A stretch of 64,000 bases of DNA, from positions 25,104 through 89,103 of the forward strand of contig JAHEYP010000011.1 in the NCBI GenBank assembly GCA_023251535.1. Reading direction: 5' to 3'. The translations under genes and the position numbers were made by a program. The notes under the pieces were generated by a model, which was given only the letters and a program-made list of their open reading frames with translations, was not told the DNA's origin and did no database searches. Source of the stretch: Bacteroidota bacterium (GTDB lineage: Bacteria > Bacteroidota > Bacteroidia > AKYH767-A > OLB10). Below are positions 1 through 64,000 of the stretch, one piece after another (positions within the stretch are counted from its first letter, which is position 1; the number at the start of each line of letters is the position of its first letter).

Positions 1-525
1 CGTACACAAAAAGTTGATTTTGTCTTCTGTATAAAAATAGGCTACATCATTGATTTCCACCATTTTAATCGTATCGCCATAGCGGATGATGATTCGCTTT
101 TGAAGTTCTTTAGCAGCAGCAACGGGGTTAATTTGCTTTAAAAGGGCCTGTACTTGATTAGTACTCAATGCCGTAAGCAATTTATACTTCTCCATTGCGC
201 GAATCAGATCATCTTTTTTTACCGGCTTTAGCAAATAGTCGATACTGTTTACTTTAAAAGCATCAAGAGCGTATTGATCATAGGCAGTAACAAAGATCAC
301 TGGTGCGGATACCTGTACTTCATTAAACACTTCGAAACTATGTCCGTCGGCAAGATGGATATCCATAAAGAGAAGATCGGGACTAGGATTCTCTTTCAGC
401 CATTTTACAGCCGATTTAATACTAACAGGGGATTCCGGGAATATTGCTCTTGGTTCAATTTCAAGAATTAGTTTTTTAAGACGTTCAGCAGCAGGTGCCT
501 CATCTTCTACAATGAGAATTTTCAT
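1..525 (-). CDS. LytTR-family two-component response regulator (3' end truncated by window start)
   Basis: My hand translation of the minus strand from ATG 525..523 gives MKILIVEDEAPAAERLKKLILEIEP...LLFMDIHLADG...IDYLLKPVKKDDL... This is a CheY-like receiver followed by the start of a LytTR DNA-binding domain. The start sits 2 nt after the upstream kinase stop, suggesting an operon. Not in the ORF track because it runs off the window. Confidence 0.8.
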   Translation of the reverse strand, partial: MKILIVEDEAPAAERLKKLILEIEPRAIFPESPVSIKSAVKWLKENPSPDLLFMDIHLADGHSFEVFNEVQVSAPVIFVTAYDQYALDAFKVNSIDYLLKPVKKDDLIRAMEKYKLLTALSTNQVQALLKQINPVAAAKELQKRIIIRYGDTIKMVEINDVAYFYTEDKINFLCT

Positions 526-527
526 GA

Positions 528-3422
528 TTATGCCGGTATTAAAGGTATTTCAACTGTGAATATTTCATCATTTTTACTGATATAAACTTCTTGATTCGAC
601 AAGATTTTAAATCGGTTAATGATATTTTCAAGTCCGATACCGGTACTTGGATCGGATTGTTTTTTCGGATTAAGATTATTATTTATTAATATTGTTTCAC
701 GGTCGCTAGCAATAACATTAATGTACAAAGGCGTTTCATGAGAAACTGCATTATGCTTTATACAATTCTCTATTAACAACTGAATTGACAGAGGAGGAAC
801 ACGATATTGATAGAGCCATGAATCAGGAATATCGATTTGCAAATCGACATATTTTCCGTATCGTTTTTGCTGCAAGTAAAAATAACTATTTACGATTATT
901 AATTCTTCTTTCAGTGTTATTGTATCCATATCGCGATATTGCAACATACTCCTAAAATAATCGGATAATGTCTCCACATAATCTATCGCCTTATCCTTAT
1001 CATCATCAATAATAGTAATTAACGTATTGAAACTATTAAACAAGAAATGAGGATTAATTTGACTCTTTAGTGTTTCATATTGATACTCCATTTTTTCTTT
1101 CTCAATCGACTCAAAATGCCTCCAACGTCGTTCTCTATCTCTTACAATTACAAAAACAAGTGCTGCTAATAACAAGAAGGCAAATAATAGAAACCAGAAT
1201 TCTTTCCAAATCGGTTTTTTAATCTTAAATGAATACGATGCAGTATATGGATTAACGAATCTGTTATTATTAGATGCTTCTAGTTCAAACTTATAATTTC
1301 CTGGAGGAAGATTAGGGAAAGTAACAATCCGATCATGTGTAATTAACCATTGATCGCTATATCCAAATAATCGATATCGGTAAACAACAGCTTCAGGATT
1401 GTTAAACCACAATCCTATAAATTCAATTGAAATTTGATTTTGGTTATACTTAAAAACAGAGTCGCGAATCCCTTTTCCGGGCTTCATGAAAGTATAAATC
1501 TTTCGGATATTTGTTAAAGGATATTTAGAAACGCCTTCCTTGTAATTATAAAAGCGAATTAGTCCTTTCTGAGAACCTACCCATATATTGCCTTTCCTAT
1601 CTGTTGTCAATGAATTTAAATCGCAATCGATATTCTCAAGTCCTGCTTCTGCTCCAATATATTCCATTTCAAAGTTTCGCGGATTGATAACGTCAATACC
1701 TCGGCTATGCACTACAACAATATTTCCGGAATTATCAGTAGTTATACCGGAAATTTCAAGCTCACGCAGTCCTTCTTTTATTCCAATATTCTTAAAATTC
1801 TTGCCATCAAATCGATAGATACCATGACTTAGCGTACTAAACCAGATATTACCGGATTTGTCTTCAGTAATTGAATAAACAACTTTCCCCCTTCCGTTAT
1901 CGAAATCGGTATAGTTCTTAAATTTCCCGTTATTAAAAACACTTATTCCTTTTCCATCGGTACCAAACCAAACACGATTTTTACTATCAATAAAAACATT
2001 ATAAACGAATACTTCACCAGGATCGCTAAAATCATCGGGACGAGAAAATTTGTAATATAATTTACCGGGATTTTTTTGATCCTCGATAATATCACAAGAA
2101 ATTATTCCGCCTAAGGTAGCCAACCACAATTTATTATCGTGTCCAGAGATAGAAATCACATTTGCATTCGCCAATCCATTTTTCGCCCCGAAGCTCATCA
2201 CCTCTCCATTCAACGTATTTAATCGATACAATCCGTCATCGAAAGTACCTATCCAAAGAAAGCCCCAATCATCTTCAAACAAAGAAACGATATGCAGATT
2301 TTTCTTCTTTAGCACATCGAATTTTTTTAAATTTTGATTTTCAGGTGCGGTATAGTTATAGCGGAATAATCCGTTTTTAGTGCTAAACCAAATATATCCA
2401 TCGGCATCAGAAGTGATTGCTTGGATACTATCGAATGAATACTTAACATTTTCATGAATGATCTCCACCTTCTCACCTGGTGAAATCAACAATTTATTAT
2501 CGGCCGAGACCCAGATATTACCTTCTCGGTCTTTCATCAAATCATAGATTTTAGTATAGGCGAAACCGTTAGCTCTATTAAAATTTCTAAGTCGTCGATC
2601 GCCATTAAATTCGAAATCGACTATACCTATACCTTCTGTCCCAATCCAATATTCATTCTGAAGCATCGCCATACAATCAACAGGACCGTATGTCCAGTTT
2701 TGTGCTTTTGCAGGAACAGAAAAAGTACCTTGTTTGATATTGTATATTGCGATTCCTTTCTCTTGAAAACCCAGAATCACCGAATTCTCATCATAATTCT
2801 TGATAATTCTAACCAAGTTATCGGGCAAGCCCAGATTACTATCAATTAATTTAGAAGTGATTTTCCCATTATTAATATCAAAGACAATCATACCTATATC
2901 AGTGCCGGCAAAAACTTTCCCGGAAGGATGCTTAACCAATGAATAAATAAAGTTATCTGCTATCCCTGAAATTTTATTCCAATTATTTTCTTTTAAAGAA
3001 TAGATTCCGTCACCATAACTTGCAACCCACAAACCAAATTCACCCATATCAACAATTGAACGAACAGGTCCTTTTGTACGAAATGGTAAAATATGGAAAC
3101 GTTCATGTGTCCGCCTAAAAATAATTCCATCCTCTGTACCAACGATCAGTGCTCCTTTTTGATCCTCAGCAATACAAGAAATATTCATCTGGACCGAACC
3201 AGTATCTCGAATTATTTTTTCAAAAACAAATCCATCGTAGGTATACAATCCATGATCTGTACCTGCCCAAATAAAACCACTTTGATCTTGGAAAAGAACA
3301 TTAATTCGGAGATTCTTATTTTCTCTATCTACTTGCAGCGTTTTAAAAAATGGAATTTCAGCTTGTGATGAAAATGAAATCATCATCAACAAAAAACAAA
3401 CTAAATACCTTTTTATAATCAT
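528..3422 (-). CDS. Hybrid sensor histidine kinase: periplasmic two-component-regulator beta-propeller / Y_Y_Y sensor, one TM helix, LytS-type His_kinase plus HATPase
   Basis: 964 aa. Signal peptide, many repeated GTxxGL/W-rich propeller blades, TM 'FWFLLFAFLLLAALVFVIV', then the 'INPHFLFNSFNTL' H-box and 'GIGLENI' ATPase motifs. Directly upstream of and co-oriented with the LytTR response regulator. Confidence 0.85.
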   Translation of the reverse strand: MIIKRYLVCFLLMMISFSSQAEIPFFKTLQVDRENKNLRINVLFQDQSGFIWAGTDHGLYTYDGFVFEKIIRDTGSVQMNISCIAEDQKGALIVGTEDGIIFRRTHERFHILPFRTKGPVRSIVDMGEFGLWVASYGDGIYSLKENNWNKISGIADNFIYSLVKHPSGKVFAGTDIGMIVFDINNGKITSKLIDSNLGLPDNLVRIIKNYDENSVILGFQEKGIAIYNIKQGTFSVPAKAQNWTYGPVDCMAMLQNEYWIGTEGIGIVDFEFNGDRRLRNFNRANGFAYTKIYDLMKDREGNIWVSADNKLLISPGEKVEIIHENVKYSFDSIQAITSDADGYIWFSTKNGLFRYNYTAPENQNLKKFDVLKKKNLHIVSLFEDDWGFLWIGTFDDGLYRLNTLNGEVMSFGAKNGLANANVISISGHDNKLWLATLGGIISCDIIEDQKNPGKLYYKFSRPDDFSDPGEVFVYNVFIDSKNRVWFGTDGKGISVFNNGKFKNYTDFDNGRGKVVYSITEDKSGNIWFSTLSHGIYRFDGKNFKNIGIKEGLRELEISGITTDNSGNIVVVHSRGIDVINPRNFEMEYIGAEAGLENIDCDLNSLTTDRKGNIWVGSQKGLIRFYNYKEGVSKYPLTNIRKIYTFMKPGKGIRDSVFKYNQNQISIEFIGLWFNNPEAVVYRYRLFGYSDQWLITHDRIVTFPNLPPGNYKFELEASNNNRFVNPYTASYSFKIKKPIWKEFWFLLFAFLLLAALVFVIVRDRERRWRHFESIEKEKMEYQYETLKSQINPHFLFNSFNTLITIIDDDKDKAIDYVETLSDYFRSMLQYRDMDTITLKEELIIVNSYFYLQQKRYGKYVDLQIDIPDSWLYQYRVPPLSIQLLIENCIKHNAVSHETPLYINVIASDRETILINNNLNPKKQSDPSTGIGLENIINRFKILSNQEVYISKNDEIFTVEIPLIPA

Positions 3423-3424
3423 AA

Positions 3425-4060
3425 TTACTTCTGCGGCTCTAAGTTAGCAGAAAATGTTATTTGAATTTCGGGCGCTATTTTTTGATTTACAACACGAGGA
3501 ATGCGTATACTATAATCATCCAATAGCACTGTGAATTCTGAAGTAATTTTAATTGAATTTGGCTTCACTTCCACCACGCTTTTTATTAAGCGTTCACGGT
3601 TAATCCCTTTTACATTCATCATCCCCTTTGCCCTAACATTATAAGTTCCGGGCTTATTGAAATCGATTTCATCGATAATTCGTCCGGTATAGGATATAAC
3701 TGGATATTTGTCGGTATCGAGGTAGTTATCGTTAAAATGTTCGCGTTGCAAAGGACTATTAAATCCTTTAAAGCTCTCATTATTAACTGTAAAAGCAAAA
3801 TTCTTTGATTGAAGGTCGAGCATTCCTTTCAGCTCACTTGATTCAGCGATAATGGTTTCAAGCGGTGCTTCTGACTTAAATCGAACCTTAGAGGTTTTTA
3901 CGATATACACGTTAGCGGCATAAACCATCCCGAAAAAAAACAGAAATGCAATTATAAACAGTGTTATTACACTTTGCCTCTTAAAATGGATATGCCTCTT
4001 GCAATCCGGAACTAATGAATTCATTGAGATCATATCAAGAAATGGTAACGGAACCTTCAT
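3425..4060 (-). CDS. YceI-like periplasmic/membrane-anchored protein
   Basis: 211 aa. N-terminal TM anchor; body motifs 'FKSEAPLE', 'REHFNDNYLDTDKYPVISYTG' match the YceI-family pattern (HF...D.EKYP.I.F). Only a 2-nt gap to the kinase. Confidence 0.55.
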   Translation of the reverse strand: MKVPLPFLDMISMNSLVPDCKRHIHFKRQSVITLFIIAFLFFFGMVYAANVYIVKTSKVRFKSEAPLETIIAESSELKGMLDLQSKNFAFTVNNESFKGFNSPLQREHFNDNYLDTDKYPVISYTGRIIDEIDFNKPGTYNVRAKGMMNVKGINRERLIKSVVEVKPNSIKITSEFTVLLDDYSIRIPRVVNQKIAPEIQITFSANLEPQK

Positions 4061-4325
4061 AAAACTGCTACGAATTTAAATAGCATAACATCAATTTCCT
4101 ATCTTATGAATAAAAATCATGCCTAAGTAATGCCAAACGGGAATAATAGTGACTTTAACACGTAAAAACCTAAGTTAAAGCTAGCCAATTTTTGTTGTAT
4201 TTGAACCCGCCCACTTGCTGATATTAATTATCCTGTAAGAATTATTTAAAATTCTGTCAGTTTTTCAAAAATCTGCGGTAAATTCGTTAGCCCGTTTTCT
4301 GTGTAAGAAAACCAATTAATTCTTT

Positions 4326-6101
4326 ATGACATCACCAGTAATAATTGTTTCGTTAGTAATCGTTTTCATTGTAGTTTCTCTCTATAAAGAGTGGATTAAG
4401 CCCGTGATAGTATTTGTGATTGCCATTGCAATGCTAATGCTTTTGCAGGTAATCACTCCTAAAGAGGCGCTTAGCGGGTTTGCTAATGAGCAGATTGCGG
4501 TCATTTTCCTACTTCTTATATTAAGTGACGTAATCAAAAGATCAGCGGCCTTAGATCAATCGATTTACAAATTACTTCGTCCTGGATTATCCTATCGTGC
4601 ATTTATGACGCGAATGAGTTTTTCGGTAGCCAGCGTTTCTGCTTTCGTCAACAATACACCATTGGTAGCGCTCATGTTACCCTATGTTTATGATTGGTCA
4701 AAGCGTAAGAAAATAGCGCCATCGAAAGTTTTGATGCCTTTGTCGATGGCGGCTATAATTGGTGGTACGGTAACTGTTATCGGTACCTCAACCAACTTAG
4801 TAGTGAGCGGTTTGGCGGCCGATGCAGGGTTAGAGCCATTAAAGATGTTCGACTTTACCCCTGTAGGATTACCTATCATGGTAGCGATATGCTTATACAT
4901 CATTTTCCTATCGGATAAATTACTGCCAAGCAGAAAAGATGCTTTGACAGAATTCAAAGAAGATCCTCGAGAGTATTTAGTTGAAACAGTTGTTCCTTCG
5001 ACATCATCGTTTGTAGGAAAATCAATCGACGATAATAAGCTTCGAAGTTTACGAGGACTTTATGTTGTTGAAATTATAAGAGGAGATAAAACCATAGCGC
5101 CCGTTTCTCCTGAAGAGATAATTCAATCAGGAGATGTATTGATGTTTGCAGGTGAAACCGAAACGGTGATTGATCTAGTTAACGACCAAACGGATTTGTT
5201 ATTAGCTAACATCGAAACCTATCCTTTAAATGGAAAACTAGAGGTTGTTGAAGTGATTATTAGTCCGAATTCGGCATTGATTGACATTCCAATTAACAAA
5301 AGTAATTTCCGCGAGCATTATGATGCAGCTATCATTGCCGTTAATCGCCATGGAGAAAAATTAACAGGTAAAGTTGGTGAGATTGAATTGCACAGTGGCG
5401 ATTTAATTTTAGTAATTGCAGGAAAAGATTTTCGCAATCGCGCCGAGGCAGGAAGAGACTTAATTGTTGTATCTAAAAAACGTGAAATCAATAAAGCGAA
5501 TAAAGGAAAAATCAAGTGGATAATATTAGCCATTGCAGCTTCTTTCATTCTTGAAGCATTAGATATTTCAAGTTTATTCATGTCGCTGTTTGTACTTACG
5601 TCAATCGTTGCAGCAGTAGGAATAGTGACAGTTGATGAGATTAAAAAATCTTTGGATCTCGACCTCATGATTATGCTTGCGTTAGCGATTGGTGTTGGAA
5701 AAGCGATTAGTGCATCGGGTGCCGACAAAGTATTTGCCGATTCTGTTATCAGTGCTACGCAAGGCATTCATCCTACATTAGGAATTTTATTGGGACTGTA
5801 TATTGTTACCAATGTATTAACCATGTTTGTTACCAATGCAGCGGCTGTTGCCATTACTTTTCCAATAGCAGTAGCAACAGGACATCAATTGGGTGTGACA
5901 AATTTCACACCATTATTGCTCACAATTGCTTTTGCCAGCAGTGCCGACTTCCTCACACCATTTGGGTATCAAACGAACTTAATGGTTTACGGGCCGGGGG
6001 GCTATAAATTCATCGATTATATCCGCTATGGGTTCATCCCAACGCTTATCTATATGGCCTTCACCATCTTCGGTATCGCTTATTGGTATGATATGATATA
6101 A
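4326..6101 (+). CDS. SLC13/DASS-family anion permease with two central TrkA-C domains; putative sulfate transporter by context
   Basis: 591 aa, multi-TM halves flanking two TrkA_C-like segments ('GKSIDDNKLRSLRGLYVVEI', 'GKVGEIELHSGDLILV'). Heads an operon with cysC, cysD, cysN and cysQ. Confidence 0.75.
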   Translation: MTSPVIIVSLVIVFIVVSLYKEWIKPVIVFVIAIAMLMLLQVITPKEALSGFANEQIAVIFLLLILSDVIKRSAALDQSIYKLLRPGLSYRAFMTRMSFSVASVSAFVNNTPLVALMLPYVYDWSKRKKIAPSKVLMPLSMAAIIGGTVTVIGTSTNLVVSGLAADAGLEPLKMFDFTPVGLPIMVAICLYIIFLSDKLLPSRKDALTEFKEDPREYLVETVVPSTSSFVGKSIDDNKLRSLRGLYVVEIIRGDKTIAPVSPEEIIQSGDVLMFAGETETVIDLVNDQTDLLLANIETYPLNGKLEVVEVIISPNSALIDIPINKSNFREHYDAAIIAVNRHGEKLTGKVGEIELHSGDLILVIAGKDFRNRAEAGRDLIVVSKKREINKANKGKIKWIILAIAASFILEALDISSLFMSLFVLTSIVAAVGIVTVDEIKKSLDLDLMIMLALAIGVGKAISASGADKVFADSVISATQGIHPTLGILLGLYIVTNVLTMFVTNAAAVAITFPIAVATGHQLGVTNFTPLLLTIAFASSADFLTPFGYQTNLMVYGPGGYKFIDYIRYGFIPTLIYMAFTIFGIAYWYDMI

Positions 6102-6168
6102 ACGGAGGGATTAGCAGAACTCAATCCGACACATTTTTTCGAGGTAGATTCGAAATAAAGTGTGAACT

Positions 6169-6798
6169 TTGCAGCCGGATTTTCCGGACAAAAGCAGAAG
6201 CATGAAATCCACAAATATTGTTAGGCAAGATTATAAAATTACCCGTAACGACCGACTGAAATTACTGGGCCAAAAGCCCGTATTAATTTGGCTTACAGGA
6301 CTTTCCGGCTCAGGAAAGAGTACAATTGCCGATAAACTGGAACAAGAATTATACTTCAAAGGATTCAAAACTTATTTACTCGATGGCGATAATATTCGTC
6401 ATGGATTGAACAAGAATATCGACTTTACCGAAGAAGGCCGCAAGGAAAACATACGAAGGATCGGCGAAGTTGCTAAGCTGTTCATGGATGCAGGCATCAT
6501 CGTAATTACTGCCTTTATCTCCCCGTTTAAAGAAGACAGAGATCAAGTAAGAAACTTAATTGCAGAGGGAGAATTCATCGAAGTGCATGTTGATTGCCCT
6601 CTAGGAGTTTGTGAGCAGCGCGACGTAAAAGGATTGTATGCAAAAGCCCGAAAAGGTGAAATTCCCAACTTCACAGGCATATCATCGCCCTTTGAAGCTC
6701 CGGAAGCAGCGGAAATAACAGTGAAAACGGCAGAAGACAGTCTCGACGACTGTGTAAACCAAATTTTAGATTATTCGTTAAAAAGAATTAAACCCTGA
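6169..6798 (+). CDS. cysC: Adenylylsulfate (APS) kinase
   Basis: P-loop 'IWLTGLSGSGKST' in the typical CysC context 'YLLDGDNIRHGLN'. About 200 aa. The start may be the internal ATG at 6202. Confidence 0.9.
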   Translation: MQPDFPDKSRSMKSTNIVRQDYKITRNDRLKLLGQKPVLIWLTGLSGSGKSTIADKLEQELYFKGFKTYLLDGDNIRHGLNKNIDFTEEGRKENIRRIGEVAKLFMDAGIIVITAFISPFKEDRDQVRNLIAEGEFIEVHVDCPLGVCEQRDVKGLYAKARKGEIPNFTGISSPFEAPEAAEITVKTAEDSLDDCVNQILDYSLKRIKP

Positions 6799-6804
6799 TA
6801 TAGG

Positions 6805-7710
6805 ATGATTTTATACCATTTGAACCACCTGCGAGAGTTAGAAGCAGAAGCCATCTATGTGATTCGCGAAGCGGCTTCACAATTTGAACGCCCTGCGATG
6901 CTCTTTTCAGGAGGAAAAGATTCGATTGTAATGACGCATTTGGCAAGAAAAGCGTTTTATCCGGCTCGTATTCCCTTCCCTTTACTTCATATTGATACGG
7001 GACATAACTTCCCTGAGACAATTACCTTCCGTGATAAAATGGTTGAAGAGATTGGAGCTCGTTTAGAAGTGCGTTATGTACAAGATTCAATCGACAAAGG
7101 AAGAGCTAGAGAAGAGAAAGGTCCGAATGCAAGTCGTAATGTTTTACAAACGATAACTCTATTAGATGCATTAGAAGAGCTTAAGATTGATGCGGCTATG
7201 GGTGGTGCTCGACGCGACGAAGAAAAAGCTAGAGCTAAAGAACGATTCTTCTCGCATCGTGATGAATTCGGACAATGGGATCCGAAAAACCAACGTCCTG
7301 AATTATGGATGTTGTTAAATGGAAGAAAACATATCGGAGAACATTTCAGAGTATTTCCTCTCTCAAACTGGACAGAAATGGATGTTTGGATGTATATCCA
7401 ATTAGAAAATATTCCTATTCCTGAAATCTATTTCACACACGAACGTGATGTGGTAGATCGCGACGGAATGTTATTAGCATATTCGGAATACATCACCTTA
7501 AAAGAAACTGAGAAAGTTGAAAAGAAAATTGTTCGATTCCGCACAATCGGAGATATGACATGTACCGGAGCAGTTGAATCACCGGCATCATCCTTATCAG
7601 AAATCATTGACGAGATTGCAGCTTCGAGAACAACAGAACGCGGCACACGTCAAGATGATAAGCGAAGTGAAACGGCAATGGAAGATCGTAAGAAAGCCGG
7701 ATACTTTTAG
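6805..7710 (+). CDS. cysD: Sulfate adenylyltransferase subunit 2
   Basis: 301 aa PAPS-reductase-like fold, 'SGGKDS' PP-loop, full-length similarity to CysD by eye. Confidence 0.9.
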   Translation: MILYHLNHLRELEAEAIYVIREAASQFERPAMLFSGGKDSIVMTHLARKAFYPARIPFPLLHIDTGHNFPETITFRDKMVEEIGARLEVRYVQDSIDKGRAREEKGPNASRNVLQTITLLDALEELKIDAAMGGARRDEEKARAKERFFSHRDEFGQWDPKNQRPELWMLLNGRKHIGEHFRVFPLSNWTEMDVWMYIQLENIPIPEIYFTHERDVVDRDGMLLAYSEYITLKETEKVEKKIVRFRTIGDMTCTGAVESPASSLSEIIDEIAASRTTERGTRQDDKRSETAMEDRKKAGYF

Positions 7711-7770
7711 TCGACCGAAATAAGCAGCTAATACCCTTTACATTTAAATAGTATATAATTACAATATATA

Positions 7771-9045
7771 ATGAGTGATTTCAGCAAAGACGGATACATG
7801 AACATGGAATTGTTGCGTTTTACGACAGCAGGAAGTGTTGATGACGGAAAAAGTACATTAATAGGCCGTTTGCTATACGATTCAAAACAAATTTTCGAAG
7901 ATCAGCTCGAAGCCATTGAACAAAGAAGTCAGCAACGTGGATTTGAGCATGTTGATTTGAGTTTATTGACTGATGGATTAAAGGCAGAACGCGAGCAAGG
8001 AATTACAATCGACGTAGCGTATCGTTATTTCGCAACACCGAAGCGTAAGTTCATCATTGCAGATACTCCTGGGCATATTCAGTATACCCGCAATATGGTT
8101 ACAGGAGCTTCTACAGCTAACGTAGCTTTAATTTTAGTAGATGCACGTAAAGGAGTTTTAGAGCAAACCATTCGTCACTCATTTATTGCTTCGCTATTAC
8201 AAATTCCACACTTAATCATTTGCATTAACAAAATGGATTTGGTGGAATACTCGGAAGAAGCATTTAACAAAGTAGTTGAAGAATTCCGACATGTATCATC
8301 GAAATTAGATATTAAGGATGTCCACTTTTTACCTATCAGTGCATTAAAAGGCGATAATGTAGTAGACAAATCGCAAAACATGCCATGGTATCAAGGAGCA
8401 ACGTTAATGTATCTTCTAGAGAACATTCATATTAGCAGCGATGAAAATCATATTGATTGTCGTTTCCCTGTTCAGTATGTAATTCGCCCTCAACAAACCG
8501 AATATCACGATTACAGAGGATATGCGGGAAGAATTGTAAGCGGAATTTACAAACCGGGAGACAAAGTAAAAATTCTACCAAGCGGAGAATCTGCAGTAAT
8601 AAAAACAGTTGAGTTATTTGGCGAAAATATTGAAGAAGCATACGCGCCAATGTCGGTAACAATGACATTAGATCGCGATGTAGATATTAGTCGCGGAGAT
8701 ATGATAGTACGCGAAAACAATGCTCCGAATATGGAACAAGAATTCGACGTAATGATTTGTTGGATGAATGCTAACAAGCTTCAGTTAGGAGGAAAATACG
8801 CGATTCGCCATACAATAAAAGACGCTCGATGTGTGATTAAAGACATTCGATATAAAATCGACATCAACACATTGCATCGTAATGAAAATGATAAAGAAAT
8901 CGGCATGAATGACATTGCCAGAATAAACATAAAGACAACAGTTCCTTTATATTTCGATTCATATCGCAAAAACAGATATACTGGAAGTGTAATTTTAATT
9001 GACGAAGGCACTAACGAAACCGTTGCTGCCGGAATGATTGTTTAA
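7771..9045 (+). CDS. cysN: Sulfate adenylyltransferase subunit 1 (GTPase)
   Basis: 424 aa. 'LRFTTAGSVDDGKSTLIGRLL', 'DTPGH', 'NKMD' GTPase motifs. CysN/NodQ N-domain only; no fused APS kinase. Confidence 0.9.
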   Translation: MSDFSKDGYMNMELLRFTTAGSVDDGKSTLIGRLLYDSKQIFEDQLEAIEQRSQQRGFEHVDLSLLTDGLKAEREQGITIDVAYRYFATPKRKFIIADTPGHIQYTRNMVTGASTANVALILVDARKGVLEQTIRHSFIASLLQIPHLIICINKMDLVEYSEEAFNKVVEEFRHVSSKLDIKDVHFLPISALKGDNVVDKSQNMPWYQGATLMYLLENIHISSDENHIDCRFPVQYVIRPQQTEYHDYRGYAGRIVSGIYKPGDKVKILPSGESAVIKTVELFGENIEEAYAPMSVTMTLDRDVDISRGDMIVRENNAPNMEQEFDVMICWMNANKLQLGGKYAIRHTIKDARCVIKDIRYKIDINTLHRNENDKEIGMNDIARINIKTTVPLYFDSYRKNRYTGSVILIDEGTNETVAAGMIV

Positions 9046-9070
9046 AATGAAATAAATACCGCTTTTAGAA

Positions 9071-9889
9071 ATGGAAAACTACAACGAACTTCTTGCTGTC
9101 GCAATTAAAACTGCGATTTTGGCAGGAAAAGAAATTACCGGTGTTTATGCCAATGAAATAGCTGTTGAGATAAAAGACGATAAAAGTCCTTTAACTGAAG
9201 CAGACAAAAGATCGCACCTAAAAATAATGGAAGGATTGAAAGAAACGATGCTTCCTGTTTTAAGTGAAGAAGGAAAAATGATTCCTTTTGAAGAGCGAAA
9301 CAAATGGAAATTATTTTGGATGGTAGATCCACTTGATGGCACAAAAGAATTCATCAAGCGAAACGGAGAGTTCACAGTAAACATAGCATTAATTAAAGGA
9401 AATACGCCGGTAGCAGGAGTTATTTATGCTCCAATAATTAACTCTTTATATTTCGGAGCTGAAGGAATGGGGAGTTATAAAATAGAAGCCGATTACGACT
9501 ACTTGATGCATCTTGCGCTATCGCAAAACATCACCGATAAATTTATTTCAGTTGCGCAAAAACTTCCAATTAAAAACGAAGATCGTAAGTACACAGTTGT
9601 TGCCAGCAGAAGTCATATGAGTGAAGAGACGCAAGAATTTATTGAAGAACTCAGAAAAAAGCATGGCGATCTTGATTTAATATCAAAAGGCAGTTCCCTA
9701 AAACTGTGTTTAGTTGCTGAAGGCTCTGCGGACGTTTATCCGCGTTTTGCGCCAACAATGGAATGGGACACAGCCGCGGGACAAGCTATCGCCTTATACG
9801 CAGGATATAGCGTTGTTAATCCAACGGAATCTACTCCTATTGTCTACAATAAAACCGATTTATTAAATCCTTGGTTTGTTGTTGGATAA
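9071..9889 (+). CDS. cysQ: 3'(2'),5'-bisphosphate nucleotidase (PAP phosphatase)
   Basis: 272 aa. 'WMVDPLDGTKEF' inositol-monophosphatase family motif, as in CysQ. Confidence 0.85.
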   Translation: MENYNELLAVAIKTAILAGKEITGVYANEIAVEIKDDKSPLTEADKRSHLKIMEGLKETMLPVLSEEGKMIPFEERNKWKLFWMVDPLDGTKEFIKRNGEFTVNIALIKGNTPVAGVIYAPIINSLYFGAEGMGSYKIEADYDYLMHLALSQNITDKFISVAQKLPIKNEDRKYTVVASRSHMSEETQEFIEELRKKHGDLDLISKGSSLKLCLVAEGSADVYPRFAPTMEWDTAAGQAIALYAGYSVVNPTESTPIVYNKTDLLNPWFVVG

Positions 9890-9912
9890 AACGATAAACT
9901 AACATTAATTAC

Positions 9913-9945
9913 AAAGCCGGCAGTGATGTCGGCTTTTTTATTTTA
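9913..9945 (+). terminator. Rho-independent terminator after cysQ
   Basis: Hairpin aagccggc-agtgat-gtcggctt followed by ttttttatttt. Confidence 0.6.
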
Positions 9946-10127
9946 CACCTAGCTAATAACAATTACTTAACAAGAGCGTGACTATATCCTAACATTAATC
10001 ACGTAAAATTGCCTCATGAATATACTAGATAAAAGTGCAGAATTATCGAAGCGAAAAATAGAAGTATTGCTGATATCTACATTTTTCACTTTTTCATCGG
10101 CCTTCAAATATTTAAGAAGGCACCGAT

Positions 10128-11039
10128 TTGATGAAACAAACAATTTTTATTCATGATCCAATGAAAATCATGTCGTCACTTAGAAGAGAAGTAGAAATAG
10201 TAGTTATATCTGACATTCATCTAGGGACGTACGGGTGTCACGCCAAAGAGTTGGTAAGATACTTAAAGTCGATAAAACCATCAATGATTGTTTTGAATGG
10301 TGATATAATTGACATCTGGCAATTCAGCAAAAACTACTTTCCTAAATCTCACATGAAAGTCTTGAGGGAAATCATACGGTTTGCCTCCAAAGGAGTTCCT
10401 GTTTATTACATAACAGGCAATCATGATGAAATGCTACGAAGGTTTTCAGGATTTAGCTTAGGAAATTTAGAAATCAACAATAAACTGATTTTAGACCTTG
10501 ATGGTAAAAAAGCTTGGATATTCCATGGGGATGTATTTGATGTAACCATGCAACATGCTAAATGGTTAACAAAGCTTGGAGCTATAGGATATGATTTACT
10601 CATTTTGCTAAATCGCTTTACCAATTTTATTCTTGAAAAGACAGGGCGAGAAAAGATTTCATTATCCAAGAAAATTAAAAACAGCGTTAAAAAAGCCGTG
10701 AAATTCATTAATGATTTTGAAGTGACATGTGCTGACATTGCAATAAGTAACAAATACTACTATGTAATTTGCGGACATATTCACCATCCGGAAATTAAAG
10801 AAATCAAAAACGATCATGGTGCTGTTACCTATTTAAATTCGGGCGACTGGGTTGAAAATTTGACTTCACTAGAATATAATAATGGAGAATGGTCGCTTTA
10901 CAAATATGAAGATTCGATAGAAATCGAAATCATAAACGAAGATGACGACATAGTATCAATGGATAACAAAGATCTTTTCAAAATGCTTTTTGCAGAACTT
11001 AACAACCCTGGATTACATAATAACCCAAATAATAATTAA
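10128..11039 (+). CDS. LpxH-like calcineurin-type metallophosphoesterase (UDP-2,3-diacylglucosamine diphosphatase-like) with an Asn/Asp-rich C-terminal tail
   Basis: 'VISDIHLG', 'NGDIIDIWQF', 'YYITGNHDEMLRRF', 'GHIHH' parallel the LpxH motifs (DLHL / GDLFEAW / GNRDFLLG). About 60 aa longer than E. coli LpxH, with a low-complexity tail 'NNPGLHNNPNNN'. Confidence 0.5.
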   Translation: MMKQTIFIHDPMKIMSSLRREVEIVVISDIHLGTYGCHAKELVRYLKSIKPSMIVLNGDIIDIWQFSKNYFPKSHMKVLREIIRFASKGVPVYYITGNHDEMLRRFSGFSLGNLEINNKLILDLDGKKAWIFHGDVFDVTMQHAKWLTKLGAIGYDLLILLNRFTNFILEKTGREKISLSKKIKNSVKKAVKFINDFEVTCADIAISNKYYYVICGHIHHPEIKEIKNDHGAVTYLNSGDWVENLTSLEYNNGEWSLYKYEDSIEIEIINEDDDIVSMDNKDLFKMLFAELNNPGLHNNPNNN

Positions 11040-12106
11040 TGAAAATACTTTATGCCATACAAGGAACTGGAAACGGTCATATTAGTAGAGCTTTAGAAAT
11101 AGTTCCTATTTTAAAACAGAAAGGGGAAACGGATGTACTAATAAGCTCATCTCAATGGGATTTAGAATTACCATTTGAAGTGAAGTATCGATTTCATGGC
11201 CTTGGATTCGTATTTGGGAAAAATGGCGGCATTGATTTTACAAAAACATATTTAGCACTCGATACAACTAAGTTATTAGCTGAAATAAAATCAATACCAA
11301 TTAAGGATTATGATTTAATCATTAGTGATTTTGAACCAGTATCATGCTGGGCGGCTAAATTAAATAGCAAAGTATGCATAGGATTGAGTAATCAAGCAGC
11401 AACGCTTCATCCGTTAGCACCTAAGCCCAAAGGCTCAGATCCATTAGGGAAGGCTGTATTGAATCATTACGCTCCGGTAACTCACTCCTACGGATTTCAT
11501 TTTAAATCCTTTGATGAAACTGTTTCAACTCCAATTATAAGAAAAGAGATAAGAGAAGCCGCAATAAGCAACAAAGGACATGTAACAGTTTACCTTCCTT
11601 CGTATGATGATAAAAGAATTATAGAAAAGCTTAAGCACATCACAAACTGTGAGTTTCATGTATTCAGCAAACATATTCGAAAAGAATACAAAAAAGTAAA
11701 TTTTACAGTATTGCCGCTAACAAATCAAACATTCATTGAAAGCTTAGCTTCGTGCAATGCCGTAATAACAAATGCAGGATTTGGAACAACATCAGAAGCA
11801 CTTTTTTTAGGCAAGAAATTGTTGGTAATCCCAATGAAGAATCAATACGAACAACACTGTAATGCTGCAGTGCTAAAATCAATGGGCGTTACAGTAATTA
11901 AAAGTTTGAAGAAAAAGCATATTGATACGATCAAAGAATGGTTAAAACACGGCCGATCAATAGAAGTAGAATATCCAGATAATACAGAAAAGATAATTGA
12001 CAAAATAATCAAGAATCATTTACATGAAAATATTATTGTCAATTCGAAAAGAAAGGAAATGAACTTCTTTGAGAAAATTATGACAATAAATCTTGCTGAA
12101 AATTAA
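11039..12106 (+). CDS. Glycosyltransferase, GT28/MGT-like (MurG-fold, MJ1255-type)
   Basis: 355 aa. N-terminal 'MKILYAIQGTGNGHISRA' is typical of the GT-B family. Start overlaps the lpxH-like stop (TAATG). Confidence 0.55.
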   Translation: MKILYAIQGTGNGHISRALEIVPILKQKGETDVLISSSQWDLELPFEVKYRFHGLGFVFGKNGGIDFTKTYLALDTTKLLAEIKSIPIKDYDLIISDFEPVSCWAAKLNSKVCIGLSNQAATLHPLAPKPKGSDPLGKAVLNHYAPVTHSYGFHFKSFDETVSTPIIRKEIREAAISNKGHVTVYLPSYDDKRIIEKLKHITNCEFHVFSKHIRKEYKKVNFTVLPLTNQTFIESLASCNAVITNAGFGTTSEALFLGKKLLVIPMKNQYEQHCNAAVLKSMGVTVIKSLKKKHIDTIKEWLKHGRSIEVEYPDNTEKIIDKIIKNHLHENIIVNSKRKEMNFFEKIMTINLAEN

Positions 12107-12110
12107 TAAT

Positions 12111-13460
12111 ATGAAAAACGATTTCATTTGGGGTGCTGCGACATCAGCCTATCAAATAGAAGGAGGGAAATTCGCTGACGGGAAGAGATCATCGATATGG
12201 GATGAATTTTGCAAGAAGAAGAATGCCATAGTCAATAATCAAAACGGAAACAAGTCATGTGAGTTTTACTATCACTACAAAGAAGACATTCGACTTTTGG
12301 CCAGTCTGAATATTAAGAACTTCAGATTTTCGGTCTCGTGGCCAAGGGTAATGCCTTTGGGGCCGGGATTTATAAATCAAAGAGGATTAGATTTTTACGA
12401 TCGATTAACGGATTATTGTCTCGAGAATAAAGTAGATCCTTGGGTGACATTATATCATTGGGATTTACCTCAAGAATTAGAAGATAGAGGAGGCTGGACA
12501 AATAGAGATATAGTTAGTTGGTTTAGCGAATATGCTGCTATAATAGTGAATCGCTTAGGCGATCGAGTGAAACATTGGATGGTTCTTAATGAACCAGTTG
12601 TTTTTACAGGGGCAGGATATTTTTTAGGAGTACACGCCCCAGGAAAAAAAGGCGTAGACAACTATTTGCCTGCACTTCATCATGCGGCATTGACGCAAGC
12701 TGCAGGAATTAAAACAATTCGCTCTGCCTGCGCTGACGCACATATTGGAACGACTTTTTCATGCTCGCATATAACTCCTTTAAATCCGCATAACATAGAA
12801 GATATATTGGCGGCTCAGAAAACAGATGCACTAATCAATCGACTTTTCATTGAACCACTATTAGGATATGGCTATCCGACATCAACCCTACCCTTTTTAA
12901 ATAAATTGGAGCCATACATCAAATCGAATGATATTGAAAATTTAGTAGCTATTCCGGATTTTATCGGGATTCAGAACTATACCAGAGAAGTTGTATCACA
13001 TTCGAAATTTACTCCCTACTTAAACGCTAAAATTATTGATGCAAAGACAAGGAATGTAGATCGAACGATAATGAATTGGGAAATTTATCCCGAATCAATT
13101 TACGAGATGATAAAACAATTTAATAGATACAAAGAAGTAAAAGAGATTTATATTACTGAAAATGGAGCTGCTTTCAATGACCGGAAAATTGACGGACAAA
13201 TAAATGATGAGAAAAGAGTCAACTATTTAAAATCGTATATTGAACAAGTTTTAAGAGCTAAAAATGAAGGATTAAAAGTTGATGGCTACTTTGTTTGGTC
13301 ATTATTAGACAACTTTGAATGGTCGGAAGGATATACACCACGTTTTGGCATTGTTCATGTTGATTTTGAAACACAGCATAGAACGGTAAAAAAATCTGGC
13401 AAATGGTATAGTAATTACATCAAAGAATTTCAAGAACGAAATAGTTCAATTGTGATATAA
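12111..13460 (+). CDS. bglB: GH1 beta-glucosidase
   Basis: 'FIWGAATSAYQIEGG', acid/base 'LNEP', nucleophile 'ITENG'. The ORF track starts at 12093; the ATG at 12111 (MKNDFIWG...) fits GH1 N-termini better. Confidence 0.9.
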   Translation: MKNDFIWGAATSAYQIEGGKFADGKRSSIWDEFCKKKNAIVNNQNGNKSCEFYYHYKEDIRLLASLNIKNFRFSVSWPRVMPLGPGFINQRGLDFYDRLTDYCLENKVDPWVTLYHWDLPQELEDRGGWTNRDIVSWFSEYAAIIVNRLGDRVKHWMVLNEPVVFTGAGYFLGVHAPGKKGVDNYLPALHHAALTQAAGIKTIRSACADAHIGTTFSCSHITPLNPHNIEDILAAQKTDALINRLFIEPLLGYGYPTSTLPFLNKLEPYIKSNDIENLVAIPDFIGIQNYTREVVSHSKFTPYLNAKIIDAKTRNVDRTIMNWEIYPESIYEMIKQFNRYKEVKEIYITENGAAFNDRKIDGQINDEKRVNYLKSYIEQVLRAKNEGLKVDGYFVWSLLDNFEWSEGYTPRFGIVHVDFETQHRTVKKSGKWYSNYIKEFQERNSSIVI

Positions 13461-13492
13461 TAAAAAAGGCCGGGAAACCGGCCATTTTTATA
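13461..13492. terminator. Bidirectional rho-independent terminator between convergent bglB and the 253-aa T9SS gene
   Basis: aaaaaa-ggccgg-gaaa-ccggcc-atttttat. A-run and T-run flank a GC stem, so it works on both strands. Confidence 0.7.
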
Positions 13493-13509
13493 CACAACCA
13501 ATCAACTTC

Positions 13510-14271
13510 TTAATGACAAACAAATAATTTTTTAATAGAAGTTCCCTTTTTATTTTTCACTTCAACAAAGTACATTCCACTTTTAAGGGGCTCAAGGTTT
13601 AATGTAGCCAAATTATTTTGACTATAAATAGAGTCTGAAAATACTGAAAAACCCATTTGATTAAAAACTATTAGTTGAAACTCTTCAGAACCCTCAATGA
13701 TCGCTTTTTCATTTGCAGGATTAGGAAACAAATTGAATTTTTGAGCTGAATTTTCAGATACAGAAAGGATAGTAGGTAATATAATCTTGATACTACATTG
13801 ATTTCCGTTTAGGTAAGCTTTTAAACTATACAAATCAGTATTAGTAAACGTTGGAGTTAGTAAATTAAAACGAACTAAAGCTAAAGGAGTAAGAGTGTCA
13901 CATGGCTGGAAGCTGCTACTAGTGAAGCGAACAGTAGAATCATTAGAATTATAGTAAGACAATGGCATTAAATATGTAGTAAGGTCTAATATAGTATCAT
14001 ATTCCAAAGCATTATGATCATATTTTAAGGAAAAATCGAGAGCATAAATAGTATCATCAGAAATAATTGAAACTGGAACTTCTAAAGGAGAAGAAGAAAG
14101 ATTGATTTGAGACAAATCAAATACAACAGAATCACCTGAATCAATGGTTGAAATTTTAGCCGAATTAATATTTCCTTTAATCGAAGGAGTTTTAGTGGAA
14201 TTCTGGCTATAAATGCTTGAAGAAACCATTAAGCATAATAAAACCAGTTTAATTTTTAGTGAATTAACCAT
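13510..14271 (-). CDS. Secreted protein with T9SS C-terminal sorting domain; body homologous to the pre-CTD region of the 1134-aa neighbour
   Basis: Signal peptide; C-terminus 'FNLFPNPANEKAIIE...GMYFVEVKNKKGTSIKKLFV' is a Por/T9SS CTD. Body motifs ('ALDFSLKYDHNALEY', 'TVRFTSSSF', 'AYLNGNQ') parallel 'SLDFAMMYNQSSLHF', 'VLRFTSNSL', 'AYVNGER' in 14421..17825. Confidence 0.6.
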   Translation of the reverse strand: MVNSLKIKLVLLCLMVSSSIYSQNSTKTPSIKGNINSAKISTIDSGDSVVFDLSQINLSSSPLEVPVSIISDDTIYALDFSLKYDHNALEYDTILDLTTYLMPLSYYNSNDSTVRFTSSSFQPCDTLTPLALVRFNLLTPTFTNTDLYSLKAYLNGNQCSIKIILPTILSVSENSAQKFNLFPNPANEKAIIEGSEEFQLIVFNQMGFSVFSDSIYSQNNLATLNLEPLKSGMYFVEVKNKKGTSIKKLFVCH

Positions 14272-14360
14272 TTGTTTGTCTTTTTAGATATTTCAAATTT
14301 ACGAAGGGCAAGTATTTTGAAAGTCAAGAGCAATTTATCATTCTGTAAACTTTACATTAA

Positions 14361-14398
14361 ATAAAAAAGGTCAGTCCCCGACCGGGGACCAACCTTTT
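14361..14398 (-). terminator. Rho-independent terminator downstream of the 1134-aa gene
   Basis: GC-rich hairpin gtcccc-gacc-ggggac (14374..14389) flanked by A/T runs. Confidence 0.6.
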
Positions 14399-14420
14399 TG
14401 GAGAAAAACAGAAACAATTA

Positions 14421-17400
14421 TTACTTACTAACTACTACTCTTTTAACAGATACAGATGATCCGTTTAATACTCTAACAACATATACTCCGTTAGCTAAAG
14501 TTTGTGTGCTGAATGAAGCAGTTTCACCGGCTAAAGCCTCAGTTTGAGCAATAACTTGGCGACCTTCTACATCCATTAATTGTAATGTTGCATTTTCGCT
14601 AACCTCAACATTTAACATATCAGTTGCAGGGTTAGGATAGATATTGATGATAGATCCTGTACCAGATAATTTAGCAGAAGCTAATTCAAAAGATACTCTT
14701 TCACCATTAACATACGCAGCTAAAGCATTGAAATCAGATGCAGAAACTTCACCTTGACCGATTGCAAAACGAACTGAAACCGGAGCTTTAGATAAATCAT
14801 AGTTCTGAAGGCTATTAGATGTAAAACGAAGAACTTTATCGTCAGCATTTACGTTTGCTAAAGCTTGTAAAGAATTTGTATTATCTACAACTGAATTGAA
14901 ATGAAGTGAAGATTGATTGTACATCATTGCAAAGTCTAATGAATTTACAGCATCAACTGATTCAACGAAAACCGGAACAGTTAAATATCCATTCTCAACC
15001 ACAGCTTTTGACATATCCATTACAACCTTATCAGATGAAGATGAACGGAAAGCGTTATTAGGGCTTGTTGTTGCATAGTTACCGTTGATATCACCGATTA
15101 AAATTCCTTTGTAAGTCATTGCAGAAATCACAGGACAATCAGTAATATTTGTTGCAGGAACTGGCATACAGAATGACAATACAGGAACTTTGTATTTAGA
15201 GAATCCGATACCATCGTTATTAGGATATGTAGTTGAAATTGCAAATGCAACATCTGTAGCAACACGAGCAGTATCAACAAAGATCCAATCTTTCGATAAT
15301 TGACCGTTAGAAACACCGTTAGCATTATAGTTCCATGCTTGACGGAATTCAGGGATCATCAATACAGCACGTTGGTTAATTTGAGAAACGTCACCAGCAC
15401 TGATTACACCGTCTTCATTAACATCCATTGAAATAATGTTATAAACATTAGGAATGAAAGAAACATCATTCAATAGAACCTTACGAGCTAATAATGCATC
15501 AAATCCGTTAATCACAGGTTGAACGTCAGTAGTTCCTGGGATATCCTTATTGATATTTAAATTTAGGCCATTAGAAATAACATGAGAGAATGAACCTGTT
15601 GTATCAGGATTCACAACTACTGAAGAAGGAGTTGAACAAGATGCATCATTTCCATTGATATTTGTAGGTAAATATTGGTTTGGATTTGCAGCATTGTATT
15701 TAATTGGACTATTGTCAGCCCAGAAACTTAATTTACCTGTAAATACGCTATCTCTATGCGAGATATAGTTACCTGCTTGTACTAATTTAGCAGTAACACC
15801 ATTATAGTAACTTTCTTGTAATGAAGGAATCGTTACAGCAGATGTATCAACAGATGTAAACAATGCAGTTTTTGTAAAACCTACACAGAAAACTGTACCA
15901 GCACCTGTAAATTTAGCATTAGCTGGAGCACTTGCATTGAAGAATAAAGAGATATACATGTTGCCATTTACAGAATCAATACTATTGATTGCATCAACAT
16001 AAGAAGGGTTAATTAAGTCACTAGCAACAGTGATAGATCCAGTTGGCTTTAACTTAAGAGAGTTGTAATGTAAAACAACATCATATCCAATTACATTTTG
16101 TACAGTATCATGAGCGATTACCGGCAAGCAGAAACCAGCTTGATTACAGCTTTCATTGATAGTAGAAACATTGTAAGGAAGTGCATTAGGATCTGCAACA
16201 GAGATTGTAACAGCAGAAGAGGTAGTTACAGCACCACGGTTATCAGTAGCTTTTACAGTTAAAACAGCTGAGCCAATAACGCTTGTCCAGTTGAAGCTAT
16301 AAGGAGCAGTAGCATCGCTACCAACAAGTGTACCATTTACATAGAAATCAACTGAAGCGATTGTTCCATCAACATCTGCAGCGTTAGCAGCGATAGCTAC
16401 AACAGCAGGAGCAGTATATAAAGCACCATTAGAAGGAGCAGTAATAGAACATGAAGGAGGCACATTGTTTACACAAGTTACACCTACAGCTGAAGAAATT
16501 GTTTGAGCACCTAAGTTATCCGTTGCACGAGCAGTGATTGAATGAGCACCAAGAACTGCTGTCCAGTTAATTGAATAAGGAGCAGTGTTATCTAAACCTA
16601 AAGAAACTCCATCAACAAAGAATTCAACTGAAGCAACAGAAACGTTATCAGTAGCATTTGCAGTGATAGATACTACATCACCATTAATAACTGAAGAACC
16701 ATTTGTTGGATTAGTAATAACGCAAGTAGGAGCTGGGTTACTAGCAACAGTGATAGAAATAGTTGCAGTACTAACAGCACCTTGATCATCTGTTGCTTTA
16801 GCAGCAATAGTATGTGAACCAATTACACCAGTGTAAGAAGAAGTATAAGGTGCAGTAGCATCTACTCCAACTGAAACTCCATCAACAAAGAATTCAACTT
16901 GAGTTACAGTACCGTCAGCATCAGAAGCTGTAGCAGTTAAAGGAATTACTGTACCAGTGATAAAACTAGCTCCATTAGATGGAGAAGTAATAGCAACAGT
17001 AGGAAGTGCATTTGGAGCACCGAAAGTTCCTGTTAAGCTTGGAATTGTAATTTCAGAACCAACTGGAGAAGAAGCAACATAATTTTGTGTTCCACCTGTT
17101 GGAGTACCAATTTGAATATTCAATTCGAAATGGAAAACTCCATTTGTAGTGAACTGTCCAATTAATACACGATTTGTTGCAGTAGGACCAGAAGAACCAT
17201 TTAAAGATGCGATAGAACCATTTGATGTTGAAAATAAACCTCCAACTAAACTTACCCCATCGAATACACCTAAATCGCCATTTCCTGTATTGTTCAATCC
17301 GACAAATGTTGGTGATTCAGGAGCCACGGCAGCCATACCATCTTGAACTAAAATTTGAATTCCTGTAGAAGGATCATTATTAGTTAAGAGACCATTACTA

Positions 17401-17825
17401 TTTCCGATAGAACCATCAGTATCTTCAGATTTTAGCACTCCAGATTTTCCAACAGCGGTACCGCCAACAGAAAACCATGAGTCTAACATTACAGTATTCT
17501 TTTTAGTGTTGTTCACACTAATACCTTGAGGGCTTGTTGCACCATAATCTTCATTGTTAAAGAACGTCGTTGAAGAATTGATTAATAAAGTATGATTTGA
17601 AACTCCATACAAAGCTTGGAACTTATAACCCGGCAACATATCAGCGTAAACACGATAGGTAACAGAACCTACAGGCAATGTACCCGTGCTCCCGATAGAG
17701 TCGGCTGCATTGGAAACATAGTATTTTTCAACTATGATATTTTCTAAACCGTTTTGAGCTTGACAAACATTTGTGAATGCACTCAAAAGCGAGAATAGAA
17801 ATCCATATATCATTATTTTTTTCAT
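14421..17825 (-). CDS. Large T9SS-secreted surface protein: conserved unnamed N-terminal domain, three tandem bacterial Ig-like (Big) repeats, two copies of a second unnamed domain, T9SS CTD
   Basis: 1134 aa. N-domain 'GLENIIVEKYYVSNAADS...TYRVYADM...KNTVMLDSWFSVGG...NGSIASLNGSSGP...VLIGQFTTNG...FELNIQIGTPTGGTQNYVA' is shared with three paralogues. Big repeats end '...ATDDQGAVSTATISITV', '...ATDNLGAQTISSAVGV', '...ATDNRGAVTTSSAVTISV'. C-terminus 'IINIYPNPATDMLNVEV...GVYVVRVLNGSSVSVKRVVVSK' is a T9SS CTD. Confidence 0.7.
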   Translation of the reverse strand: MKKIMIYGFLFSLLSAFTNVCQAQNGLENIIVEKYYVSNAADSIGSTGTLPVGSVTYRVYADMLPGYKFQALYGVSNHTLLINSSTTFFNNEDYGATSPQGISVNNTKKNTVMLDSWFSVGGTAVGKSGVLKSEDTDGSIGNSNGLLTNNDPSTGIQILVQDGMAAVAPESPTFVGLNNTGNGDLGVFDGVSLVGGLFSTSNGSIASLNGSSGPTATNRVLIGQFTTNGVFHFELNIQIGTPTGGTQNYVASSPVGSEITIPSLTGTFGAPNALPTVAITSPSNGASFITGTVIPLTATASDADGTVTQVEFFVDGVSVGVDATAPYTSSYTGVIGSHTIAAKATDDQGAVSTATISITVASNPAPTCVITNPTNGSSVINGDVVSITANATDNVSVASVEFFVDGVSLGLDNTAPYSINWTAVLGAHSITARATDNLGAQTISSAVGVTCVNNVPPSCSITAPSNGALYTAPAVVAIAANAADVDGTIASVDFYVNGTLVGSDATAPYSFNWTSVIGSAVLTVKATDNRGAVTTSSAVTISVADPNALPYNVSTINESCNQAGFCLPVIAHDTVQNVIGYDVVLHYNSLKLKPTGSITVASDLINPSYVDAINSIDSVNGNMYISLFFNASAPANAKFTGAGTVFCVGFTKTALFTSVDTSAVTIPSLQESYYNGVTAKLVQAGNYISHRDSVFTGKLSFWADNSPIKYNAANPNQYLPTNINGNDASCSTPSSVVVNPDTTGSFSHVISNGLNLNINKDIPGTTDVQPVINGFDALLARKVLLNDVSFIPNVYNIISMDVNEDGVISAGDVSQINQRAVLMIPEFRQAWNYNANGVSNGQLSKDWIFVDTARVATDVAFAISTTYPNNDGIGFSKYKVPVLSFCMPVPATNITDCPVISAMTYKGILIGDINGNYATTSPNNAFRSSSSDKVVMDMSKAVVENGYLTVPVFVESVDAVNSLDFAMMYNQSSLHFNSVVDNTNSLQALANVNADDKVLRFTSNSLQNYDLSKAPVSVRFAIGQGEVSASDFNALAAYVNGERVSFELASAKLSGTGSIINIYPNPATDMLNVEVSENATLQLMDVEGRQVIAQTEALAGETASFSTQTLANGVYVVRVLNGSSVSVKRVVVSK

Positions 17826-17856
17826 TTTGATAATTATAAAAGATGTTTAGATGTGA

Positions 17857-19533
17857 TTAATTACAAGATTGATTAAATTGTCCTAGTAGAATCAAGAAGT
17901 CAACATTATTTGTAACACCATCAGTATTCAAATCTGTTGGACAAGGTTGAAGACCTGTAGTAACATTTAATAATTGAGCATATGTCCAGTCAGATAACCA
18001 GTTTTTTCCTGAAGAAGCAAATGCTCCTTTGTAAGTAACAGGCGTAAAGAATCCATTTGCAGGAGCGGCAGCACAACCACCTGAAATAGTTAAAGCTGGA
18101 TTAGGAATTGCATCAAACTTAGTCGCAACAGCATTTGTTGTATAGTTTTGACTCCATAAGTAAGTGAAACCAGGCAAAGAAGCTGAAGTTGTATTTAAGT
18201 CAGTAGTATAGAACTGAGCAGTATCAGCTGTAGCAACTGCACCTGTACCGTTTTTATCAATTGCGAAATCTTTAGTACAACCTACGAATGCATTACATTT
18301 TACTTTTAAGCTATTAGAACCATTACCATTTGCAGATGACCAGTTATGATAAGCTTCACTTGTACCTGTACGTGTTCCTAATGTTTTGATAACATTCATT
18401 CCATAACGGAAGTTAGCAAATACTGAATTGTAGATTTCACCTTCAGTTAATTCTTTTGCTTCGATTGCAGCAATACCTGAGTTATCAGAAGTAAGAACTT
18501 TCTTACCGCTACCAATCATAGTAACATTATAAATTACAGGATGTGAACGAGGAGTTAAGTTTGATTTTTGATCATCAGCATCCATTTCAAATCCGTTATC
18601 AGCATCAACACTAGCAGCTAATGTATCAGCAGTTTTTAGTCCGAAAATGAACTGAGAATTTCCACGGTAACCGTCATCCCAATCGAACATATCATCATTA
18701 CCGAATAATGTAGCGAAGTTTTTAACGTTTACTGTTCCGCCCCAGAATTCCATAGCATCATCAGCACAAGAAATAATCTCGATATGATCGATAGTTGTTC
18801 CACGTCCAACTGAACCTAAAGAAAGTCCGTTTAACTCACCACCAACCTGAAGAATTGCTCCAGCGTGACGAATAGAAACATAACTTAAAATACCTGAGTT
18901 GTCATCATCATCAAAAGATTCACCTGCAGTTAAATTTGCACCGAATTGATCGCGAGAATTTGAACTTGCAAAACCTTCAAAAGTTCCTAATCCGTTAGCA
19001 ACACAAATTTTTCCATCACCAACACCTGCTTGGAATGGTCCGTTAGCTGCTAATGTTAAATTATTTGAAGCTTTACCAGCGATACAAACTCCACCCCACA
19101 TACCTTTATTACTTAAAGCATAAGATCCATCCATTGGATCAGCTTCAGCAGTAAATACAATTTGACATCCTGGAGTTCCGTTTGCCACGATTCTACCACC
19201 ACGCATTACTGTTAATGCTGTTGCAGAATCTGCCGTTGTACGGAATCTTCCTTTAATTACTGTTCCCGGTGCAATTGTTAAACTTTTTCCACTAGGCACA
19301 TAAATTTTCTTGTCAAGAATGTACGTAGTTGCACAATTTAAAATTGTGTTTGTAGCAGTTAATTCTCCATCATTTGCTCCACCGGATGTAGCTAATGTTG
19401 ACAATAAAACTGTTGGGCGTGATGATACGGTTGGACATCCGCAATCAGCTCCAAGATTGTTCTGGGCAAAACTCGTTGCCACAGACATGACCGCAATTGC
19501 AGTCATAGCCATTTTAGTTACTAGTTTTTTCAT
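17857..19533 (-). CDS. Secreted hypothetical protein, beta-helix-like, with N-terminal 'CGCP' motif and a single dockerin/EF-hand-like Ca-binding repeat at the extreme C-terminus
   Basis: 558 aa. Signal peptide; repetitive G/N/T-rich segments suggest a parallel beta-helix; C-terminus 'DLNTDGVTNNVDFLILLGQF' matches a D-x-N-x-D-G-x-x-N-x-x-D...LL dockerin-type repeat. No canonical T9SS CTD. Confidence 0.35.
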   Translation of the reverse strand: MKKLVTKMAMTAIAVMSVATSFAQNNLGADCGCPTVSSRPTVLLSTLATSGGANDGELTATNTILNCATTYILDKKIYVPSGKSLTIAPGTVIKGRFRTTADSATALTVMRGGRIVANGTPGCQIVFTAEADPMDGSYALSNKGMWGGVCIAGKASNNLTLAANGPFQAGVGDGKICVANGLGTFEGFASSNSRDQFGANLTAGESFDDDDNSGILSYVSIRHAGAILQVGGELNGLSLGSVGRGTTIDHIEIISCADDAMEFWGGTVNVKNFATLFGNDDMFDWDDGYRGNSQFIFGLKTADTLAASVDADNGFEMDADDQKSNLTPRSHPVIYNVTMIGSGKKVLTSDNSGIAAIEAKELTEGEIYNSVFANFRYGMNVIKTLGTRTGTSEAYHNWSSANGNGSNSLKVKCNAFVGCTKDFAIDKNGTGAVATADTAQFYTTDLNTTSASLPGFTYLWSQNYTTNAVATKFDAIPNPALTISGGCAAAPANGFFTPVTYKGAFASSGKNWLSDWTYAQLLNVTTGLQPCPTDLNTDGVTNNVDFLILLGQFNQSCN

Positions 19534-19711
19534 TTGGGTTATTGATTTAGTTTAGATTCGATTTAATACAATTAAGGCCTTTTAACGAAAGCAAATGTAG
19601 AGGGCCAACAAAAATTTAAATCAAACAAGAACTTACTAAATCATTAAACTAATTAACCTAAAAAGTTAAGAGCGAAAAATGTATTTACAGTACTTTAACA
19701 TAGAGGAAACA

Positions 19712-19750
19712 TTCTAAAACAAAATTGGCTGTTACTTAACAGTAACAGCC
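19712..19750 (-). terminator. Rho-independent terminator after the FISUMP gene
   Basis: Perfect 10-bp stem ggctgttact-taac-agtaacagcc (19727..19750), with a T-run on the minus strand. Confidence 0.7.
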
Positions 19751-19769
19751 AATGCAAATTTTGTTTTTT

Positions 19770-20489
19770 TTAGTCTTTAACACATCTTATACTAAATCCG
19801 TATCCTTTATAAGTGTGTGATCGATAAACATCAGGGTTTTTATAATCGAGGTGACGAAACCAAGCCTCGTTATTTTGAGCATCATCAGTTGACGTCCACC
19901 AAAAACCGGTAGCGAATAATCCAGGATTACCATAAGTACCATCAGGCAAACGACAACTTCCTGCTAGAGCAGTAAAACCGCTCTCATTTGTAGGCCAAAG
20001 GTCTCCAAATCTTGTCCAACCTTGACCACCTTCGATTTTCATTTTTAATCCTTCATCACTCCCTCTCCAACCTGCATTAGAAGCTGAAGTTGCATTCATT
20101 CCTAAAGCTTGCTCTAATTGTTTCCACTCATCATCTGTAGGAATATGCCATCCTGACGGCGCAATTTTCTTTGGATTTGTTACTACATACCAATTATAAA
20201 GTAAACCCGGAGCAGAAGCATTACTATTATATTTACAAAACAAAGGAACAGAATCATTCCAATCAGCGTCATTTTGAGCCTGTTCAATTGGAGTACCATC
20301 GTTATAGGTTTTAACATTCAGATTTTCTGCCATCCACCATTTATCGCCAATCTTAATTGTTCTATACGTGTTACCATCAATATCTACAACAGTACTTGTT
20401 TCATGGACAACTGCTTTTTCTTCTTCCTTTGTACAAGAAACAAGAATGAAGAAACACAAAACGGCAATTAATTTAAAATAGTTTTTCAT
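19770..20489 (-). CDS. Lipoprotein with FISUMP (Fibrobacter succinogenes major paralogous, TIGR02145) domain
   Basis: Lipobox 'LVSCTKEE'; 'DIDGNTYRTIKIGDKWWMAENL', 'LLYNWY', 'PSGWHIPTDDEW', 'GFSIRCVKD' are the hallmark FISUMP motifs. Confidence 0.8.
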   Translation of the reverse strand: MKNYFKLIAVLCFFILVSCTKEEEKAVVHETSTVVDIDGNTYRTIKIGDKWWMAENLNVKTYNDGTPIEQAQNDADWNDSVPLFCKYNSNASAPGLLYNWYVVTNPKKIAPSGWHIPTDDEWKQLEQALGMNATSASNAGWRGSDEGLKMKIEGGQGWTRFGDLWPTNESGFTALAGSCRLPDGTYGNPGLFATGFWWTSTDDAQNNEAWFRHLDYKNPDVYRSHTYKGYGFSIRCVKD

Positions 20490-20521
20490 AATTCAAATTT
20501 TGATTTCGTAAATACAACGAC

Positions 20522-21844
20522 CTACTGCTTTATCATTGTTCTATTGTAAATTTCACTCTCTGAAATTGCTTTCAACATATAAACACCGGTTTCGAGATTT
20601 TGAAGGTTCAGATTAAAATTATCTTGACCTACCAATTCAATCTGTTTCACCAATACAAGAATTCCAAATTGATTGAATAATTCTACTTTCATAACTTTGG
20701 ATTTATCTCCTTTGATTAGAACATTAATATTATCTGAAGTCGGATTTGGATACACTTGGAATTCACGATTTCCTGAACTTAACGAAGGACATACTACATC
20801 TAAATTTCTGTCATTGCAAAGTCCAGGATAACAGCACATTTCCTGAACATTAAAATTTGCATCCGGATCATAGTTACAAGCTTGTTGATCCATACATCCT
20901 AATTTTATTTTAGTTAAGCAAGCTGATGAGTCACTGCAAGCAAATTGATTGCTATATTCTAAATAAAATGGATCTGTACAACCACACGAAGCTGGATATT
21001 TCAAAAATGGCGAAACGCGTTCTGTCACTACTATTTGATTTTGAATATAACTTGTATCCTTTCCATCAGCAACATATCTTATCAAATTCCCAGAAGAATC
21101 TTTCACTTCTAAGTTAATTTCAAAATTAATGTCACCTATTGTTGTTAATTGCGCAACTAAAATTCTATTCAATGAATCAAATCCAAAAGCACCAGAACAT
21201 TGTAACATCGCATTATTGCTTTCGAAATACGATTTCGTATTATCGCCGAAAATACTAGTATCTGTTGAAGACAATAAAGGTAAATCTCCAGAAGGTAAAT
21301 AATTTGTAGGAATAGCTGCTACTTGAACTAAACCATCTTTGTCGGTTACAGGTATTCCCGCAACAGAGCTAGTATTACTAATTAATCCCGGGCTAATTCC
21401 TTCACTGCCTCCATCATTATAGATGCCTCCAACAATCGAGCTATCAGGATCACCAGCTTTAAGAATTCCTAAATGTTTCTTAGATGCAGCACCTAAAGAA
21501 ATCCAGCTATCAAGAGCTACGGTATTCTTACTCAACTTTGTATTATCAATATCATATCCGTAGCTTTTACCTCTGTCTGTATTGTTAAAAAAGACATTAG
21601 TACTAAAGAATTTAAGTTTATGCAACGAGTCCCCGTAAATTTTAGTGATAGAACTTCCTTGTGCCAAATCCACAAATACACGATAAGTTATTGATCCCAT
21701 AGGTAAGAATCCACCATCTGTATCTGCTGAATCATTTGCATCGGAATAATAATATTTCTCTACAATAACATTTTCTACCTGGCTATAGCCTTTTGTAACG
21801 ATTAGTGTAGAAAGCATTACCAATAATGCTAGTATATATTTCAT
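20522..21844 (-). CDS. Paralogue of the secreted N-domain family, with a Cys-rich insert and T9SS CTD
   Basis: 440 aa. 'VENVIVEKYYYSDANDS', 'TYRVFVDL', 'KNTVALDSWISLGA', 'ILVAQLTTIGDINFEINLEV'. Cys-rich 'CGCTDPFYLEYSNQFACSDSSAC...GCMDQQACNYDPDANFNVQEMCCYPGLCN'. CTD 'FQVYPNPTSDNINVLI...GVYMLKAISESE'. Confidence 0.65.
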   Translation of the reverse strand: MKYILALLVMLSTLIVTKGYSQVENVIVEKYYYSDANDSADTDGGFLPMGSITYRVFVDLAQGSSITKIYGDSLHKLKFFSTNVFFNNTDRGKSYGYDIDNTKLSKNTVALDSWISLGAASKKHLGILKAGDPDSSIVGGIYNDGGSEGISPGLISNTSSVAGIPVTDKDGLVQVAAIPTNYLPSGDLPLLSSTDTSIFGDNTKSYFESNNAMLQCSGAFGFDSLNRILVAQLTTIGDINFEINLEVKDSSGNLIRYVADGKDTSYIQNQIVVTERVSPFLKYPASCGCTDPFYLEYSNQFACSDSSACLTKIKLGCMDQQACNYDPDANFNVQEMCCYPGLCNDRNLDVVCPSLSSGNREFQVYPNPTSDNINVLIKGDKSKVMKVELFNQFGILVLVKQIELVGQDNFNLNLQNLETGVYMLKAISESEIYNRTMIKQ

Positions 21845-21848
21845 TTTT

Positions 21849-24800
21849 TTACAGTTTGTAATTTAAACTTAAAATGTAGTTTGTCCCGTAGGTATATTTA
21901 TCGTAATCTAAGGTATATCCTTCGTCATAATTGTACGAACGTCGTACCGGAGTATTTAAAATATCTTTTACAGTAAAGGATACGCCAAAGTGGGATCCCA
22001 ATTTCTTAGAAATCTTAACATCAAATATATTTCTAGAAAGTTCATAAATATCTGGCACTTCTTTTACATCAGCAGCAACTACTAACCTTGGACCTTGCAC
22101 ATTGTAAGTCAACGATACATTTAAACCTATGCTATCAGCAGTGTAGGATAATATTCCGTTAATTACATATGGAGCTTGACCAAACATAGGCCGAGTAATT
22201 GTATCCTGCGGAATAAATGTTTTAACTCCGCCAGTAACTTCCATTCTTGTTCTGACGAATTCAGTTTCAGATTTAGCTAAAGTCACATTAGCTCTAAATT
22301 CGAAATGTTCGTTGAGTTTCTTTCTTCCTTCTAGTTCAATTCCCATTACTTTCGATTTGTCGACATTTTGCCAACTTATACCTGCTGAATTCACCAATTC
22401 GATATGGTTCTTGAAGTCTTTATAAAACACGCTAAACGAAAGATTGTCGCCCGATTTAAAATAATTCTCAAGTCTTAAATCGTAATTTTTAATTTTCACC
22501 ATTTTCAGGTCTGAATTACCAAAAACAAAAGCGCGGTATTCATAATCGTATGCTGCTACATCTGATAACTCACGAATGCTTGGTCGAGCTACAGACCAAC
22601 TGTAATTCAATCGCACATTTAAAGGAGCATCTTCATCAAAACGCAATTTATATACAAGATTAACACTAGGGAGGATACTTAATTCATCCAATTTACCGGG
22701 ATTAGCTGCGGGGAATCCCTCTTTATAATCGCGACGAGGATCGTTAGCAGGTAAATTCAAGGAATCAAACTTCACAACATCTGTGTAAATTTTTGCTTGT
22801 TCAACTCTTACTCCACCTGAAGCACGCAGTCGTTCAGTGATTGAATAATCACTCATCACATATCCTGCATAAATATTGCTTCTTCCAAAAGTATGGTTAG
22901 CCGGACTTACATCATTTGTATAATAATGTTGGAATGTAGAAGAAGTAACACCATCAATCGATGTTGAAGTTTGAATGTCGAATGTATTGAAATTAAAATA
23001 TTCGTTCAAATCTTCGTTAGTTAAAACTTTCGCTGCCGGTCCAAAGTTAACCTCGTAATCATATTGATCACTCTCTTTATAATTATAAGTATAGGAACCA
23101 CCTACCTTCAATTTTCGAGGCAAACCGGGTTTGTTTCCTAAAGGAAATTCACCGAATAATCTTGAATCAAATAAATCATCTGATAAGTAGCGATAATATC
23201 TATGTACTCCATCTCCAATGGTACCACCTATTTGATACGTATTCGTTATTGGATCTTTATAGTATTGAACATTTTTAAAATCAGGTGCTGAACTATTTCC
23301 ATCTGTATAAGATGCATTGCCTTCCAACTTTAACTTCAATTTCGGAAAATAATTCTCCGACTTCAATTGATAAATTAATTGACGTCGCTGTTCATAGAAT
23401 TGACTTTTTGTAATAACGTAATTCGCTGGTTCTCTATCATCGATCGAACTTCGCACATTATTTACACCTATATAATTTGGCATAAACATTAAAGAAACGC
23501 TATTATTTTTATCATACTTGTAGGCAACATTTAGTAATGCACTCCAACCATTTGTTTCACGTGTTACGTCCTGCTTTACAGAGCTTGAAACAGTATTCAC
23601 CAAATTACCATTTCCATCATCGGCAATTGCTGCTCTATTTGATGTAGAGCTAGGGTCACTAACAACTGAAGAATTATACTTTAATCCCACGATAAAACCC
23701 AATGGCTTTCCAAATAATTTTGTTTGATTCCCGATTGAAAAACTTTGACTAAAATTCAGTGGCGCCTTCTTTTTAATTGAATTCCAACTATCCGAAAACT
23801 GTGTGCCAGTTGAAGGAACTCCTGCATTCAAAATAGAAAAAGCGTTTGATTTATAAGGACCTTTAACATACTCAAGTTTAGCTGCATTAAATGCATCAAT
23901 GTCATTAATTTGTCCAGGAGCTAGCAGCCCGAGTTGAATTAACCCCAATTTATAATAGGTATCATTCCAAGGAGTATTTCCATTTACGCCAAGTGAAGAA
24001 TAATAATCTCCTAAACCTAATGCAACAAATTCTTGGTAAGTACTTGGAGTAATAATTGCTGAATTAAAGTTACTATGATCAACATCTCTTAATCCATTAT
24101 CATATCCCAACCAATCTGAAGAACTATGATCGGAAGAAAGTATATCTTTAAAAGTTGACTGACTATTATAGCCGAGCGATGATTCGATATTTACACTTAA
24201 TTTCTCGGGATAATCTTTTGTTTCCACCGACAAAAATGCTCCTGCCCAATCACCCGGAATATCAGGACTAGCGGTCTTAGTAATAAACACATTATCGATC
24301 AGACTTGAAGGGAATAAATCAAGTTTAATATTATTTGTAAAAGGATCAAGAGTTGGAATAATTGATCCATTTAAAGAAGTCTTAACATATCTATCTCCAA
24401 TTCCTCTCACAGTTATAAAACCTCCATTCGTTGATACTCCCGAAACTCTAGATACTGCTGCAACGACACTGGCATCTCCTGTTTTCTTCATAGTTTCAGA
24501 GGAAACATAATCGATTGTAGTCGCGGCATTTTTCTTTACCATTTCAGTATAATATTCCTTCCCCTTAACAGCTTTTGCTGCAACTTCCACTTGTTTAAAT
24601 TCCATTGCGGAAGATTCCATTACCACATCCTTATCAACAACTTTTCCGTTGACAGGATTAACTGTTACCTCAACAGATTTATAACTTACATAAGAAAAAA
24701 CTAATACTTGTTCACCCGGAGTTTTTATATCAATTGAATAATTTCCATCAAAATCAGTACTGGTACCTACTGCGTGATTACTCTTTAACATAATAGTTAC

Positions 24801-24914
24801 ACCAATAAGCGTTTCGCCTGACTTATCGATTACTTTTCCACGAACAATTCCTTGACCAAAAGAGGTTAAGGATGAAAATAAAACTATTATAACTAATGTA
24901 ATGAGCCTTTTCAT
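21849..24914 (-). CDS. TonB-dependent outer-membrane receptor with N-terminal CarboxypepD_reg-like domain
   Basis: 1021 aa. Signal peptide; 'GIVRGKVIDKSGETLIGVTIMLK...TDFDGNYSI' (CarboxypepD_reg); plug 'DYVSSETMKKTGDASVVAAVSRVSGVSTNGGFITVRGIGDRY'; long beta-barrel-like remainder. Not obviously SusC/RagA type, and no SusD gene nearby. Confidence 0.75.
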   Translation of the reverse strand: MKRLITLVIIVLFSSLTSFGQGIVRGKVIDKSGETLIGVTIMLKSNHAVGTSTDFDGNYSIDIKTPGEQVLVFSYVSYKSVEVTVNPVNGKVVDKDVVMESSAMEFKQVEVAAKAVKGKEYYTEMVKKNAATTIDYVSSETMKKTGDASVVAAVSRVSGVSTNGGFITVRGIGDRYVKTSLNGSIIPTLDPFTNNIKLDLFPSSLIDNVFITKTASPDIPGDWAGAFLSVETKDYPEKLSVNIESSLGYNSQSTFKDILSSDHSSSDWLGYDNGLRDVDHSNFNSAIITPSTYQEFVALGLGDYYSSLGVNGNTPWNDTYYKLGLIQLGLLAPGQINDIDAFNAAKLEYVKGPYKSNAFSILNAGVPSTGTQFSDSWNSIKKKAPLNFSQSFSIGNQTKLFGKPLGFIVGLKYNSSVVSDPSSTSNRAAIADDGNGNLVNTVSSSVKQDVTRETNGWSALLNVAYKYDKNNSVSLMFMPNYIGVNNVRSSIDDREPANYVITKSQFYEQRRQLIYQLKSENYFPKLKLKLEGNASYTDGNSSAPDFKNVQYYKDPITNTYQIGGTIGDGVHRYYRYLSDDLFDSRLFGEFPLGNKPGLPRKLKVGGSYTYNYKESDQYDYEVNFGPAAKVLTNEDLNEYFNFNTFDIQTSTSIDGVTSSTFQHYYTNDVSPANHTFGRSNIYAGYVMSDYSITERLRASGGVRVEQAKIYTDVVKFDSLNLPANDPRRDYKEGFPAANPGKLDELSILPSVNLVYKLRFDEDAPLNVRLNYSWSVARPSIRELSDVAAYDYEYRAFVFGNSDLKMVKIKNYDLRLENYFKSGDNLSFSVFYKDFKNHIELVNSAGISWQNVDKSKVMGIELEGRKKLNEHFEFRANVTLAKSETEFVRTRMEVTGGVKTFIPQDTITRPMFGQAPYVINGILSYTADSIGLNVSLTYNVQGPRLVVAADVKEVPDIYELSRNIFDVKISKKLGSHFGVSFTVKDILNTPVRRSYNYDEGYTLDYDKYTYGTNYILSLNYKL

Positions 24915-24981
24915 TTTCTACTTATATAAGCAAAACGAGGAACTTGTACTTGTTGTACAAATTCCTCGTTATCTTTCTGAA

Positions 24982-26067
24982 TTACTTCTTAACTAATTTT
25001 TGAGTTGATTGAACTCCATCAACATTTGCAACAACTAAATATAGTCCACTAGAAAGAGACGATATATCCATTTGTTCATTGATATTTCCGGAAACAAAAC
25101 CTATATTCTTTTGTACTAAAACCTTTCCTGTTAAATCAACAACTTTATAAGATACTTCAGCGTTATTTAAATTACTTAATCGTAGATAAGAATAGTCAGT
25201 AGCAGGATTTGGATAGATACTTACATTCGCATTTTTAGCGCTATGTGATTGAACTCCTACAGTCGACGAATAAGTCAAACTTGCCATTTGAATTTCAGTT
25301 CCTACAGGTGTATCAGCAACATAATTTTCAACTCCACCAGTTGGGGTTCCAATTTGAATGTTCAACTTAAAAGAAAGTGTACCATCAGTTGTAATTTGAG
25401 CAATTAATACTTTGTTATCAATAGGATCAGGTCCGAAAGATCCGTTTAATGATGCCCATGAACCATTATATGTCGAGAAAACTGGTCCATTCGTTCCATC
25501 ATTTTGGTTATCGAATACCGTTATTTCATTTGAAATTCCTACTGCAGTTACCGGTTCAGGAGTTCCAGCAATAAAACCATCTTGTACAGTTAAAGGAATG
25601 CCTGCTGCAGGATCATTGTTTTGCAAAACCATAGGACTGTAATTATTTATTACATTAGCATTGCCATCATCATAAATTTTCATGATTCCATACTGGCCAT
25701 TGCATGCAGCACCCACTGACAACCAAGAATCAAGCATTACTGTATTTTTAGCAGCTTGAACTTTAGTAAATGTTGGAGAAGTAGCACCTCTATCTTCGTT
25801 ATTCCAAAACAACGTAGTAGTTTCAATTCTTAATTCATGGTCTGGAACACCATAAGCTGCTTGAAATTTATATCCTTGAAGCATGTCGGCGTAAATCCTA
25901 TAAGTAACAGATCCAACTGGTAAAATTCCTCCATCAGGATCAGCATTAGAATCATTTGCGTCCGAAACATAGTACTTTTCAACGATTACATTTTCTAAGC
26001 CATTCTGTGCATTCGTTGCACAGTTTATTAAAGTTAGTAAACTAACGAGCAAGTAGATTTTTTTCAT
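24982..26067 (-). CDS. Paralogue of the secreted N-domain family with T9SS CTD
   Basis: 361 aa. 'GLENVIVEKYYVSDANDS', 'TYRIYADM', 'KNTVMLDSWLSVGA', 'NGSWASLNGSFGPD', 'VLIAQITTDGTLSFKLNIQIGTPTGGVENYVA'. CTD 'VSIYPNPATDYSYLRL...GLYLVVANVDGVQSTQKLVKK'. Confidence 0.65.
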   Translation of the reverse strand: MKKIYLLVSLLTLINCATNAQNGLENVIVEKYYVSDANDSNADPDGGILPVGSVTYRIYADMLQGYKFQAAYGVPDHELRIETTTLFWNNEDRGATSPTFTKVQAAKNTVMLDSWLSVGAACNGQYGIMKIYDDGNANVINNYSPMVLQNNDPAAGIPLTVQDGFIAGTPEPVTAVGISNEITVFDNQNDGTNGPVFSTYNGSWASLNGSFGPDPIDNKVLIAQITTDGTLSFKLNIQIGTPTGGVENYVADTPVGTEIQMASLTYSSTVGVQSHSAKNANVSIYPNPATDYSYLRLSNLNNAEVSYKVVDLTGKVLVQKNIGFVSGNINEQMDISSLSSGLYLVVANVDGVQSTQKLVKK

Positions 26068-26255
26068 TTCAATAAAGAGTTTCTGTTTTACAGTTTTAAT
26101 TGCTCGTCAAAATTGAGCATTGATCTTTATTGAAAATCGACTAAACCATTACGTTTGAGTTAAGCGGTATTTATTAAAACATTATCGCAAAACAATTCGT
26201 TAACATTGTATCAACATTGATTGAGGAAATGGAGTTGCTCTTAACTTCAAAAATA

Positions 26256-27341
26256 CTATTTGGTAACTTCCAAAATAATTGAATCGGAAGTCTTAACAGC
26301 ACCTTTATCATCGTAAGCTATCGCATGTACTTCCATTTCACCTTCTTTAACTGCTTTCCAACTCATAGTATAAGGGGCAGAAAATTTCTCTGATATTTTT
26401 ATATCATTAACATAAAAAGAAACTTTCCTTATAGATCCATCTTGATCCAATGCATTTGCAGCAATCGTTATATTATCATCAACCTTAACATTACCTTTAC
26501 TCGGTTTGATGTTTAATGAAATTTCAGGCAGAACATTTTTTAGCTGAGGATAAATCAATGAAGGAATTTGGAATTCCGCGCCGTTTGGATTTCTTGCTAC
26601 ATAATTTTCAGTTCCACCAAGTGGTGTGCCTAATTGCATATTCAACTCAAATGAAAGCTGGCCGTTTGTAGTAAGTTGAGCAATAAGTACAAAATTGGAA
26701 GTATCGGGTCCAAAGGCTCCTCCAAAAGAAGCCCAAGATCCATTTTCAGTAATAAATTCCTCTCCTTGTTTTAGTGAGTTTGTATGTCCAAACATCGATA
26801 AAGAAGTAGAATCCAATCCAAAAACCGTTACTACACGTTGAGGAGTCGCCGCTTTAAGCCCATCTAATCTTTTAATTGGGACTCCGGCGTCAGGATTAGT
26901 ACTTTGCAAAATACTATCAATATTTTTGATCGTATTAAATTCAACATCTCTCGACTTTAACACTGCTGTATGACCATCTGAGCCCGCCCCAACAGATATC
27001 CAGCTATCAAGCATTACTGTATTATTCGATAAAAGTTTTGGTTCAATTTCATTTGCATAAAATCCACCTGCGAATTCGTTATTAAAAAAGTAGGTGGTAG
27101 ATCCTATTTTAAGAGGATGTCCTTCAATCCCATATATTGCTTGTAAACTATATCCTGGTTTCATATCAAGCCAAATACGATAAGTAGTTGAATTCGGAGG
27201 TAAATATCCTCCGGTTTGAACCTTTGAATCGGCAGTATCCGAGATATAATATTTCTCGATGAAAATATTTTCTAGCCCCTGCTGAGCCTCGGCACTCACA
27301 AAAATGCAAGTAAGTGCTATAATCGTAAGTATTGTTTTCAT
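26256..27341 (-). CDS. Paralogue of the secreted N-domain family ending in one Big-like Ig domain (no T9SS CTD)
   Basis: 361 aa. 'GLENIFIEKYYISDTADS', 'TYRIWLDM', 'NTVMLDSWISVGA', 'NGSWASFGGAFGPD', 'VLIAQLTTNGQLSFELNMQLGTPLGGTENYVA'. C-terminus 'ALDQDGSIRKVSFYVND...AYDDKGAVKTSDSIILEV' resembles the Big repeats of the 1134-aa protein. Confidence 0.65.
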   Translation of the reverse strand: MKTILTIIALTCIFVSAEAQQGLENIFIEKYYISDTADSKVQTGGYLPPNSTTYRIWLDMKPGYSLQAIYGIEGHPLKIGSTTYFFNNEFAGGFYANEIEPKLLSNNTVMLDSWISVGAGSDGHTAVLKSRDVEFNTIKNIDSILQSTNPDAGVPIKRLDGLKAATPQRVVTVFGLDSTSLSMFGHTNSLKQGEEFITENGSWASFGGAFGPDTSNFVLIAQLTTNGQLSFELNMQLGTPLGGTENYVARNPNGAEFQIPSLIYPQLKNVLPEISLNIKPSKGNVKVDDNITIAANALDQDGSIRKVSFYVNDIKISEKFSAPYTMSWKAVKEGEMEVHAIAYDDKGAVKTSDSIILEVTK

Positions 27342-27595
27342 GATTTGGATACAAAACTAGATTTGTAATTACGATTCCATTTTACCCCAACTTTAAGTTT
27401 ACATCAATAATCCAACTACTACTTTCCCTCATTTAATGGATAATTCGAGAATACCCTTAGCATCAAAATCACCTCTAAAAACAATGATCTTCCTAACAAT
27501 CGATTGTTTACTTAAAAGCAAATATTTTACAGAAGCAAATTGCTTATTGAATTACTTTGCATTTTCTTAACCTTTCCTTTACAGGTAAGCTAAAA

Positions 27596-28948
27596 ATGAT
27601 CAAAAAACTGCTAAATAAATCGGGAGAAGGCGAAAGCGATGGGTCTTTCTTCTTGAAGAAGAGCTTTTTGGCGCTGATTCTCAGGGCCGGAGGGATGCTC
27701 ACGCAGTATATTTTCATTTTTGTGATTGCTCGCCTCTACGGACCAAAAGAGCAAGGAAGCTTTACTCTTTCCTTCACCATTCTACAATTATTTGCCATCT
27801 TTTCGCAGATGGGGCTCGATAATCGACTCACCAGAGTGATTGCTGCCAATAGCGATTCCGAAGGCAAAAACATCGTCCGTTCAACTTATCTGCAGTCACT
27901 TCGATTCACACTTACAGCTGCCGTAATTTGGGCAATACTCACCTATTTGGCTTCACCGTGGTTGGCGTCAGTCTTCTTTAGTAAACCAGAACTTACCGAT
28001 GATTTACGTATGACCTGCCTAGCATTTGTGCCCTTCGTTATTATCGGCTTAAACAGTGCAGGCTTCCGAGGATATAAAAACATGACGGGCTTTATGATCT
28101 TTAGGGCCCTACAACCATTGATCGCAGCAATTCTTCTGCTCATTTTTTATTACGGAAAAATGGAATTGGGTGCTATACAAGCTTATAGTATTACCACCAT
28201 CATCATTTGTATCTTCAGCTTTACTACTTGGTATAAGTTTAGTAAAATCGGTGAAGCCGAAACTATACCAACTCCAAATGCAGGTTCAGTGATGATGGAA
28301 TCGATGCCATTGATGCTTACCGGTTCTATCTTTTTTATTCTTGGATGGACAGACAACATTATTCTGGGAATTTTCAGAACTTCGGAAGAGGTAGGTATTT
28401 ATGATATGGCTTATAAGCTTTCCACTTTATCGGCTATAGTTTTATTAGCAGTAAATGCCATTCAAGCACCAACCTTTGCTCAACTCTATAATAAGGGTGA
28501 AATGAAGCGACTTCAAGGATTCGTTTTTCGCTCTACTAAATTGCTTTTTTTCACCTCACTACCTGTTACTTTAGTGCTTTGCCTTTTCCCTGAATGGATA
28601 TTGGGAATATTTGGACCAGGATTTAAAGCTGCTGCCCTTACACTTATTATCTTATCTATTGGTAACTTTGTAAACAGCATTACCGGCTCTATCGGCATCT
28701 TGCTGCAAATGTCGGGGAAACAGAAAGAATATAATCGAATAATAATGATTGCTGCAGGGGGCAGTATTCTAATGAACTTTATTTTGATTCCGAGAATTGG
28801 AATTGTTGGTGCGGCTATCTCATCAACAGTTGCTAAAATATTTCAGAATCTGGCATCCGTTGCATACGCAAAAAGATCGATGGGAATACTTTCATTGTAT
28901 TTACCGGGAATTGATAAAATATTTAAAGTAAAAGATAAAAATAACTGA
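27596..28948 (+). CDS. MOP-superfamily polysaccharide biosynthesis protein / Wzx-like flippase
   Basis: About 450 aa with more than 10 TM helices, PST-family look. The ORF track starts at a TTG (27557); the ATG at 27596 (MIKKLL...) with an upstream TAnTTTG-like element at 27553..27559 is more plausible. Confidence 0.65.
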   Translation: MIKKLLNKSGEGESDGSFFLKKSFLALILRAGGMLTQYIFIFVIARLYGPKEQGSFTLSFTILQLFAIFSQMGLDNRLTRVIAANSDSEGKNIVRSTYLQSLRFTLTAAVIWAILTYLASPWLASVFFSKPELTDDLRMTCLAFVPFVIIGLNSAGFRGYKNMTGFMIFRALQPLIAAILLLIFYYGKMELGAIQAYSITTIIICIFSFTTWYKFSKIGEAETIPTPNAGSVMMESMPLMLTGSIFFILGWTDNIILGIFRTSEEVGIYDMAYKLSTLSAIVLLAVNAIQAPTFAQLYNKGEMKRLQGFVFRSTKLLFFTSLPVTLVLCLFPEWILGIFGPGFKAAALTLIILSIGNFVNSITGSIGILLQMSGKQKEYNRIIMIAAGGSILMNFILIPRIGIVGAAISSTVAKIFQNLASVAYAKRSMGILSLYLPGIDKIFKVKDKNN

Positions 28949-28962
28949 GCGGAAGAAAAGCG

Positions 28963-29922
28963 ATGACGAATATTAAGAAAGAACCGAACTTTTTTGTGAT
29001 AGGTGCAGCTAAATGCGGTACCACCACCTTATATGATTTTCTTGAACATCATCCGGAAGTGTATATGTCGCCAATAAAAGAGCCACATCATTTCAGTAAG
29101 GATATAGTTAAAGAAAATTTTAGTGATGAATATAAACACTACCTCAAAACTCGTAATGTAAATTTAGAGGAATATTTAAAAACAGATTTCTCTAGAAAAA
29201 TATGGGAATGGTATATCGACGATTTTAATCAGTACTTGCAACTCTTTAAAAAAGTTAGTAATGAAAAAGCTATCGGAGAAATAAGTAATGGATATTTATT
29301 CTCTTCGGTAGCAGCTAAAGAAATCAAAGCCCAATACCCCGATGCTAAAATCGTAATGATTTTACGAAACCCGATTGAAAGAGCTTATTCGCATTACTTA
29401 GCGAACGTGAGAGACGGTAGAACAACACTTAGTTTCAAAGAAGAGTTGATAGCAGATGCTCAAAAAAGCAATAAAGGCTGGTGTATCTCTCATTGCTATA
29501 CTGAAATGGGATTATATTACGATCAGGTTAAAAGATTTACTGATGAATTCGATAAAGATCATATTAAAATTTACTTGAACGATGATCTTAAGAAAAATGC
29601 TGAACAAGTAGCGAAAGATCTTTTCACATTCTTGGGCGTTAACACTAAAGTGGATATCGATTATCATAAAAAACAAAATGAAGCTCGCTTGCCTAAGTCG
29701 GCAGGGTTCATGAAGTTTATTACGCAAACAGGACTGAAACGTAAAATTTTCAGATCTATGCCAAAGAGCATTCAGGAAAAAGTTAAGCCTCTGTTCTTTA
29801 AAGAAGGTAAGATTCCGAAAATGTCGGATGCTGATCGCAAATGGCTATCTGCTCAATTCAGCGACGATATCCATAAAACACAAAATTTAATTGGAAGAGA
29901 TTTATCCTCTTGGCTTAATTAA
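28963..29922 (+). CDS. PAPS-dependent sulfotransferase (Sulfotransfer_1-like)
   Basis: 5'-PSB loop 'FFVIGAAKCGTTTL' and 3'-PB 'MILRNPIERAYSHY' (R...S). Confidence 0.8.
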   Translation: MTNIKKEPNFFVIGAAKCGTTTLYDFLEHHPEVYMSPIKEPHHFSKDIVKENFSDEYKHYLKTRNVNLEEYLKTDFSRKIWEWYIDDFNQYLQLFKKVSNEKAIGEISNGYLFSSVAAKEIKAQYPDAKIVMILRNPIERAYSHYLANVRDGRTTLSFKEELIADAQKSNKGWCISHCYTEMGLYYDQVKRFTDEFDKDHIKIYLNDDLKKNAEQVAKDLFTFLGVNTKVDIDYHKKQNEARLPKSAGFMKFITQTGLKRKIFRSMPKSIQEKVKPLFFKEGKIPKMSDADRKWLSAQFSDDIHKTQNLIGRDLSSWLN

Positions 29923-29934
29923 TCCGCTTTCAGA

Positions 29935-30852
29935 ATGAATCAGAAATATCATCTTCCAAATCTACTTATCGGTGGCGTTCATAAAGCAGGAACAACCTCT
30001 TTGCATACTTATTTATCGATGCATCCTGATGTTTGCGGTTCGTTGATTAAAGAACTTGCATTTTTATTGCCTGCTCGCTACCATCAAGAAGTTCCCGACG
30101 ACGAAACTTATAATTCTCACTTTAAAAATTACAAAGGAGAGAAATATATCCTCGAGACTACCCCTTCGTATCTATATGGAGGATTACCTTTAATTGAAAC
30201 AATCGAAAATCGGCTAGGCGATAACGTTAGAGTAGTAATGATTCTTCGTGAACCTGCTGATCGTTTCGTTTCTTTTTATCGACATTGCTTAACAAAATTA
30301 GAAATTCCTGCAGATACAACTCTCGAAAAATTCATATCGACTTCTGCTCCTGTTGACGCAGGCGTTAGAACAACCGATGAGTCGGATCATATCAACGAAG
30401 GTTTGGTAGAAGGTAATTACGCTGCATACCTTCCTCTTTGGATGGAACACTTTGGCGATAGATTACTGATCGTATTCTTTGATGAATTATCGAAAGATAC
30501 GCCGGGAACCATGAAGCGTATTTGCAAATGGCTCAACATCGACTTTTCGGTTTATAAACCGGGAGACTTTACAATTGAAAATAGAACAGTAGATTATCGC
30601 CTTGGATTTATTCATCGTTTTGCTTTGTGGGTGAATCATCATACTGAAACTTTTTGGAGAAAAAATATTAAACTCAAGCGAGCATTACGATCGGTATACT
30701 ACGGATTTAATGAAAAGAAAAAAGGACAGAGTGAATTGATAAGTGATAAAGCATTGAAAGATTTAGAAGCAATATACAAGCAACCTAATCTTCGCTTAAA
30801 GGAGTTACTGAAAGATCAACCCAATATTAATCTACCTTATTGGTTGCAATGA
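29935..30852 (+). CDS. PAPS-dependent sulfotransferase
   Basis: 'LLIGGVHKAGTTSL' and 'MILREPADRFVSFY'. Only a 12-nt gap to the previous sulfotransferase. Confidence 0.75.
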   Translation: MNQKYHLPNLLIGGVHKAGTTSLHTYLSMHPDVCGSLIKELAFLLPARYHQEVPDDETYNSHFKNYKGEKYILETTPSYLYGGLPLIETIENRLGDNVRVVMILREPADRFVSFYRHCLTKLEIPADTTLEKFISTSAPVDAGVRTTDESDHINEGLVEGNYAAYLPLWMEHFGDRLLIVFFDELSKDTPGTMKRICKWLNIDFSVYKPGDFTIENRTVDYRLGFIHRFALWVNHHTETFWRKNIKLKRALRSVYYGFNEKKKGQSELISDKALKDLEAIYKQPNLRLKELLKDQPNINLPYWLQ

Positions 30853-31790
30853 TGTACACACCTGATTTCTTTTTAGTGGGTGCTGCTAAAGCCGGGACCA
30901 CAGCATTACAACAAGCGTTGGATGCTCATCCCGATATTTATATGTCGCCTTTAAAAGAGCCTAATTTCTTTTGCAGTGATATCGATCCCGATAAATTACG
31001 TCCCGACTTAAAAGAAAGACTTAAAGCTGATAATACCGAAGAATGGATTAATTCAGGAATGCAAGGTTCTCGCTGGCGAGCATTTTTGAGAGATGAAAAT
31101 CTTTACAGTGCTTTATTCGCTCCGGCACAACCAACACAAGTTACTGGAGAAGCTAGTGTGAGTTATTTGTATTCAACTACTGCCGCTGAAAATATTGCAG
31201 CAGCAAAACCGAATGCTAAAATTATCATTGTTCTCCGTAATCCGCTAGAACGTGCGTGGAGTCATTATTTAATGGAAGAACGATTAGGAATGGCAGATAG
31301 ATCGTTCGAACTTGCTTTTAAATCGGTTAGTAATCTCCAACATCCCATGTGGGGAAGAGATTTACTCTTTTTACATGGAGGTCTATATAATGATCAAATT
31401 AAACGATACCTGAAATATTTTGACCCATCTCAATTGCATATTATCATCTACGATGATTACCGCAAACAACCTCAAGATGTTTTAAAAAAACTATATGTGT
31501 TTTTAGGAGTTGATCCGACAAAAGCCGACTTATCTGTTGCTCTGAAACGCAGTAATGAAGCCCGAACGGGAGTCTTCGACAAAGCTATTCCGTCAGGTTC
31601 ATTGAAAGTAAAACTTCGTCGATTCTTTAAAAGCATAGGCATTCATTCTTCTCTGAAGAATATGCTTACTAAGCCTTCCGATAGAAAAGTGGGAGAGCAG
31701 GAAAAAAAGATTTTATCGGGATTCTATCTTCATGAAATCGAAGAACTCGAAAAAACACTTAATTTAGACCTTTCTCTTTGGAAGAAATAA
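30849..31790 (+). CDS. PAPS-dependent sulfotransferase
   Basis: 'FFLVGAAKAGTTAL' and 'IIVLRNPLERAWSHY'. The ATG at 30849 overlaps the previous stop (ATGA). The ORF-track start at 30840 is a TTG. Confidence 0.8.
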   Translation: MMYTPDFFLVGAAKAGTTALQQALDAHPDIYMSPLKEPNFFCSDIDPDKLRPDLKERLKADNTEEWINSGMQGSRWRAFLRDENLYSALFAPAQPTQVTGEASVSYLYSTTAAENIAAAKPNAKIIIVLRNPLERAWSHYLMEERLGMADRSFELAFKSVSNLQHPMWGRDLLFLHGGLYNDQIKRYLKYFDPSQLHIIIYDDYRKQPQDVLKKLYVFLGVDPTKADLSVALKRSNEARTGVFDKAIPSGSLKVKLRRFFKSIGIHSSLKNMLTKPSDRKVGEQEKKILSGFYLHEIEELEKTLNLDLSLWKK

Positions 31791-31793
31791 GAA

Positions 31794-33062
31794 ATGATTA
31801 ACCAAAGCATAAACCCTGTATTTAAAGGACTGATGTATCAGTTGCTTTGGTTTTTATTTTTCGCTAATGCCTTCGCTTGCTTTGTGCGTATTCCCGCCAG
31901 AGCAGTTGTTGATGTTAGCTCAGGAATATTCCTTGGTATTTTGGTTATACATTATGGTTACGAATGGTTAAGAGCATTAAAAACAAAAAAAGTTAAAATG
32001 ATTTCGTTGTTGATGCTGCCATTAATTTTAATGCCAGTAATCAGCGCTATTCAAGCAGCTCGCGTCTTTGGACAACCTGCTATTTACGGATTTCTTGCAC
32101 AACGTCAAGTGTTCATGGCACTGTGTGCACATTTCATTGTTACTGCTTTAGAACGAAAGTGGCTCTCAGAAGAAAGCTTTGAAAAGTACTTTGTGCGTTC
32201 ATTGCAAATTTTGCTTTTCATTTTTCTTATCTTTTATATGTTCGTGAATCCTTCAAGATTCATCGATACTGACTTCGTAACTTTAAGTCCTAATAAAGGG
32301 TTCAGGTATGAATTCCCAGACTCATGTATTTACGGATTGTTTTTATATTCCCTTTTTAAAGTATGGATTCTAAAAGAAAAAAAATGGTGGCTCACTGTTT
32401 TATTTAGCCTTTTCTACATTTTAGTTTATCTACTCGATCGTACACAGCTCGTAGCACTCGCCGGAACAGTTGGATTATATGTACTACTAAACTTCAGTGT
32501 ATCTCGAATGATTCGCATGGTGATTTTAGGAGCATTCGGAATTATATTGGTTTTTGGATTACTCGCCTTTATAGCTCCCGATTTCCTCGATAAAAACTTA
32601 AAACTTTACGCTACAGCTTTTGAAACACTCACAGGAGAAAAAGTAGCCGAGTCATCTACTAATATTCGTTTCCTCGAATCGAAAATTGCATTAGCAGGAT
32701 TTACTGATCACCAAGCTATCGGTGTAGGATTTTTAAGTACTCGATGGAATGATGGATTTAGAATGATTAATAAATACTTCTATCCTACCGACGTTGGCTT
32801 ATTGGGCAACTTATATGTTTATGGCATCATTGGAACATTGGTGTTTTATATTCCTTTTCTATTGGCGATGAAATATCACTTTCGCTTACGCAAGGAACAT
32901 GCTACACTATTGGTGGCATCGCAATATGTACTAATATTTTTGTTTGCCGATATGCTTACTGCTGCGACAAATCAAAAATTCTATGGAGTAATAGCAGTGT
33001 TTTTCGGAATAGTTTACTATTACAGATACAGAGAAAATAAAGAAGAGGAGTTAGCGATATAA
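31794..33062 (+). CDS. Multi-TM Wzy/O-antigen-ligase-like polymerase
   Basis: 422 aa, about 10 to 12 hydrophobic helices with one larger loop. It sits between sulfotransferases in the glycan cluster. The family assignment rests on topology and context only. Confidence 0.45.
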   Translation: MINQSINPVFKGLMYQLLWFLFFANAFACFVRIPARAVVDVSSGIFLGILVIHYGYEWLRALKTKKVKMISLLMLPLILMPVISAIQAARVFGQPAIYGFLAQRQVFMALCAHFIVTALERKWLSEESFEKYFVRSLQILLFIFLIFYMFVNPSRFIDTDFVTLSPNKGFRYEFPDSCIYGLFLYSLFKVWILKEKKWWLTVLFSLFYILVYLLDRTQLVALAGTVGLYVLLNFSVSRMIRMVILGAFGIILVFGLLAFIAPDFLDKNLKLYATAFETLTGEKVAESSTNIRFLESKIALAGFTDHQAIGVGFLSTRWNDGFRMINKYFYPTDVGLLGNLYVYGIIGTLVFYIPFLLAMKYHFRLRKEHATLLVASQYVLIFLFADMLTAATNQKFYGVIAVFFGIVYYYRYRENKEEELAI

Positions 33063-34078
33063 TGAGTGATACAGGTATGATATTTATTGTTGGGAACAGT
33101 CGTTCGGGAACTACTATGCTCGGACGAATGCTCGGAAAAAATACTTCTGTTTTTTCTTTTCCTGAGTTACACCTTTTCGGTCCATGCATCCCTCATGGAA
33201 AAGAATTAGAAATTATTGACAAAGCTACTGCAATAAAAATATTTTGTTGGTTGCTCGATGTCTCTACAAAAGGATTTCATCACGAAAGAAATCCGGATCA
33301 ATTTTCAGAGCAAGCAACACAACTAGCAAACGAGTTTTATAAACCAGGTGTCGATGCATGGGATGCTTACAGACATTTTGTAATTCATGTAACGAAAACA
33401 AACGGCAAATTAATTCCTTGTGAAGATCTACCGGGAAATATTTTTAAGCTAAGTCAACTATTTCAAAAATTTAACGACGTAAAAGTTGTTCATATCGTTC
33501 GTGATCCTCGTGATGTGGTATTATCGCAAAAGAATCGTCACTTGCGCAGAAAAATGGGCGGACATTACGTTTCAAAAAAAGAAGCGTTGCGTGTTTGGTC
33601 AAACTATCACCCGTTCGTAATTTCTCGTTTATGGAAAAATGCTGTCTCTTCTGCAATTAATATCGAGAACAAAAATATTCTTACTGTTCACTTCGAAGAT
33701 TTATTAGCAAAACCGGAAGAAGTTCTTCGTCAAATTTGCGTTCATACAGGAATAATATTTGAACTTAATATGCTAAATGTCCCTCAAGTTGGTTCTTCTA
33801 CGCAAAAGGATGATCCTTCTAAGATGGGAGTAGACGCTGGAAGATCTGGTGCTTGGCAACGTGGCGGATTAAGCGATGCGGAAATTGCTATATGTGAAAA
33901 CGTAAACGGCGATATAATGCAAAGGTTGAATTATCCTTTGAGTGGAAAAAAATTGAGTTTGACCTCAAAAGTAGGCTATGCTGTTTTACTACCTTTCAAA
34001 GGCACATTAGCCTTGGCATTAAACTGGAATCGGACAAAAGGACTTCTAAACTTCTTAATTCACCGAATCTTCAAATAA
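33062..34078 (+). CDS. PAPS-dependent sulfotransferase (Sulfotransfer_3-like)
   Basis: 'IFIVGNSRSGTTMLGRMLG' P-loop-like 5'-PSB and 'HIVRDPRDVVLSQ' 3'-PB. Start overlaps the upstream stop. Confidence 0.65.
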   Translation: MSDTGMIFIVGNSRSGTTMLGRMLGKNTSVFSFPELHLFGPCIPHGKELEIIDKATAIKIFCWLLDVSTKGFHHERNPDQFSEQATQLANEFYKPGVDAWDAYRHFVIHVTKTNGKLIPCEDLPGNIFKLSQLFQKFNDVKVVHIVRDPRDVVLSQKNRHLRRKMGGHYVSKKEALRVWSNYHPFVISRLWKNAVSSAINIENKNILTVHFEDLLAKPEEVLRQICVHTGIIFELNMLNVPQVGSSTQKDDPSKMGVDAGRSGAWQRGGLSDAEIAICENVNGDIMQRLNYPLSGKKLSLTSKVGYAVLLPFKGTLALALNWNRTKGLLNFLIHRIFK

Positions 34079-34134
34079 TCCTCATCCATTATGGGTGTTT
34101 TATACTTATTTTTGAGTCTCGAAAAATCATCATC

Positions 34135-35319
34135 ATGAAAACAGGAAAGCTTTCTCTAACTACTCTATTCTTTTTCTCTGCAATATTATTGTTGCCAGCT
34201 GCATGTTTGAAATATGCTAAGGGCAGCAAACAAGATCCGAAGCCGAGTACTAATAATACAAATACTTCAGAGGCATCATTACCCGATCCTGCTAAAAAAT
34301 CGTTGCCTAAAAATTGGCCATGGAGAGGCGTATGTATGCCTTCAGCTCACGCCGATTATAGAGATGTTGCGTATCTCCACTCTATCGGTGTGAATTTTAT
34401 TCGAATTCAGATTAAATCACCAAAGCGTACTGAAAGAGAGAGAATAAATCCTACCAAAGCTTTCTACGATGAACTCGAATGGGTTGATAAAGTATTAGAT
34501 GAATGTAAAAAGTACAACATGACAAGTATTGTTGCTTTTAACTATCTCGTACTTGATCCTGCAAGTGGTGTTGATGATAAATCAGCCGACTTCTGGACAA
34601 AAAAATCGTATATCGACAGTACTTACAAAATGGTAGATATCATCGCAAGAAGATACAAAGACAGAGGTGATGAATTAAGTGCTTACGAAGTAATCGGAGA
34701 GCCTGCAGTTGATCAAGGAGATGGTGATAAAGCGTCGGTGCCACCAGGATTAGAAAACTTCTTTAAATCGACATTGGCAGTAATTAGAAAATATGATCAG
34801 CAACGCTATTTCTTAGTGACACCAGGACCTTGGGGACGACCTACGAATTATGCAAAATTCAATGGATTCAATATAAACGATCCAAAAATTATCTATGGAG
34901 CGCATATGTATTTACCAAATCAATTTACGCACCAAGGAATTAAAAAACGACCGAGACCTGTTGCTTATCCTGGCGTAATTGCAGGAAAAAATTGGGATAA
35001 AGATGCTCTTGAAAAAAGCATGTCGTATTTGAAAAACTTCGAGAATAAAACTGGAGCGTTAGTCTATATCGGCGAATTCCAAGCTGTTCGTTGGGCACCT
35101 AACGGAAATCAATGGGTGAAAGATTGTGCTGACATCATGAGTAAAAACGGTTGGAGCTGGACATACTTTGCTTATCAGCCTGATTACGATTTTTGGAATC
35201 CGTATATGGAAGTTAAGAATCCTACTGATGCACCGGCTAATTGGAATTTAAAAAACTCAGGTACGGATGCCGAAATTTGGCAATACATGATCAAAAATTA
35301 TTTCTCTAAAAACAAATAA
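34135..35319 (+). CDS. Secreted GH5-like glycoside hydrolase
   Basis: Signal peptide / lipobox-like 'LLPAACLKYAKG'; 'GAHMYLPNQF' (H-x-Y), 'YIGEFQAVRW' (nucleophile Glu motif). The acid/base motif reads 'IGEP' rather than NEP, so it is atypical. Confidence 0.5.
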   Translation: MKTGKLSLTTLFFFSAILLLPAACLKYAKGSKQDPKPSTNNTNTSEASLPDPAKKSLPKNWPWRGVCMPSAHADYRDVAYLHSIGVNFIRIQIKSPKRTERERINPTKAFYDELEWVDKVLDECKKYNMTSIVAFNYLVLDPASGVDDKSADFWTKKSYIDSTYKMVDIIARRYKDRGDELSAYEVIGEPAVDQGDGDKASVPPGLENFFKSTLAVIRKYDQQRYFLVTPGPWGRPTNYAKFNGFNINDPKIIYGAHMYLPNQFTHQGIKKRPRPVAYPGVIAGKNWDKDALEKSMSYLKNFENKTGALVYIGEFQAVRWAPNGNQWVKDCADIMSKNGWSWTYFAYQPDYDFWNPYMEVKNPTDAPANWNLKNSGTDAEIWQYMIKNYFSKNK

Positions 35320-35335
35320 GCGTAGTAATACTTAA

Positions 35336-36514
35336 ATGAAAATTGCAATTATTGACCCAGTAGGAAGTAAAGCAGGAATTGATCATTATGATCTTTCCTT
35401 GTTGAGCGGATTAAAAAATGCGGGTGATAATTGCTTTCTATATTCCAACTTTAATTACGAAGAAGGAATCATTCACTATAAGAAGTACTTTCATAATGTC
35501 GGTGTATCGAAGATAAGTTCTATCATCAGTAATTTCATTGGATTTTTCAAAAGTTTGTCTGATGCAAAAATGCAAAAAGTAGACTGGTTAATATTGCATG
35601 TGTTTCGTGCAGGAGCTTTCGACCTATTCACATTTACTTTAGCTAAACTTATGGGATTTAAACTTCTTGCCATTGTGCATGACATTGAAAGTTTAGATAC
35701 CATTACTTTGCCAATTGTTAGAAGAACAGTGATAAGCTCTCTTCCCGATTTACGCGTAGTACATAATCAGTTTTGTAAAGACGAAATCGCTAAACAAATT
35801 AGCGATAAAGCACTTAATACTACCGGAATTATTCCTCATGTGAATTTTATCAAATTGTTCAATCGTTACCATTCTAATACTAATTTAAAGAATGATTTAT
35901 TAAATGATAAAAATGCAATCCGTTCACTTGATTCGAAATTATTGAATGCTGTAAACGCCAATGAAAAAATAATTTTGTTCTTCGGACAAATTAAAAAATC
36001 AAAAGGGGTTGATGTTTTATTAGAGGCAATTCCATATTGCAAAACAAATTTCAAAGTTGTTGTTGCAGGAAAGCTACGAGGAGAGAACTGGGAAAAGTAT
36101 CAATCGATAATAGATTCAAAAAAACTAAACGAAAAAGTCATTCCGATAATTCGACATATCAACGATTATGAACGTGACATATTGTTTGCGCTTGCTCAAG
36201 GAATTATTTTGCCATATCGGTATATTTATCAGAGCGGGGTTTTATTAATGACTATGAGCTTCCCAATGGCTGTTATAGCTAGCAACCTTCCTCCTAATGC
36301 TGATATTATTATTGATAGCGAAAACGGATTTCTTTTTGAAGCAGAAAACAGCAATGATCTTGCGATTAAAATTGATGCGTTGATTAACAATAGCGAATTA
36401 GATCAAATAAAAATCCGGGCTATTTCCGACATAAATGCCAAAAATAGTCCGGATGTTATAGGAATGCAATATCACCAATTATTGGCGAATCCGATAGAAT
36501 TACTCTACCATTAA
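35336..36514 (+). CDS. GT4-family (group 1) glycosyltransferase
   Basis: 392 aa GT-B. C-terminal 'ENGFLFEAEN' E-x7-E-like motif. Confidence 0.6.
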   Translation: MKIAIIDPVGSKAGIDHYDLSLLSGLKNAGDNCFLYSNFNYEEGIIHYKKYFHNVGVSKISSIISNFIGFFKSLSDAKMQKVDWLILHVFRAGAFDLFTFTLAKLMGFKLLAIVHDIESLDTITLPIVRRTVISSLPDLRVVHNQFCKDEIAKQISDKALNTTGIIPHVNFIKLFNRYHSNTNLKNDLLNDKNAIRSLDSKLLNAVNANEKIILFFGQIKKSKGVDVLLEAIPYCKTNFKVVVAGKLRGENWEKYQSIIDSKKLNEKVIPIIRHINDYERDILFALAQGIILPYRYIYQSGVLLMTMSFPMAVIASNLPPNADIIIDSENGFLFEAENSNDLAIKIDALINNSELDQIKIRAISDINAKNSPDVIGMQYHQLLANPIELLYH

Positions 36515-37822
36515 TTTTTGTGTGTAAGTTGCCCCTTTCGAAATTAACTTAACAAGGTAGATTCCTTTAGTCAGGTTTTTCAAGTCAAGGTTAACTGATG
36601 CTTCGATTGACATATCCATTACTTTTTCTCCCATTAAATTAAACACTTCTATTGAAGAATTTTCTGAAGTTGCATTAATCGTAATAGAAACATTATTATT
36701 TGCAGGATTTGGCATCATTTCAAATGCATTCGCATTGCTAAATTCAGGATGCAAACCTGTGCTTGTAACAGTGTAAATCGCAACAGTATTTGTTGGTGCT
36801 CCAACTGCACTTGGTATACCTCCGCCAATCATAAACTTATTGCCAACTGATGTTGCAGCTGCCATTGTACGTGCTGTTGTAAGCGAATCTATTGTCCAAG
36901 TATTTGTTAAAGTGTTATAAATATCCACTCGTTTATATACTGTCGAAGAAGTTACATTACCTCCACCAGCAAATAAGACTAAATCACCAACCGATGCTGA
37001 ACTCAAATTCGTACGAGCAATCGAAAGCGAATCAATTGTCCATGTATCAGTTACTACATCGTAAATATCAACACGATTCGAAGGACCATTCGCATTTTCA
37101 CCACCGGCAAAATAAATTTTATCACCCAATGAACATGCTGTTAAATTTGCACGTGGAATACTTAATGTATCCATCACCCAAGTACCGGTAGTAATATCAT
37201 AGATATCAACCGAACTCATATAAATACCGTTAACATCTTGTCCACCGGCAAATGCTACTTTGTTACCAGAAGCTGCACCACTTAAATTATATCTCCCACT
37301 AGATAGCTGTGATGATGTCCAACTATTGTTGGATGTTTCAAAAATATCCACAGTATTATAAACTTGCCCCGCTCCTGAAAACTCACCTCCTGCAAATAAT
37401 ATTTTAGTTCCTGCTCCTGCAGCCGCTAATCGGTCACGACCAACAGATAAATTCGATGTTGACCAAGTACCTGATGTAACATTGTAAATATCTACATTGG
37501 TATAAACAGAAAGAATCCAATCGTCGGCACCTCCGGCAAAAACAATTTTATTATTCGCTCCTGCTCCTGCTGATGACGTGCGGCCTTTAGACATAGTTGT
37601 ATTTGACCAAAAGTTAATTGCACTATTATATACATCCGCAACATTCGGAGGTACTGTGATCATTCCGATTCCGCCAAAGAACACTGCTCTTGTTGAATTA
37701 GATGCTGCAGACAATTTTGATCTGCCACTCGTTAATGTAGCTGAAGACCATTGCGCCTTTGTAACTGTTGAGCCAATTACAAACAATAAAAGAAATAGTA
37801 ATAACGTAGATTTTTTATTCAT
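36500..37822 (-). CDS. Kelch-repeat beta-propeller protein with T9SS CTD
   Basis: Six repeats of 'xxFAGG...xVDIYxxxTxTWT'; C-terminus 'FEMMPNPANNNVSITI...GIYLVKLISKGATYTQKLMVE'. The 3' end overlaps the GT4 gene by 15 nt (convergent). Confidence 0.7.
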   Translation of the reverse strand: MNKKSTLLLFLLLFVIGSTVTKAQWSSATLTSGRSKLSAASNSTRAVFFGGIGMITVPPNVADVYNSAINFWSNTTMSKGRTSSAGAGANNKIVFAGGADDWILSVYTNVDIYNVTSGTWSTSNLSVGRDRLAAAGAGTKILFAGGEFSGAGQVYNTVDIFETSNNSWTSSQLSSGRYNLSGAASGNKVAFAGGQDVNGIYMSSVDIYDITTGTWVMDTLSIPRANLTACSLGDKIYFAGGENANGPSNRVDIYDVVTDTWTIDSLSIARTNLSSASVGDLVLFAGGGNVTSSTVYKRVDIYNTLTNTWTIDSLTTARTMAAATSVGNKFMIGGGIPSAVGAPTNTVAIYTVTSTGLHPEFSNANAFEMMPNPANNNVSITINATSENSSIEVFNLMGEKVMDMSIEASVNLDLKNLTKGIYLVKLISKGATYTQKLMVE

Positions 37823-38324
37823 GCCGTTTTTTTAATAGTTGGTTAAATATTAGGTTGTAATTCAAAAGTACATAAAATAATTACCTTAATGACTGGGAGA
37901 CGACGGTAAAATCAGAAATAGTCATTGTTTCAACAGTAAAAAACGCTGCGCAATCCCTTTCAATAATCTCAACGCCAATTAATCTTTCGCTAAAAATTGA
38001 ACTTTTCAAATAGATATTCAATCCCCTTTTTGGTGCGAACTGTGAAATAATTTCGAAATAAGCTAGGTTAAAGAACATGGAATCAATCATATTTAACTGT
38101 TTTTCAATTATTTAAACATTCATTTTAATCATAAACCATGACCCTGATATTAGGTTGGCAAATTGAAAAATTGACAAAAATCCCCTAATAACAGTCTAAT
38201 AGAATCGTCGAAAACTAAAATTAATTTGATTGATACATTTCCGATATTGGCTTAAATTTACGCAGATGCCAAGAAGCTGAGCTTCAAGTTTAAATCCACC
38301 AACAACAGACCTTCGTTTGCATAT

Positions 38325-40310
38325 ATGAAAGTAAAAAGTAATAAAAACACCGCTAACTCTAATGCCAAAAACACGGGCAGCAAATTTAAAGTTCTTATTA
38401 TTTTATTTTCGATTCTTTTATACGGGCAAACACTTTCGTTCGATTTTACTTTAGATGATGAGTCTTTTTATACTCAAAATACTTTGGTTCAAGATGGATT
38501 AAAAAACACGCTTCAAATTTTTACAACTCCAAGTTTAGGAAGCAACAATTTATTTACAAGTAATCAACCATATCGTCCAATAACAATTTTAAGTTTTGCC
38601 TTTGAACATCAACTATGGGGGAATAATGCGGCACTTTCCCACTTCATAAATTTATTGCTTTATGGCATTTTACTTTTAGTGCTCTTCAATGTTTTGTCGT
38701 TGCTATTCGCCGAATATAGTTATGTGCTGATTACTTTGATTACACTATTATATGCTGCTCACCCAATTCATGTTGAAGTTGTTTCAAATATTAAAAGTAG
38801 AGATGAAATTTTAGCAGCATTATTCGGATTACTTTCTTGGCAATTCTATTTATCAGCAACAAAAGAAGCAATAGCAAATAAAAAACTTTTAGCCCTATCC
38901 ACCTTAATGTTTTTCTTTGCCTTGCTAAGCAAAGAAAGTGCTGTTGTCTTTTTGGGCATATTACCACTTTCATCGCTTCTCTTAAAGAAGGAAAAACTTT
39001 CGAAAACTGTTACTTCAGTAGGCTTTCTAATAATTCCGTTAATAGTATTCTTATTAATTCGCCAATCTATTCTCATTAACAATAGCGGACAAGTACCCTT
39101 GTTAATTTTGGATAATGTGCTAAATTCCGCTCAATCGAATAGTGAAAATATCGCGACACGTATCTTGATTCTATATTACAATTTAAAAATGTTGATACTG
39201 CCTTACCCTTTATCATGGGATTATTCATATCAGCAAGTTTATGTTACAGGATTCTCTAATATTTATGTGATTGCAGCATTAATAATTTACCTTACTCTTA
39301 TTACATCTTTCTTTTATTTTATGAAGAGAGATAGTATTATTTCGTTTTGTATCTTATTTTATCTTGGCTGCATATTACCAACTTCAAATTTAGTTTTCAT
39401 TAGCAGCGCTAACTTTGCTGAGCGATTCCTTTTCGTTCCTTCTCTCTCCATCGCGATATTGATTTGCTACTTAATTGTTAAGTATACCAAATCTGATACA
39501 CGAAACTTCAATTTCAGATGGAGCAACATGAGCAGTAAGGTTTATTTAACAGTCCTAATTGTATTTTCTGCAATAACAATAAATGGTGCAGGATATTGGA
39601 AAAACAATTTGAAATTATTTGAACGAGGAGTTATTACTTCACCTAATAGTAGCAAAACACACTATAACTTAGGACAAGAGTATTGGAAGATGGCTAAAGA
39701 AAATAACAGTTATTCTTCAGAAAACATCTATGCAATTAAGGCAATAGAAGAATTCAAAAAGAGTATTTCAATTTTGCCAGAAAACTATATGTCAGTAACA
39801 AATCTTGCTTGCGTTTTTGAGCTATCGAACCAACTGGATTCTTCTCTTCACTATTTCGATGTATCGAAAAAAATGTATCCTGACCAGAAATTAATTGAAC
39901 CAAATATATCAGCGGTCTACTTCAAAAAAGCTACTCAGTTCGAAGTTTCAAAAATGATTGATAGTGCTGAAGCGAACTACAAAATTGCTCTTCAATATAA
40001 TCCTTCGAATAGTCTTGCTTCGAATAATTTAGCTTTGATTAGTTACAACAAAAACAATATTGTTGAAGCCATAAATATCTTAAAACAAGCAATTAAAAAA
40101 GACTCAACCGATATCACTTTAGTTGAATCTCTTTCAGCCATTTTCTTCCTCACTCAGGATTACAAGTCAGCAATTGAATATGGCATTATCGGATTAAATA
40201 TCAATCCTCAGTCAAGAAAAATTATTGGTGTTTTGGCAGATGCTAATCATGCTTTAGGCAACAATGATGAGGTGGCTAAATATCAAAACATGATGAATGC
40301 TATCCGATAA
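38325..40310 (+). CDS. TMTC-like membrane protein: N-terminal PMT_2/GT39-like multi-TM domain and C-terminal TPR repeats
   Basis: 661 aa. About 10 TM helices in the first 420 aa, then TPR-like 'YNLGQEYWKM', 'ALQYNPSNSLASNNLALI', 'AIEYGIIGLNINPQS'. Confidence 0.55.
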   Translation: MKVKSNKNTANSNAKNTGSKFKVLIILFSILLYGQTLSFDFTLDDESFYTQNTLVQDGLKNTLQIFTTPSLGSNNLFTSNQPYRPITILSFAFEHQLWGNNAALSHFINLLLYGILLLVLFNVLSLLFAEYSYVLITLITLLYAAHPIHVEVVSNIKSRDEILAALFGLLSWQFYLSATKEAIANKKLLALSTLMFFFALLSKESAVVFLGILPLSSLLLKKEKLSKTVTSVGFLIIPLIVFLLIRQSILINNSGQVPLLILDNVLNSAQSNSENIATRILILYYNLKMLILPYPLSWDYSYQQVYVTGFSNIYVIAALIIYLTLITSFFYFMKRDSIISFCILFYLGCILPTSNLVFISSANFAERFLFVPSLSIAILICYLIVKYTKSDTRNFNFRWSNMSSKVYLTVLIVFSAITINGAGYWKNNLKLFERGVITSPNSSKTHYNLGQEYWKMAKENNSYSSENIYAIKAIEEFKKSISILPENYMSVTNLACVFELSNQLDSSLHYFDVSKKMYPDQKLIEPNISAVYFKKATQFEVSKMIDSAEANYKIALQYNPSNSLASNNLALISYNKNNIVEAINILKQAIKKDSTDITLVESLSAIFFLTQDYKSAIEYGIIGLNINPQSRKIIGVLADANHALGNNDEVAKYQNMMNAIR

Positions 40311-40328
40311 TCAGATTTACATTTCAAC

Positions 40329-40372
40329 AAAAAAAGGCGACTGATTAGGTCGCCTTTCGTTTTTATATTTTT
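40329..40372. terminator. Bidirectional terminator between the TMTC-like gene and glmS
   Basis: aaaaaa-aggcgac-tgattag-gtcgcct-ttcgtttttatattttt. Confidence 0.7.
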
Positions 40373-40374
40373 GC

Positions 40375-42210
40375 TTATTCTACTGTTACGCTCTTTGCCA
40401 AATTTCTTGGTTGGTCAACATTACAACCACGCATTACTGCTATATGGTATGCTAACAACTGCAAAGGAATAACACTTACCAGCGGAACTAAGATCTCATC
40501 CGTTTCAGGTATTTCAATCACGTAATCTGCCATCTTCTTCACTTCTTCATCGCCTTCTGTAACGATTGCAATGATCTTTCCTTTACGTGCTTTTACCTCT
40601 TGAATATTACTTACTACTTTTTCGTATGAACCATGCTTAGTTGCAATTACAACAACCGGCATCTCTTCGTCGATCAATGCAATTGGACCATGTTTCATTT
40701 CAGCTGCAGGATATCCTTCAGCATGGATGTAAGAAATCTCTTTTAGTTTCAATGCGCCTTCAAGAGCAACAGGGAATCCGTAACCACGACCTAAATAAAG
40801 GAAGTTTTTAGCGTCTTTATATTTCTCTGCAATAACTTTTGTTTGCTCATTCGATTTCAAAGCTATCTCTACTTTCGCAGGGATATTCTCAAGCTCATTT
40901 AATACTTGACGGAAACGTGATTCAGTAATTGTTCCGCGCATATGCGCTAACTGAAGTGCCATCAATGTAAGTACTGTTACTTGGGCAGTAAATGCTTTTG
41001 TTGAAGCTACTCCAATCTCAGGTCCAGCATGTGTATATGCTCCTGCATGTGTTGCACGAGGAATACTCGATCCTACAACATTACATACACCGAAAATAGT
41101 TGCGCCTTTTGATTTAGCTAATTCAACTGCTGCTAATGTATCTGCTGTTTCTCCACTCTGAGAAATCGCTACTAACACATCGTCCTCGTTGATAATCGGA
41201 TTACGATATCTGAATTCTGATGCATACTCCACTTCTACAGGAATTCTAGCTAAATCTTCGATAAGATATTCTGCTACTAATCCTGCATGCCATGATGTAC
41301 CGCAAGCAACAATAATCATTCGTTTTGCATTACGAAGTTTCTTATCGAACTCACTGATTCCTCCTAAACGAATAGAACCAGTTTTCGAATCGAAACGTCC
41401 GCGCATACTATCATTGATAGAGCGTGGTTGCTCGTAAATTTCTTTTAACATGAAATGCTCATATCCGCCTTTCTCTAATGCCTCAAGTTTCATCTCGAGT
41501 TCTTGGATGTAAGGAGTCTTGATTTCATTTCCTATCGTCTTCACTGTTAACTTACCATTGTCCATGATCGCTACTTCGCCATCATTTAAGTAAGCAACAT
41601 TTTTTGTGTATTCGATAATTGGTGTTGCATCAGAAGCAACGAAGAATTCATCTTTACCAATACCAACAACAATCGGACTGCCCTTACGAGCAGCAATCAT
41701 TTTGTTTGGCTCCTTCTTAGAAAGAATTACAATCGCGTAAGCACCTACAACTTCGCCTAATGCTAATCGTACTGCTTCTTCTAAAACAACTTTTTCTTTA
41801 TTGAATATTTCTTCAATAAGGTGAATCAATACTTCAGTATCGGTATCACTGTGAAACACGTGACCTTCTTGAATTAATTCAGCTTTTATTGACGCATAGT
41901 TTTCAATAATTCCATTGTGAATGATGGCGAATTCTTGTGTTTGTGAAAAATGCGGATGCGCATTACGATCGTTCGGCTCTCCGTGAGTAGCCCAACGCGT
42001 ATGGCCCATACCAACATGTCCATCTACATTCTTTCCCTTAACGTATTCGGCAAGGTCACTAACTTTCCCTGCTTTCTTGTAAACATTCAAATCGCCGTTA
42101 AGCAATGCAACTCCTGCACTGTCGTAACCGCGGTATTCAAGACGTTGAAGTCCTTTAATTAAAATCGGATATGCTTCACGCTTTCCGATGTAGGCAACAA
42201 TTCCACACAT
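40375..42210 (-). CDS. glmS: Glutamine--fructose-6-phosphate aminotransferase
   Basis: 'MCGIVAYIG' Ntn-amidotransferase start, two SIS domains, 611 aa. Confidence 0.95.
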   Translation of the reverse strand: MCGIVAYIGKREAYPILIKGLQRLEYRGYDSAGVALLNGDLNVYKKAGKVSDLAEYVKGKNVDGHVGMGHTRWATHGEPNDRNAHPHFSQTQEFAIIHNGIIENYASIKAELIQEGHVFHSDTDTEVLIHLIEEIFNKEKVVLEEAVRLALGEVVGAYAIVILSKKEPNKMIAARKGSPIVVGIGKDEFFVASDATPIIEYTKNVAYLNDGEVAIMDNGKLTVKTIGNEIKTPYIQELEMKLEALEKGGYEHFMLKEIYEQPRSINDSMRGRFDSKTGSIRLGGISEFDKKLRNAKRMIIVACGTSWHAGLVAEYLIEDLARIPVEVEYASEFRYRNPIINEDDVLVAISQSGETADTLAAVELAKSKGATIFGVCNVVGSSIPRATHAGAYTHAGPEIGVASTKAFTAQVTVLTLMALQLAHMRGTITESRFRQVLNELENIPAKVEIALKSNEQTKVIAEKYKDAKNFLYLGRGYGFPVALEGALKLKEISYIHAEGYPAAEMKHGPIALIDEEMPVVVIATKHGSYEKVVSNIQEVKARKGKIIAIVTEGDEEVKKMADYVIEIPETDEILVPLVSVIPLQLLAYHIAVMRGCNVDQPRNLAKSVTVE

Positions 42211-42213
42211 GAT

Positions 42214-43512
42214 TTATGGATTGATCTTAGTATATGTAACTATTAATTTCATGGATGTACCACCCTGCAAAACAGTTCGTCGGGCATTTGATGTACTTCC
42301 GGCTGCAGCTATAAATAAGCCGTAATCCTTTCCGCCGTTTTCTACGACTTTTCTCAAAGTTTGTTGCACATATCGTCCAACATTGAACTTATATTCCTGA
42401 TGCGTAGCATCATACGATCCTCCATAATAGGTGGTCGATTCTAATGCGTCGCCTATCGAAGTGTTTTTTCCGAGTGAATCACTGCCAAAAACCAACAGAT
42501 TATCGTGATTGGTAAATCCAGTAGTTGCACTTCCGCTAAGTAACTTAATTACTAACTCCGCTTTGCTAATGGCAATAGGGCCATTGGCATATAATTCTTT
42601 CAAATGAGGAATGTAAATACTGTCTTTTAATCCCGCCATTGATGATACCAATAATTGATTATCTTGTATCAAATCAGTATTTGACGGAAGATAATCATGC
42701 TTGAAGTAGCTGAATCGTACTGCATTGGCATCAATCAAAAACTCATAGTATTTATTTCCGGAGAAGTAAACTGTAAGCTTATGGAAACTACTCGTTGATG
42801 GCATGGTTAATATACTTCCTGTCCCATTTGCACTATCAACTAACACAACTCCTTTCAAGTAAGAAAGGAAGTTAGTATTACTCGAGAATGTGGTAGGATT
42901 TGAAATATACTCTCTCATTAATTTTCCACCAAAGGCAGTGTCGAGCGCCATACGAAGTTGAGGAGCTACTTTCGTTCCTCCTACAACTGCACTGTCAACT
43001 AATTCAGGTATTAACTGAACATGTCCGAGTAAATCTCCTTTCGAATAATTTCTTCCCGAATAGTATGAACTGTCAGTATATAGATCTTGCTTCAGCTCGT
43101 AAACGCTGATATTATGCACCGCTTCTGAGTCGCCAACAATTGCGCGCATATTCATGCTCAACACAATTGAATCGGGAGTAGTAACTCCTGCGAATGTTCC
43201 TGAAGTAATGGTATTTCCTAAGCGAATTTGAGAGACAAATCCGGCGAACGATTTTCCGACATACGGATCATCGAGACTACCGAGATATAAAGTTGGCGAT
43301 TCTAATAAATTCTTCAACGGACTCCACATTACGAGAGAGTCTTCTTCTACCGTATAGGTATTGATAGTGAAAGTATCGATTACACCCACATTCGGCTGTT
43401 CAGAAGCCGGCTGTAAATCAACACCCACTAAATCAGGATCGTTACAGGAAGATAGTAATGCTAGAGCGAGAACGCTCAATAAGATTGATAGGCGATTTAA
43501 CACACGAAACAT
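42214..43512 (-). CDS. Lipoprotein, DUF4270-like
   Basis: Lipobox 'LLSSCNDPD'. The position between glmS and the short glgA-like gene is typical for DUF4270 in Bacteroidetes (from memory). Confidence 0.4.
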   Translation of the reverse strand: MFRVLNRLSILLSVLALALLSSCNDPDLVGVDLQPASEQPNVGVIDTFTINTYTVEEDSLVMWSPLKNLLESPTLYLGSLDDPYVGKSFAGFVSQIRLGNTITSGTFAGVTTPDSIVLSMNMRAIVGDSEAVHNISVYELKQDLYTDSSYYSGRNYSKGDLLGHVQLIPELVDSAVVGGTKVAPQLRMALDTAFGGKLMREYISNPTTFSSNTNFLSYLKGVVLVDSANGTGSILTMPSTSSFHKLTVYFSGNKYYEFLIDANAVRFSYFKHDYLPSNTDLIQDNQLLVSSMAGLKDSIYIPHLKELYANGPIAISKAELVIKLLSGSATTGFTNHDNLLVFGSDSLGKNTSIGDALESTTYYGGSYDATHQEYKFNVGRYVQQTLRKVVENGGKDYGLFIAAAGSTSNARRTVLQGGTSMKLIVTYTKINP

Positions 43513-43555
43513 TTGGCGAAAGTAAAAGAATTATCCGTCCAAACGGTTAAAAAAC

Positions 43556-44383
43556 TTATTCTGCCAACACTGACTCTTCTATCACTGCTTCATCGTAGAA
43601 ATTATCGTACGCTTCTACGTATTCTTCAGGATTCTGATAGCCCAGTGTAGGCTTCGAAAGTTTCTTAAATGCCGATTCAACATCAGGATGAACATTTGCA
43701 GACGACTGGATTACAGCATCTGACCAATTCATCGCTAACTTTGTGAGGTTCACGTAGTTAGGGTCTTTGATGTCTTTTACATCGGCTTCCGTTAGACCTT
43801 CCATCAACGTCTTCTTTGCAAAATTGTTGTTGAAGGGTTCACTAAAAGCATCATCGTATAGCGAATAAACCACTTTACTAGTGTGGAACATCGGATCGTC
43901 TTTGTAGCTTGTCTTGATTAACAACGGAATTAATGCCGTCATCCAACCATGACAATGAATAATATCGGGAGCCCAGCCTAATTTCTTAACTGTTTCCAAT
44001 ACCCCACGACCGAAGAAAATGCTGCGATCGTCATTATCACTGTAGAACTTACCTTCCGCATCACGAATAGTGTGCTTGCGTTGGAAATATTCTTCGTTGT
44101 CAATAAAATATACTTGCATACGAGCCGCCTGAATGGAAGCTACTTTGATAATCAATGGATGATCAGTATCGTCAATGATGAGATTCATCCCCGAGAGGCG
44201 AATTACTTCATGAAGCTGATTACGACGTTCGTTGATATTGCCAAACCTCGGCATAAAAGTGCGGATCTCTTTACCACGTTCCTGAATGCCCTGGGGTAAA
44301 TGCCTAGCTACTTTACTCTGCTCCGTCATTTCCATATATGGATGTATCTCGCTGGAAATAAATAGAACTCGCGCTTTTCTCAT
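43556..44383 (-). CDS. Short glycogen/starch-synthase-like protein (GT5 catalytic N-domain only)
   Basis: 'ARVLFISSEIHPYME', 'IIHCHGWMTALIPLL' resemble the GlgA N-terminal half. Likely start at MRKARVLF (44383) rather than the ORF-track 44464. Confidence 0.5.
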   Translation of the reverse strand: MRKARVLFISSEIHPYMEMTEQSKVARHLPQGIQERGKEIRTFMPRFGNINERRNQLHEVIRLSGMNLIIDDTDHPLIIKVASIQAARMQVYFIDNEEYFQRKHTIRDAEGKFYSDNDDRSIFFGRGVLETVKKLGWAPDIIHCHGWMTALIPLLIKTSYKDDPMFHTSKVVYSLYDDAFSEPFNNNFAKKTLMEGLTEADVKDIKDPNYVNLTKLAMNWSDAVIQSSANVHPDVESAFKKLSKPTLGYQNPEEYVEAYDNFYDEAVIEESVLAE

Positions 44384-44511
44384 GGCTTTTTTCACGATTA
44401 GATTAATGTAGGGCAAAGATACGGAAAATAGACGTATTCTGCAATAATCCAAATCTAGGGACAATATTTCCTGAATTTAGTACAGCTACAGAGGAGAAAA
44501 TATTTCGTCTT

Positions 44512-45432
44512 TTACTTTTCGAGCGATACTTTTCGCAGTAAAAACAACAAGCCCCAAGTCAAAAAGACGCTTATTCCGAGCATTGCACTCTGCCCCGGCT
44601 CTGTTCCAATTGTATCGGGATTGATCTTTAAACTGCCATTTGATGCCGCCCAAGTGGTGATTACCGCCAAGAAATTATTGATGAAATGCGCTATTACCGG
44701 CAACCATAAACTTCCACTCCAGTACATCATATATCCAAGCATCACTCCTAAAGCAAAGCGCGGCAAAAATCCGTAGAACTGCATATGCATGGCACTGAAT
44801 AAGATAGCAGATAAAATGATGCCCGCATGTACATTTCCTGCTAGGTCTTTGAATAGCTTCTGGATTACCCCACGAAACAGGAATTCTTCTCCCAATGCCG
44901 GAATAACTGCCATTAAGAAAATATTAAAAATCAGTCCGCCAATAGAGGTCGTATTAACTAGTAACTTAGTGATCTGCCCTGCATTAGATTCCATTTCTTT
45001 CATCCAATCTTCTACTCCTTTCATCGATGGAGGTAATTCCATCAAACTGTTTGCCATCATCATCCAATTGATAAAAGGGATGGCTACCAGCAATAAAATT
45101 ACTGCAATTACAATTTGTTGCGAATTTGGTTTTTTAATAACGCCCAAATATCCTTTTGGGTCACTCGAAAATAACCACGCTGCTATGATCGGAGGGAATA
45201 AAAAAGTACCGATTGCCGATACTAACTGAATGATTTTCAATGCGTCAATAACTGCGGGATTGGTCAAATCGCTTAACGCCTTCGGATCGGTAAGCACCTT
45301 AACTCCGGTAAGCATTGCCGCCAATAAACTACCCAACGTAGAGAATATCACCCCCGAGATCAGGGCAATTCCTACTAAAATTAAAAACTTTTTGTAAGGC
45401 GTGCGGTCGGCAAGTAAGGCTTTGAACTCCAT
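44512..45432 (-). CDS. CPBP-family intramembrane metalloprotease (CAAX protease-like)
   Basis: 'PALGEEFLFRGVIQ', 'LFSAMHMQF', 'HFINN' motifs, multi-TM. Confidence 0.7.
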   Translation of the reverse strand: MEFKALLADRTPYKKFLILVGIALISGVIFSTLGSLLAAMLTGVKVLTDPKALSDLTNPAVIDALKIIQLVSAIGTFLFPPIIAAWLFSSDPKGYLGVIKKPNSQQIVIAVILLLVAIPFINWMMMANSLMELPPSMKGVEDWMKEMESNAGQITKLLVNTTSIGGLIFNIFLMAVIPALGEEFLFRGVIQKLFKDLAGNVHAGIILSAILFSAMHMQFYGFLPRFALGVMLGYMMYWSGSLWLPVIAHFINNFLAVITTWAASNGSLKINPDTIGTEPGQSAMLGISVFLTWGLLFLLRKVSLEK

Positions 45433-45527
45433 TCTTCTTAATTTTGCGCAAAAATAGACGGTTGAATGATCGGTTGGGGATTTTCTCCGCCTTATTTATT
45501 GAAATCGTTCAACTTCAATCAATTGCA

Positions 45528-46532
45528 ATGGTAAAAATCGGAAATATCGAGTTGGGGGAATTCCCTTTGTTATTGGCTCCCATGGAGGATGTCAGTGATC
45601 CGCCCTTCCGTTACGTGTGTAAACAAAATGGTGCCGATTTGATGTATACCGAGTTTATCTCGAGTGAGGGCTTGATTCGTGACGCAGTAAAAAGTACTAT
45701 GAAGCTCGATATTTTCGAGTACGAACGTCCTATCGGAATTCAACTTTTCGGTTCCGATATCGATTCTATGCGCGAAGCCGCCATCATCGCCGACCAAGCT
45801 AACCCCGATTTAATCGATATTAACTACGGTTGCCCCGTAAAAGCTGTCGCCTGTAAAGGTGCCGGCGCGGCTTTGCTGCAAGATATTCCTAAAATGGTAG
45901 CCATGACTGCCGAAATTGTGAAAGTGGCTAACAGACCCGTTACCGTGAAAACACGTTTAGGATGGGATGATAGCACCAAGAATATTGTTGATGTTGCCGA
46001 ACGTTTGCAAGATATCGGTATCGCTGCTTTAAGCATTCATGGAAGAACTCGTTCACAGATGTATAAAGGCCCTGCCGACTGGACGCTCATCGGTGATGTT
46101 AAAAATAATCCGCGAATTCATATTCCTATTTTTGGTAACGGTGATGTTGATACCCCTGAAGTAGCATTAGAGATGAAAAATCGTTATGGTGTTGATGGAA
46201 TCATGATCGGTAGAGCTACTATAGGACACCCTTGGATCTTTAACGAGATAAAACATTTTGTAAAAACAGGAACACATCTCGCTTCGCCAACTATTGATCA
46301 AAGAATTGAAGTTTGTAAAACACATCTCGATTTTTCTATTCGATGGAAAGGAAATTTTACAGGCATCGTTGAAATGCGTCGACATTACGCAAACTATTTT
46401 AAAGGCTTCGATCATTTCAAAGAATACCGAATGAAATTGGTAACATCGAATAGCTACGATGAAATAATTTCAACTTTAGAAGATGTGAGAATTCGTTACT
46501 CTGAAGGAAATGAAGTGATCACTCCAGCTTAA
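45528..46532 (+). CDS. dusB: tRNA-dihydrouridine synthase
   Basis: 'LLLAPMEDVSDPPFRY', 'INYGCPVKAV', FMN TIM-barrel Dus motifs. Start taken at MVKIGNIEL (45528). Confidence 0.85.
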   Translation: MVKIGNIELGEFPLLLAPMEDVSDPPFRYVCKQNGADLMYTEFISSEGLIRDAVKSTMKLDIFEYERPIGIQLFGSDIDSMREAAIIADQANPDLIDINYGCPVKAVACKGAGAALLQDIPKMVAMTAEIVKVANRPVTVKTRLGWDDSTKNIVDVAERLQDIGIAALSIHGRTRSQMYKGPADWTLIGDVKNNPRIHIPIFGNGDVDTPEVALEMKNRYGVDGIMIGRATIGHPWIFNEIKHFVKTGTHLASPTIDQRIEVCKTHLDFSIRWKGNFTGIVEMRRHYANYFKGFDHFKEYRMKLVTSNSYDEIISTLEDVRIRYSEGNEVITPA

Positions 46533-46651
46533 TTGTAAGAGAAATCTGACGTCCTACTTTTTCCATTTTTGAGAAATGTTTTTTTGTAAAATAATTTTCA
46601 CTTCACGAAATCAATTGTAACAGATTGAATTAAAATTTCATGAGCTTTTCT

Positions 46652-46691
46652 TGTGATTGCAATCATAATCACTTACTATGATATTAATCAT
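46652..46691. promoter_or_regulatory. Two Crp/Fnr-family type palindromes (TGTGA-N6-TCAtA / TGAT-N4-ATCA) about 100 bp upstream of the 609-aa ORF
   Basis: 46652..46667 'tgtgattgcaatcata' and 46678..46691 'atgatattaatcat'; centres about 25 bp apart. Confidence 0.45.
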
Positions 46692-46785
46692 GGTAAAAGC
46701 ATGATTTTGATTTCGGACATTTTTATCCTATTCGAGCTGCAGTATTTAAATTTACCTAATTTTTAAATACGGTGAAAACCAGCTC

Positions 46786-48615
46786 ATGAGAAACATAACA
46801 TCACATACTTTCCATATACCTGTAATGGGACTTGGATATACCATCGACAGCCCTATTAAAGTCGGAAAATATGGAATTACTTCAGTAGTATCTATCATTG
46901 AAGATCACCTCGTAGAACAAATGCGTGAGGTGATTTGTGAACAAGAAAATTTGCCTTACGAGCATATCACAAATAAAGATGCAGATCGTCGTGCAAAACG
47001 TGTTACTGCTTATTTGAATGTTCTAAATGAAGTATTAAATCGCCAGATCGAAAAAATTAATCAGGAAGATTTTGAAACTGATATCGATATCAATCTTTAC
47101 TTTCAGTATTTACCAGAAACTTCTGTTGCTAAAAAGTTATACTTAGAAATGCTCGATTGCCGTGGCGAAAAACGTCAATTGTTACAAAAAGCTTTACGTC
47201 ATCATATTCTTCCGGGTTCCATTGATATCAACATCATGACAAAACTCGATAAAACTAATTACGATGATGATGGAAATCCTTTACCAGTTGAATATTGTGA
47301 TGCAATGGCGGCACTACGCGGCTTTGCAAAAAGTAATTTAGCATCTTCTATTGTTTTTTCCGCAGGATTAAATCCACGCTTGTTCGGATACTGCGAAACG
47401 TTTTCTGATTTCTATCCGAATCGCGATGGAAAAATCAAAAAAACTATCATTCTAAAAGTAAGTGACTATCGTTCTGCAATAATTCAAGGAAAGTATCTAG
47501 CGAAGAAAGGTTTATGGGTATCAGAATTTAGAATTGAATCGGGAATAAATTGCGGAGGACATCTTTTCGTTTCTAACGGATCTCCTATGGGACCCGTAGT
47601 GGAAGAATTTAAAAATAAACGTCACGAATTATATCAAGAGTTATATGCAGAGTGTTCTAACGCTCTAAAGAGTCAAGATCGCTATCCTTTTTCACAAATG
47701 CCTAAAATGAAAATTTCAGTGCAAGGGGGAATAGGTACTGCACCAGAAAATTCTTTCTTATTGAATTATTACAACGTCGATTCAACAGGTTGGGGTAGTC
47801 CGTTTTTATTGGTGCCCGAAGCTACAAATGTTGATGATGAAACATTGCAAAAATTAATCCACGCCAAAAAAGAAGATTATTATATCAGTCACGCTTCTCC
47901 ACTAGGAATTCCGTTCAGCAATTTCCATCATAGTAGTTCAGAACAACAACGTAAAGAGCGTATCAACAAAAATAAACCGGGAAGTCCTTGCTATAAGAAG
48001 TTTCTTTCGTCGGATACTGAATTTACGGAGCGACCAATTTGCACTGCGTCACGTGAATATCAAAACAATAAAATAAAACAACTTAAAGAATCGATCGTTG
48101 ATGCTACTCGCTTAGCTTATGAAATTGAAAAGATTGTTGAAAAAGATTGTTTATGCGAAGGCTTAGGCACTTCTGCTTTATTAAAAAATCATACTAAACT
48201 ATCACATAATTCAAAAGCAGTAACTATTTGTCCGGGGCCAAATTTAGCTTATTTTAAAAGTACTTATAGTTTGAAAGAAATGATTGATCATATTTACGGA
48301 CGATCACCGCTTCACCTTCAAACTAATCGTCCCAATGTATTCGTGAATGAACTTCAACTTTATGCTGATTATTTGAAAGATGAAATTGAAGAAGATCAAT
48401 TTGCCATCAAACCGAAAAAAGCAGGACACTTCGAAGCTTTCAAAAATAATTTATTGGAAGGAATTAATTACTACGAAAAAACATTCACTGAAGAAGTAAT
48501 ATCTCTTTACAACTTCAACGATAACATTCTCGAAGATTTAAAACGCTTGAGAACTGAAATTACCTTAATCGATACAAAACCTGTAATTGCTAGCGAAATG
48601 GCAATTGCACATTAA
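46786..48615 (+). CDS. Hypothetical 609-aa cytoplasmic protein (Gly-rich loops 'ESGINCGGHLF', 'ISVQGGIGTAPEN')
   Basis: No signal peptide or TM. I could not assign a family. First gene of an apparent operon with the lyase and nor genes. Confidence 0.3.
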   Translation: MRNITSHTFHIPVMGLGYTIDSPIKVGKYGITSVVSIIEDHLVEQMREVICEQENLPYEHITNKDADRRAKRVTAYLNVLNEVLNRQIEKINQEDFETDIDINLYFQYLPETSVAKKLYLEMLDCRGEKRQLLQKALRHHILPGSIDINIMTKLDKTNYDDDGNPLPVEYCDAMAALRGFAKSNLASSIVFSAGLNPRLFGYCETFSDFYPNRDGKIKKTIILKVSDYRSAIIQGKYLAKKGLWVSEFRIESGINCGGHLFVSNGSPMGPVVEEFKNKRHELYQELYAECSNALKSQDRYPFSQMPKMKISVQGGIGTAPENSFLLNYYNVDSTGWGSPFLLVPEATNVDDETLQKLIHAKKEDYYISHASPLGIPFSNFHHSSSEQQRKERINKNKPGSPCYKKFLSSDTEFTERPICTASREYQNNKIKQLKESIVDATRLAYEIEKIVEKDCLCEGLGTSALLKNHTKLSHNSKAVTICPGPNLAYFKSTYSLKEMIDHIYGRSPLHLQTNRPNVFVNELQLYADYLKDEIEEDQFAIKPKKAGHFEAFKNNLLEGINYYEKTFTEEVISLYNFNDNILEDLKRLRTEITLIDTKPVIASEMAIAH

Positions 48616-48648
48616 TAAAATCATAAAAAAAGAAAATACATATTTCCT

Positions 48649-50031
48649 ATGAAAAGTACAAAAAGTAAATCGTGGGCAGAGCCATACAGAATGAAGATGG
48701 TGGAACTTTTAAAGATGACCACTCGCCAAGATAGAATCAAGGCAATCAAAAATGCAGGTTACAATACGTTCTTGTTGAATTCTGACGATGTGTATATCGA
48801 CTTGCTAACTGATAGCGGAACAAATGCCATGAGTGATCGTCAATGGTCGGCATTTATGTTGGGTGATGAAGCTTATGCAGGAAGTAAAAGCTTTTACAAA
48901 ATGGAAGCTGCTATTCAGAAGTTCTACGGATACAAATATGTTATTCCTACGCATCAAGGTCGTGGCGCTGAAAACATCCTTTCTAAAATCCTCATTAAAA
49001 AAGGCGATGTAGTACCGGGAAATATGTACTTCACCACTACCCGACTTCATCAAGAATTAGCCGGTGGTATGTTTACCGATATCATTATCGATCAAGCGCA
49101 TGATCCATTAAACGAATTTCCATTTAAAGGTAATGTTGATCTTAATAAGCTCGACAAAATCGTGAAGAAGTATGGCGCTAAGAAAATTCCTTATGTTAGT
49201 ATAGCCACTAACGTTAATATGGCAGGAGGGCAACCTATCAGCATGAAAAACCTGAAGGATCTGTACAAATATACTCGCAAGCATAAAATCAGAATTATCC
49301 ACGACATGACTCGTGTTGCTGAAAATGCTTATTTCATTCAGCAACGTGAAAAAGGTTATGAAAAATCAACTATCCGTGAAATCGTAAAGGAAATTTGTTC
49401 TTATACGGATGGAGCAACCATGAGTGCTAAAAAAGATGCGTTGGTGAACATTGGAGGATTCATGGCAACTAACGAATGGGATGTGTATGAAGAAGCACGT
49501 AACATGGTAGTTGTATATGAAGGATTGCATACTTATGGAGGACTTGCAGGACGTGATATGGAAGCTATTGCTGTGGGTATCGAAGAAAGTTTAGACGATA
49601 ACCATCAACATGCGCGTGTAGGGCAAGTTGAGTATTTAGGAAATAAAATGATTGATTACGGAATTCCGATTGTAAAACCTATCGGCGGACATGGAATTTT
49701 CGTTGATGCTAAAGCATTCTTACCACACTTAACACAAGATCAATTCCCGGCTCAGACACTCGCTGCTGAAATTTATATCGACTCTGGTGTTCGTACTATG
49801 GAACGCGGAATCGTATCGGCAGGAAGAAAAGCGAATGGCGAAAACTATTATCCGAAATTAGAACTAGTTCGCTTTACAATTCCTCGTCGCGTTTACACAC
49901 AAGCGCATATGGATGTAATTGCAGAATCAGCAGCTGCAGTTTTTGATCGTCGTAAATCGATCAAAGGATTACAAATGATATATGAACCTAAATATTTGAG
50001 ATTCTTCCAAGCGAAATTTAAAAAACTATGA
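48649..50031 (+). CDS. PLP-dependent beta-eliminating lyase, tyrosine phenol-lyase / tryptophanase family (closer to Tpl by eye)
   Basis: 460 aa. 'AGYNTFLLNSDDVYIDLLTDSGTNAMSD', 'IPTHQGRGAEN', 'SAKKDALVNIGG', 'GRDMEAIAVG', 'PAQTLAAEIYIDSGVRTMERGI', 'RFTIPRRVYTQAHMDV' align along the full length of Tpl/TnaA. Confidence 0.85.
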   Translation: MKSTKSKSWAEPYRMKMVELLKMTTRQDRIKAIKNAGYNTFLLNSDDVYIDLLTDSGTNAMSDRQWSAFMLGDEAYAGSKSFYKMEAAIQKFYGYKYVIPTHQGRGAENILSKILIKKGDVVPGNMYFTTTRLHQELAGGMFTDIIIDQAHDPLNEFPFKGNVDLNKLDKIVKKYGAKKIPYVSIATNVNMAGGQPISMKNLKDLYKYTRKHKIRIIHDMTRVAENAYFIQQREKGYEKSTIREIVKEICSYTDGATMSAKKDALVNIGGFMATNEWDVYEEARNMVVVYEGLHTYGGLAGRDMEAIAVGIEESLDDNHQHARVGQVEYLGNKMIDYGIPIVKPIGGHGIFVDAKAFLPHLTQDQFPAQTLAAEIYIDSGVRTMERGIVSAGRKANGENYYPKLELVRFTIPRRVYTQAHMDVIAESAAAVFDRRKSIKGLQMIYEPKYLRFFQAKFKKL

Positions 50032-50435
50032 GCCTACAGCCAAAACATATTTATGTTACGCTGTGCACGCTATTTATAGTTTACTCATTCAGCATTTATC
50101 TGCAGCCGTACTTTAAAAATACGGTTGCAGATACAGATGCTATTGCCGCAGGAAGAATTGTATGGCAAAAGAATAACTGTCAAACTTGTCATCAATTATA
50201 TGGACTTGGCGGTTATTTAGGTCCCGATTTAACCGATGTTTATTCGGCTCCCGGAAAAGGAAAAGATTTTATCAGAGCAATGCTTGCTACCGGAATTAAG
50301 CAAATGCCGCCTTTTCATCTTAGCGAAAAAGAATTCGCTCAGTTAACTGCATATTTAAAATCAGTCGACGAAAGTGGAAATGCTGATCCTCGGCAATTTA
50401 AAAAATTAAACACCGGAATGATTGAAGAAAAATAA
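50028..50435 (+). CDS. Membrane-anchored monoheme cytochrome c, NorC-like
   Basis: 135 aa. N-terminal TM, 'CQTCH' heme site, 'KQMPPF' Met ligand region. The ATG overlaps the lyase stop (ATGA). Confidence 0.6.
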   Translation: MSLQPKHIYVTLCTLFIVYSFSIYLQPYFKNTVADTDAIAAGRIVWQKNNCQTCHQLYGLGGYLGPDLTDVYSAPGKGKDFIRAMLATGIKQMPPFHLSEKEFAQLTAYLKSVDESGNADPRQFKKLNTGMIEEK

Positions 50436-51760
50436 TGAACAGCTATCTATCAATCGGTAAAACATTTTTACTAACAGCACTTTTTATTTTGCTGCTTGCA
50501 TTAACTTTTGGATTGTTATCAGCTTACAATTATTTAAACCTCGATTTCTTAAAAGCTTATCCCGGATTTACTGCCTTGCGACCTATGCATGTTTCTGGTG
50601 TGGTATTTTGGATTATACTTGGAGCAACAGGTTGTGTATATTGCGGATTAAGTGAATTTGTCCTCTCCGAAAAAGAAAACATATCGGTAAAAATACAATG
50701 GCTATTATGGTTGTTGGCGATCGCCGGTATTTTTTATTCCTACTTAACTCATCAATTTGGTGGTAGAGAATATTGGGAATTTAATCCTGTATGGGCTTTA
50801 CCAATTGTAATTGCATGGATAATATTTATCTATAACTTCATTAAAAGTGCTCGCCATTTACGTAATTGGCCGGTATATATTTGGATGTGGTTAACAGGAA
50901 TAGTGTTTTTTATGTTCACATTCTTAGAAAACTACTTATGGTTAATTCCTTATTTCCGCGGACATGTAATTACCGACATGACGATTCAATGGAAAGTTAA
51001 TGGATCACTCGTTGGAGCATGGAACCAATTACTTTACGGAACTTCTTTTTACTTGATGGATAAAATACAGAAGAAGTCGAATGTAGGTCACAGTAAACTT
51101 GCCTTCGCAATGTTCTTTTTAGGTTTGTTTAACTTAATGTTCAATTGGAGTCATCATATCTATACATTGCCGACCGAACATTATATCCGTTATATTGGTT
51201 ATGCTGTTAGCATGACAGAGTGGATCTTCTTTATACGCATAATAGCAATGTGGAAGAAAAGTGTTGATGAAATACCGAAAAACTACAGTTATTATAGTTA
51301 CCGATTTTTATTAGCTAGTGAAATATGGGTATTTCTAAATCTCGGTCAAGCCATATTAATGTCGATCCCGGCAATAAATGTATTTACCCATGGAACACAT
51401 ATCACTGTTGCACATTCAATGGGCACTACTATTGGAATCAATAGCATGATCTTAATGGCTGCTTGCTTTGAATTCTTTAAGATAAATATTGAAAATAAAG
51501 CAGCCAAATTCAATAGCTTTAATGCCATTTTCTGGACCATTCAAATTAGTCTGTTTGTATTTTGGTCGTCATTATTGGCTTCCGGAATTGAAAAAGGAAT
51601 TTGGCAATTAAAACCCAACCATGTTCCATTTTCGGAAATGATGAATAGTTTGTATCCTTATTTCGTATCACTATTCTTATCAGGTCTTGTATTATCATTC
51701 GCATTAGCCGCAATGACTTTAAAAATAATCTCAAGACATTTAGTAAAAAACTACGATTAA
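50435..51760 (+). CDS. Heme-copper oxidase superfamily membrane protein, NorB-like (nitric oxide reductase large subunit-like)
   Basis: 441 aa, about 12 TM. 'RPMHVSGVVFW' (helix II His), 'NWSHHIYTLP' (HH pair), 'FTHGTHITVAHSMGTT' (helix X His cluster) parallel NorB 'HTNLLIVW', 'GTGHHYF', 'YTHGTQLTAAHGH'. Start overlaps the NorC-like stop (TAATG). Confidence 0.6.
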   Translation: MNSYLSIGKTFLLTALFILLLALTFGLLSAYNYLNLDFLKAYPGFTALRPMHVSGVVFWIILGATGCVYCGLSEFVLSEKENISVKIQWLLWLLAIAGIFYSYLTHQFGGREYWEFNPVWALPIVIAWIIFIYNFIKSARHLRNWPVYIWMWLTGIVFFMFTFLENYLWLIPYFRGHVITDMTIQWKVNGSLVGAWNQLLYGTSFYLMDKIQKKSNVGHSKLAFAMFFLGLFNLMFNWSHHIYTLPTEHYIRYIGYAVSMTEWIFFIRIIAMWKKSVDEIPKNYSYYSYRFLLASEIWVFLNLGQAILMSIPAINVFTHGTHITVAHSMGTTIGINSMILMAACFEFFKINIENKAAKFNSFNAIFWTIQISLFVFWSSLLASGIEKGIWQLKPNHVPFSEMMNSLYPYFVSLFLSGLVLSFALAAMTLKIISRHLVKNYD

Positions 51761-51787
51761 AATTAAATTTAAAAGAGTTTTAGAAAT

Positions 51788-51830
51788 CAAAACCCGAATC
51801 AAAATAATTAATTTGATTCGGGTTTTAACA
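51788..51830 (+). terminator. Rho-independent terminator after the norB-like gene
   Basis: aaaacccgaatcaaa-ataattaat-ttgattcgggtttt, a perfect 14-bp stem plus T-run. Confidence 0.8.
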
Positions 51831-52244
51831 TTTTATCATTTAGTTTTTCTAATTATTCTACGCGGTCTTGAAACTACTATTGAAAAATAATTTGAAGCTT
51901 GAAGAAATATTAGCAGCATAAATTTTATTAGAAATAGACCAAACAAAACAAACAGTCCAATCAAACCATTTTCGTGCATTAAATCGACTTTAAAAAAGAA
52001 TTTTTCTACGCCAAACGAAGGCCGTGAAACAAATTCGATGTATCAACAAATATTTTTAGAATAGGACACACGATACTGCAAGTATAACCATAATTCCTCC
52101 AAATTATTATGACCAAAGTCAGCATTGTATAAATCCATTAGCCATTCGGCAATTATTGATTTACAGCAGCTTGTTTATAACTAATTCGGACGTGTTTATC
52201 CGATTAATTGAATTGAAATTAAATTTGAAATACAATCTTCAGTC

Positions 52245-52685
52245 ATGATATTTTCCAAAACATGTGAGTACGGAACCAGAGCTGTAATTTACATTGCGCA
52301 ACAAACTAAGAACAATAAAAGAACCAGCTTAAAAGATATTTCAGAACAAATAGGATCTCCCGAGGCATTCACAGCGAAAATATTACAACAATTAGTTAAA
52401 CATAATATCCTTATATCGACAAAGGGTGCCAACGGAGGCTTTGCCGTCGATAAAAAAAAGCTGAAGCGAATAAAATTAATGCATATTGTTTTCGCCATCG
52501 ATGGAGGCGAATACAGAGATATGTGTGTATTGGGATTGAAGAAATGTTCTGCTAAAGATCCTTGCCCGGTCCACCATAAATTTAAGCATGTAAAGAAAGA
52601 TTTGTTGAGTATGTTAAACAATACTACGCTCGACGAACTAACTAATAAAATGAATGACGGTAAGAGTTTCCTTAAACTCGATTGA
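52245..52685 (+). CDS. Rrf2-family transcriptional regulator (NsrR/IscR-like, three Cys for an Fe-S cluster)
   Basis: 146 aa. N-terminal wHTH 'CEYGTRAVIYIAQQ'; Cys triad 'CVLGLKKCSAKDPCPVHH'. Confidence 0.75.
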   Translation: MIFSKTCEYGTRAVIYIAQQTKNNKRTSLKDISEQIGSPEAFTAKILQQLVKHNILISTKGANGGFAVDKKKLKRIKLMHIVFAIDGGEYRDMCVLGLKKCSAKDPCPVHHKFKHVKKDLLSMLNNTTLDELTNKMNDGKSFLKLD

Positions 52686-52739
52686 TCAATAACCAATCTT
52701 CAACAACCATTTTTAAACCTAATTACAAGTAGTAGTGCT

Positions 52740-54881
52740 ATGGAAAAATACGTGATTAAAAGAAACGGAGAATACAAACCACTTTCTCTGTTTAAAATTA
52801 GTGATGCAATTCAAAAAGGATTCACCAGTGTCAATGTTGAATATGACAATAATATCTTTTTAAATGTCATTGAAAAGCTTGCACCTAAAACTACTTGGAG
52901 TGTTGAGGAAATTCAAGATTTGATAGAAAAAGAATTGTTCGCTAGAAATTACTTCGAAGTGATGCGGTCATTTATGATCTATCGTCATACACGTAAATTA
53001 CAACGTGAAACATCTGAGGGAATTCAAGCAGATACAACCTATGTAAATAGTACTCAAACTATAGAAGAGTATATCGAACAAACCGATTGGCGTATCAATG
53101 CGAATGCTAATACTAGTTATTCAAATGCGGGTTTAGTAAATAATGTAGCCGGCAAAATAATTGCAAATTATTGGCTCGATAAAGTTTATACTAAAGAAGA
53201 AGGTTATACTCATCGTAATGGTGATGTACATATTCATGATCTTGATTGCCTCACCGGATATTGCGCTGGTTGGAGTTTACGTGTTTTGTTAAATGATGGT
53301 TTTAATGGCATCCGCGGTCGCGTAGAAAGCAAACCTCCTTCTCACTTCCGTGAAGCCTTAGGACAAATGGCGAACTTCTTAGGCATTTTACAAAGTGAAT
53401 GGGCCGGAGCTCAGGCTTTCAGTTCTTTCGATACTTATCTCGCTCCTTATGTCTTTAAAGATCAATTGAGCTATAGTGAAGTATTAAAGGCTATCAGAAG
53501 TTTCGTGTATAACTTAAACGTTCCTGCACGCTGGGGACAGTCTCCTTTTACCAATATTACTCTCGACTGGGTAGTTCCTGCCGATTTAAAAGAACAAATT
53601 CCTACGAAAAAGAATAATCACCTTTTTAGCAATATTCAAAGCGAACAACTTCTTGAAAAAGCGCACGAAAGAGGAGCTGACCAGTTAATTGATATGCGCT
53701 ATGAGCATTTCCAAAAAGAAATGAATCTCATCAATAAAGCGTATTATACGGTAATGACGGAAGGAGATTCTAACGGACAACCTTTTACCTTCCCAATCCC
53801 AACAGTAAACATTACAGAAGATTTCGATTGGTACGGAGAGAACACTGATTTGCTATTTGAGAATACTGCTAAAATCGGTTCGTCATACTTCCAGAATTTT
53901 ATCGGCAGTCAATATAAAATCGACGAACATGGTAATAGAGTAGAAAATGAAAATGCCTATAAACCCAATGCGGTAAGAAGTATGTGTTGCCGCTTGCAAC
54001 TCGATTTAAGAGAATTACTCAAACGTGGCAACGGACTCTTCGGCAGTGCTGAAATGACAGGAAGTATCGGTGTAGTTACGATTAACATGGCGCGATTAGG
54101 TTATCTGTATAAAGGAAATATTGAAGAACTTTACAAACGATTAGATTACTTATTGGAAATAGCGAAATCTACACTAGAGAAAAAAAGAGTATTTATACAA
54201 GAGATGTATGACAGAGGATTATATCCTTACACTAAAAGATATTTACCGCATTTCAGGAACCACTTCTCTACAATTGGTGTAAATGGAATCAATGAAATGA
54301 TTTTAAATTTCACGAATGAGAAAGATAATATTACAACAGACTCTGGAATAATGTTTGCGTCTAAAGTTTTAGATCATATCCGAACTAAAATGCAAGAATT
54401 CCAAGAGGCAACAGGAAATCTTTATAATCTCGAGGCTACTCCTGCTGAAGGTACTACCTATCGTTTTGCTAAAGAAGACAAAAAACGTTTCCCAGATATT
54501 ATCCAAGCCGGTTGCGAAGAAAATATTTATTACACCAACAGTTCCCAAATTCCGGTCGATCATACCGACGATCCATTTGAAGCATTACTCTTGCAAAATG
54601 AACTACAAACAAAATACACTGGAGGAACGGTGCTTCATCTTTACATGAGGGAAAAACTGAGTACACCAGAAGCTTGTCGTAACTTAATTCGCAAAGTGCT
54701 CTCTAATTTCAGTTTACCTTATATTACAATAACGCCTGTATTTAGTATTTGTCCTACACACGGATATTTAACTGGCGAACATGAATACTGTCCGAAATGC
54801 GACAGCCACTTAATTGAAGAACTCAAACTAAACAATCATCACTATGAACAACCATCAGCAGTTACTGCAACAGCACAATGA
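52740..54881 (+). CDS. nrdD: Anaerobic ribonucleoside-triphosphate reductase (class III) main body; glycyl-radical motif is not in this frame
   Basis: 713 aa. ATP-cone start 'MEKYVIKRNGEYKPLSL', catalytic core, C-terminal Zn-ribbon-like 'CPTHG...CPKC'. The ORF stops at 54881 before any RVxGY motif. Confidence 0.85.
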   Translation: MEKYVIKRNGEYKPLSLFKISDAIQKGFTSVNVEYDNNIFLNVIEKLAPKTTWSVEEIQDLIEKELFARNYFEVMRSFMIYRHTRKLQRETSEGIQADTTYVNSTQTIEEYIEQTDWRINANANTSYSNAGLVNNVAGKIIANYWLDKVYTKEEGYTHRNGDVHIHDLDCLTGYCAGWSLRVLLNDGFNGIRGRVESKPPSHFREALGQMANFLGILQSEWAGAQAFSSFDTYLAPYVFKDQLSYSEVLKAIRSFVYNLNVPARWGQSPFTNITLDWVVPADLKEQIPTKKNNHLFSNIQSEQLLEKAHERGADQLIDMRYEHFQKEMNLINKAYYTVMTEGDSNGQPFTFPIPTVNITEDFDWYGENTDLLFENTAKIGSSYFQNFIGSQYKIDEHGNRVENENAYKPNAVRSMCCRLQLDLRELLKRGNGLFGSAEMTGSIGVVTINMARLGYLYKGNIEELYKRLDYLLEIAKSTLEKKRVFIQEMYDRGLYPYTKRYLPHFRNHFSTIGVNGINEMILNFTNEKDNITTDSGIMFASKVLDHIRTKMQEFQEATGNLYNLEATPAEGTTYRFAKEDKKRFPDIIQAGCEENIYYTNSSQIPVDHTDDPFEALLLQNELQTKYTGGTVLHLYMREKLSTPEACRNLIRKVLSNFSLPYITITPVFSICPTHGYLTGEHEYCPKCDSHLIEELKLNNHHYEQPSAVTATAQ

Positions 54882-55008
54882 AAAACGTACTAAGTGTTTA
54901 GTATTTACACGAGTGATGGGCTATCACCGTCCCGTAGAAAGTTTTAACATCGGCAAGAAAGGTGAACACAAACAACGAACTCATTTCAACGAAAACAAAT
55001 GTTGTTAA
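54844..55008 (+). other. Out-of-frame (+1) ORF encoding the NrdD glycyl-radical segment 'TRVMGYHRPVESFNIGKKGEHKQR'
   Basis: Frame-1 translation MNNHQQLLQQHNEKRTKCLVFTRVMGYHRPVESFNIGKKGEHKQRTHFNENKCC*. RVxGY is the glycyl-radical signature. It overlaps the nrdD 3' end by 38 nt and the nrdG 5' end by 47 nt. Confidence 0.5.
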
Positions 55009-55675
55009 GCCAGTTTATAGCATAACACCGTTTACGCTTATCGACTTCCCCGATAAAACCGCTTGCATTGTTTGGTTTTCGGGATGTAATATGCGTTGCA
55101 GTTATTGTTATAATCCCGACATCGTTAACGGCAAAGGAAAACTGAGCTATGATGATGTATTAGATTTTTTAAGGAAGCGGGTGAATTTATTAGATGGAGT
55201 TGTCTTAAGCGGAGGCGAATGTACCCTTCATAAATCCATCGTTGAATTCATCCGCCAAATTAAAGCTTTTGGAATGTTGGTAAAAATCGATACCAATGGA
55301 TCTAATCCAGAAATGCTTCAAATTTTGATCGAAAATAAGTTGATCGATTTTGTTTCGATCGATTTCAAAGCTCCTGAAGCGAAGTTTGATTCAATAACTA
55401 AGTCGAATTTTAATTCGCAATTTCATGAATCTCTTCATTTGCTTATGTCGTCATCGATTCCTTTTGAAGTGCGAACCACAGTCCATTCCGATCTATTATC
55501 AACGAACGATATAAAAGCAATGTCGGAAGAACTTGTCAATGCAAATTATAAAGGGAAATACTTTTTGCAAGAATTTGTCAGTAATGTAATTACTATTGGC
55601 AATCTCGAAAACCCTGTACGTGAATTTTGCGACTATGAACATATCGAGTCCGCAATCCCAATTGAAATTCGTTAA
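54962..55675 (+). CDS. nrdG: Anaerobic RNR activating protein (radical SAM)
   Basis: 'CNMRCSYC' CxxxCxxC cluster motif, about 230 aa, immediately after nrdD. Confidence 0.85.
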   Translation: MNTNNELISTKTNVVKPVYSITPFTLIDFPDKTACIVWFSGCNMRCSYCYNPDIVNGKGKLSYDDVLDFLRKRVNLLDGVVLSGGECTLHKSIVEFIRQIKAFGMLVKIDTNGSNPEMLQILIENKLIDFVSIDFKAPEAKFDSITKSNFNSQFHESLHLLMSSSIPFEVRTTVHSDLLSTNDIKAMSEELVNANYKGKYFLQEFVSNVITIGNLENPVREFCDYEHIESAIPIEIR

Positions 55676-55825
55676 ATTTATTTATTGTTCGTTTAAACAA
55701 GCATTATTTGACTTTCATCACTAATCTATTTAGCGTGACAAGAGTCATTTTTTGAGGCTATCTCTATTCCTAATTTTAGTCTGTAATTGTCGCTAAATGA
55801 CTTTACTGCTAAACGCTATTTTATA

Positions 55826-56563
55826 ATGAATGGGAAGAAACTATTGATGATTTTTTTATTGGCTGCAATAACAATATCATCTTGCAAAAAAGACGATGAT
55901 ACAACTCCTATAACACCGGCTACTGAATCAGGATTGAAATTATCCATTAACTATACAATCGATAATAAACCCCTCTACATCGACAGTTTCCTTTATACAT
56001 CGGCTGCAGGATTAAACTATAGTATAAACAGGTTTCAATATTATCTGACATCAATTAAATTGATAAAACCTGATAATAGTGAAATCGTTGTTGCAAGTAA
56101 TCATTACTTTGATGCATTCGATGCTACTACATCAACAATAACAGCTTCAAATATACCAGCAGGTAATTATATCGGAATCAAATTCAAAATCGGTGTGGAT
56201 TCTTCTATGAATTATTGGGATTCTCTTCCAATAACGACAGAAAATACAAATATGCTTTGGCCACTCTTAATGGGCGGTGGATATCATTTCTTGAAATTTG
56301 AAGGCTATTACAAAGACGCTGGAAATGACTATGGTTATGCAATGCATCTAGGCACTAATGCATGCATTATTCCAATTTCCATATCCAAGAATATTACAGT
56401 AACATCAAGCAGCGCATTACAATTAAACATGACCATGAATATTAGTGAATGGTTAAAGAATCCAAACACGTTTAATTTTAATACGGATGGCAATTATATT
56501 ATGGGAGATTCTACGGCCATGAATAAAATAACCCAAAACGGACAAGATGTATTTAGCTTCTAA
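55826..56563 (+). CDS. Lipoprotein of unknown function, possibly an MbnP-like partner of the di-heme peroxidase
   Basis: Lipobox 'ITISSCKKDDD'. Sits 5' of, and slightly overlapping, the CCP gene. Start taken at MNGKKLL (55826). Confidence 0.3.
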   Translation: MNGKKLLMIFLLAAITISSCKKDDDTTPITPATESGLKLSINYTIDNKPLYIDSFLYTSAAGLNYSINRFQYYLTSIKLIKPDNSEIVVASNHYFDAFDATTSTITASNIPAGNYIGIKFKIGVDSSMNYWDSLPITTENTNMLWPLLMGGGYHFLKFEGYYKDAGNDYGYAMHLGTNACIIPISISKNITVTSSSALQLNMTMNISEWLKNPNTFNFNTDGNYIMGDSTAMNKITQNGQDVFSF

Positions 56564-56567
56564 GATC

Positions 56568-57629
56568 ATGAAAAATATTATTTATTTATCCGCCGTTCTT
56601 GTAGTATTGACAATGTACTCTTGTAAAAAAGATACAGTTGAGTCGACACCATATACTCCTACCGCATACGAACTAACCGTACCTGACCATTTCCCACCAC
56701 CCTATCTATCAAATGAAAATCCTTTAACTGTTGAAGGAGTACGATTAGGAAGAATGCTCTATTACGACCCTATATTATCGACGAACGGATTATCATGCAC
56801 TGCATGTCACGAACCTAGCAAATCGTTCTCTACGGGCATCTATACTGCTCCTAGCGGAGAAAAAATCAGCGTGCCTCCTCATGTTAATTTAGCATGGAAT
56901 CCCGATTATAACTGGACCGGCTCAGAACCGATCTTAAATCACTTACCGATGGGTGATTTTAGTCCGACAATCTTTAATACCGATATGGCTTTACTTGTTA
57001 CAAAGTTTAAGTCACATGCATTATATCCTACATTATTTAAACAAGCCTTCAATATTGATGATGTAGCTTCATTATCACACCACGATTTACAAGTTAAAAT
57101 CTCATTAGCTATAACTCAGTTCTTGAGAACAATGGTTTCATCAGACACAAAATTAGATCGAGTAATGCGACATGAAGCTACTTTCACTCCACAAGAATGG
57201 GATGGATATGTAACGTTCACAACTGAAACGGGTGATTGTTTCCATTGTCATGGATATCCGTTAATGACAAGTAATATTTACAGCAACAACGGACTTGAAC
57301 TTTCTCCTCAAGGAACTAATCAAGGAAGATATTTAGTCACAGGCAATCCAACTGATATTGGTAAATACAGCATTCCATCGCTAAGAAATATTGAATTGAC
57401 AGCACCGTATATGCACGATGGTAGATTCCAGACGTTAGAAGATGTAGTAGAATTTTATAATTCAGGAGTGCAATGGAATTCACCGAATATTGATCCGATT
57501 ATGACGAAGCCTGCGAAAATCTACGGATTAAATCTAACACCTACACAAAAAGCTAACTTAGTGTTATTCCTTAAGGCACTTACCGACTCAACCTTTATGA
57601 ATAATCCTAACTATGCTAATCCGCTTTAA
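56568..57629 (+). CDS. Di-heme cytochrome c peroxidase family (CCP/MauG/MbnH-like)
   Basis: Two CxxCH sites, 'CTACHEP' and 'CFHCHGYP'. About 350 aa with signal peptide. Confidence 0.85.
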   Translation: MKNIIYLSAVLVVLTMYSCKKDTVESTPYTPTAYELTVPDHFPPPYLSNENPLTVEGVRLGRMLYYDPILSTNGLSCTACHEPSKSFSTGIYTAPSGEKISVPPHVNLAWNPDYNWTGSEPILNHLPMGDFSPTIFNTDMALLVTKFKSHALYPTLFKQAFNIDDVASLSHHDLQVKISLAITQFLRTMVSSDTKLDRVMRHEATFTPQEWDGYVTFTTETGDCFHCHGYPLMTSNIYSNNGLELSPQGTNQGRYLVTGNPTDIGKYSIPSLRNIELTAPYMHDGRFQTLEDVVEFYNSGVQWNSPNIDPIMTKPAKIYGLNLTPTQKANLVLFLKALTDSTFMNNPNYANPL

Positions 57630-57632
57630 AGA

Positions 57633-58184
57633 CTAGGTGCGTTGTTTTCTATTTAAATAAATCACGAGGTAAAGAACATATATTCCTAGGAATAAAGAAA
57701 TCTTTGTTCCGTACTCTGCCCAATTTAGATTTTGCTCAAATCCAGGGTGATTATTAAATATGTTTGCCTGGTAATTGAGCCATTGGATAGATATAATCCA
57801 AAATAAAGCAATTCCTAGCCCTACATAGAGATTTCGCTTTAGCGCAGGAATAAACAACAACAAAGGCAATATTCCATAATTGACAAACGGAATAACTATT
57901 TGGTACCAATGAGGACCATTGATAAAAGCAATAATAAAATCACGCTCTGATTCATTGTTATTCCATCGCGCAAATGAAATATTAGCAATAACGATTGCAA
58001 AAAACACAAGACAAGCCAAGCGAACTAAACGCAAACTAACTTCAGTAAAATCGGATAGCGCTTCTTTACCTTTAATAAGCGTAATGATAAATAGAATTGG
58101 AATTAAACACATCAATCCCAAATAAACGGCATCGTCGACATAAATAATCGACCTAGTTATTTTGGTAAATGTAGCGGCGTTCAT
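57633..58184 (-). CDS. Hypothetical integral membrane protein (4 to 5 TM)
   Basis: Hydrophobicity only. Last gene of the minus-strand run. Confidence 0.3.
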   Translation of the reverse strand: MNAATFTKITRSIIYVDDAVYLGLMCLIPILFIITLIKGKEALSDFTEVSLRLVRLACLVFFAIVIANISFARWNNNESERDFIIAFINGPHWYQIVIPFVNYGILPLLLFIPALKRNLYVGLGIALFWIISIQWLNYQANIFNNHPGFEQNLNWAEYGTKISLFLGIYVLYLVIYLNRKQRT

Positions 58185-58188
58185 TCTT

Positions 58189-59214
58189 TTAGTTCAAATT
58201 GTATTTAGTCTTAAAATTAAGCTCAAGAGAATCGAGATTTCTACTCGAAGGAGAAGAAGAAAGTTCTTTATTATCTACATCTTTCAAATCAGACAATAAA
58301 AGATTTGTGAGCACTGCATTTAGCACCGGTTTTTCGAACAACGAACTGGCGAGCATATATTTTTGTACTGGAGGAACAGCTGCAAATTTTTCAGCCCCAG
58401 GAACAACTTTTCCAGCAACTGCCAACGTTTCATATTTATCTTTCAGATACAGATTAATAAATCGGATATAAGAAGGAGAAATATATGCCTGAGGATTATT
58501 CAAGAATTTTTTGTCAGTATAGTTGAAGTAAGTTGAATCTGGATCAATAGGTAAATTTTTCATTCTATGTTTCCATAAAAACATTAAGCGATCGGCAGCA
58601 CATTCATACTTAACTGTATAAACTGCATAATCATAATACAACTGATTTTCGCTTCGGTTTCCCCAATTCTTAGCGTAAAAATCAAGCATAGCATCCATCC
58701 TTTTGCCATTATATTCGGCATAAGGCATAGCATCCATATAATTAGAAGCAATATAATACTCTTGTTTAATATCGGGCTTCTTATAGAACTCGTAGATTAA
58801 TTTCAAGAGGAAAGTATTATAATCCGATATTTCATTCTTCGATAATATAACTGGACTAAATTCCTTACCTGTAAATGTAATATCAAGATGTCCGTTTTCA
58901 GTTAACAGAGCGTTTGAAATGAGATCTCTATTACCGCATACCAAGGTAAAAACACTCGCTGAATCAACTTTAGGATGAAGTTCAAAATTTCCGTTTCCAT
59001 CAATTCGAACCGAATCCAAGGTAGATTTTATTCCCAAAAATAGATCCACTGAATCTTTGTACGATTTGTAATAAACAAAGCTATCGGGAGCATTTTTAAT
59101 ATTACCCTTAATAACGGCTCCGGCAACTTCATCTTTTTTAACGGAATTGCAAGAAGAAACGGCAAACATTGATATAGCAGCCCAAAAGAAAGTAAATTTT
59201 AAATAAGTGCGCAT
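58189..59214 (-). CDS. Hypothetical lipoprotein with DUF4369-like N-terminal beta domain
   Basis: Lipobox 'AVSSCNSV'; N-terminus 'VIKGNIKNAPDSFVYYK...VRIDGNGNFELHP' resembles DUF4369 (from memory). No CxxC thioredoxin motif follows. Confidence 0.3.
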   Translation of the reverse strand: MRTYLKFTFFWAAISMFAVSSCNSVKKDEVAGAVIKGNIKNAPDSFVYYKSYKDSVDLFLGIKSTLDSVRIDGNGNFELHPKVDSASVFTLVCGNRDLISNALLTENGHLDITFTGKEFSPVILSKNEISDYNTFLLKLIYEFYKKPDIKQEYYIASNYMDAMPYAEYNGKRMDAMLDFYAKNWGNRSENQLYYDYAVYTVKYECAADRLMFLWKHRMKNLPIDPDSTYFNYTDKKFLNNPQAYISPSYIRFINLYLKDKYETLAVAGKVVPGAEKFAAVPPVQKYMLASSLFEKPVLNAVLTNLLLSDLKDVDNKELSSSPSSRNLDSLELNFKTKYNLN

Positions 59215-59304
59215 AGTAATTTAATGTTCCGACAAATGTATTTAAAAAAAAGAATCTCGCATAATGCGAACATTATACGAGATTCTTTAAACTGTAATAA
59301 AAGA

Positions 59305-59727
59305 TTATTTACCTTTTAAAGTACGTACGTAGTTAACAATTGCCCAACGTTCGTTATCGCTAAGTTTTTCTTTGAAAGATGGCATTGGTTTTCTTCCTTC
59401 AGTAGTTTTCCAATATAATTCGCCATCGCTAGCTTTTGCAAATTCAGCAGAAGTGAAATCACCGCAGCTGATATCAATTTTCTCTGCTTTAGTTCCGTCA
59501 CCTTTACCTTTAGCTCCATGGCAAGATTTGCAATGTTGAGCCCATAATTCTTTTCCTTCAGCTACGCTTGCGTCGTCAGCTTTTACAGGATTTTTCATTT
59601 TCACAGCATTGTCAGGTGCTGGCCAAGGTTTTCCTTTAGGTTTTTCTTGAGCGTTTGCAGTACCTGCTGCTAACATCAATACAACTGCTAATGCAGATGC
59701 TGATAACATGCTACCAATTGTTTTCAT
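59305..59727 (-). CDS. Class I monoheme cytochrome c
   Basis: Signal peptide, 'CKSCHG', Met ligand region 'RKPMPSF'. Start taken at MKTIGSML. Confidence 0.75.
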   Translation of the reverse strand: MKTIGSMLSASALAVVLMLAAGTANAQEKPKGKPWPAPDNAVKMKNPVKADDASVAEGKELWAQHCKSCHGAKGKGDGTKAEKIDISCGDFTSAEFAKASDGELYWKTTEGRKPMPSFKEKLSDNERWAIVNYVRTLKGK

Positions 59728-59758
59728 TGTGAAATTCATAATTTTTGTTTTTAAGAGA

Positions 59759-60310
59759 TTATTTGTGCTTAGCAAGATGCTTGCTAGTTTTTCTGATTTT
59801 AAATAATTGAAGTACTACATAGATGATTGTGCCCCAGATTCCAAAGAGAAGCAAATTTGATACCACAATAAAATAGATTGGGGCATTTTCGCGTGATCCT
59901 GATAAAGATCTCTCTAATTCTGCAACTTGCTTGCGAGGTACACACCAATTAGATTCAGAATGTACTTCTGCACTACCATAGTTCTCATCATCTTCAACTT
60001 TCGCAATAACTTCAATTTTTCCATTTAAATCGGCAGGGATATCACCAGGAAATTCAAACTTCGCATTTCCTTCTTCATCTGTACTAACTCCATCACCTAT
60101 TGGGAGTAAAGAAAACAATCGCTTCACGTAAAGTTTAACTTCCACTCCAGATATCGAAGTGTCAGATGAAGTTGCATGAACAACACAGTATTTTACTGAA
60201 TCTTCTGTTGTATAGTCAATCTTCAGCGAAGCTTCATAATCTTGTGCTGAAGCTATCTTTGAAAAAGCAACAAGAAGGGCGAATATTATTATTTTATAGC
60301 TCTTTTTCAT
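59759..60310 (-). CDS. Hypothetical periplasmic protein with C-terminal TM anchor
   Basis: Signal peptide, acidic 130-aa domain, C-terminal helix 'IYFIVVSNLLLFGIWGTIIYVVLQLF'. Sits between the cytochrome c and the NrfD-like genes. Confidence 0.3.
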   Translation of the reverse strand: MKKSYKIIIFALLVAFSKIASAQDYEASLKIDYTTEDSVKYCVVHATSSDTSISGVEVKLYVKRLFSLLPIGDGVSTDEEGNAKFEFPGDIPADLNGKIEVIAKVEDDENYGSAEVHSESNWCVPRKQVAELERSLSGSRENAPIYFIVVSNLLLFGIWGTIIYVVLQLFKIRKTSKHLAKHK

Positions 60311-60317
60311 AACGCTG

Positions 60318-61694
60318 TTATTTGTAATTAATAATTTCATCTTTTCCTTCTAGTTTACCTTCAGCAACTTCCCAAACAGAAATAATTGGGAAGAAACGTG
60401 AGAAGATTGTAACTATTAACATCATTGCTGCGAATGTTGCAGATACGATAGTCATTTCTACAAGACTAGGACTATAGTGCATCCAAGATTTAGGCACATC
60501 TTGAATTGGCATATATGGATGCGCTAATCCAGGAATTACAATCAAATAGCGTTTGAACCAAGCAGCAATAACAACAACAACTGCGATTACTGTTAATGGA
60601 ACAGGTTTACGCATTGCTTTAAATAACGGTAGAATAGCTGGCACAAACATTCCGAAGAATACTACTGACCAATATAGTGGAGCATCTTTGCCAATAAATA
60701 CACTTAACAAGTGATTGGCATGCAATCCTGACATTTTATAAGCAGGAACTAAATATTCGTTCACATTAAAGTAAATGTAAATACATGACATCAATACCAG
60801 GGCTTGTCCGAGTTTATCGAAATGCATAGGTGTTAGATAATTTTCTAGTTTATATGCTTTACGGAATACAAACACGGCAACAATCATAGCAGCAACTCCA
60901 AGTAAGAATGCACCTGAAACGAAGTAAGCTCCGAAGTTTGTACTATCCCACTCTGAACGTAATGTGGTTGCAAATAACCAAGCAGTAACAGTGTGAATTG
61001 AAACTCCTAAAGGAATAACCAACACAGTTAAAATCTTAATGCATTTCTTCAACACTTTCCATTGTTCAGGAGTGCCTTCCCATCCTAGCGATAAAAATTC
61101 GTACATCCTCATTTGCCATTTCGGCTTATTATGTAAGTGATTACTGCAAGTAGAAAGCGAAGGAATCAACGGAATAAACAACAGAATCAAACTTGCTGTT
61201 ATGTACGTTAATATTACAATGATATCCCAAACAATCGGAGATTGAATCCTTCCATGTAAAAACAGATAGTGTAAACGATCAGGGCGACCCATGGCAGCAA
61301 CGATACTCACACCGGCAAGCATAATTGCAGACACTGCAATAATTTCTGCGATACGAGATAAAGGTCGATACCATTCAAAGTGTGTAAGTTTTAGTACAGC
61401 CGACATCAATACACCGATTAAGCTTAAGGCAACAAAAAATACGAAGTTAGAAATATAAACTCCCCACATTGTATAATCACGAAGGGAAACAGTTACATAT
61501 TTACTTCTGGTTTCTTGGATATAATACGCAACAACACCTGCAATGCAAACCATTATTAAAAAGGCAATCCAGATTTTACCCCATTTACCGATTGTTTGTA
61601 CCGGGCGAAGTAAGTCACTCTTCATTTCCATATACTCTTCCTGAGTAAACGTTTCATACGTTGTTTTCTCAGATAATATTCTAGGATCTTTCAT
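60318..61694 (-). CDS. NrfD/PsrC-family quinol-interacting integral membrane subunit
   Basis: 458 aa, 8 to 10 TM, directly after the NrfC-like Fe-S gene (12-nt gap). Confidence 0.7.
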   Translation of the reverse strand: MKDPRILSEKTTYETFTQEEYMEMKSDLLRPVQTIGKWGKIWIAFLIMVCIAGVVAYYIQETRSKYVTVSLRDYTMWGVYISNFVFFVALSLIGVLMSAVLKLTHFEWYRPLSRIAEIIAVSAIMLAGVSIVAAMGRPDRLHYLFLHGRIQSPIVWDIIVILTYITASLILLFIPLIPSLSTCSNHLHNKPKWQMRMYEFLSLGWEGTPEQWKVLKKCIKILTVLVIPLGVSIHTVTAWLFATTLRSEWDSTNFGAYFVSGAFLLGVAAMIVAVFVFRKAYKLENYLTPMHFDKLGQALVLMSCIYIYFNVNEYLVPAYKMSGLHANHLLSVFIGKDAPLYWSVVFFGMFVPAILPLFKAMRKPVPLTVIAVVVVIAAWFKRYLIVIPGLAHPYMPIQDVPKSWMHYSPSLVEMTIVSATFAAMMLIVTIFSRFFPIISVWEVAEGKLEGKDEIINYK

Positions 61695-61705
61695 AACAAT
61701 GAGTA

Positions 61706-62647
61706 TTATTCTTGCGTATTGTGTGCTTCAGTTGCTTCTTCGAATGGGAATTGGCGTTTAACAGGAGGCAAATAATAAACTCTAGGTTTTGTTCCTAACT
61801 CTTCGAATAGGCGATATCCTGCTCTGCTTCTTAATAGTTCGGTTAATCTGAAAGTATCTTCGCCGTTAGTAACAGTGTCTTCTAATTCATCGCCATGGAA
61901 AATAGCTCCGTTCGGACACTCAACCACACATGCAGGTAATAAACCTTGTTCGCAACGACTTGTACAGAAATCGCATTTCGCAACAGTACCTTCCTGTGCG
62001 TATGATGTTCTGCAATAGTTATCGGGAATACTGTCTTTGTTCGCCTCAGTGAATTTCTTTTGTTCAGGGCGACCAAAGTTGAAAGTACGTGCTGAATAAG
62101 GACAAGCCGCCATACAGAATTTACATCCTATACAACGATCATTGTCGATAGCCACAATACCATCGGTTCTTTTAAAAGTAGCGTCTACAGGACAAACCTT
62201 CGTACAAGGAGGGTTATCGCAATGAAAACACATAGTTGGCATCCAATAAGGGGATGTCAACTCTGAGTCTTGCATACGCTTAACTTTTAAATATTCAACA
62301 GGCGCTAAGATTTTATGTGCCTTTTGGCAACCTTCAACGCATTTACGTTCATTTGCACAACGAGAAAGATCGATTACTCTGATAAACTTTCTTCCTTCTA
62401 CACCTTTGCGAATTTCTTCTGCTGTGTAAGGGTCATTAGATGCATGATGTTCAACATGTGAACTATCAACTTCTACTAAATGACCATCGGCTGTAAGAAC
62501 TTTAACTTTTTTTCCTGTCAGAGGCTTTTCTTCACTCAGCAGGTTTTTTTGGATGCCAATGGAAGCGATGGTTGCTCCTCCAGCTAATAAGCCGAATTTT
62601 AAGAACTTCCTCCTTCCATTGTTTTCATTTTCACTTTCCATAATCAA
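61706..62647 (-). CDS. Tat-exported 4x[4Fe-4S] ferredoxin subunit, NrfC/PsrB/HybA-like
   Basis: Twin-arginine 'NGRRKFLKFGLLAGGATIAS'; Cys clusters 'CANERKCVEGC', 'CFHCDNPPCTKVCP', 'CIGCKFCMAACP', 'CDFCTSRCEQGLLPACVVECP'. Confidence 0.85.
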   Translation of the reverse strand: MIMESENENNGRRKFLKFGLLAGGATIASIGIQKNLLSEEKPLTGKKVKVLTADGHLVEVDSSHVEHHASNDPYTAEEIRKGVEGRKFIRVIDLSRCANERKCVEGCQKAHKILAPVEYLKVKRMQDSELTSPYWMPTMCFHCDNPPCTKVCPVDATFKRTDGIVAIDNDRCIGCKFCMAACPYSARTFNFGRPEQKKFTEANKDSIPDNYCRTSYAQEGTVAKCDFCTSRCEQGLLPACVVECPNGAIFHGDELEDTVTNGEDTFRLTELLRSRAGYRLFEELGTKPRVYYLPPVKRQFPFEEATEAHNTQE

Positions 62648-62704
62648 TACGGTTTGTGTACTAAATTTTTTTAACTGATTTGTTCGTTGTTTGTATTCGA
62701 AAAA

Positions 62705-63595
62705 TCAGAATCCCCAATTTCTGGAAATATTAAATCCAATTAGGAATTCACGTTTTGTGAAATCGTTTGTATTAAACACTACATTATCGTGTTCAAGAAT
62801 TGCATCGGCAGTAGAGAAAAAGATTTGGAACTGGTGACTACCTGTTGACACTTCATAACCGATACTCAAATTTGGTTTTGCTTTAATAGCATCATCTACA
62901 TCAGGAGCGTTAACTAAATAATCAAAGTCAACGATAATTGATGACTGCGGACTAAATTTATATCTTCCCACCATTGATGCTCCAATAAAATCATGTTGCT
63001 GATAAATAGAATCGATGATGTTAAAATGAGAATAAGTTCCTGCTACTTGTAATGATAATTTGCTGGTGATTTTACGAGCAATCATCAACTCATGAAAATA
63101 TGTGTATTTGTATGCAGGTTTGTATTCTCCATCGGAGTTTAAGAAGTTATCATTAGCTGTAGAGCTCTTTGAAATACTTCCTAGATACGTAACAGATACC
63201 GGACAGCCACTACCTTTTGTTTGGCGAAGGATTGCATATTTTGCTTCGAAATCGTAAGTCATATTACGTTTAGTAGCACCAACACCTATTGAAAGTCGAT
63301 CGGTAATTCCGTAACCTAATCCCATTCGAATATTTGCAGAAGCATATAAACCGAATAAATCTTTTTCATCTTTAATTTTTCCGAAGCGATGTTGAATCAC
63401 AAAATCAAGAGATTTCTTTCTTGGTGCTTCGATTGTTGGATTATTAATTACGATACCATATTCGAAAGTGTTTCTTACGAATTCCTTTTTAACAGGAGCA
63501 GCAGGCTCATCTTGCGCAACTGAAACAGCAGGCAACAGCATTAATAAAAGGACAGAATAATGGGTGATGTATGAAGTGATCTTTTTCATGGTCAT
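62705..63595 (-). CDS. Putative outer-membrane beta-barrel protein
   Basis: Signal peptide, alternating amphipathic beta pattern, C-terminal '...GFNISRNWGF' ending in Phe. Confidence 0.4.
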   Translation of the reverse strand: MTMKKITSYITHYSVLLLMLLPAVSVAQDEPAAPVKKEFVRNTFEYGIVINNPTIEAPRKKSLDFVIQHRFGKIKDEKDLFGLYASANIRMGLGYGITDRLSIGVGATKRNMTYDFEAKYAILRQTKGSGCPVSVTYLGSISKSSTANDNFLNSDGEYKPAYKYTYFHELMIARKITSKLSLQVAGTYSHFNIIDSIYQQHDFIGASMVGRYKFSPQSSIIVDFDYLVNAPDVDDAIKAKPNLSIGYEVSTGSHQFQIFFSTADAILEHDNVVFNTNDFTKREFLIGFNISRNWGF

Positions 63596-63601
63596 TAATT
63601 A

Positions 63602-63991
63602 TTAGTTGTTTTGTGCTCCTTGTTTTATCCAAGCTAGAATATATCCTTTTTCTTCAGGGGTAAGTTTTCCACTCGGCGGCATTGGGTTAGCTGTAGCTAT
63701 AATACGTTTATAGAGTAAACTTCCTTCGGCATTTGATGTATCAACATAACCTAGTCCGGTTAAATTATCATATGCTTTTTCGGCCGATAAATTTGGAGGA
63801 GGCCCTCCACCTACGTGGCAATTAGCAGTAGCACAATCTTCACTTAGAATTGGAACTATATCATTGGTGAAACTAACAGGAGTAGTAATTTCCACTTTCT
63901 TCGGAGTGAGATAAGCTTTTTCACAGCTGCTGAATAGCAATGCTGCAAATAAAGTAGCCGGTAAATATTTTAGTAACGTTCTCATGATCAT
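63602..63991 (-). CDS. Small lipoprotein with a CX4CH motif (possible atypical heme c or metal site)
   Basis: Lipobox 'LLFSSCEK'; 'DCATANCHVGGGPPPN'; Met/Pro-rich 'ANPMPPSG'. Confidence 0.3.
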   Translation of the reverse strand: MIMRTLLKYLPATLFAALLFSSCEKAYLTPKKVEITTPVSFTNDIVPILSEDCATANCHVGGGPPPNLSAEKAYDNLTGLGYVDTSNAEGSLLYKRIIATANPMPPSGKLTPEEKGYILAWIKQGAQNN

Positions 63992-64000
63992 TTAAATGTC

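Follow-up and report, generated by a model that had tools for sequence, protein, structure and literature searches.

The glycan and glycolipid sulfotransferases (STs) of rhizobia and mycobacteria receive their PAPS from a dedicated or duplicated ATP sulfurylase and APS kinase, namely NodP/NodQ and CysD/CysNC, respectively. Bacterial sulfated polysaccharides are rare, and the genes for their biosynthesis are poorly known. The synechan (xss) cluster of Synechocystis PCC 6803 is reported also to encode Wza/Wzc-type export and regulators. In Bacteroides thetaiotaomicron, the importer BT_0412 and the PAPS-synthesis genes BT_0413-0415 lie directly beside the PAPS-dependent ST BT_0416 (Le et al., 2022; PMC9417993), and in Vibrio sp. 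KMM 8419 the sulfated capsule locus carries a second copy of cysNDC together with STs, a combination proposed to be a 'hallmark' of sulfated polysaccharide synthesis (PMC11641403). This design thus has published precedents in Bacteroides, Vibrio, rhizobia and mycobacteria, and the enzymology is textbook; the locus described here, in a 64-kb stretch of DNA (the window) from an environmental, uncultured member of the Bacteroidia, is a further example.

The closest precedent, by gene layout and phylum, is the Bacteroides BT_0411-BT_0416 cluster. Five relatives of the window operon (L002, L003, L007, L011 and L083) have the same layout as this cluster, ST-permease-cysC-cysD-cysN-cysQ, but the Bacteroides genes adjoin a single steroid ST, whereas the window has four STs, the nearest of them 19 kb from the operon, in a Wzx/Wzy glycan cluster. 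The Vibrio locus is of a similar kind in that PAPS-synthesis genes and STs are co-located in a polysaccharide locus, but it is gammaproteobacterial and relies on an ABC transporter (Kps) for export instead of Wzx/Wzy, and neither cysQ nor an SLC13 permease is reported within it (PMC11641403), while the window operon has both. The synechan cluster (PMC8205485) is of the Wzx/Wzy type with embedded STs, and that of the window appears to be of the same type; neither Wza/Wzc nor an initiating transferase was found in the window, and among the systems compared here a link to a PAPS operon is particular to the Bacteroidota loci. The first-pass annotation had likened the operon to rhizobial nodPQ and mycobacterial cysDNC, an analogy that is fair with regard to function but fails with regard to architecture: in NodQ and mycobacterial CysNC the CysN and CysC parts are fused, whereas the CysN (424 aa) and CysC (198 aa) of the window are separate. 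In addition, those operons are not known to contain a permease or cysQ, and no nod or sym genes accompany the window locus. Lastly, the enzymes of the E. coli cys regulon are homologous (CysC 52%, CysD 52% and CysN 48% identical), but the window operon begins with cysC, includes cysQ and a permease, and has no cysH/cysIJ within 64 kb, and its context is one of STs where that of E. coli is one of reductases.

The operon consists of five co-directional genes at 4326-9889, encoding the permease, CysC, CysD, CysN and CysQ in that order (Table 1), with intergenic gaps of 100, 6, 60 and 25 bp. A hairpin at 9913-9936, followed by TTTTATTTT, was the best-ranked terminator-like site in a scan of 3900-10400, and both the spacing and the terminator suggest that the five genes form one transcription unit ending at this hairpin. 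The first-pass annotation had described the same five genes at these positions, with short gaps and a terminator after cysQ, and its description holds in full, with strong family assignments. A trio of genes for an LpxH-like enzyme, a glycosyltransferase and a GH1 protein follows, with the terminator and 241 bp between it and cysQ; it possibly belongs to the same glycan locus, although its membership is uncertain.

Table 1. Features of the sulfate-activation operon and of the sulfotransferase/glycan cluster (positions in the window).
Feature	Position	Strand	Evidence
Operon 5' leader/promoter region, intergenic	4061..4325	+	265-bp gap; divergent from YceI-HK-RR genes
SLC13/DASS-type anion permease, two central TrkA-C domains	4326..6101	+	Pfam matches
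cysC, adenylyl-sulfate (APS) kinase	6202..6798	+	NF003013 291 bits (cutoff 163); APS_kinase 2.1e-68
cysD, sulfate adenylyltransferase small subunit	6805..7710	+	NF003587 459 bits (cutoff 195)
cysN, sulfate adenylyltransferase GTPase subunit, stand-alone	7771..9045	+	NF003478 593 bits (cutoff 590); TIGR02034 568 bits
cysQ, 3'(2'),5'-bisphosphate nucleotidase (PAP phosphatase)	9071..9889	+	TIGR01331 279 bits (cutoff 229)
Intrinsic terminator 3' of cysQ	9913..9946	+	10-bp stem (5 GC pairs), 4-nt loop, T-rich tail
LpxH-like metallophosphoesterase, MJ1255-family glycosyltransferase and GH1	10131..13460	+	Family matches; conserved neighbours downstream of cysQ
Wzx-type polysaccharide flippase, first gene of ST cluster	27596..28948	+	Polysacc_synt 4.9e-25
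PAPS-dependent sulfotransferases ST1, ST2 and ST3	28963-29922, 29935-30852, 30849-31790	+	Sulfotransfer_1, Sulfotransfer_3
Wzy-like polymerase/O-antigen-ligase-like membrane protein, between third and fourth ST	31794..33062	+	Wzy_C 9.1e-06
Fourth sulfotransferase, ST4	33062..34078	+	Sulfotransfer_3 8e-25
GH5 glycanase	34135-35319	+	Cellulase 2.7e-14
GT4 glycosyltransferase, end of glycan cluster	35336-36514	+	Glycos_transf_1 1e-19

At the level of sequence, the identities of CysC, CysD, CysN and CysQ are well established, and production of APS and PAPS would be expected from their families. CysC, CysD and CysN all score above curated family cut-offs and have intact catalytic motifs: the P-loop GLSGSGKS in CysC, the PP-loop SGGKDS in CysD, and the G1, G3 and G4 motifs in CysN. 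Of the 632 positions of the bifunctional model, CysN covers just 21-430, and thus has no fused APS kinase. CysQ has the metal-binding motifs DPLDGT (residue 86) and WDTAA (residue 232). An alternative TTG start of cysC lies at 6169, but both the relatives and the ENA gene call favour the ATG form. In the permease, a CitMHS/Na_sulph_symp membrane domain (CitMHS 3.5e-64; Na_sulph_symp 2e-13) is split around two TrkA_C domains (2.2e-21), and its homologues carry the name 'SLC13 family permease'. Of 37 Bacteroidota loci, 17 have it next to cysC/cysD/cysN/cysQ, as does no locus outside this phylum, and from this linkage sulfate is the putative substrate; one paralogue (L084) is unlinked to cys genes.

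Wzx and the PAPS-type STs form one co-directional cluster at 27.6-36.5 kb. All four STs annotated in the first pass at 28963-34078 were located, and all four have PAPS-binding motifs. ST1-ST3 contain the 5'-PSB motif xKxGTT and the 3'-PB motif RxPxxRxxS; since the motifs begin at about residue 12, these proteins have no signal peptide. The solved structures nearest to them are those of a bacterial ST (3RNL) and of the heparan-sulfate NDST/3-OST domains. ST4 has SRSGTT and VRDPRDVVLS motifs and a weak kinship to the CurM ST. The Wzy_C match of the putative polymerase is below the gathering score (26 vs 31.7 bits).

At least 12 further Bacteroidota loci share the gene order of the window, and the operon arrangement is thus more than chance. 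In four of the related loci (L008, L009, L010 and L087), cysQ leads directly into a wzx and ST cluster. The genes after cysQ in L008 are wzx (45% identity to that of the window), four STs, wzy (38%) and GH5 (46%); in L009, 7 bp separate cysQ and wzx; and in L087 the two genes overlap by 4 bp, with a Wzy-like orthologue of 26% identity. L086 carries permease-cysC-cysD-cysN-cysQ-LpxH-like-glycosyltransferase-GH1-wzx (60%)-ST on one strand throughout, and the LpxH-like/glycosyltransferase/GH1 trio also lies downstream of cysQ in L002, L003, L004, L006 and L083. In the five relatives with the Bacteroides layout, 7-31 bp separate the ST from the permease gene downstream of it, and in L089 the operon and the wzx/ST cluster are divergently arranged. 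All in all, at least 11 related loci have ST genes within or right beside the operon, arranged in four different ways, and the preservation of this linkage across the four argues for functional coupling. In more distant loci from Cytophagia and Flavobacteriia, sugar-nucleotide and polysaccharide-export genes are the commonest neighbours of cysC-cysD-cysN-cysQ (epimerase/dehydratase in 12 loci, and also UDP-Glc dehydrogenase, DegT, Wzm/Wzt and Wzc-like proteins), and the neighbours in L085 and L088 are likewise of this type.

We consider it probable that the operon is a self-contained supply and recycling module for the sulfate donor that feeds glycan sulfation. The SLC13-type permease would import sulfate, CysD/CysN would form APS with expenditure of GTP, and CysC would phosphorylate APS to PAPS, to be consumed by cytoplasmic STs, the main candidates being the four in the Wzx/Wzy cluster. 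As these STs have no signal peptide, they would sulfate a sugar repeat while it is still lipid-linked on the inner side, before its outward transfer by Wzx. CysQ would convert the inhibitory by-product PAP to AMP and thereby keep the STs running, and the expected product would be a polysaccharide with multiple sulfate groups, either on the surface or extracellular. The resemblance of ST1, ST2 and ST3 to carbohydrate (heparan-sulfate) STs counts for glycan sulfation, and the earlier proposal that the operon provisions PAPS for the four STs gains support from the physical joining of both clusters in the relatives. The layout of the window itself speaks against it: a stretch of 17.7 kb with opposite-strand genes and a terminator separates the operon from the ST cluster, the two are not co-transcribed, and no motif of at least 9 bases common to their leaders was found. 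Also counting against it, sulfate as substrate of the permease is deduced from gene context, the glycan cluster contains only one glycosyltransferase, and no initiating phosphoglycosyl transferase, Wza or Wzc was found in the window; these may be encoded elsewhere in the genome.

With regard to the reductive branch, Pfam scans of all 51 window ORFs of at least 90 aa found no cysH, cysI/J or sir in the 64 kb, and a six-frame tblastn of the window with E. coli CysH and CysI matched only the CysD paralogue, so that the absence claimed in the first-pass annotation is real for the window. Among 37 Bacteroidota loci, none had cysH or cysI within 10 kb of a cysD of the window's type. The PAPS is likely to serve sulfation rather than assimilation, the absence of the reductive branch covering the 64 kb alone. 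The operon could also be the sole sulfate-activation system of the cell, feeding both the STs and a cysteine pathway of PAPS reductase and sulfite reductase encoded elsewhere, which we regard as unlikely. The five gene families also occur in the enterobacterial cys regulon, and in E. coli cysDNC, cysJIH and cysQ lie at separate sites, which makes absence from 64 kb weak evidence. Furthermore, the cysNDC of the Vibrio capsule locus is a second copy beside an assimilatory one, indicating that both uses can coexist, and cysI-cysH-cysC-cysD-cysN loci exist in Verrucomicrobiota, so cysC-cysD-cysN can be assimilatory. Counting for sulfation, 26 of 34 Bacteroidota loci have cysQ directly after cysN, compared with none of 33 other loci (0 of 28 in Verrucomicrobiota), cysH does not co-occur with in-operon cysQ in any of these 26, and the loci linked to cysH/cysI are all verrucomicrobial and have neither cysQ nor permease; since loci with cysQ and loci with cysH thus divide along phylum lines, this contrast is no independent test. 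What argues against such dual use, in addition to the count of 0 of 37, is that the operon recurs inside glycan/ST clusters and that some cultured Bacteroidales, Dysgonomonas among them, do not reduce sulfate for assimilation (bioRxiv 10.1101/2020.08.11.247353). The operon leader points the same way: it matched no Rfam family, either at the gathering threshold or at E<=5, and so contains no SAM or other riboswitch, and the lack of a riboswitch or cys-type leader counts for a sulfation module.

It is improbable that PAPS is used mainly to sulfate small molecules or lipids, in the manner of the steroid sulfotransferase BT_0416 of Bacteroides, rather than polysaccharide. This reading would fit the five loci in which a single ST without adjoining glycan genes precedes the permease, the sulfation of cholesterol by the closest experimentally studied cluster (PMC9417993), and the weak relationship of ST4 to the polyketide ST CurM, and the LpxH-like enzyme and glycosyltransferase after cysQ would be compatible with a glycolipid. 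However, the upstream ST of those five relatives is most similar (40-45%) to ST2 of the window, a glycan-cluster gene, and carbohydrate STs are closest to ST1, ST2 and ST3. Moreover, the window permease has no adjoining ST, nor does the leader contain an ST remnant, and all four STs lie among wzx, wzy, GH5 and GT4. An E. coli-type operon that serves assimilation only, making PAPS for CysH alone, with CysQ detoxifying the PAP from CysH and the proximity of STs being coincidental, is highly implausible: the gene content does equal the first half of the classical pathway and our view of the genome is confined to the window, but the STs inside or abutting the operon in the relatives and the cysQ/wzx overlap in L087 argue against coincidence, and four PAPS-type STs need PAPS in any case.

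The most interesting aspect of a sulfation module of this kind is that sulfated polysaccharide may be produced by environmental Bacteroidia. Somewhat speculatively, a clade of uncultured Bacteroidia from freshwater, soil and wastewater may build a multiply sulfated, glycosaminoglycan-like surface polysaccharide with up to four cytoplasmic STs, a dedicated PAPS operon and perhaps no sulfate assimilation. Such bacteria are usually seen as degraders of sulfated glycans, and would then be producers instead. Chemical surveys have found sulfated glycoconjugates in the EPS of granular sludge, and little is said to be known of their producers and pathways; if the above is true, these bacteria would be candidate producers of the compounds reported in sludge and biofilm EPS (PMC10483923). 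In one mat metagenome study, sulfotransferases were not found in its Bacteroidetes MAGs. Permease-cysC-cysD-cysN-cysQ joined to wzx and several STs provides a simple genomic signature of candidate producers among environmental Bacteroidia, and the genes of this locus and its relatives form a compact set for supplying and regenerating PAPS that could serve in engineering sulfated glycans.

The five genes that the first-pass annotation had placed on one strand at 4326-9889 were recovered from the ORF list and by family searches (see table), with gaps of 100, 6, 60 and 25 bp from 5' to 3'. Their PP-loop, P-loop, GTPase and CysQ metal-binding motifs are intact. CysC has an alternative TTG start at 6169, and relatives as well as the ENA gene call favour the 198-aa form. 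The terminator claimed 3' of cysQ holds up as well, with a 10-bp stem containing five GC pairs and a T-run, and is the top terminator-like site of the region. From its gene context and its SLC13 plus TrkA-C architecture, which is also that of the algal SLT Na+/sulfate transporters, we infer that the permease imports sulfate.

Features of the window discussed in the text
Feature	Position	Strand	Remarks
LytTR response regulator, Y_Y_Y/Reg_prop LytS-type histidine kinase, YceI-like protein	1-4060		Divergent from operon
SLC13/DASS-type permease	4326-6101	+	CitMHS 3.5e-64, two TrkA_C domains, Na_sulph_symp
CysC	6202-6798	+	291 bits; 198 aa
CysD	6805-7710	+	459 bits
CysN	7771-9045	+	593 bits, barely over the equivalog cutoff (590); 424 aa without a kinase fusion
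CysQ	9071-9889	+	279 bits, cutoff 229
Terminator	9913-9936
LpxH-like metallophosphoesterase, MJ1255/VC2487-family glycosyltransferase (GT), GH1	10131-13460
Minus-strand block	13510-27341	-	Between GH1 and wzx
SusC-like TonB-dependent receptor	21849-24914	-	Within the block
wzx, ST, ST, ST, wzy, ST, GH5, GT4	27596-36514
Sulfotransferases ST1-ST3	28963-31790	+
Sulfotransferase ST4	33062-34078	+
Further glycan-related genes	38325-40310, 40375-44383		Just past the ST cluster
Respiratory/anaerobic marker genes	48649-62641
Rrf2, NrdD, NrdG	52245-55675
Cytochrome c/NrfD/4Fe-4S set	59305-62641

The four sulfotransferases (STs) claimed at 28963-34078 are real, and a Wzy-like gene interrupts the set. 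All four carry the PAPS-binding 5'-PSB and 3'-PB motifs, starting at about residue 12 and thus leaving no room for a signal peptide. ST1, ST2 and ST3 are closest to the bacterial ST 3RNL and to heparan-sulfate N- and 3-O-sulfotransferase domains, while ST4 shows weak kinship to the CurM ST; an NCBIfam search of the STs, wzy and GH5 matched no curated model. The cluster has a single GT, and neither an initiating transferase nor Wza/Wzc was found within the 64-kb window. The genes just past the cluster encode a TPR protein weakly matching TMTC/DUF1736 (GT-C-like), GlmS, a DUF4270 protein and a 275-aa protein whose sole match is a starch-synthase catalytic domain.

That the operon supplies PAPS to these STs, as the annotation had proposed, is supported by the joining of operon and ST genes in relatives. 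A CysD search of genome contigs gave 80 loci, which were mapped with the window proteins and E. coli references, and seven more, with precomputed Pfam labels, came from contigs encoding permease homologues. The same order of five genes recurs as a unit in Bacteroidota, unchanged in close relatives (loci L002, L003, L007, L008, L011, L083 and L086) and found again in Cytophagia-type loci (L023, L027, L030, L032, L058, L068, L069 and L071). Linkage to STs is kept across four different arrangements. An ST 40-45% identical to ST2 of the window lies immediately 5' of the permease on the same strand in L002, L003, L007, L011 and L083; cysQ runs straight into a wzx/ST cluster in L008, L009, L010 and L087, with a 7-bp gap in L009 and a 4-bp overlap in L087; a wzx...ST-GT4-Wza set diverges from the permease in L089; and in L086 the order of the window is extended on one strand as perm-cysC-D-N-Q-LpxH-like-GT-GH1-wzx-ST, with a wzx 60% identical to that of the window. 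The genes 3' of cysQ in L008 are orthologues of the window cluster (wzx 45%, four STs, wzy 38%, GH5 46%). In the window, all genes of the block between GH1 and wzx are on the minus strand, among them T9SS cargo (Por_Secre_tail and Big_7 domains) and a Fib_succ_major protein. Since GH1 is followed directly by wzx and ST in L086, this block, relative to L086, interrupts what would otherwise be one contiguous, co-directional glycan-sulfation locus. A decayed ST gene 5' of the permease, where relatives have one, was rejected, the tblastn signal there not being significant.

Other genes also accompany the operon. L002, L003, L004, L006, L083 and L086 share with the window the trio ending in GH1 3' of cysQ, which in L086 continues into wzx-ST; its metallophosphoesterase scores 59 bits, under the LpxH cutoff of 134, and the trio perhaps serves a glycolipid or primer. 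The divergent LytTR/LytS-type/YceI-like arrangement recurs in L002-L008, L011, L083 and L086, and this set could act as a regulator of the operon or be no more than inherited synteny. The close relatives L004, L005 and L006 (CysD 87-88%) lack the SLC13 permease beside their cysC-D-N-Q, and no ST lies within reach of it; in L083 a SulP-family transporter is encoded 4 kb 3' of cysQ. The means of sulfate entry may thus be interchangeable.

Signals shared by operon and cluster were not apparent. No k-mer of at least 9 bases is common to the permease leader (4061-4325) and the wzx leader (27342-27595), and TAnnTTTG is absent from the former and occurs once in the latter, at 27358, about 240 bp 5' of wzx. 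A sigma-70 promoter scan gave 23 sites where 20 were expected, and is thus uninformative for a Bacteroidota genome. The whole window had no Rfam match at the gathering threshold, and a riboswitch or structured leader before the permease or cysC was discarded, matches at E<=5 in 3950-6300 being noise only.

The claimed absence of cysH, cysIJ and sir from the window was upheld by Pfam scans of every ORF of 90 aa or more (51 in all), and a six-frame tblastn search using the CysH and CysI of E. coli (from the reference locus L082) found no reductase. The CysH query matched only the paralogue CysD, which disposes of a concealed cysH or cysI in unannotated frames of the window. As an indirect precedent, Dysgonomonas genomes (Bacteroidales) are without assimilatory sulfate reduction, and sulfate cannot replace cysteine there (bioRxiv 10.1101/2020.08.11.247353). 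We consider that the operon probably serves sulfation, either exclusively or predominantly. Dual use, in sulfation and assimilation, is appreciably less probable, and deserves some weight: E. coli has cysDNC, cysJIH and cysQ each at separate places, so that absence from 64 kb is not decisive.

Assimilatory use also draws on Verrucomicrobiota loci, which pair cysC-D-N with cysH or cysI. In L013, L018, L029, L041, L044 and L050 the order is (cysI)-cysH-cysC-cysD-cysN, with CysH 61-69% identical to that of E. coli; this is a clear assimilatory arrangement, unlike that of the Bacteroidota loci. Altogether, cysH (with or without cysI) adjoins cysC-D-N in 6-7 Verrucomicrobiota loci and in none of 37 Bacteroidota loci, while cysQ lies directly 3' of cysN in 26 of the 34 Bacteroidota loci with enough flank (Verrucomicrobiota, 0/28; others, 0/5), and the two genes never occur together across the compared loci. 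The split coincides with the Bacteroidota/Verrucomicrobiota divide and is thus descriptive only, not an independent statistical test. Distant Bacteroidota copies of the operon are also at polysaccharide loci: among the genes beside cysC-D-N-Q in Cytophagia and Flavobacteriia, the most frequent include NAD-dependent epimerase/dehydratases (12 loci), with UDP-glucose dehydrogenase, DegT aminotransferase, Wzm/Wzt exporters and Wzc-like kinases also common, and in L085 and L088 perm-cysQ stands beside sugar-nucleotide genes, including rml genes.

That PAPS goes to small-molecule or lipid sulfation and not to glycan is improbable given the Wzx/Wzy setting of the STs, and is entertained because the upstream ST of relatives is solitary and cholesterol is the compound sulfated by the best-studied homologous cluster. 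Assimilation as the sole role is very hard to credit beside the recurrent ST linkage. Sulfonolipid (capnine) synthesis was rejected as a sink for PAPS: it depends on sulfite or cysteate, hence on a reductase, of which the window has none.

Under the favoured sulfation reading, the permease would bring sulfate in, CysDN and CysC would produce PAPS, the cytoplasmic STs would sulfate a lipid-linked repeat unit ahead of its outward flip by Wzx, and CysQ would clear the inhibitory by-product PAP.

Two further genes were seen in the distant loci: many of those from Cytophagia/Flavobacteriia (L023, L046, L060, L062, L065, L069, L071, L081 and L085) have cysD and cysN separated by a small gene for a '23S rRNA intervening sequence protein' (PF05635), and a DUF2061 membrane protein is encoded 5' of cysC in six Flavobacteriaceae loci.

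As for the organism, window G+C is about 36%, and C-terminal sorting domains for type IX secretion are present in many of the proteins. Sequences identical to CysQ occur in metagenome contigs only; the nearest CysD proteins (86-90% identical) belong to MAGs of uncultured 'Bacteroidia bacterium', including a lake-series one (L003, Rohwer bin), and the closest permease homologues include soil-metagenome proteins. The source is thus an uncultured bacterium of the Bacteroidota. L009 ('Ww66') and L010 ('Fred_18-Q3...') are presumably wastewater MAGs, to judge from their isolate names. L002 and L008 are titled 'uncultured Bifidobacterium sp.' yet have Bacteroidia-type genes, with CysD in the same 86-90% range, and these titles look like taxonomic mislabels. 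The marker genes at 48649-62641, which also include a beta-eliminating lyase, cytochrome c/COX1-like and MbnP/MauG-like genes, together suggest a facultative or microaerophilic lifestyle.

By the published description, the closest precedent for the operon is BT_0411-0416 of B. thetaiotaomicron, where the putative PAPS genes BT_0411-0415 (BT_0412 a proposed sulfate importer, BT_0413-0415 proposed PAPS synthesis enzymes) lie beside the sulfotransferase BT_0416; B. ovatus and B. fragilis share the arrangement (PMC9417993). A Vibrio sulfated-capsule locus has a second cysNDC copy with STs, in its authors' view a 'hallmark' of the making of sulfated polysaccharide (PMC11641403), and the Synechocystis synechan locus, xss, is a Wzx/Wzy cluster with STs (PMC8205485). 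The likening to nodPQ and mycobacterial cysDNC was apt as to function, yet the window locus falls outside those families, the defining CysN-CysC fusion being missing. The enzymes are textbook, and the design of a PAPS supply module beside sulfotransferases is already published. More interesting is the comparative picture, in which Wzx/Wzy clusters with at least three STs are fused, in an environmental Bacteroidia clade, to an operon predicted to import sulfate, make PAPS and recycle PAP. One mat study found zero STs in its Bacteroidetes MAGs (PMC9723792). Sulfated glycoconjugates are reported to be common in the EPS of granular sludge, where producers and pathways have been called not well known (PMC10483923), and the Bacteroidia operon-ST loci nominate candidate producers of such glycoconjugates.

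Follow-up and report, generated by a model that had tools for sequence, protein, structure and literature searches.

An eight-gene cassette, fixed in order in about 70 species-level MAGs of uncultured Bacteroidota from lakes, sludge and soil, combines a TonB-dependent receptor (TBDR) outside the SusC family with secreted proteins that share a previously undescribed N-terminal domain, here called the N-domain. We tentatively favour a model in which the cassette encodes a self-contained, SusD-less outer-membrane capture-and-import system of environmental Bacteroidota that relies on T9SS-anchored binding heads.

Gene content and synteny

In the window, a 64,000-nucleotide stretch of Bacteroidota contig JAHEYP010000011.1, eight genes fill the interval, all on the (-) strand, with the ORFs present where an earlier note made from the same sequence had placed them (Table 1). 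The recurring order is N-domain protein without CTD, N-domain-CTD protein, TBDR, N-domain-Cys-rich-CTD protein, FISUMP lipoprotein, beta-helix protein, long N-domain protein and cohesin-CTD protein. Each class of N-domain paralogue (A to D) keeps its own position in this order, whereas any flanking gene recurs in at most 9 of 74 loci. Class B adjoins the TBDR on its upstream side in 63 of 64 loci, and class C lies directly downstream of it in 53 of 53. Such co-occurrence, together with a gene order that holds in about 70 species-level genomes with unconserved flanks, strongly supports the earlier note's claim of a TBDR-linked function, and domain searches agree with it that the neighbours are a CarboxypepD_reg-type TBDR, a FISUMP lipoprotein and a beta-helix protein.

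Table 1. Features of the cassette in the window
Feature	Window position	Strand	Description
Class A paralogue	26256..27341	(-)	361 aa; signal-peptidase-I leader, N-domain, one Big_7 Ig domain
Class A N-domain	26547..27284	(-)	residues ~20-265
Class B paralogue	24982..26067	(-)	361 aa; signal peptide, N-domain, ~15-residue linker, type A T9SS CTD (284-359)
Class B N-domain	25267..26007	(-)	residues 21-267
Terminator-like hairpin	24934..24970	(-)	between class B and TBDR genes; 15-16 bp stem then T-run
TBDR	21849..24914	(-)	1021 aa; CarbopepD_reg_2 N-terminal extension, Plug, 22-strand-type barrel
Class C paralogue	20522..21844	(-)	440 aa; signal peptide, N-domain (21-284), Cys-rich segment, type A CTD
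FISUMP (Fib_succ_major) lipoprotein	19770..20489	(-)	239 aa; lipobox LVSC then TKEEEK
Terminator-like hairpin	19724..19753	(-)	after FISUMP gene
Beta-helix protein	17857..19533	(-)	558 aa; PF28492 Beta_helix_4 (newer Pfam); signal peptide
Class D paralogue	14421..17825	(-)	1134 aa; signal peptide, N-domain (24-266), three Big_7 (~270-545)
Class D C-terminal part			middle region with putative Dockerin_1 segment (771-818); cohesin-like module (~930-1060); type A CTD (1062-1132)
Terminator-like hairpin	14364..14399	(-)	after 1134-aa gene; 16 bp stem, 7 G-C pairs, T-run
Small surface protein	13510..14271	(-)	253 aa; signal peptide, cohesin-like module, type A CTD
Bidirectional terminator-like hairpin	13468..13483	(-)	GGCCGG...CCGGCC; closes cassette, common to convergent GH1 gene

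As the earlier note had reported, domain searches find no SusD among the eight genes of the interval. Across the loci, no glycoside hydrolase, lyase of a known family, peptidase or regulator is co-conserved with the cassette, nor is a periplasmic binding protein of known type, an inner-membrane transporter or an ABC importer. Thus, the cassette comes without the catabolic, regulatory and transport partners that normally identify a substrate.

The hairpin between the class B and TBDR genes is stable (-26 kcal/mol, z = -7.4), and about 25 of 64 loci have a similar hairpin here whose stem sequence is unrelated; the hairpin would permit more binding protein than transporter to be produced. Past the hairpin that follows the FISUMP gene, and upstream of the beta-helix gene, reading by eye yields a candidate promoter motif of the TAnnTTTG type (TACATTTG).

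The N-domain family

The domain that the earlier note had described at the N-termini of four ORFs is present in exactly four copies in the window, which align over ~247 residues directly after the signal peptides with ~60 invariant columns (pairwise BLASTP, 37-58% identity, E 2.5e-41 to 5.7e-85). Throughout the family it begins near residue 20, in proteins ranging from 270 to more than 2000 aa. In 40 sampled long members, the remainder consists of stalk-type modules (Big_7, TSP3, EF-hand, PKD, Big_2 and SprB), 33 members carry a T9SS CTD, and no recurrent catalytic domain is seen. The N-domain, at ~250 residues, is a previously undescribed family without a catalytic signature. The layout of its proteins is, as far as sequence can tell, that of a distal binding head, and we infer that the domain binds a ligand. 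Profile comparison rejects its identification as a cohesin (probability 0.13%).

Away from the cassette, the N-domain stands, sometimes in several copies per protein, at the head of giant tandem T9SS proteins that carry MAM, TSP3, EF-hand, SprB, PKD and Big_2 modules and have no TBDR within 8 kb; its general role therefore need not be linked to a transporter. In fold comparisons it weakly resembles the adhesin heads of fungi and Gram-positive bacteria (Als9, SdrG, GspB and pilus tip adhesins). These observations, and the lack of accompanying catabolic genes, are what would be expected if the N-domain were an adhesin, the alternative offered by the earlier note, by which cells attach to particles, algae or one another's surfaces, or else part of a structural surface coat, with the TBDR independent or a mere platform. 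We consider this rather unlikely. Class-specific synteny with the TBDR is strict over about 70 species despite changing flanks. The near-stalkless class B has the highest median cross-species identity in the cassette (69%, vs 54% for the TBDR), which is unusual for a fast-evolving adhesin and fits a conserved ligand or partner. Moreover, the conserved class A protein has no export signal beyond Sec and so cannot act as a surface adhesin.

Sorting signals

T9SS CTDs had been proposed to terminate three of the four N-domain proteins, and indeed these type A domains (~75-residue beta-sandwiches) score above cutoff and fold as expected. The CTD is present in class B in 60 of 64 loci and in class C in 49 of 52, and the Cys-rich tail of class C (~90 residues, GCTDP...ACNYDPDAN) is always present. 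The class A protein of the window has neither a T9SS CTD nor a lipobox; in other genomes, 38 of 42 genes at its position encode no CTD, and its orthologues are mostly a signal peptide and N-domain alone. Delivery by T9SS, which the earlier note had extended to the whole family, thus has good support in three of the four paralogues, whereas class A, consistently without any T9SS signal, is not T9SS-delivered. The Big-like Ig domain that ends class A is Big_7 and is similar to each of the three Big_7 repeats in the 1134-aa protein (E 6e-13 to 5e-9), in line with the recurrence noted earlier.

The beta-helix protein likewise carries no CTD and no lipobox, and domain and signal searches give neither it nor class A a recognisable route across the outer membrane. 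Two conserved members with only a Sec signal could point to a TBDR that acts outward or as an anchor, exporting or holding both proteins. The CarboxypepD_reg-type N-terminal domain of the receptor would be in keeping with this, and TBDT-dependent protein secretion has a precedent in Myxococcus, which is reported to need the TBDT Oar to secrete the protease PopC (PMC6434023). We regard such a role as highly improbable, given that the N-terminal extension matches those of Bacteroidota SusC/RagA-type proteins, which are importers, and that the receptor shows no specific tie to Oar. It would be simpler to place class A and the beta-helix protein in the periplasm, in parallel with the periplasmic components of PULs.

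Accessory proteins

The TKEEEK sequence of the FISUMP lipoprotein conforms to K-(D/E)2, the signal for surface export in Bacteroidota (PMC5080379), and 35 of 39 FISUMP orthologues have an acidic stretch after the lipobox Cys. The FISUMP family has been grouped with C-type-lectin-type DGR target proteins (PMC5758913). The beta-helix protein has a conserved N-terminal NLGAxCGCP, acidic motifs (DDNDNSG, DDxxExxGGTVN and DNGFExDADDQ) and, at its C-terminus, a conserved Cys-bracketed dockerin/EF-hand-like segment CPTDLNTDGVTNNVDFLILLGQFNQSC, over which its sole PDB profile match, to a dockerin, falls short of significance (E 0.078).

The match of the 253-aa ORF to the 1134-aa protein (residues 930-1122, E 7e-25) takes in the CTD as well as the module before it. 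The homology claimed between them therefore stands, and we amend the label "pre-CTD domain" to cohesin-like module, with dockerin-like segments alongside. In the 253-aa protein the module is a marginal match to Pfam Cohesin (25.9 bits vs a cutoff of 24.1), and Cohesin scores near threshold in 3 of 6 orthologues. Orthologous genes lie at the cassette end or just before it. Dockerin_1 is found in 3 of 4 full-length class D orthologues, two of them above the Pfam cutoff. A putative cohesin in the small CTD protein, a putative Dockerin_1 in class D and the conserved dockerin-like loop-helix of the beta-helix protein recall cohesin-dockerin assemblies, both cellulosomal and non-cellulosomal. However, the scores are marginal, there are no cellulosome-type enzymes, and the beta-helix segment is a single loop-helix whereas the dockerin is duplicated in known systems.

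The receptor and its likely ligand

With 66 bits against a cutoff of 368, the receptor falls short of the SusC/RagA model, which it resembles only in the N-terminal extension and plug; with no SusD in the interval, the designation of the locus as "non-Sus" holds. The best match for all 25 receptor orthologues is TIGR01782, TonB-Xanth-Caul (best E 5e-56), and it covers the C-terminal half of the barrel. MalA and SuxA are among the carbohydrate importers of this subfamily, and we infer a glycan as the favoured ligand class. The CUT-type loci of Xanthomonas and Caulobacter resemble the cassette also in needing no SusD. In contrast to their receptors, that of the window scores below the TIGR01782 cutoff (174 vs 310 bits), belongs to another phylum, has an added Bacteroidota-type N-terminal extension and is accompanied by T9SS cargo, which those systems lack.

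A different ligand would be expected if the membrane-proximal N-domain proteins passed a cofactor, metal complex or vitamin to the TBDR in hemophore-like scavenging. A self-contained cassette without catabolic enzymes is what cofactor uptake would predict, the very high conservation of class B fits a chemically invariant ligand, and the hairpin permits an excess of binding protein over receptor. The HmuY-HmuR and BtuG-BtuB systems similarly encode a dedicated membrane-proximal surface binding protein beside a TBDR, perhaps made in excess, and in Bacteroidota TBDRs are known to be paired with surface lipoproteins that bind B12. Nonetheless, scavenging appears unlikely. The window receptor does not resemble the receptor families for siderophores, heme or B12, matches to which are scattered, weaker and confined to some of the 25 orthologues, all of which match TonB-Xanth-Caul. 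No Fur- or Zur-like box was noticed by eye upstream of the window genes, no ABC importer is co-conserved, and the matches to YcnI are not significant. Long stalks and the lectin-type FISUMP and beta-helix partners would suit polymers better. Moreover, the binding proteins of HmuY-HmuR and BtuG-BtuB are lipoproteins, whereas those of the cassette are T9SS cargo of a different fold, with several paralogues bearing the same head per locus.

A model for SusD-less capture

In the capture-and-import model that we favour, T9SS cargo with one novel head, the N-domain, would serve a non-SusC TBDR in place of the SusD lipoprotein. The CTD would be cut off after secretion and the protein tethered to the cell surface via its C-terminus, which would always place the N-domain at the distal end. 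The paralogue classes may thus hold the head at differing heights above the membrane: class B, with almost no linker, beside the transporter; class C on a short Cys-rich stalk; and class D on a stalk of ~800 residues with Ig, cohesin-like and dockerin-like modules. The surface-exposed lectin-type FISUMP lipoprotein and the beta-helix protein would complete the set, and cohesin-like modules (small CTD protein, class D) and dockerin-like segments (class D, beta-helix C-terminus) may join its parts. Long-stalk heads would catch the ligand, for which a glycan or another polymer fragment is the likeliest candidate, and hand it to membrane-proximal heads for import by the TBDR, and class A, lacking a CTD, may take it over in the periplasm.

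Such a system would share with SusC/SusD PULs ("utilisomes") a TonB-dependent transporter of the outer membrane that bears a Bacteroidota-type N-terminal extension, several co-encoded surface-exposed accessory proteins, including a lipoprotein with a surface-export signal, and probably the logic of surface capture followed by import. Apart from SusD and the receptor type, it differs from them in that T9SS cargo, not lipoproteins, makes up most of its accessory proteins, with no co-conserved CAZyme or regulator. With T9SS type A cargo, that is, gingipain-type CTD proteins and multi-modular enzymes or adhesins, the paralogues share a Sec signal, a CTD and a functional module N-terminal to stalk domains. 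They depart from it in that this module is undescribed and bears no catalytic signature, that paralogues surround a TBDR and that one class lost, or never had, the CTD. The cassette is probably a new means of nutrient capture that dispenses with the usual SusD partner.

A conserved cassette around a TonB-dependent receptor

The eight open reading frames between 13510 and 27341 were recovered exactly where the earlier note had placed them, all on the minus strand, and the neighbours that it had assigned to the TonB-dependent receptor (TBDR) proved to be a FISUMP lipoprotein and a secreted beta-helix protein (PF28492). It had also asked whether the paralogues that share an N-terminal domain (N-domain) co-occur with the receptor, and they do so in a fixed order across species-level MAGs. 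When a single genome was scanned for each species, 75 loci emerged, every one in a MAG from a lake, activated sludge or soil; Lake Mendota, Rimov, Lake Zurich and Danish activated sludge are among the source habitats. In order, the cassette encodes an N-domain protein usually lacking a type A T9SS C-terminal sorting domain (CTD), an N-domain protein with a CTD, the TBDR, an N-domain protein with a Cys-rich tail and a CTD, the FISUMP lipoprotein, the beta-helix protein, a long N-domain protein, and a cohesin-like protein with a CTD. This order is identical in every locus whose contig is long enough, and identical again in a forest-soil relative reached via the beta-helix protein. The cassette genes are present in 47–74 of 74 loci, with contig ends as the main limit.

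Position also fixes which paralogue is found. In 63 of 64 loci a class B gene stands directly upstream of the TBDR, and in 53 of 53 a class C gene stands directly downstream; the N-domain paralogue classes are ancient and position-bound. Clustering the non-cassette open reading frames of the 75 loci revealed no other co-conserved gene, and no co-conserved regulator, CAZyme, lyase of known family, peptidase or inner-membrane transporter was found among them. The literature on T9SS, TonB-dependent receptors, FISUMP, cohesin or dockerin yielded no paper describing the cassette. In one locus (L021), a second, separate and divergent beta-helix/TBDR pair adjoins a full cassette, a hint that this pair may be the older core unit to which the N-domain genes were added later.

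Features of the window and of four compared loci, with median identity to the window across species (for classes B and C, identity of the N-domain)
Position	Strand	Feature	Median identity	Remarks
528..3422	-	Sensor kinase with Reg_prop propeller repeats, Y_Y_Y and His_kinase		10 kb from the cassette
4326..9889	+	Sulfate symporter, CysC, CysD, CysN, CysQ		PAPS supply
13468..13483		Perfect GC-rich palindrome, GGCCGG-NNNN-CCGGCC		Flanking T-runs on both strands
13510..14271	-	253-aa cohesin-like protein with CTD	34%	Terminator-like hairpin after gene
14421..17825	-	Class D N-domain protein, 1134 aa, with CTD		Terminator-like hairpin after gene
17857..19533	-	Beta-helix protein	55%	TAnnTTTG-type promoter motif upstream, read by eye only
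19770..20489	-	FISUMP lipoprotein	50%	Terminator-like hairpin after gene
20522..21844	-	Class C N-domain protein with CTD	45%
21849..24914	-	TBDR	54%
24982..26067	-	Class B N-domain protein with CTD	69%	Terminator-like hairpin after gene
26256..27341	-	Class A N-domain protein		TAnnTTTG-type promoter motif upstream, read by eye only
27557..36514	+	Wzx flippase, four sulfotransferases, Wzy-like polymerase, GH5, glycosyltransferases
36500..37822	-	Further T9SS cargo outside the N-domain family		Kelch-repeat beta-propeller, then type A CTD
L021:345-5226	-	Second beta-helix/TBDR pair
L073:100-3507	+	1135-aa N-domain protein
L078:363-6911	+	Marine TARA N-domain protein, 2182 aa
L079:1-15821	+	Three tandem giant T9SS genes (2481, 1502 and 979 aa)		5.6-Mb contig

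The flanking genes were considered as part of the system and rejected. The GH1 gene, the PAPS-synthesis genes and the sulfotransferase/Wzx/Wzy cluster adjoin the cassette in at most 9 of the 74 other loci, and the sulfated-polysaccharide neighbourhood as a whole recurs no more often. In the window, the cassette splits one apparent sulfated-polysaccharide biosynthesis region; that an anionic sulfated surface polymer might serve as the anchor for T9SS cargo is pure speculation. The sensor kinase has an architecture typical of PUL regulators and lies beside the cassette in one other locus only.

Of the terminator-like hairpins, the one between class B and the TBDR (-26 kcal/mol, z = -7.4) would let class B exceed the receptor in amount, though not universally: comparable hairpins with unrelated stems occupy this position in about 25 of 64 loci. 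Thus, we rejected a universal attenuator, as the stable hairpin is recurrent and not defining. The palindrome beyond the last cassette gene is a candidate bidirectional terminator, shared by that gene and the convergent GH1 gene.

The N-domain is an undescribed family

The claim that four of the proteins share a domain directly after their signal peptides held. About 247 residues can be aligned with about 60 positions invariant, pairwise BLASTP identities range from 37 to 58% (E = 2.5e-41 to 5.7e-85), and a profile search of the window picked up these four copies and no others. Invariant polar positions across the family, in the numbering of the class B N-domain, are E10, D41, F67, N69, D93, N198, Q204 and T206, together with Y36, R37, S94, D113 and D143. 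The failure of the first reading to place this domain in a named family was also borne out by Pfam-A, NCBIfam and PDB sequences. Neither Pfam nor NCBIfam gave a match, with Pfam-A empty even at E up to 10; homologues consisting of the N-domain only are marked "-" (unassigned) in the newer precomputed Pfam set as well, and the best PDB sequence reached E = 0.38.

Modelled alone, the N-domain gave a pLDDT of 90.8 and a pTM of 0.91. The model predicts a beta-sandwich, with strands at roughly residues 4–63 and 176–230, into which some 110 loop-rich residues (64–175) are inserted, and the most conserved motifs (FFNNEDRG, NTVMLDSW and several D-G pairs) sit in this insert. When the complete 361-aa model was used for fold searching, the CTD dominated the matches, which were uninformative on the N-domain, and the search was rerun with the N-domain alone; Foldseek then found no PDB fold at E <= 0.001, with a top TM-score of 0.29. 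Kinship with the cohesin-like module of the same locus was rejected at an hhalign probability of 0.13%, which amounts to no detectable homology. The N-domain is an undescribed family without a real structural relative among PDB folds.

This family is large, with at least 2,384 clusters at 90% identity and, in an exhaustive search, 1,233 clusters at 50% identity, of which 875 have E <= 1e-10. Wherever the source organism is named, it is an uncultured member of the Bacteroidota. Its proteins range from 270 to over 2,000 aa, and in nearly all of them the domain begins at about residue 20. A CTD closes 33 of 40 long members; the intervening modules are Big_7, TSP3, EF-hand, PKD, Big_2, SprB or MAM, and no catalytic domain recurs. 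The marine protein in L078 combines two N-domains with TSP3, EF-hand and MAM, and all three tandem genes in L079 carry N-domains, one of them in three copies. A further protein, in L073, has a distinct uncharacterised architecture, its other ~870 residues matching nothing in Pfam.

No TBDR lies within 8 kb of the giant proteins in L078 or L079. The existence of such proteins apart from any receptor argues that the N-domain serves T9SS cargo generally as an extracellular head, and that the TBDR cassette is one specialised, highly conserved use of this module. A role as an adhesin, which the earlier note had offered as its alternative, or as a surface coat is one that we consider unlikely for the cassette, where the paralogues hold fixed places around an importer.

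Sorting signals and stalks

Classes B, C and D had been read as ending in CTDs, and all three score above the Pfam and NCBIfam cutoffs, as does the 253-aa protein. Across these four proteins, PF18962 gives 46–50 bits (cutoff 27) and TIGR04183 gives 38–46 (cutoff 23); neither profile matches the class A or the beta-helix protein. All four CTD proteins have hydrophobic Sec leaders ending A-x-A before Q, as read directly from the sequence, and the CTDs are modelled as taking the beta-sandwich fold of known T9SS substrates. In Porphyromonas and related species, type A cargo is tethered at its C-terminus after CTD removal, so the N-domain would always be the distal end.

A CTD is present in class B in 60 of 64 loci and in class C in 49 of 52, and in the second gene upstream of the TBDR, the class A position, in 4 of 42 only. 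Genes at that position mostly encode a signal peptide and an N-domain (265–310 aa), with a signal-peptidase-I leader and no lipobox. The rarity of the CTD there indicates that a paralogue without a route across the outer membrane is a conserved feature of the cassette. In the window, the class A protein also ends in a Big_7 domain, and each of the three Big_7 repeats in the 1134-aa protein matches it, as had been proposed.

Between the N-domain and the CTD of class C (residues ~285–360) lies a Cys-rich segment, GCTDPFYLEY...ACNYDPDAN...CC...C. It is kept in all 53 genes at that position, has no Pfam match and is probably a disulfide-rich stalk.

Partner proteins and possible assembly modules

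The FISUMP assignment is strong (PF09603, 144 bits, cutoff 33.9; TIGR02145, 108.9, cutoff 41.65). The lipobox is LVSC, after which the window protein reads C-T-K-E-E-E-K, and 35 of 39 orthologues have at least two D/E among the seven residues that follow the Cys. The surface-export signal of Bacteroidota lipoproteins is K-(D/E)2 or Q-A-(D/E)2 shortly after the lipidated Cys (PMC5080379); TKEEEK matches the former, and surface exposure is predicted. FISUMP-type domains have been grouped with C-type-lectin-type ligand-binding proteins that are diversified by retroelements (PMC5758913).

The beta-helix protein carries a Sec signal only. It matched nothing in the local Pfam library, and all of its more than 1,489 homologues are annotated "hypothetical". 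Its orthologues conserve an N-terminal NLGAxCGCP and several acidic motifs, with weak G8 matches in 6 of 27. At the C-terminus, residues 531–557 form a strictly conserved, Cys-bracketed CPTD(I/L)NxDGxTNNxDFLxLLGQFNxSC, which resembles one loop-helix of a dockerin or EF-hand, or half a dockerin; the N-terminal motif is conserved to the same degree. The sole match among PDB profiles was to a dockerin and lacked significance (E = 0.078). No PDB sequence relative was found for either the FISUMP or the beta-helix protein.

The proposed homology of the 253-aa protein to the 1134-aa protein extends over residues 930–1122 of the latter (E = 7e-25). This common module scores 25.9 bits against Pfam Cohesin in the 253-aa protein (cutoff 24.1), and its orthologues lie near the cutoff (24.4, 20.1 and 19.3 bits, with three lacking a match). 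Dockerin_1 scores 25.2–29.8 bits in the 1134-aa protein (cutoff 22.9) and 30.5, 23.6 and 17.6 bits in its orthologues, above the cutoff in two of four full-length sequences.

The receptor compared with known uptake systems

The receptor has the CarbopepD_reg_2, Plug and barrel domains expected of the TBDR first described (PF07715, 38 bits, cutoff 23.9; PF00593, 98 bits, cutoff 27). It is not SusC/RagA: TIGR04056 gives 66.3 bits (cutoff 368) and covers residues 24–174 only, and similarity to SusC/RagA among PDB profiles does not reach beyond the N-terminal extension and the plug. No PDB sequence relative was found beyond the SusC-type N-terminal extension. The reported lack of a SusD homologue stands, since none of the eight genes matches SusD and none is co-conserved in 74 loci. 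No CAZyme or dedicated regulator is conserved beside the cassette; the GH1, GH5 and sensor kinase genes of the window are non-conserved neighbours. Membership in a SusC/D PUL was accordingly rejected.

The closest family is TonB-Xanth-Caul (TIGR01782), at 174.5 bits, under the cutoff of 310. It is the best family for 25 of 25 TBDR orthologues, with a best E of 5e-56. The TonB-Xanth-Caul group includes carbohydrate importers. Matches to siderophore, heme and B12 families are sporadic and weak among the orthologues, and we regard cofactor or metal scavenging by the receptor as quite unlikely. A receptor that acts outward or serves as an anchor is very unlikely. Taken singly, the T9SS and TBDR components of the cassette are unremarkable within their families. 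As a whole, the cassette would work like Sus-type and CUT-type uptake loci but belongs to neither.

Discussion

Our results support the earlier finding and show it to have been understated: what had been noticed in one window is a conserved cassette built on a new domain family and no local curiosity. What is new is the N-domain and the combination of components.

Three features, namely strict synteny around an importer, a head near the membrane that is exceptionally well conserved, and a lectin-type surface lipoprotein, together suggest a SusD-less capture-and-import system with putative binding heads, a reading that we hold tentatively, at somewhat less than even odds. In such a system, the class B head would sit almost at the membrane beside the receptor, the class C head on a short Cys-rich stalk and the class D head on a stalk of ~800 residues, while the fourth copy, class A, would stay in the periplasm. 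The cohesin- and dockerin-like modules could possibly assemble parts of the cassette. As ligand we favour a glycan or polymer fragment, in view of the family affinity of the receptor, the placing of the heads on stalks, and the lectin-type and beta-helix proteins that accompany them. The main weak points of the uptake reading are that neither enzymes nor regulators that would define a substrate accompany the cassette, that cohesin and dockerin score marginally, and that binding is inferred. A bolder version, which we think improbable, is a new TonB uptake class in which T9SS-secreted, anchored heads of unseen fold replace SusD, with graded distances and a CTD-less periplasmic copy forming a cohesin/dockerin-held relay from medium to transporter to periplasm.

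The breakdown of organic matter in lakes, soils and wastewater owes much to Bacteroidota. To our knowledge, almost all understanding of how they feed comes from SusC/SusD systems, studied in cultured species from the gut and the sea. The cassette stands apart in being transporter-centred and strictly conserved without SusD, and it has so far been seen only in uncultured lineages. At its core is an undescribed domain family of ~1,230 clusters at 50% identity, with neither a Pfam entry nor a structural relative. The N-domain merits its own family definition, and binding and structural work is feasible because the head is small, at 248 residues (21–268 of class B), and its model is confident. If the N-domain is the ligand-binding part, the phylum would have a second general way of capturing nutrients at the outer membrane, and the cassette would be the first case of T9SS cargo acting as a receptor's partner.

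Follow-up and report, generated by a model that had tools for sequence, protein, structure and literature searches.

A conserved sulfotransferase operon of uncultured Bacteroidia that most likely serves a heavily sulfated surface glycan

Introduction

Sulfated surface sugar polymers are rare and poorly understood in bacteria. Sulfotransferase (ST) and PAPS genes have been described inside the polysaccharide clusters of synechan (PMC8205485), Vibrio sp. KMM 8419 (PMC11641403), and Cobetia marina (PMC11766843), and the type of system is already known from synechan and from the Cobetia and Vibrio capsules. An earlier note on the DNA studied here had listed known bacterial cases of PAPS-dependent sulfation; the list was incomplete, and these clusters add to it. 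In the literature, we found no such sulfated-glycan system described for Bacteroidota. Here, we analyzed a 64,000-nt stretch of DNA (the window) from a Bacteroidota bacterium (GTDB lineage Bacteria; Bacteroidota; Bacteroidia; AKYH767-A; OLB10), spanning forward-strand positions 25,104 to 89,103 of contig JAHEYP010000011.1 (GCA_023251535.1). It contains an assembly operon of eight tightly packed + strand genes (27596-36514) that encode a Wzx flippase, four PAPS-type STs, a WaaL/Wzy-fold membrane protein, a GH5 lipoprotein, and a GT4. The gene set is real and conserved in evolution, and a group of freshwater and wastewater Bacteroidia, all uncultured, most likely uses it to make a cell-surface sugar polymer that is heavily sulfated.

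Results

The assembly operon

All eight ORFs were present and intact on the + strand where the earlier note had placed them, and every family assignment made there held in profile, structure-database, or fold searches. The features are:

27488 to 27595, + strand: conserved upstream region or leader of the operon, from alignment of the window with loci L006, L004, and L007
27596 to 28948, + strand: Wzx-type (MOP superfamily) flippase for lipid-linked oligosaccharide; Polysacc_synt 88.8 bits (threshold 28.2)
28963 to 29922, + strand: ST1, cytoplasmic PAPS-type ST of cluster A (ancestral type); Sulfotransfer_3 62.4, Sulfotransfer_1 46.5 bits
29935 to 30852, + strand: ST2, ST of cluster C; Sulfotransfer_1 55.1 bits
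30849 to 31790, + strand: ST3, ST of cluster A; Sulfotransfer_1 70.1, Sulfotransfer_3 70.5 bits
31794 to 33062, + strand: Wzy-like polytopic membrane protein, WaaL/Wzy_C fold; Wzy_C 26.0 bits, below the threshold of 31.7
33062 to 34078, + strand: ST4, CurM/OLS-like ST of cluster B; Sulfotransfer_3 88.8 bits
34135 to 35319, + strand: GH5-family glycoside hydrolase with signal peptide and lipobox-like Cys24; Cellulase 53.8 bits (threshold 23.5)
35336 to 36514, + strand: GT4-family (GT-B fold) glycosyltransferase; Glycos_transf_1 71.2 (threshold 26.4), Glyco_trans_1_4 62.3 bits
38325 to 40310, + strand: PMT_2/TMTC-like (GT-C type) polytopic protein with C-terminal TPR repeats, a possible accessory; Pfam TPR families

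Intergenic gaps were 16 nt or less, or overlaps, with the single exception of a 56-nt gap, and no excess of internal terminators was found within the operon. The tandem arrangement reported previously was seen again, with 12 nt between ST1 and ST2 and an ATGA stop/start overlap between ST2 and ST3; the start codon of ST3 is corrected to ATG 30849. ST4 begins on the last nucleotide of the Wzy stop codon. The start formerly assigned to wzx (TTG 27557) was rejected, as it falls inside a TTACTTTG box (27552-27559) of the conserved upstream region, and the true start is probably ATG 27596, giving a protein of 450 aa as in relatives. This upstream block was nearly invariant among the aligned sequences while the remainder of the intergenic region diverged; it includes a perfect palindrome, CAATCGATTG, at 27497-27506, and may function as a promoter.

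Sulfotransferases

Both PAPS-binding signatures attributed to the four ST ORFs were found verbatim in the translations: GAAKCGTTTL and RNPIERAYSHY in ST1, GGVHKAGTTSL and REPADRFVSFY in ST2, GAAKAGTTAL and RNPLERAWSHY in ST3, and GNSRSGTTML and RDPRDVVLSQ in ST4. All four matched Sulfotransfer_1 and/or Sulfotransfer_3 in Pfam at 46-89 bits, against gathering thresholds of 22/27. Residues G14, K/R17, G19, T20, T21, E40, R135, and P137 were essentially invariant among 136 STs from 61 loci. The STs are cytoplasmic, with neither a TM segment nor a signal peptide predicted. Searches of the PDB matched ST1 to 3rnl (3.4e-52), the NDST1 ST domain (4.8e-12), and 3-OST-3 (1.5e-5); ST2 to 3rnl (1.6e-9), NDST1 (1.8e-8), and 3-OST-3 (2e-7); and ST4, the most divergent of the four, to the CurM (2.2e-9) and OLS (3.3e-6) STs. 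ST1 and ST3 are paralogs (37% identical in alignment). Clustering confined cluster C to the close tier of relatives and placed cluster B in 20 loci. The four STs, which represent three sequence clusters, probably differ in the position or the sugar that they sulfate, and need not correspond to four sulfates per repeat.

Membrane proteins, hydrolase, and glycosyltransferase

Profile searches bore out the flippase, which also matched Polysacc_synt_3 (67.3 bits) and MatE (47.8 bits) in Pfam, has about 9 or more TM segments, and has orthologs of 440-452 aa. For the Wzy-like protein the profile score fell short and a fold-level match to WaaL was obtained instead: its AF2 model (pLDDT 71.5, pTM 0.77) gave WaaL 7tpg_B as the sole significant PDB match in Foldseek (E=4.7e-7, TM 0.55-0.57), with the invariant R216 and R292 aligned to WaaL arginines. 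PF04932 is precomputed for most of its homologs. As the sole polymerase/ligase candidate in the conserved core it is presumed to be the repeat-unit polymerase, a role that sequence and modeled fold do not separate from that of a ligase.

The exported GH5 matched 8b3y in the PDB (2.1e-38), and among the 30 orthologs aligned there its catalytic E189 was kept in all and E314 in 28 (2 gaps), while the Asn of the NEP motif was replaced by Gly or Ser in 30/30. It is presumed to be a periplasmic or surface enzyme for trimming or release of the glycan. The GT4, a conserved-core member in all tiers with orthologs in 58 loci, lacks the EX7E motif and has no predicted TM segments or signal peptide. The absence of EX7E from the GT4 and of the NEP Asn from the GH5 suggests that their chemistry may be atypical. 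A single GT is unusually few for an operon with four STs. The product of 38325-40310 (weak TMTC_DUF1736 match, about 9 TM segments) is 50% identical to a PMT_2-TPR protein encoded directly after GT4 on the same strand in L001; its gene is absent from L004 and L006 and is therefore not core.

PAPS supply

Sulfate activation had been placed upstream of the operon, and CysC, CysD, CysN, and CysQ (6169-9889) indeed passed curated NCBIfam cutoffs there:

4326 to 6101, + strand: DASS/SLC13-type anion symporter with two TrkA_C domains; Pfam CitMHS 217, Na_sulph_symp 50.6 bits
6169 to 6798, + strand: CysC, adenylyl-sulfate (APS) kinase, which makes PAPS; APS_kinase 229.6 bits, NF003013 291 (cutoff 163)
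6805 to 7710, + strand: CysD, sulfate adenylyltransferase small subunit; NCBIfam CysD 458.7 (cutoff 195), Pfam PAPS_reduct
7771 to 9045, + strand: CysN, sulfate adenylyltransferase GTPase subunit; NCBIfam CysN equivalog 593.4 (590), TIGR02034 568 (336)
9071 to 9889, + strand: CysQ, 3'(2'),5'-bisphosphate nucleotidase; TIGR01331 278.9 bits (cutoff 228.8)
9913 to 9944, + strand: hairpin with 7-bp stem AAAGCCG/CGGCTTT followed by a T-run, read from the sequence itself; probable terminator of the PAPS operon

CysQ clears PAP, an inhibitory by-product of sulfotransfer. The symporter (NCBIfam DASS 109 bits, under cutoff) is probably a sulfate importer heading the operon, a substrate suggested by the analogous Cobetia PAPS region (PMC11766843) and by the position of the gene before cysC. 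The module (4326-9889) ends 17.7 kb before wzx, the interval holding about 14 kb of minus-strand genes and a Mpe-GT-GH1 unit. It could serve sulfur assimilation as well.

The claim that the window holds no Wza, Wzc, or primer stood: none was found by Pfam in 48 of its ~53 ORFs of at least 100 aa (the others being 62705-63595, 63602-63991, and a few more, mostly short and lying within larger genes), nor did tblastn of the window with relatives' WecA give a match. A priming transferase, a Wzz/Wzc chain-length regulator, and a Wza exporter were likewise not found in the flanks examined.

Synteny across relatives

All 64 species-level loci came from MAGs of lakes, rivers, activated sludge, and other non-marine waters. 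The eight-gene order held from 99% to about 38% Wzy identity. Of 47 informative loci, 30 had cysQ upstream of wzx and on its strand, 27 of them at 135 nt or less, and in 27 species cysC-cysD-cysN-cysQ formed one operon with wzx, the Wzy-like gene, GT4, and only one ST. In the far tier (33 loci, single ST), the order was cysCDNQ-wzx-wzy-ST-GT4-GT4b-GNAT-deacetylase-unk553, the second GT and deacetylase usually following GT4, and a WecA-type primer and/or WecB was detected at the operon end in about a dozen loci. Intermediate relatives strung together cysCDNQ, three or four STs, GH5, and priming transferases; multi-ST versions were joined directly to cysCDNQ in L018 and L024, and Bac_transf and/or WecA primers occurred in L018 and L070. 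The number of STs grew from one to four in the window's lineage, and the split arrangement, with the PAPS module apart, was kept in at least 11 species with the ACAB ST pattern. Gene order recurring in dozens of species is far beyond chance, and the PAPS and assembly genes are truly linked, as comparative genomics demonstrates. Und-P priming transferases (WecA- or WbaP-type) in relatives' operons place the STs within a lipid-linked glycan pathway.

Discussion

Our main reading, to which we assign a probability of roughly 0.6, is of a two-part system for a multiply sulfated Und-PP-linked surface glycan made by the Wzx/Wzy route, with this locus as the half for assembly and modification. The transporter-CysC-CysD-CysN-CysQ operon would import sulfate, convert it to PAPS, and remove inhibitory PAP. 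A priming transferase encoded elsewhere in the genome (WecA- or WbaP-type in relatives) would start a short repeat unit on Und-P at the cytoplasmic face of the inner membrane, GT4 would lengthen it, and the four soluble STs would transfer sulfate onto it from PAPS. Wzx would then move the sulfated unit to the periplasmic side, where the WaaL/Wzy-fold protein would polymerize it, and the GH5 lipoprotein may trim or release the chain. The earlier note had proposed a sulfated EPS or O-antigen-like polymer; synteny and primers uphold a lipid-linked Wzx/Wzy-type pathway, within which we infer the acceptor, step order, polymerization, and the glycan's final place (O-antigen-like, capsule, or EPS).

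The strongest alternative, though a less likely one, shares this pathway up to flipping and makes the Wzy-like protein a ligase or O-oligosaccharyltransferase; no polymer would form, and a single short, heavily sulfated oligosaccharide would be attached to lipid A-core, to surface proteins, or to proteins secreted by the T9SS. WaaL is its only structural relative and two WaaL arginines match R216 and R292, but in a manual alignment an invariant Asp appears to occupy the His position of the WaaL 'HND' motif, and neither PglL_A nor Wzy_C_2 was matched in Pfam. Wzy polymerases are typically hypervariable, and a family that spans 24% to 99% identity is unusually widely conserved for Wzy; no Wzz/Wzc occurred near any locus examined. 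However, the protein is the only polymerase/ligase candidate in the wzx-containing core, where wzy classically lies (the WaaL gene is usually located elsewhere), and a GH5 endo-hydrolase in the operon better suits a polymer substrate. T9SS cargo genes flank the locus in the close and mid tiers, but are not adjacent in relatives whose cysCDNQ abuts wzx. The ligase domain by itself does not distinguish WaaL, Wzy, and O-oligosaccharyltransferases (PMC12645811).

It is unlikely that the STs act on a non-glycan acceptor (a lipid, steroid-like compound, small metabolite, or glycolipid head group) as part of sulfated-lipid export. The closest solved relatives of ST4 are the polyketide-pathway STs CurM and OLS, but for ST1, ST2, and ST3 the matches are NDST and 3-OST domains of heparan-sulfate enzymes, and no lipid- or polyketide-synthesis genes were found in the operon. 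Bacteroides ties cysDNC and cysQ to a steroid sulfotransferase, and the operon has one GT only; synteny with Wzx, Wzy-like, GT4, WecA/WbaP, WecB, deacetylase, and GH5 genes in at least 60 species, however, is the pattern that an Und-PP-glycan pathway would be expected to show. It is highly improbable that the cluster is a decaying or silent remnant, or a degradative PUL-like locus of GH5 and the neighboring TonB receptor, either without a sulfated product. In favor of this view, the window lacks the primer, second GT, deacetylase, and WecB found in the ancestral-type operon, the PAPS module lies about 17.7 kb from the assembly genes, and GT4 and GH5 have non-canonical motifs, but the eight ORFs are all intact and tightly coupled, catalytic and PAPS-binding residues are clearly under purifying selection across 61 loci, the split layout is itself kept in at least 11 ACAB species, STs are biosynthetic whereas degradative loci have sulfatases (none among the window ORFs scanned with Pfam), and the TonB receptor block lies on the other strand and is lacking in the relatives where cysQ abuts wzx.

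Under the main reading, the locus can be set beside several known systems. Pontiella sulfatireligans has an ST among GT2/GT4 genes and proposed sulfated GAG-like exopolymers detected by dye assay, but it is a marine member of a different phylum (Kiritimatiellota) with one ST in its cluster, for which cysCDNQ linkage is not reported (PMC7356697). Pontiella is cultured and its polymer detected (PMC7356697), and the Cobetia product structure is solved (PMC11766843), whereas every carrier of the present locus is uncultured and its product is predicted from genes.

The animal heparan-sulfate STs (NDST ST domain, 3-OST) were PDB matches of ST1, ST2, and ST3 (E = 5e-12 to 2e-7, and 1.5e-5 between ST1 and 3-OST-3). 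At low identity, the two groups have in common the 5'-PSB and 3'-PB motifs, as well as a Glu conserved some 23 residues past the P-loop Lys. The window STs are soluble and cytoplasmic and would sulfate lipid-linked units before export, whereas NDST and 3-OST are Golgi type-II membrane proteins acting on a finished chain. Enterobacterial common antigen (ECA; WecA, WecB, WzxE, WzyE) resembles the far-tier operon, which also joins a WecA-type primer, WecB, Wzx, Wzy, and GTs and shows clade-wide vertical conservation rather than strain-to-strain variation, a 'common antigen' behavior; there is no sequence-level orthology past family assignments. To our knowledge, ECA is unsulfated and has no PAPS module; unlike ECA, the window's lineage no longer has WecA and WecB in the neighborhood.

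The capsule cluster of C. marina KMM 1449 places a PAPS region (cysN/C, cysD, cysQ, sulfate permease) among ST/GT genes, a content equal to window 4326-9889 plus the STs, but this marine gammaproteobacterium uses an ABC-transporter route (kpsMTED, kpsSC) rather than Wzx/Wzy, and its product has about one sulfate per disaccharide repeat (PMC11766843). The CPS cluster of Vibrio sp. KMM 8419 likewise joins PAPS supply with ST/GT genes (PMC11641403). The synechan (xss) cluster of Synechocystis sp. PCC 6803 is, like the window, Wzx/Wzy-dependent, serves an extracellular polysaccharide, and sets PAPS-type STs of different subfamilies beside a flippase, polymerase, and GTs (PMC8205485). It has two STs for eight GTs, together with a PCP (XssK) and XssQRS regulators (PMC8205485); the present locus has four STs for one GT, and neither a PCP nor a regulator was seen. 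Unlike synechan, the window-type ancestral operon includes the PAPS module and its habitat is non-marine; and while xss lies on a megaplasmid (PMC8205485), the window locus is chromosomal and kept across a whole Bacteroidia clade.

Organization of the assembly operon

The earlier note had described eight plus-strand ORFs at 27557-36514 as a gene cluster for a multiply sulfated surface glycan, and all eight were present as described, in the order wzx-ST1-ST2-ST3-wzy-like-ST4-GH5-GT4 (ST, PAPS-type sulfotransferase). The left boundary of the region, however, was moved: the TTG at 27557 was not retained as the start of wzx, and the ATG at 27596 is the likelier one, since the Wzx proteins of related loci are 440-452 aa long and a conserved non-coding block reaches that ATG. 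The genes are spaced from -4 to +16 nt apart, with a single 56-nt gap as the exception, and the ATGA overlap claimed for ST2 and ST3 is real, with ST3 starting at ATG 30849. A terminator scan of the operon revealed no excess of internal terminator-like sites over shuffled expectation. Likewise, a sigma-70 promoter scan of the operon, performed with a tool that does not cover Bacteroidota promoters, returned nothing above shuffled expectation.

Genes of the assembly operon downstream of wzx (window positions, strand, assignment)
28963-29922, +, ST1, sulfotransferase (Pfam 62.4/46.5 bits)
29935-30852, +, ST2, sulfotransferase (Pfam 55.1/47.7 bits)
30849-31790, +, ST3, sulfotransferase (Pfam 70.1/70.5 bits)
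31794-33062, +, Wzy_C-like membrane protein (Wzy_C 26.0 bits, sub-threshold)
33062-34078, +, ST4, sulfotransferase (Pfam 88.8/46.6 bits)
34135-35319, +, GH5 (Cellulase 53.8 bits; threshold 23.5)
35336-36514, +, GT4 (Glycos_transf_1 71.2 bits; threshold 26.4)

The ~110 nt preceding wzx (27488-27595) are near-invariant among four close relatives, while the remaining intergenic DNA diverges. This block holds a perfect palindrome, CAATCGATTG (27497-27506), and a TTACTTTG box, and the palindrome is a candidate operator. Flanking the divergent promoter region is a 21-nt inverted repeat (27292-27312 and 27709-27729; 86% complementary) with both arms in coding sequence. The repeat recurs weakly in the related locus L007 and is absent from two others, L004 and L001. 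An invertible promoter was ruled out because the repeat is unconserved and within coding sequence; it is probably a product of chance. The operon thus shows no invertible promoter of the kind that marks a Bacteroides-type phase-variable capsule locus together with UpxY/UpxZ regulators, and no NusG-like gene was found near it.

The four sulfotransferases

Every PAPS-binding motif string quoted in the earlier note was found in the ORFs, and both the 5'-PSB loop (K/R-x-G-T-T/S) and the 3'-PB motif (R-x-P ... S) occur in all four STs. The profile check that it had proposed placed them in PAPS-type rather than non-PAPS families, with each protein passing the Pfam gathering thresholds of both Sulfotransfer_1 and Sulfotransfer_3 (thresholds of 27 and 22 bits). 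Catalytic residues are not lacking either: among 136 STs from 61 related loci, the PSB/PB residues and E40 are essentially invariant (G14, K/R17, G19, T20, T21, R135 and P137 invariant or nearly so). The Glu corresponding to E40 of ST1 is present in all four window STs and in 134 of the 136 relatives, with the E-x-H pattern confined to ST1 and ST4. E40 may correspond to the catalytic Glu (E-x-H) of 3-OST and NDST, the residues having been equated by spacing and manual alignment. On the basis of profile and motifs, ST1-ST4 are predicted to be PAPS-dependent sulfotransferases. Their location is cytoplasmic, where PAPS is available, since no TM segment or signal peptide was detected in any of the four.

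ST1 and ST3 are paralogs with 37% identity, whereas ST2 and ST4 are 27% and 20% identical to ST1, respectively. Searches of the PDB matched ST1 to the bacterial sulfotransferase 3rnl (3e-52), the sulfotransferase domain of heparan-sulfate NDST (5e-12) and 3-OST-3, and the same set was recovered with ST2 (E-values of 2e-9 to 2e-7). Matches of ST4 were weak and comprised the CurM and OLS sulfotransferases, the best at 2e-9.

The GH5 and GT4 proteins

In the GH5 protein, the acid/base Glu (E189) is conserved in 30/30 orthologs and the nucleophile (E314) in 28/30, the other two being gapped. The Asn of the canonical NEP motif is absent, being replaced by Gly in 19/30 and by Ser in 11/30 orthologs, whereas the nearest PDB entry, 8b3y, has NEP. 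In GH5 enzymes this Asn usually makes contact with the substituent at C2 of the -1 sugar, and one may speculate that its loss could make room for a modified C2. The nearest PDB entries (8B3Y, 8AG9 and 8ANX) are labeled just 'Endoglucanase', and a search for literature on them yielded no informative paper on GH5 substrate. The GT4 is without the EX7E motif; alignments to 8dvw_A and 5i45_A place Tyr296/298 and Met305 at the Glu positions, where no conserved Glu was found among 58 orthologs.

The PAPS module and the genes between it and wzx

All four enzymes of the PAPS module score above their NCBIfam cutoffs (CysC, 291 vs. 163; CysD, 459 vs. 195; CysN, 593 vs. 590; CysQ, 279 vs. 229). A hairpin followed by a T-run lies directly after cysQ in the window, and CysH, CysI and CysJ were not found by Pfam within the 64 kb. 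This module is separated from wzx by the Mpe-GT-GH1 unit and by minus-strand genes that span ~14 kb and encode a TonB-dependent receptor and proteins secreted by the T9SS.

Features upstream of wzx (window positions, strand, description)
4326-9889, +, PAPS operon: DASS/SLC13-type transporter, then CysC, CysD, CysN, CysQ
10128-13460, +, Mpe-GT-GH1, a separate unit behind a terminator-like hairpin
13510-27341, -, eight-gene block: SusC-like TonB receptor (21849-24914), Fib_succ_major, a 558-aa protein, several T9SS cargo proteins

The unit at 10128-13460 encodes a weakly LpxH-like metallophosphoesterase, a GT of the MJ1255/VC2487 family (185.7 bits, under the cutoff of 195.9) and a GH1 β-glucosidase. 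These genes, which occur between cysQ and wzx in the related locus L017 and are absent from L018 and L024, are possible members of the sulfated-glycan system. An N-terminal domain of ~270 aa that has no annotation recurs, at 36-56% identity, in four proteins of the minus-strand block (14421-17825, 20522-21844, 24982-26067 and 26256-27341). This T9SS-cargo family has 1,418 homologs, and its AF2 model is poor (pLDDT 63.5, with residues 88-194 under 50). The block forms a conserved left flank in loci whose Wzy-like proteins are close or intermediate in identity to that of the window and is missing where cysQ abuts wzx.

Related loci and the expansion of the sulfotransferase set

A scan of species-representative genomes recovered 64 related loci, 64/64 of them in MAGs, and the window proteins were mapped onto all. 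The loci were grouped by Wzy-like identity to the window. In the close tier (60-99%), the eight genes, their order and their flanks are as in the window. The mid tier (~38-42%) consists of wzx, three to five STs, wzy, in some loci an ST4-type gene, and then GH5 and GT4; here cysC-cysD-cysN-cysQ lies directly upstream of the operon in L018 and L024, and the window's whole cysN...GH1 block abuts wzx in L017. In the far tier (31-37%), a single ST is found in 33 loci, as part of one operon, cysC-cysD-cysN-cysQ-wzx-wzy-ST-GT4. This continues after GT4 with a DUF1972-type GT4, a GNAT-like protein, an XrtA-type polysaccharide deacetylase and a secreted 553-aa protein, and about a dozen loci carry a WecA-like primer and/or WecB at the operon end. 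Overall, 47 loci were informative for the position of cysQ; in 30 it precedes wzx in the same orientation, and 27 of the 30 have it no more than 135 nt away. L018 is an intermediate, combining in one string cysCDNQ, three STs, GH5, an epimerase, a second GT, a WbaP-type Bac_transf and a WecA-like gene. Two further Bacteroidia lineages, reached via ST1 homologs, have four- or five-ST loci with Wzx and the same Wzy-like family (24-30% identity, with the ESSxxxR and PxDxGxLG motifs in common), and one of the two also has a Bac_transf primer.

Because this genetic linkage is conserved across related loci, we assign the STs to an Und-P-linked glycan pathway that is equipped with a PAPS supply of its own. 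The window lineage is a derived form in which STs went from one (cluster A of the ST sequence clusters) to four (A-C-A-B), GH5 was gained and the PAPS module became separated. The backbone appears conserved as the number of STs rises from one to four or five. An NDST-like logic of deacetylase plus N-sulfotransferase was not adopted for the far tier, in which the deacetylase is of the XrtA-system type and its neighbor is GNAT-like. XrtA-system deacetylases are usually paired with FemAB-like acyltransferases.

Several differences among the loci were also observed around and within the operon. A Kelch-repeat T9SS protein gene (36500-37822, -) overlaps the GT4 stop by 15 nt; together with a PMT_2/TPR membrane protein gene (38325-40310) it lies between GT4 and glmS, an arrangement seen in L007 and missing from L004 and from L006, the locus with 99% Wzy identity. 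Compared with L006, GT4 and ST4 of the window are 89% and 92% identical, respectively, and the other operon genes 94-99%. These comparisons suggest a hot spot of recombination or indels in the 3'-terminal part of the operon. In L001 (14584-19577), L016, L009 and L022, genes for PMT_2-TPR (GT-C type), GT2 and TPR proteins come after GT4 in the same orientation. Pairs of this sort typically belong to periplasmic glycosylation that draws on polyprenyl-phosphate sugars, and the genes may add further glycan modification in these species. Two observations concern the more distantly related four-ST loci. In L070, the gene after the Wzy-like gene (12252-13658), where GH5 sits in mid-tier loci without ST4, encodes a soluble protein of 468 aa that has NEY and TEW motifs but matches no Pfam family. 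In L071, a possible fifth ST is a 243-aa protein (9184-9915) that matches Sulfotransfer_1 weakly (E=0.0024) and contains a PQTASS loop and an RNPMD motif. Several records among L015, L016, L019, L021 and L024 are titled 'Chitinophaga pinensis', 'Bifidobacterium breve' or 'uncultured Bifidobacterium sp.'; given their gene content and GlmS proteins 80-92% identical to that of the window, these titles are evidently mislabeled.

The Wzy-like protein and the proposed pathway

The Wzx assignment of the earlier note was borne out by its proposed profile search (Polysacc_synt, 88.8 bits; threshold 28.2), and the protein has approximately nine or more hydrophobic segments. It falls in no named Wzx subfamily, since its scores for the NCBIfam equivalogs Wzx_EPS and HfsF are far under the cutoffs. 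The Wzy assignment was less clear-cut: the Wzy_C score is under the threshold of 31.7 bits, although PF04932 is precomputed for most homologs. Fifty-three relatives were found in a database of 5.8 billion proteins, and those with a named source come from uncultured Bacteroidota. An AlphaFold model (pLDDT 71.5, pTM 0.77) had as its sole significant Foldseek match in the PDB the O-antigen ligase WaaL (7tpg_B; E=4.7e-7, TM 0.55-0.57), with no Wzy polymerase among the structural matches. A profile search against the PDB gave a marginal WaaL match (E=0.24), in which the invariant R216 and R292 fall on WaaL Arg residues; D333 presumably takes the position of the WaaL His, as judged by manual alignment. 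As modeled, the protein belongs to the WaaL/Wzy_C superfamily. The Wzy_C domain is common to polymerases, ligases and O-OTases (PMC12645811), and the WaaL fold does not tell these activities apart.

We favor, with a probability of roughly 60%, a product built as a sulfated Und-P-linked repeat that is flipped by Wzx and polymerized by the Wzy-like protein. The upstream operon would import sulfate and convert it to PAPS, with CysQ clearing PAP. A primer encoded elsewhere would act with the GT4 to assemble a short repeat on Und-P, which the four cytoplasmic STs would sulfate at distinct positions. After flipping by Wzx, the repeat would be polymerized by the Wzy-like protein, and the GH5 lipoprotein would trim or release the glycan. 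No Und-P priming phosphoglycosyltransferase of the WecA/WbaP type was found in the 64-kb window; such primers occur in the gene strings of relatives, WecA-like in L033 and ~10 other far-tier loci and Bac_transf in L070.

Alternatively, the Wzy-like protein could act as a ligase, with LPS core or proteins each receiving one sulfated unit. Its nearest structure being WaaL speaks for this, as does a conservation that is unusually high for a Wzy and the lack of any linked chain-length regulator. No Pfam family of chain-length regulators (Wzz/Wzc) or outer-membrane export proteins (Wza) was found in the window or among the examined genes of L033, L018, L070 and L071. In favor of a polymerase, the conserved core around wzx encodes no second protein of this type besides the Wzy-like one, the 553-aa protein of the far tier being secreted and not polytopic; it has no Pfam match to PglL_A or Wzy_C_2, the domains typical of PglL-type OTases; and it is accompanied by an endo-acting GH5. 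We consider the ligase role unlikely, though worth keeping in view. Use of a non-glycan acceptor by STs encoded alongside this Und-P-linked machinery would be very improbable, and a silent remnant or degradative locus is scarcely credible.

A more specific and rather doubtful proposal is that the product is a GAG-like, HexNAc-containing short repeat with three to four sulfates and approximately the charge density of heparin, serving as a conserved 'common antigen' of this uncultured freshwater and activated-sludge clade of Bacteroidia. If so, ST1-ST4 would be the first heparan-sulfate-type enzymes from bacteria to sulfate glycans at specific positions, and the clade would provide one of the genetic origins of the 'sulfated GAG-like' EPS material that is reported, without explanation, from sludge (PMC10483923).

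Other features of the window

Unrelated to the glycan locus, genes at 55787-57629 (+) encode an MbnP-family protein followed by a di-heme cytochrome c peroxidase (MbnH-like pair). MbnP/MbnH-like pairs are elsewhere associated with copper handling. No Pfam family was found at E≤0.001 for the products of 46786-48615 (+; 609 aa), 17857-19533 (-; 558 aa), 57633-58184 (-; 183 aa) and 59759-60340 (-; 193 aa).

Significance and comparison with known systems

Sulfated polysaccharides such as heparin and carrageenan are valued biomaterials, and among bacteria they are regarded as rare and as a feature of marine life. At least 64 species-level MAGs carry the locus described here, their sources being lakes, rivers, glacier streams, activated sludge and oil-sands water. 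Dye assays of activated and granular sludge have repeatedly detected 'sulfated GAG-like' polymers, whose genes, pathways and producers were stated to be unknown, with BLAST searches using reference STs mostly failing (PMC10483923). The combination of cysCDNQ, wzx, the specific Wzy-like family, one or more STs and an EX7E-less GT4 provides a searchable genetic signature. In addition, the ST series constitutes a natural enzyme set with which glycans could be engineered to carry sulfate at specific positions, the supply of PAPS and the removal of PAP being built in, and if a high ratio of STs to GTs means dense sulfation, these loci would be attractive candidates for microbial heparin-like material.

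Clusters of this kind are already known, given the documented examples of synechan in Synechocystis, which follows a Wzx/Wzy route (PMC8205485), the sulfated capsules of Vibrio sp. KMM 8419 (PMC11641403), the sulfated capsule of Cobetia marina, which includes a cysN/C-cysD-cysQ-permease region (PMC11766843), and a putative cluster in Pontiella (PMC7356697). All four of these join polysaccharide assembly genes with genes for PAPS-type STs. Literature searches found no description of sulfated-polysaccharide clusters of this kind in Bacteroidota. What is new is that the carriers are a clade of uncultured, non-marine Bacteroidia, that the PAPS module lies inside a vertically conserved, 'common-antigen-like' operon, that STs expanded stepwise from one to four or five, and that the Wzy-like, GT4 and GH5 proteins are distinctive variants. 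The ST:GT ratio of the operon, at 4:1, is far above the 2:8 of synechan (PMC8205485).
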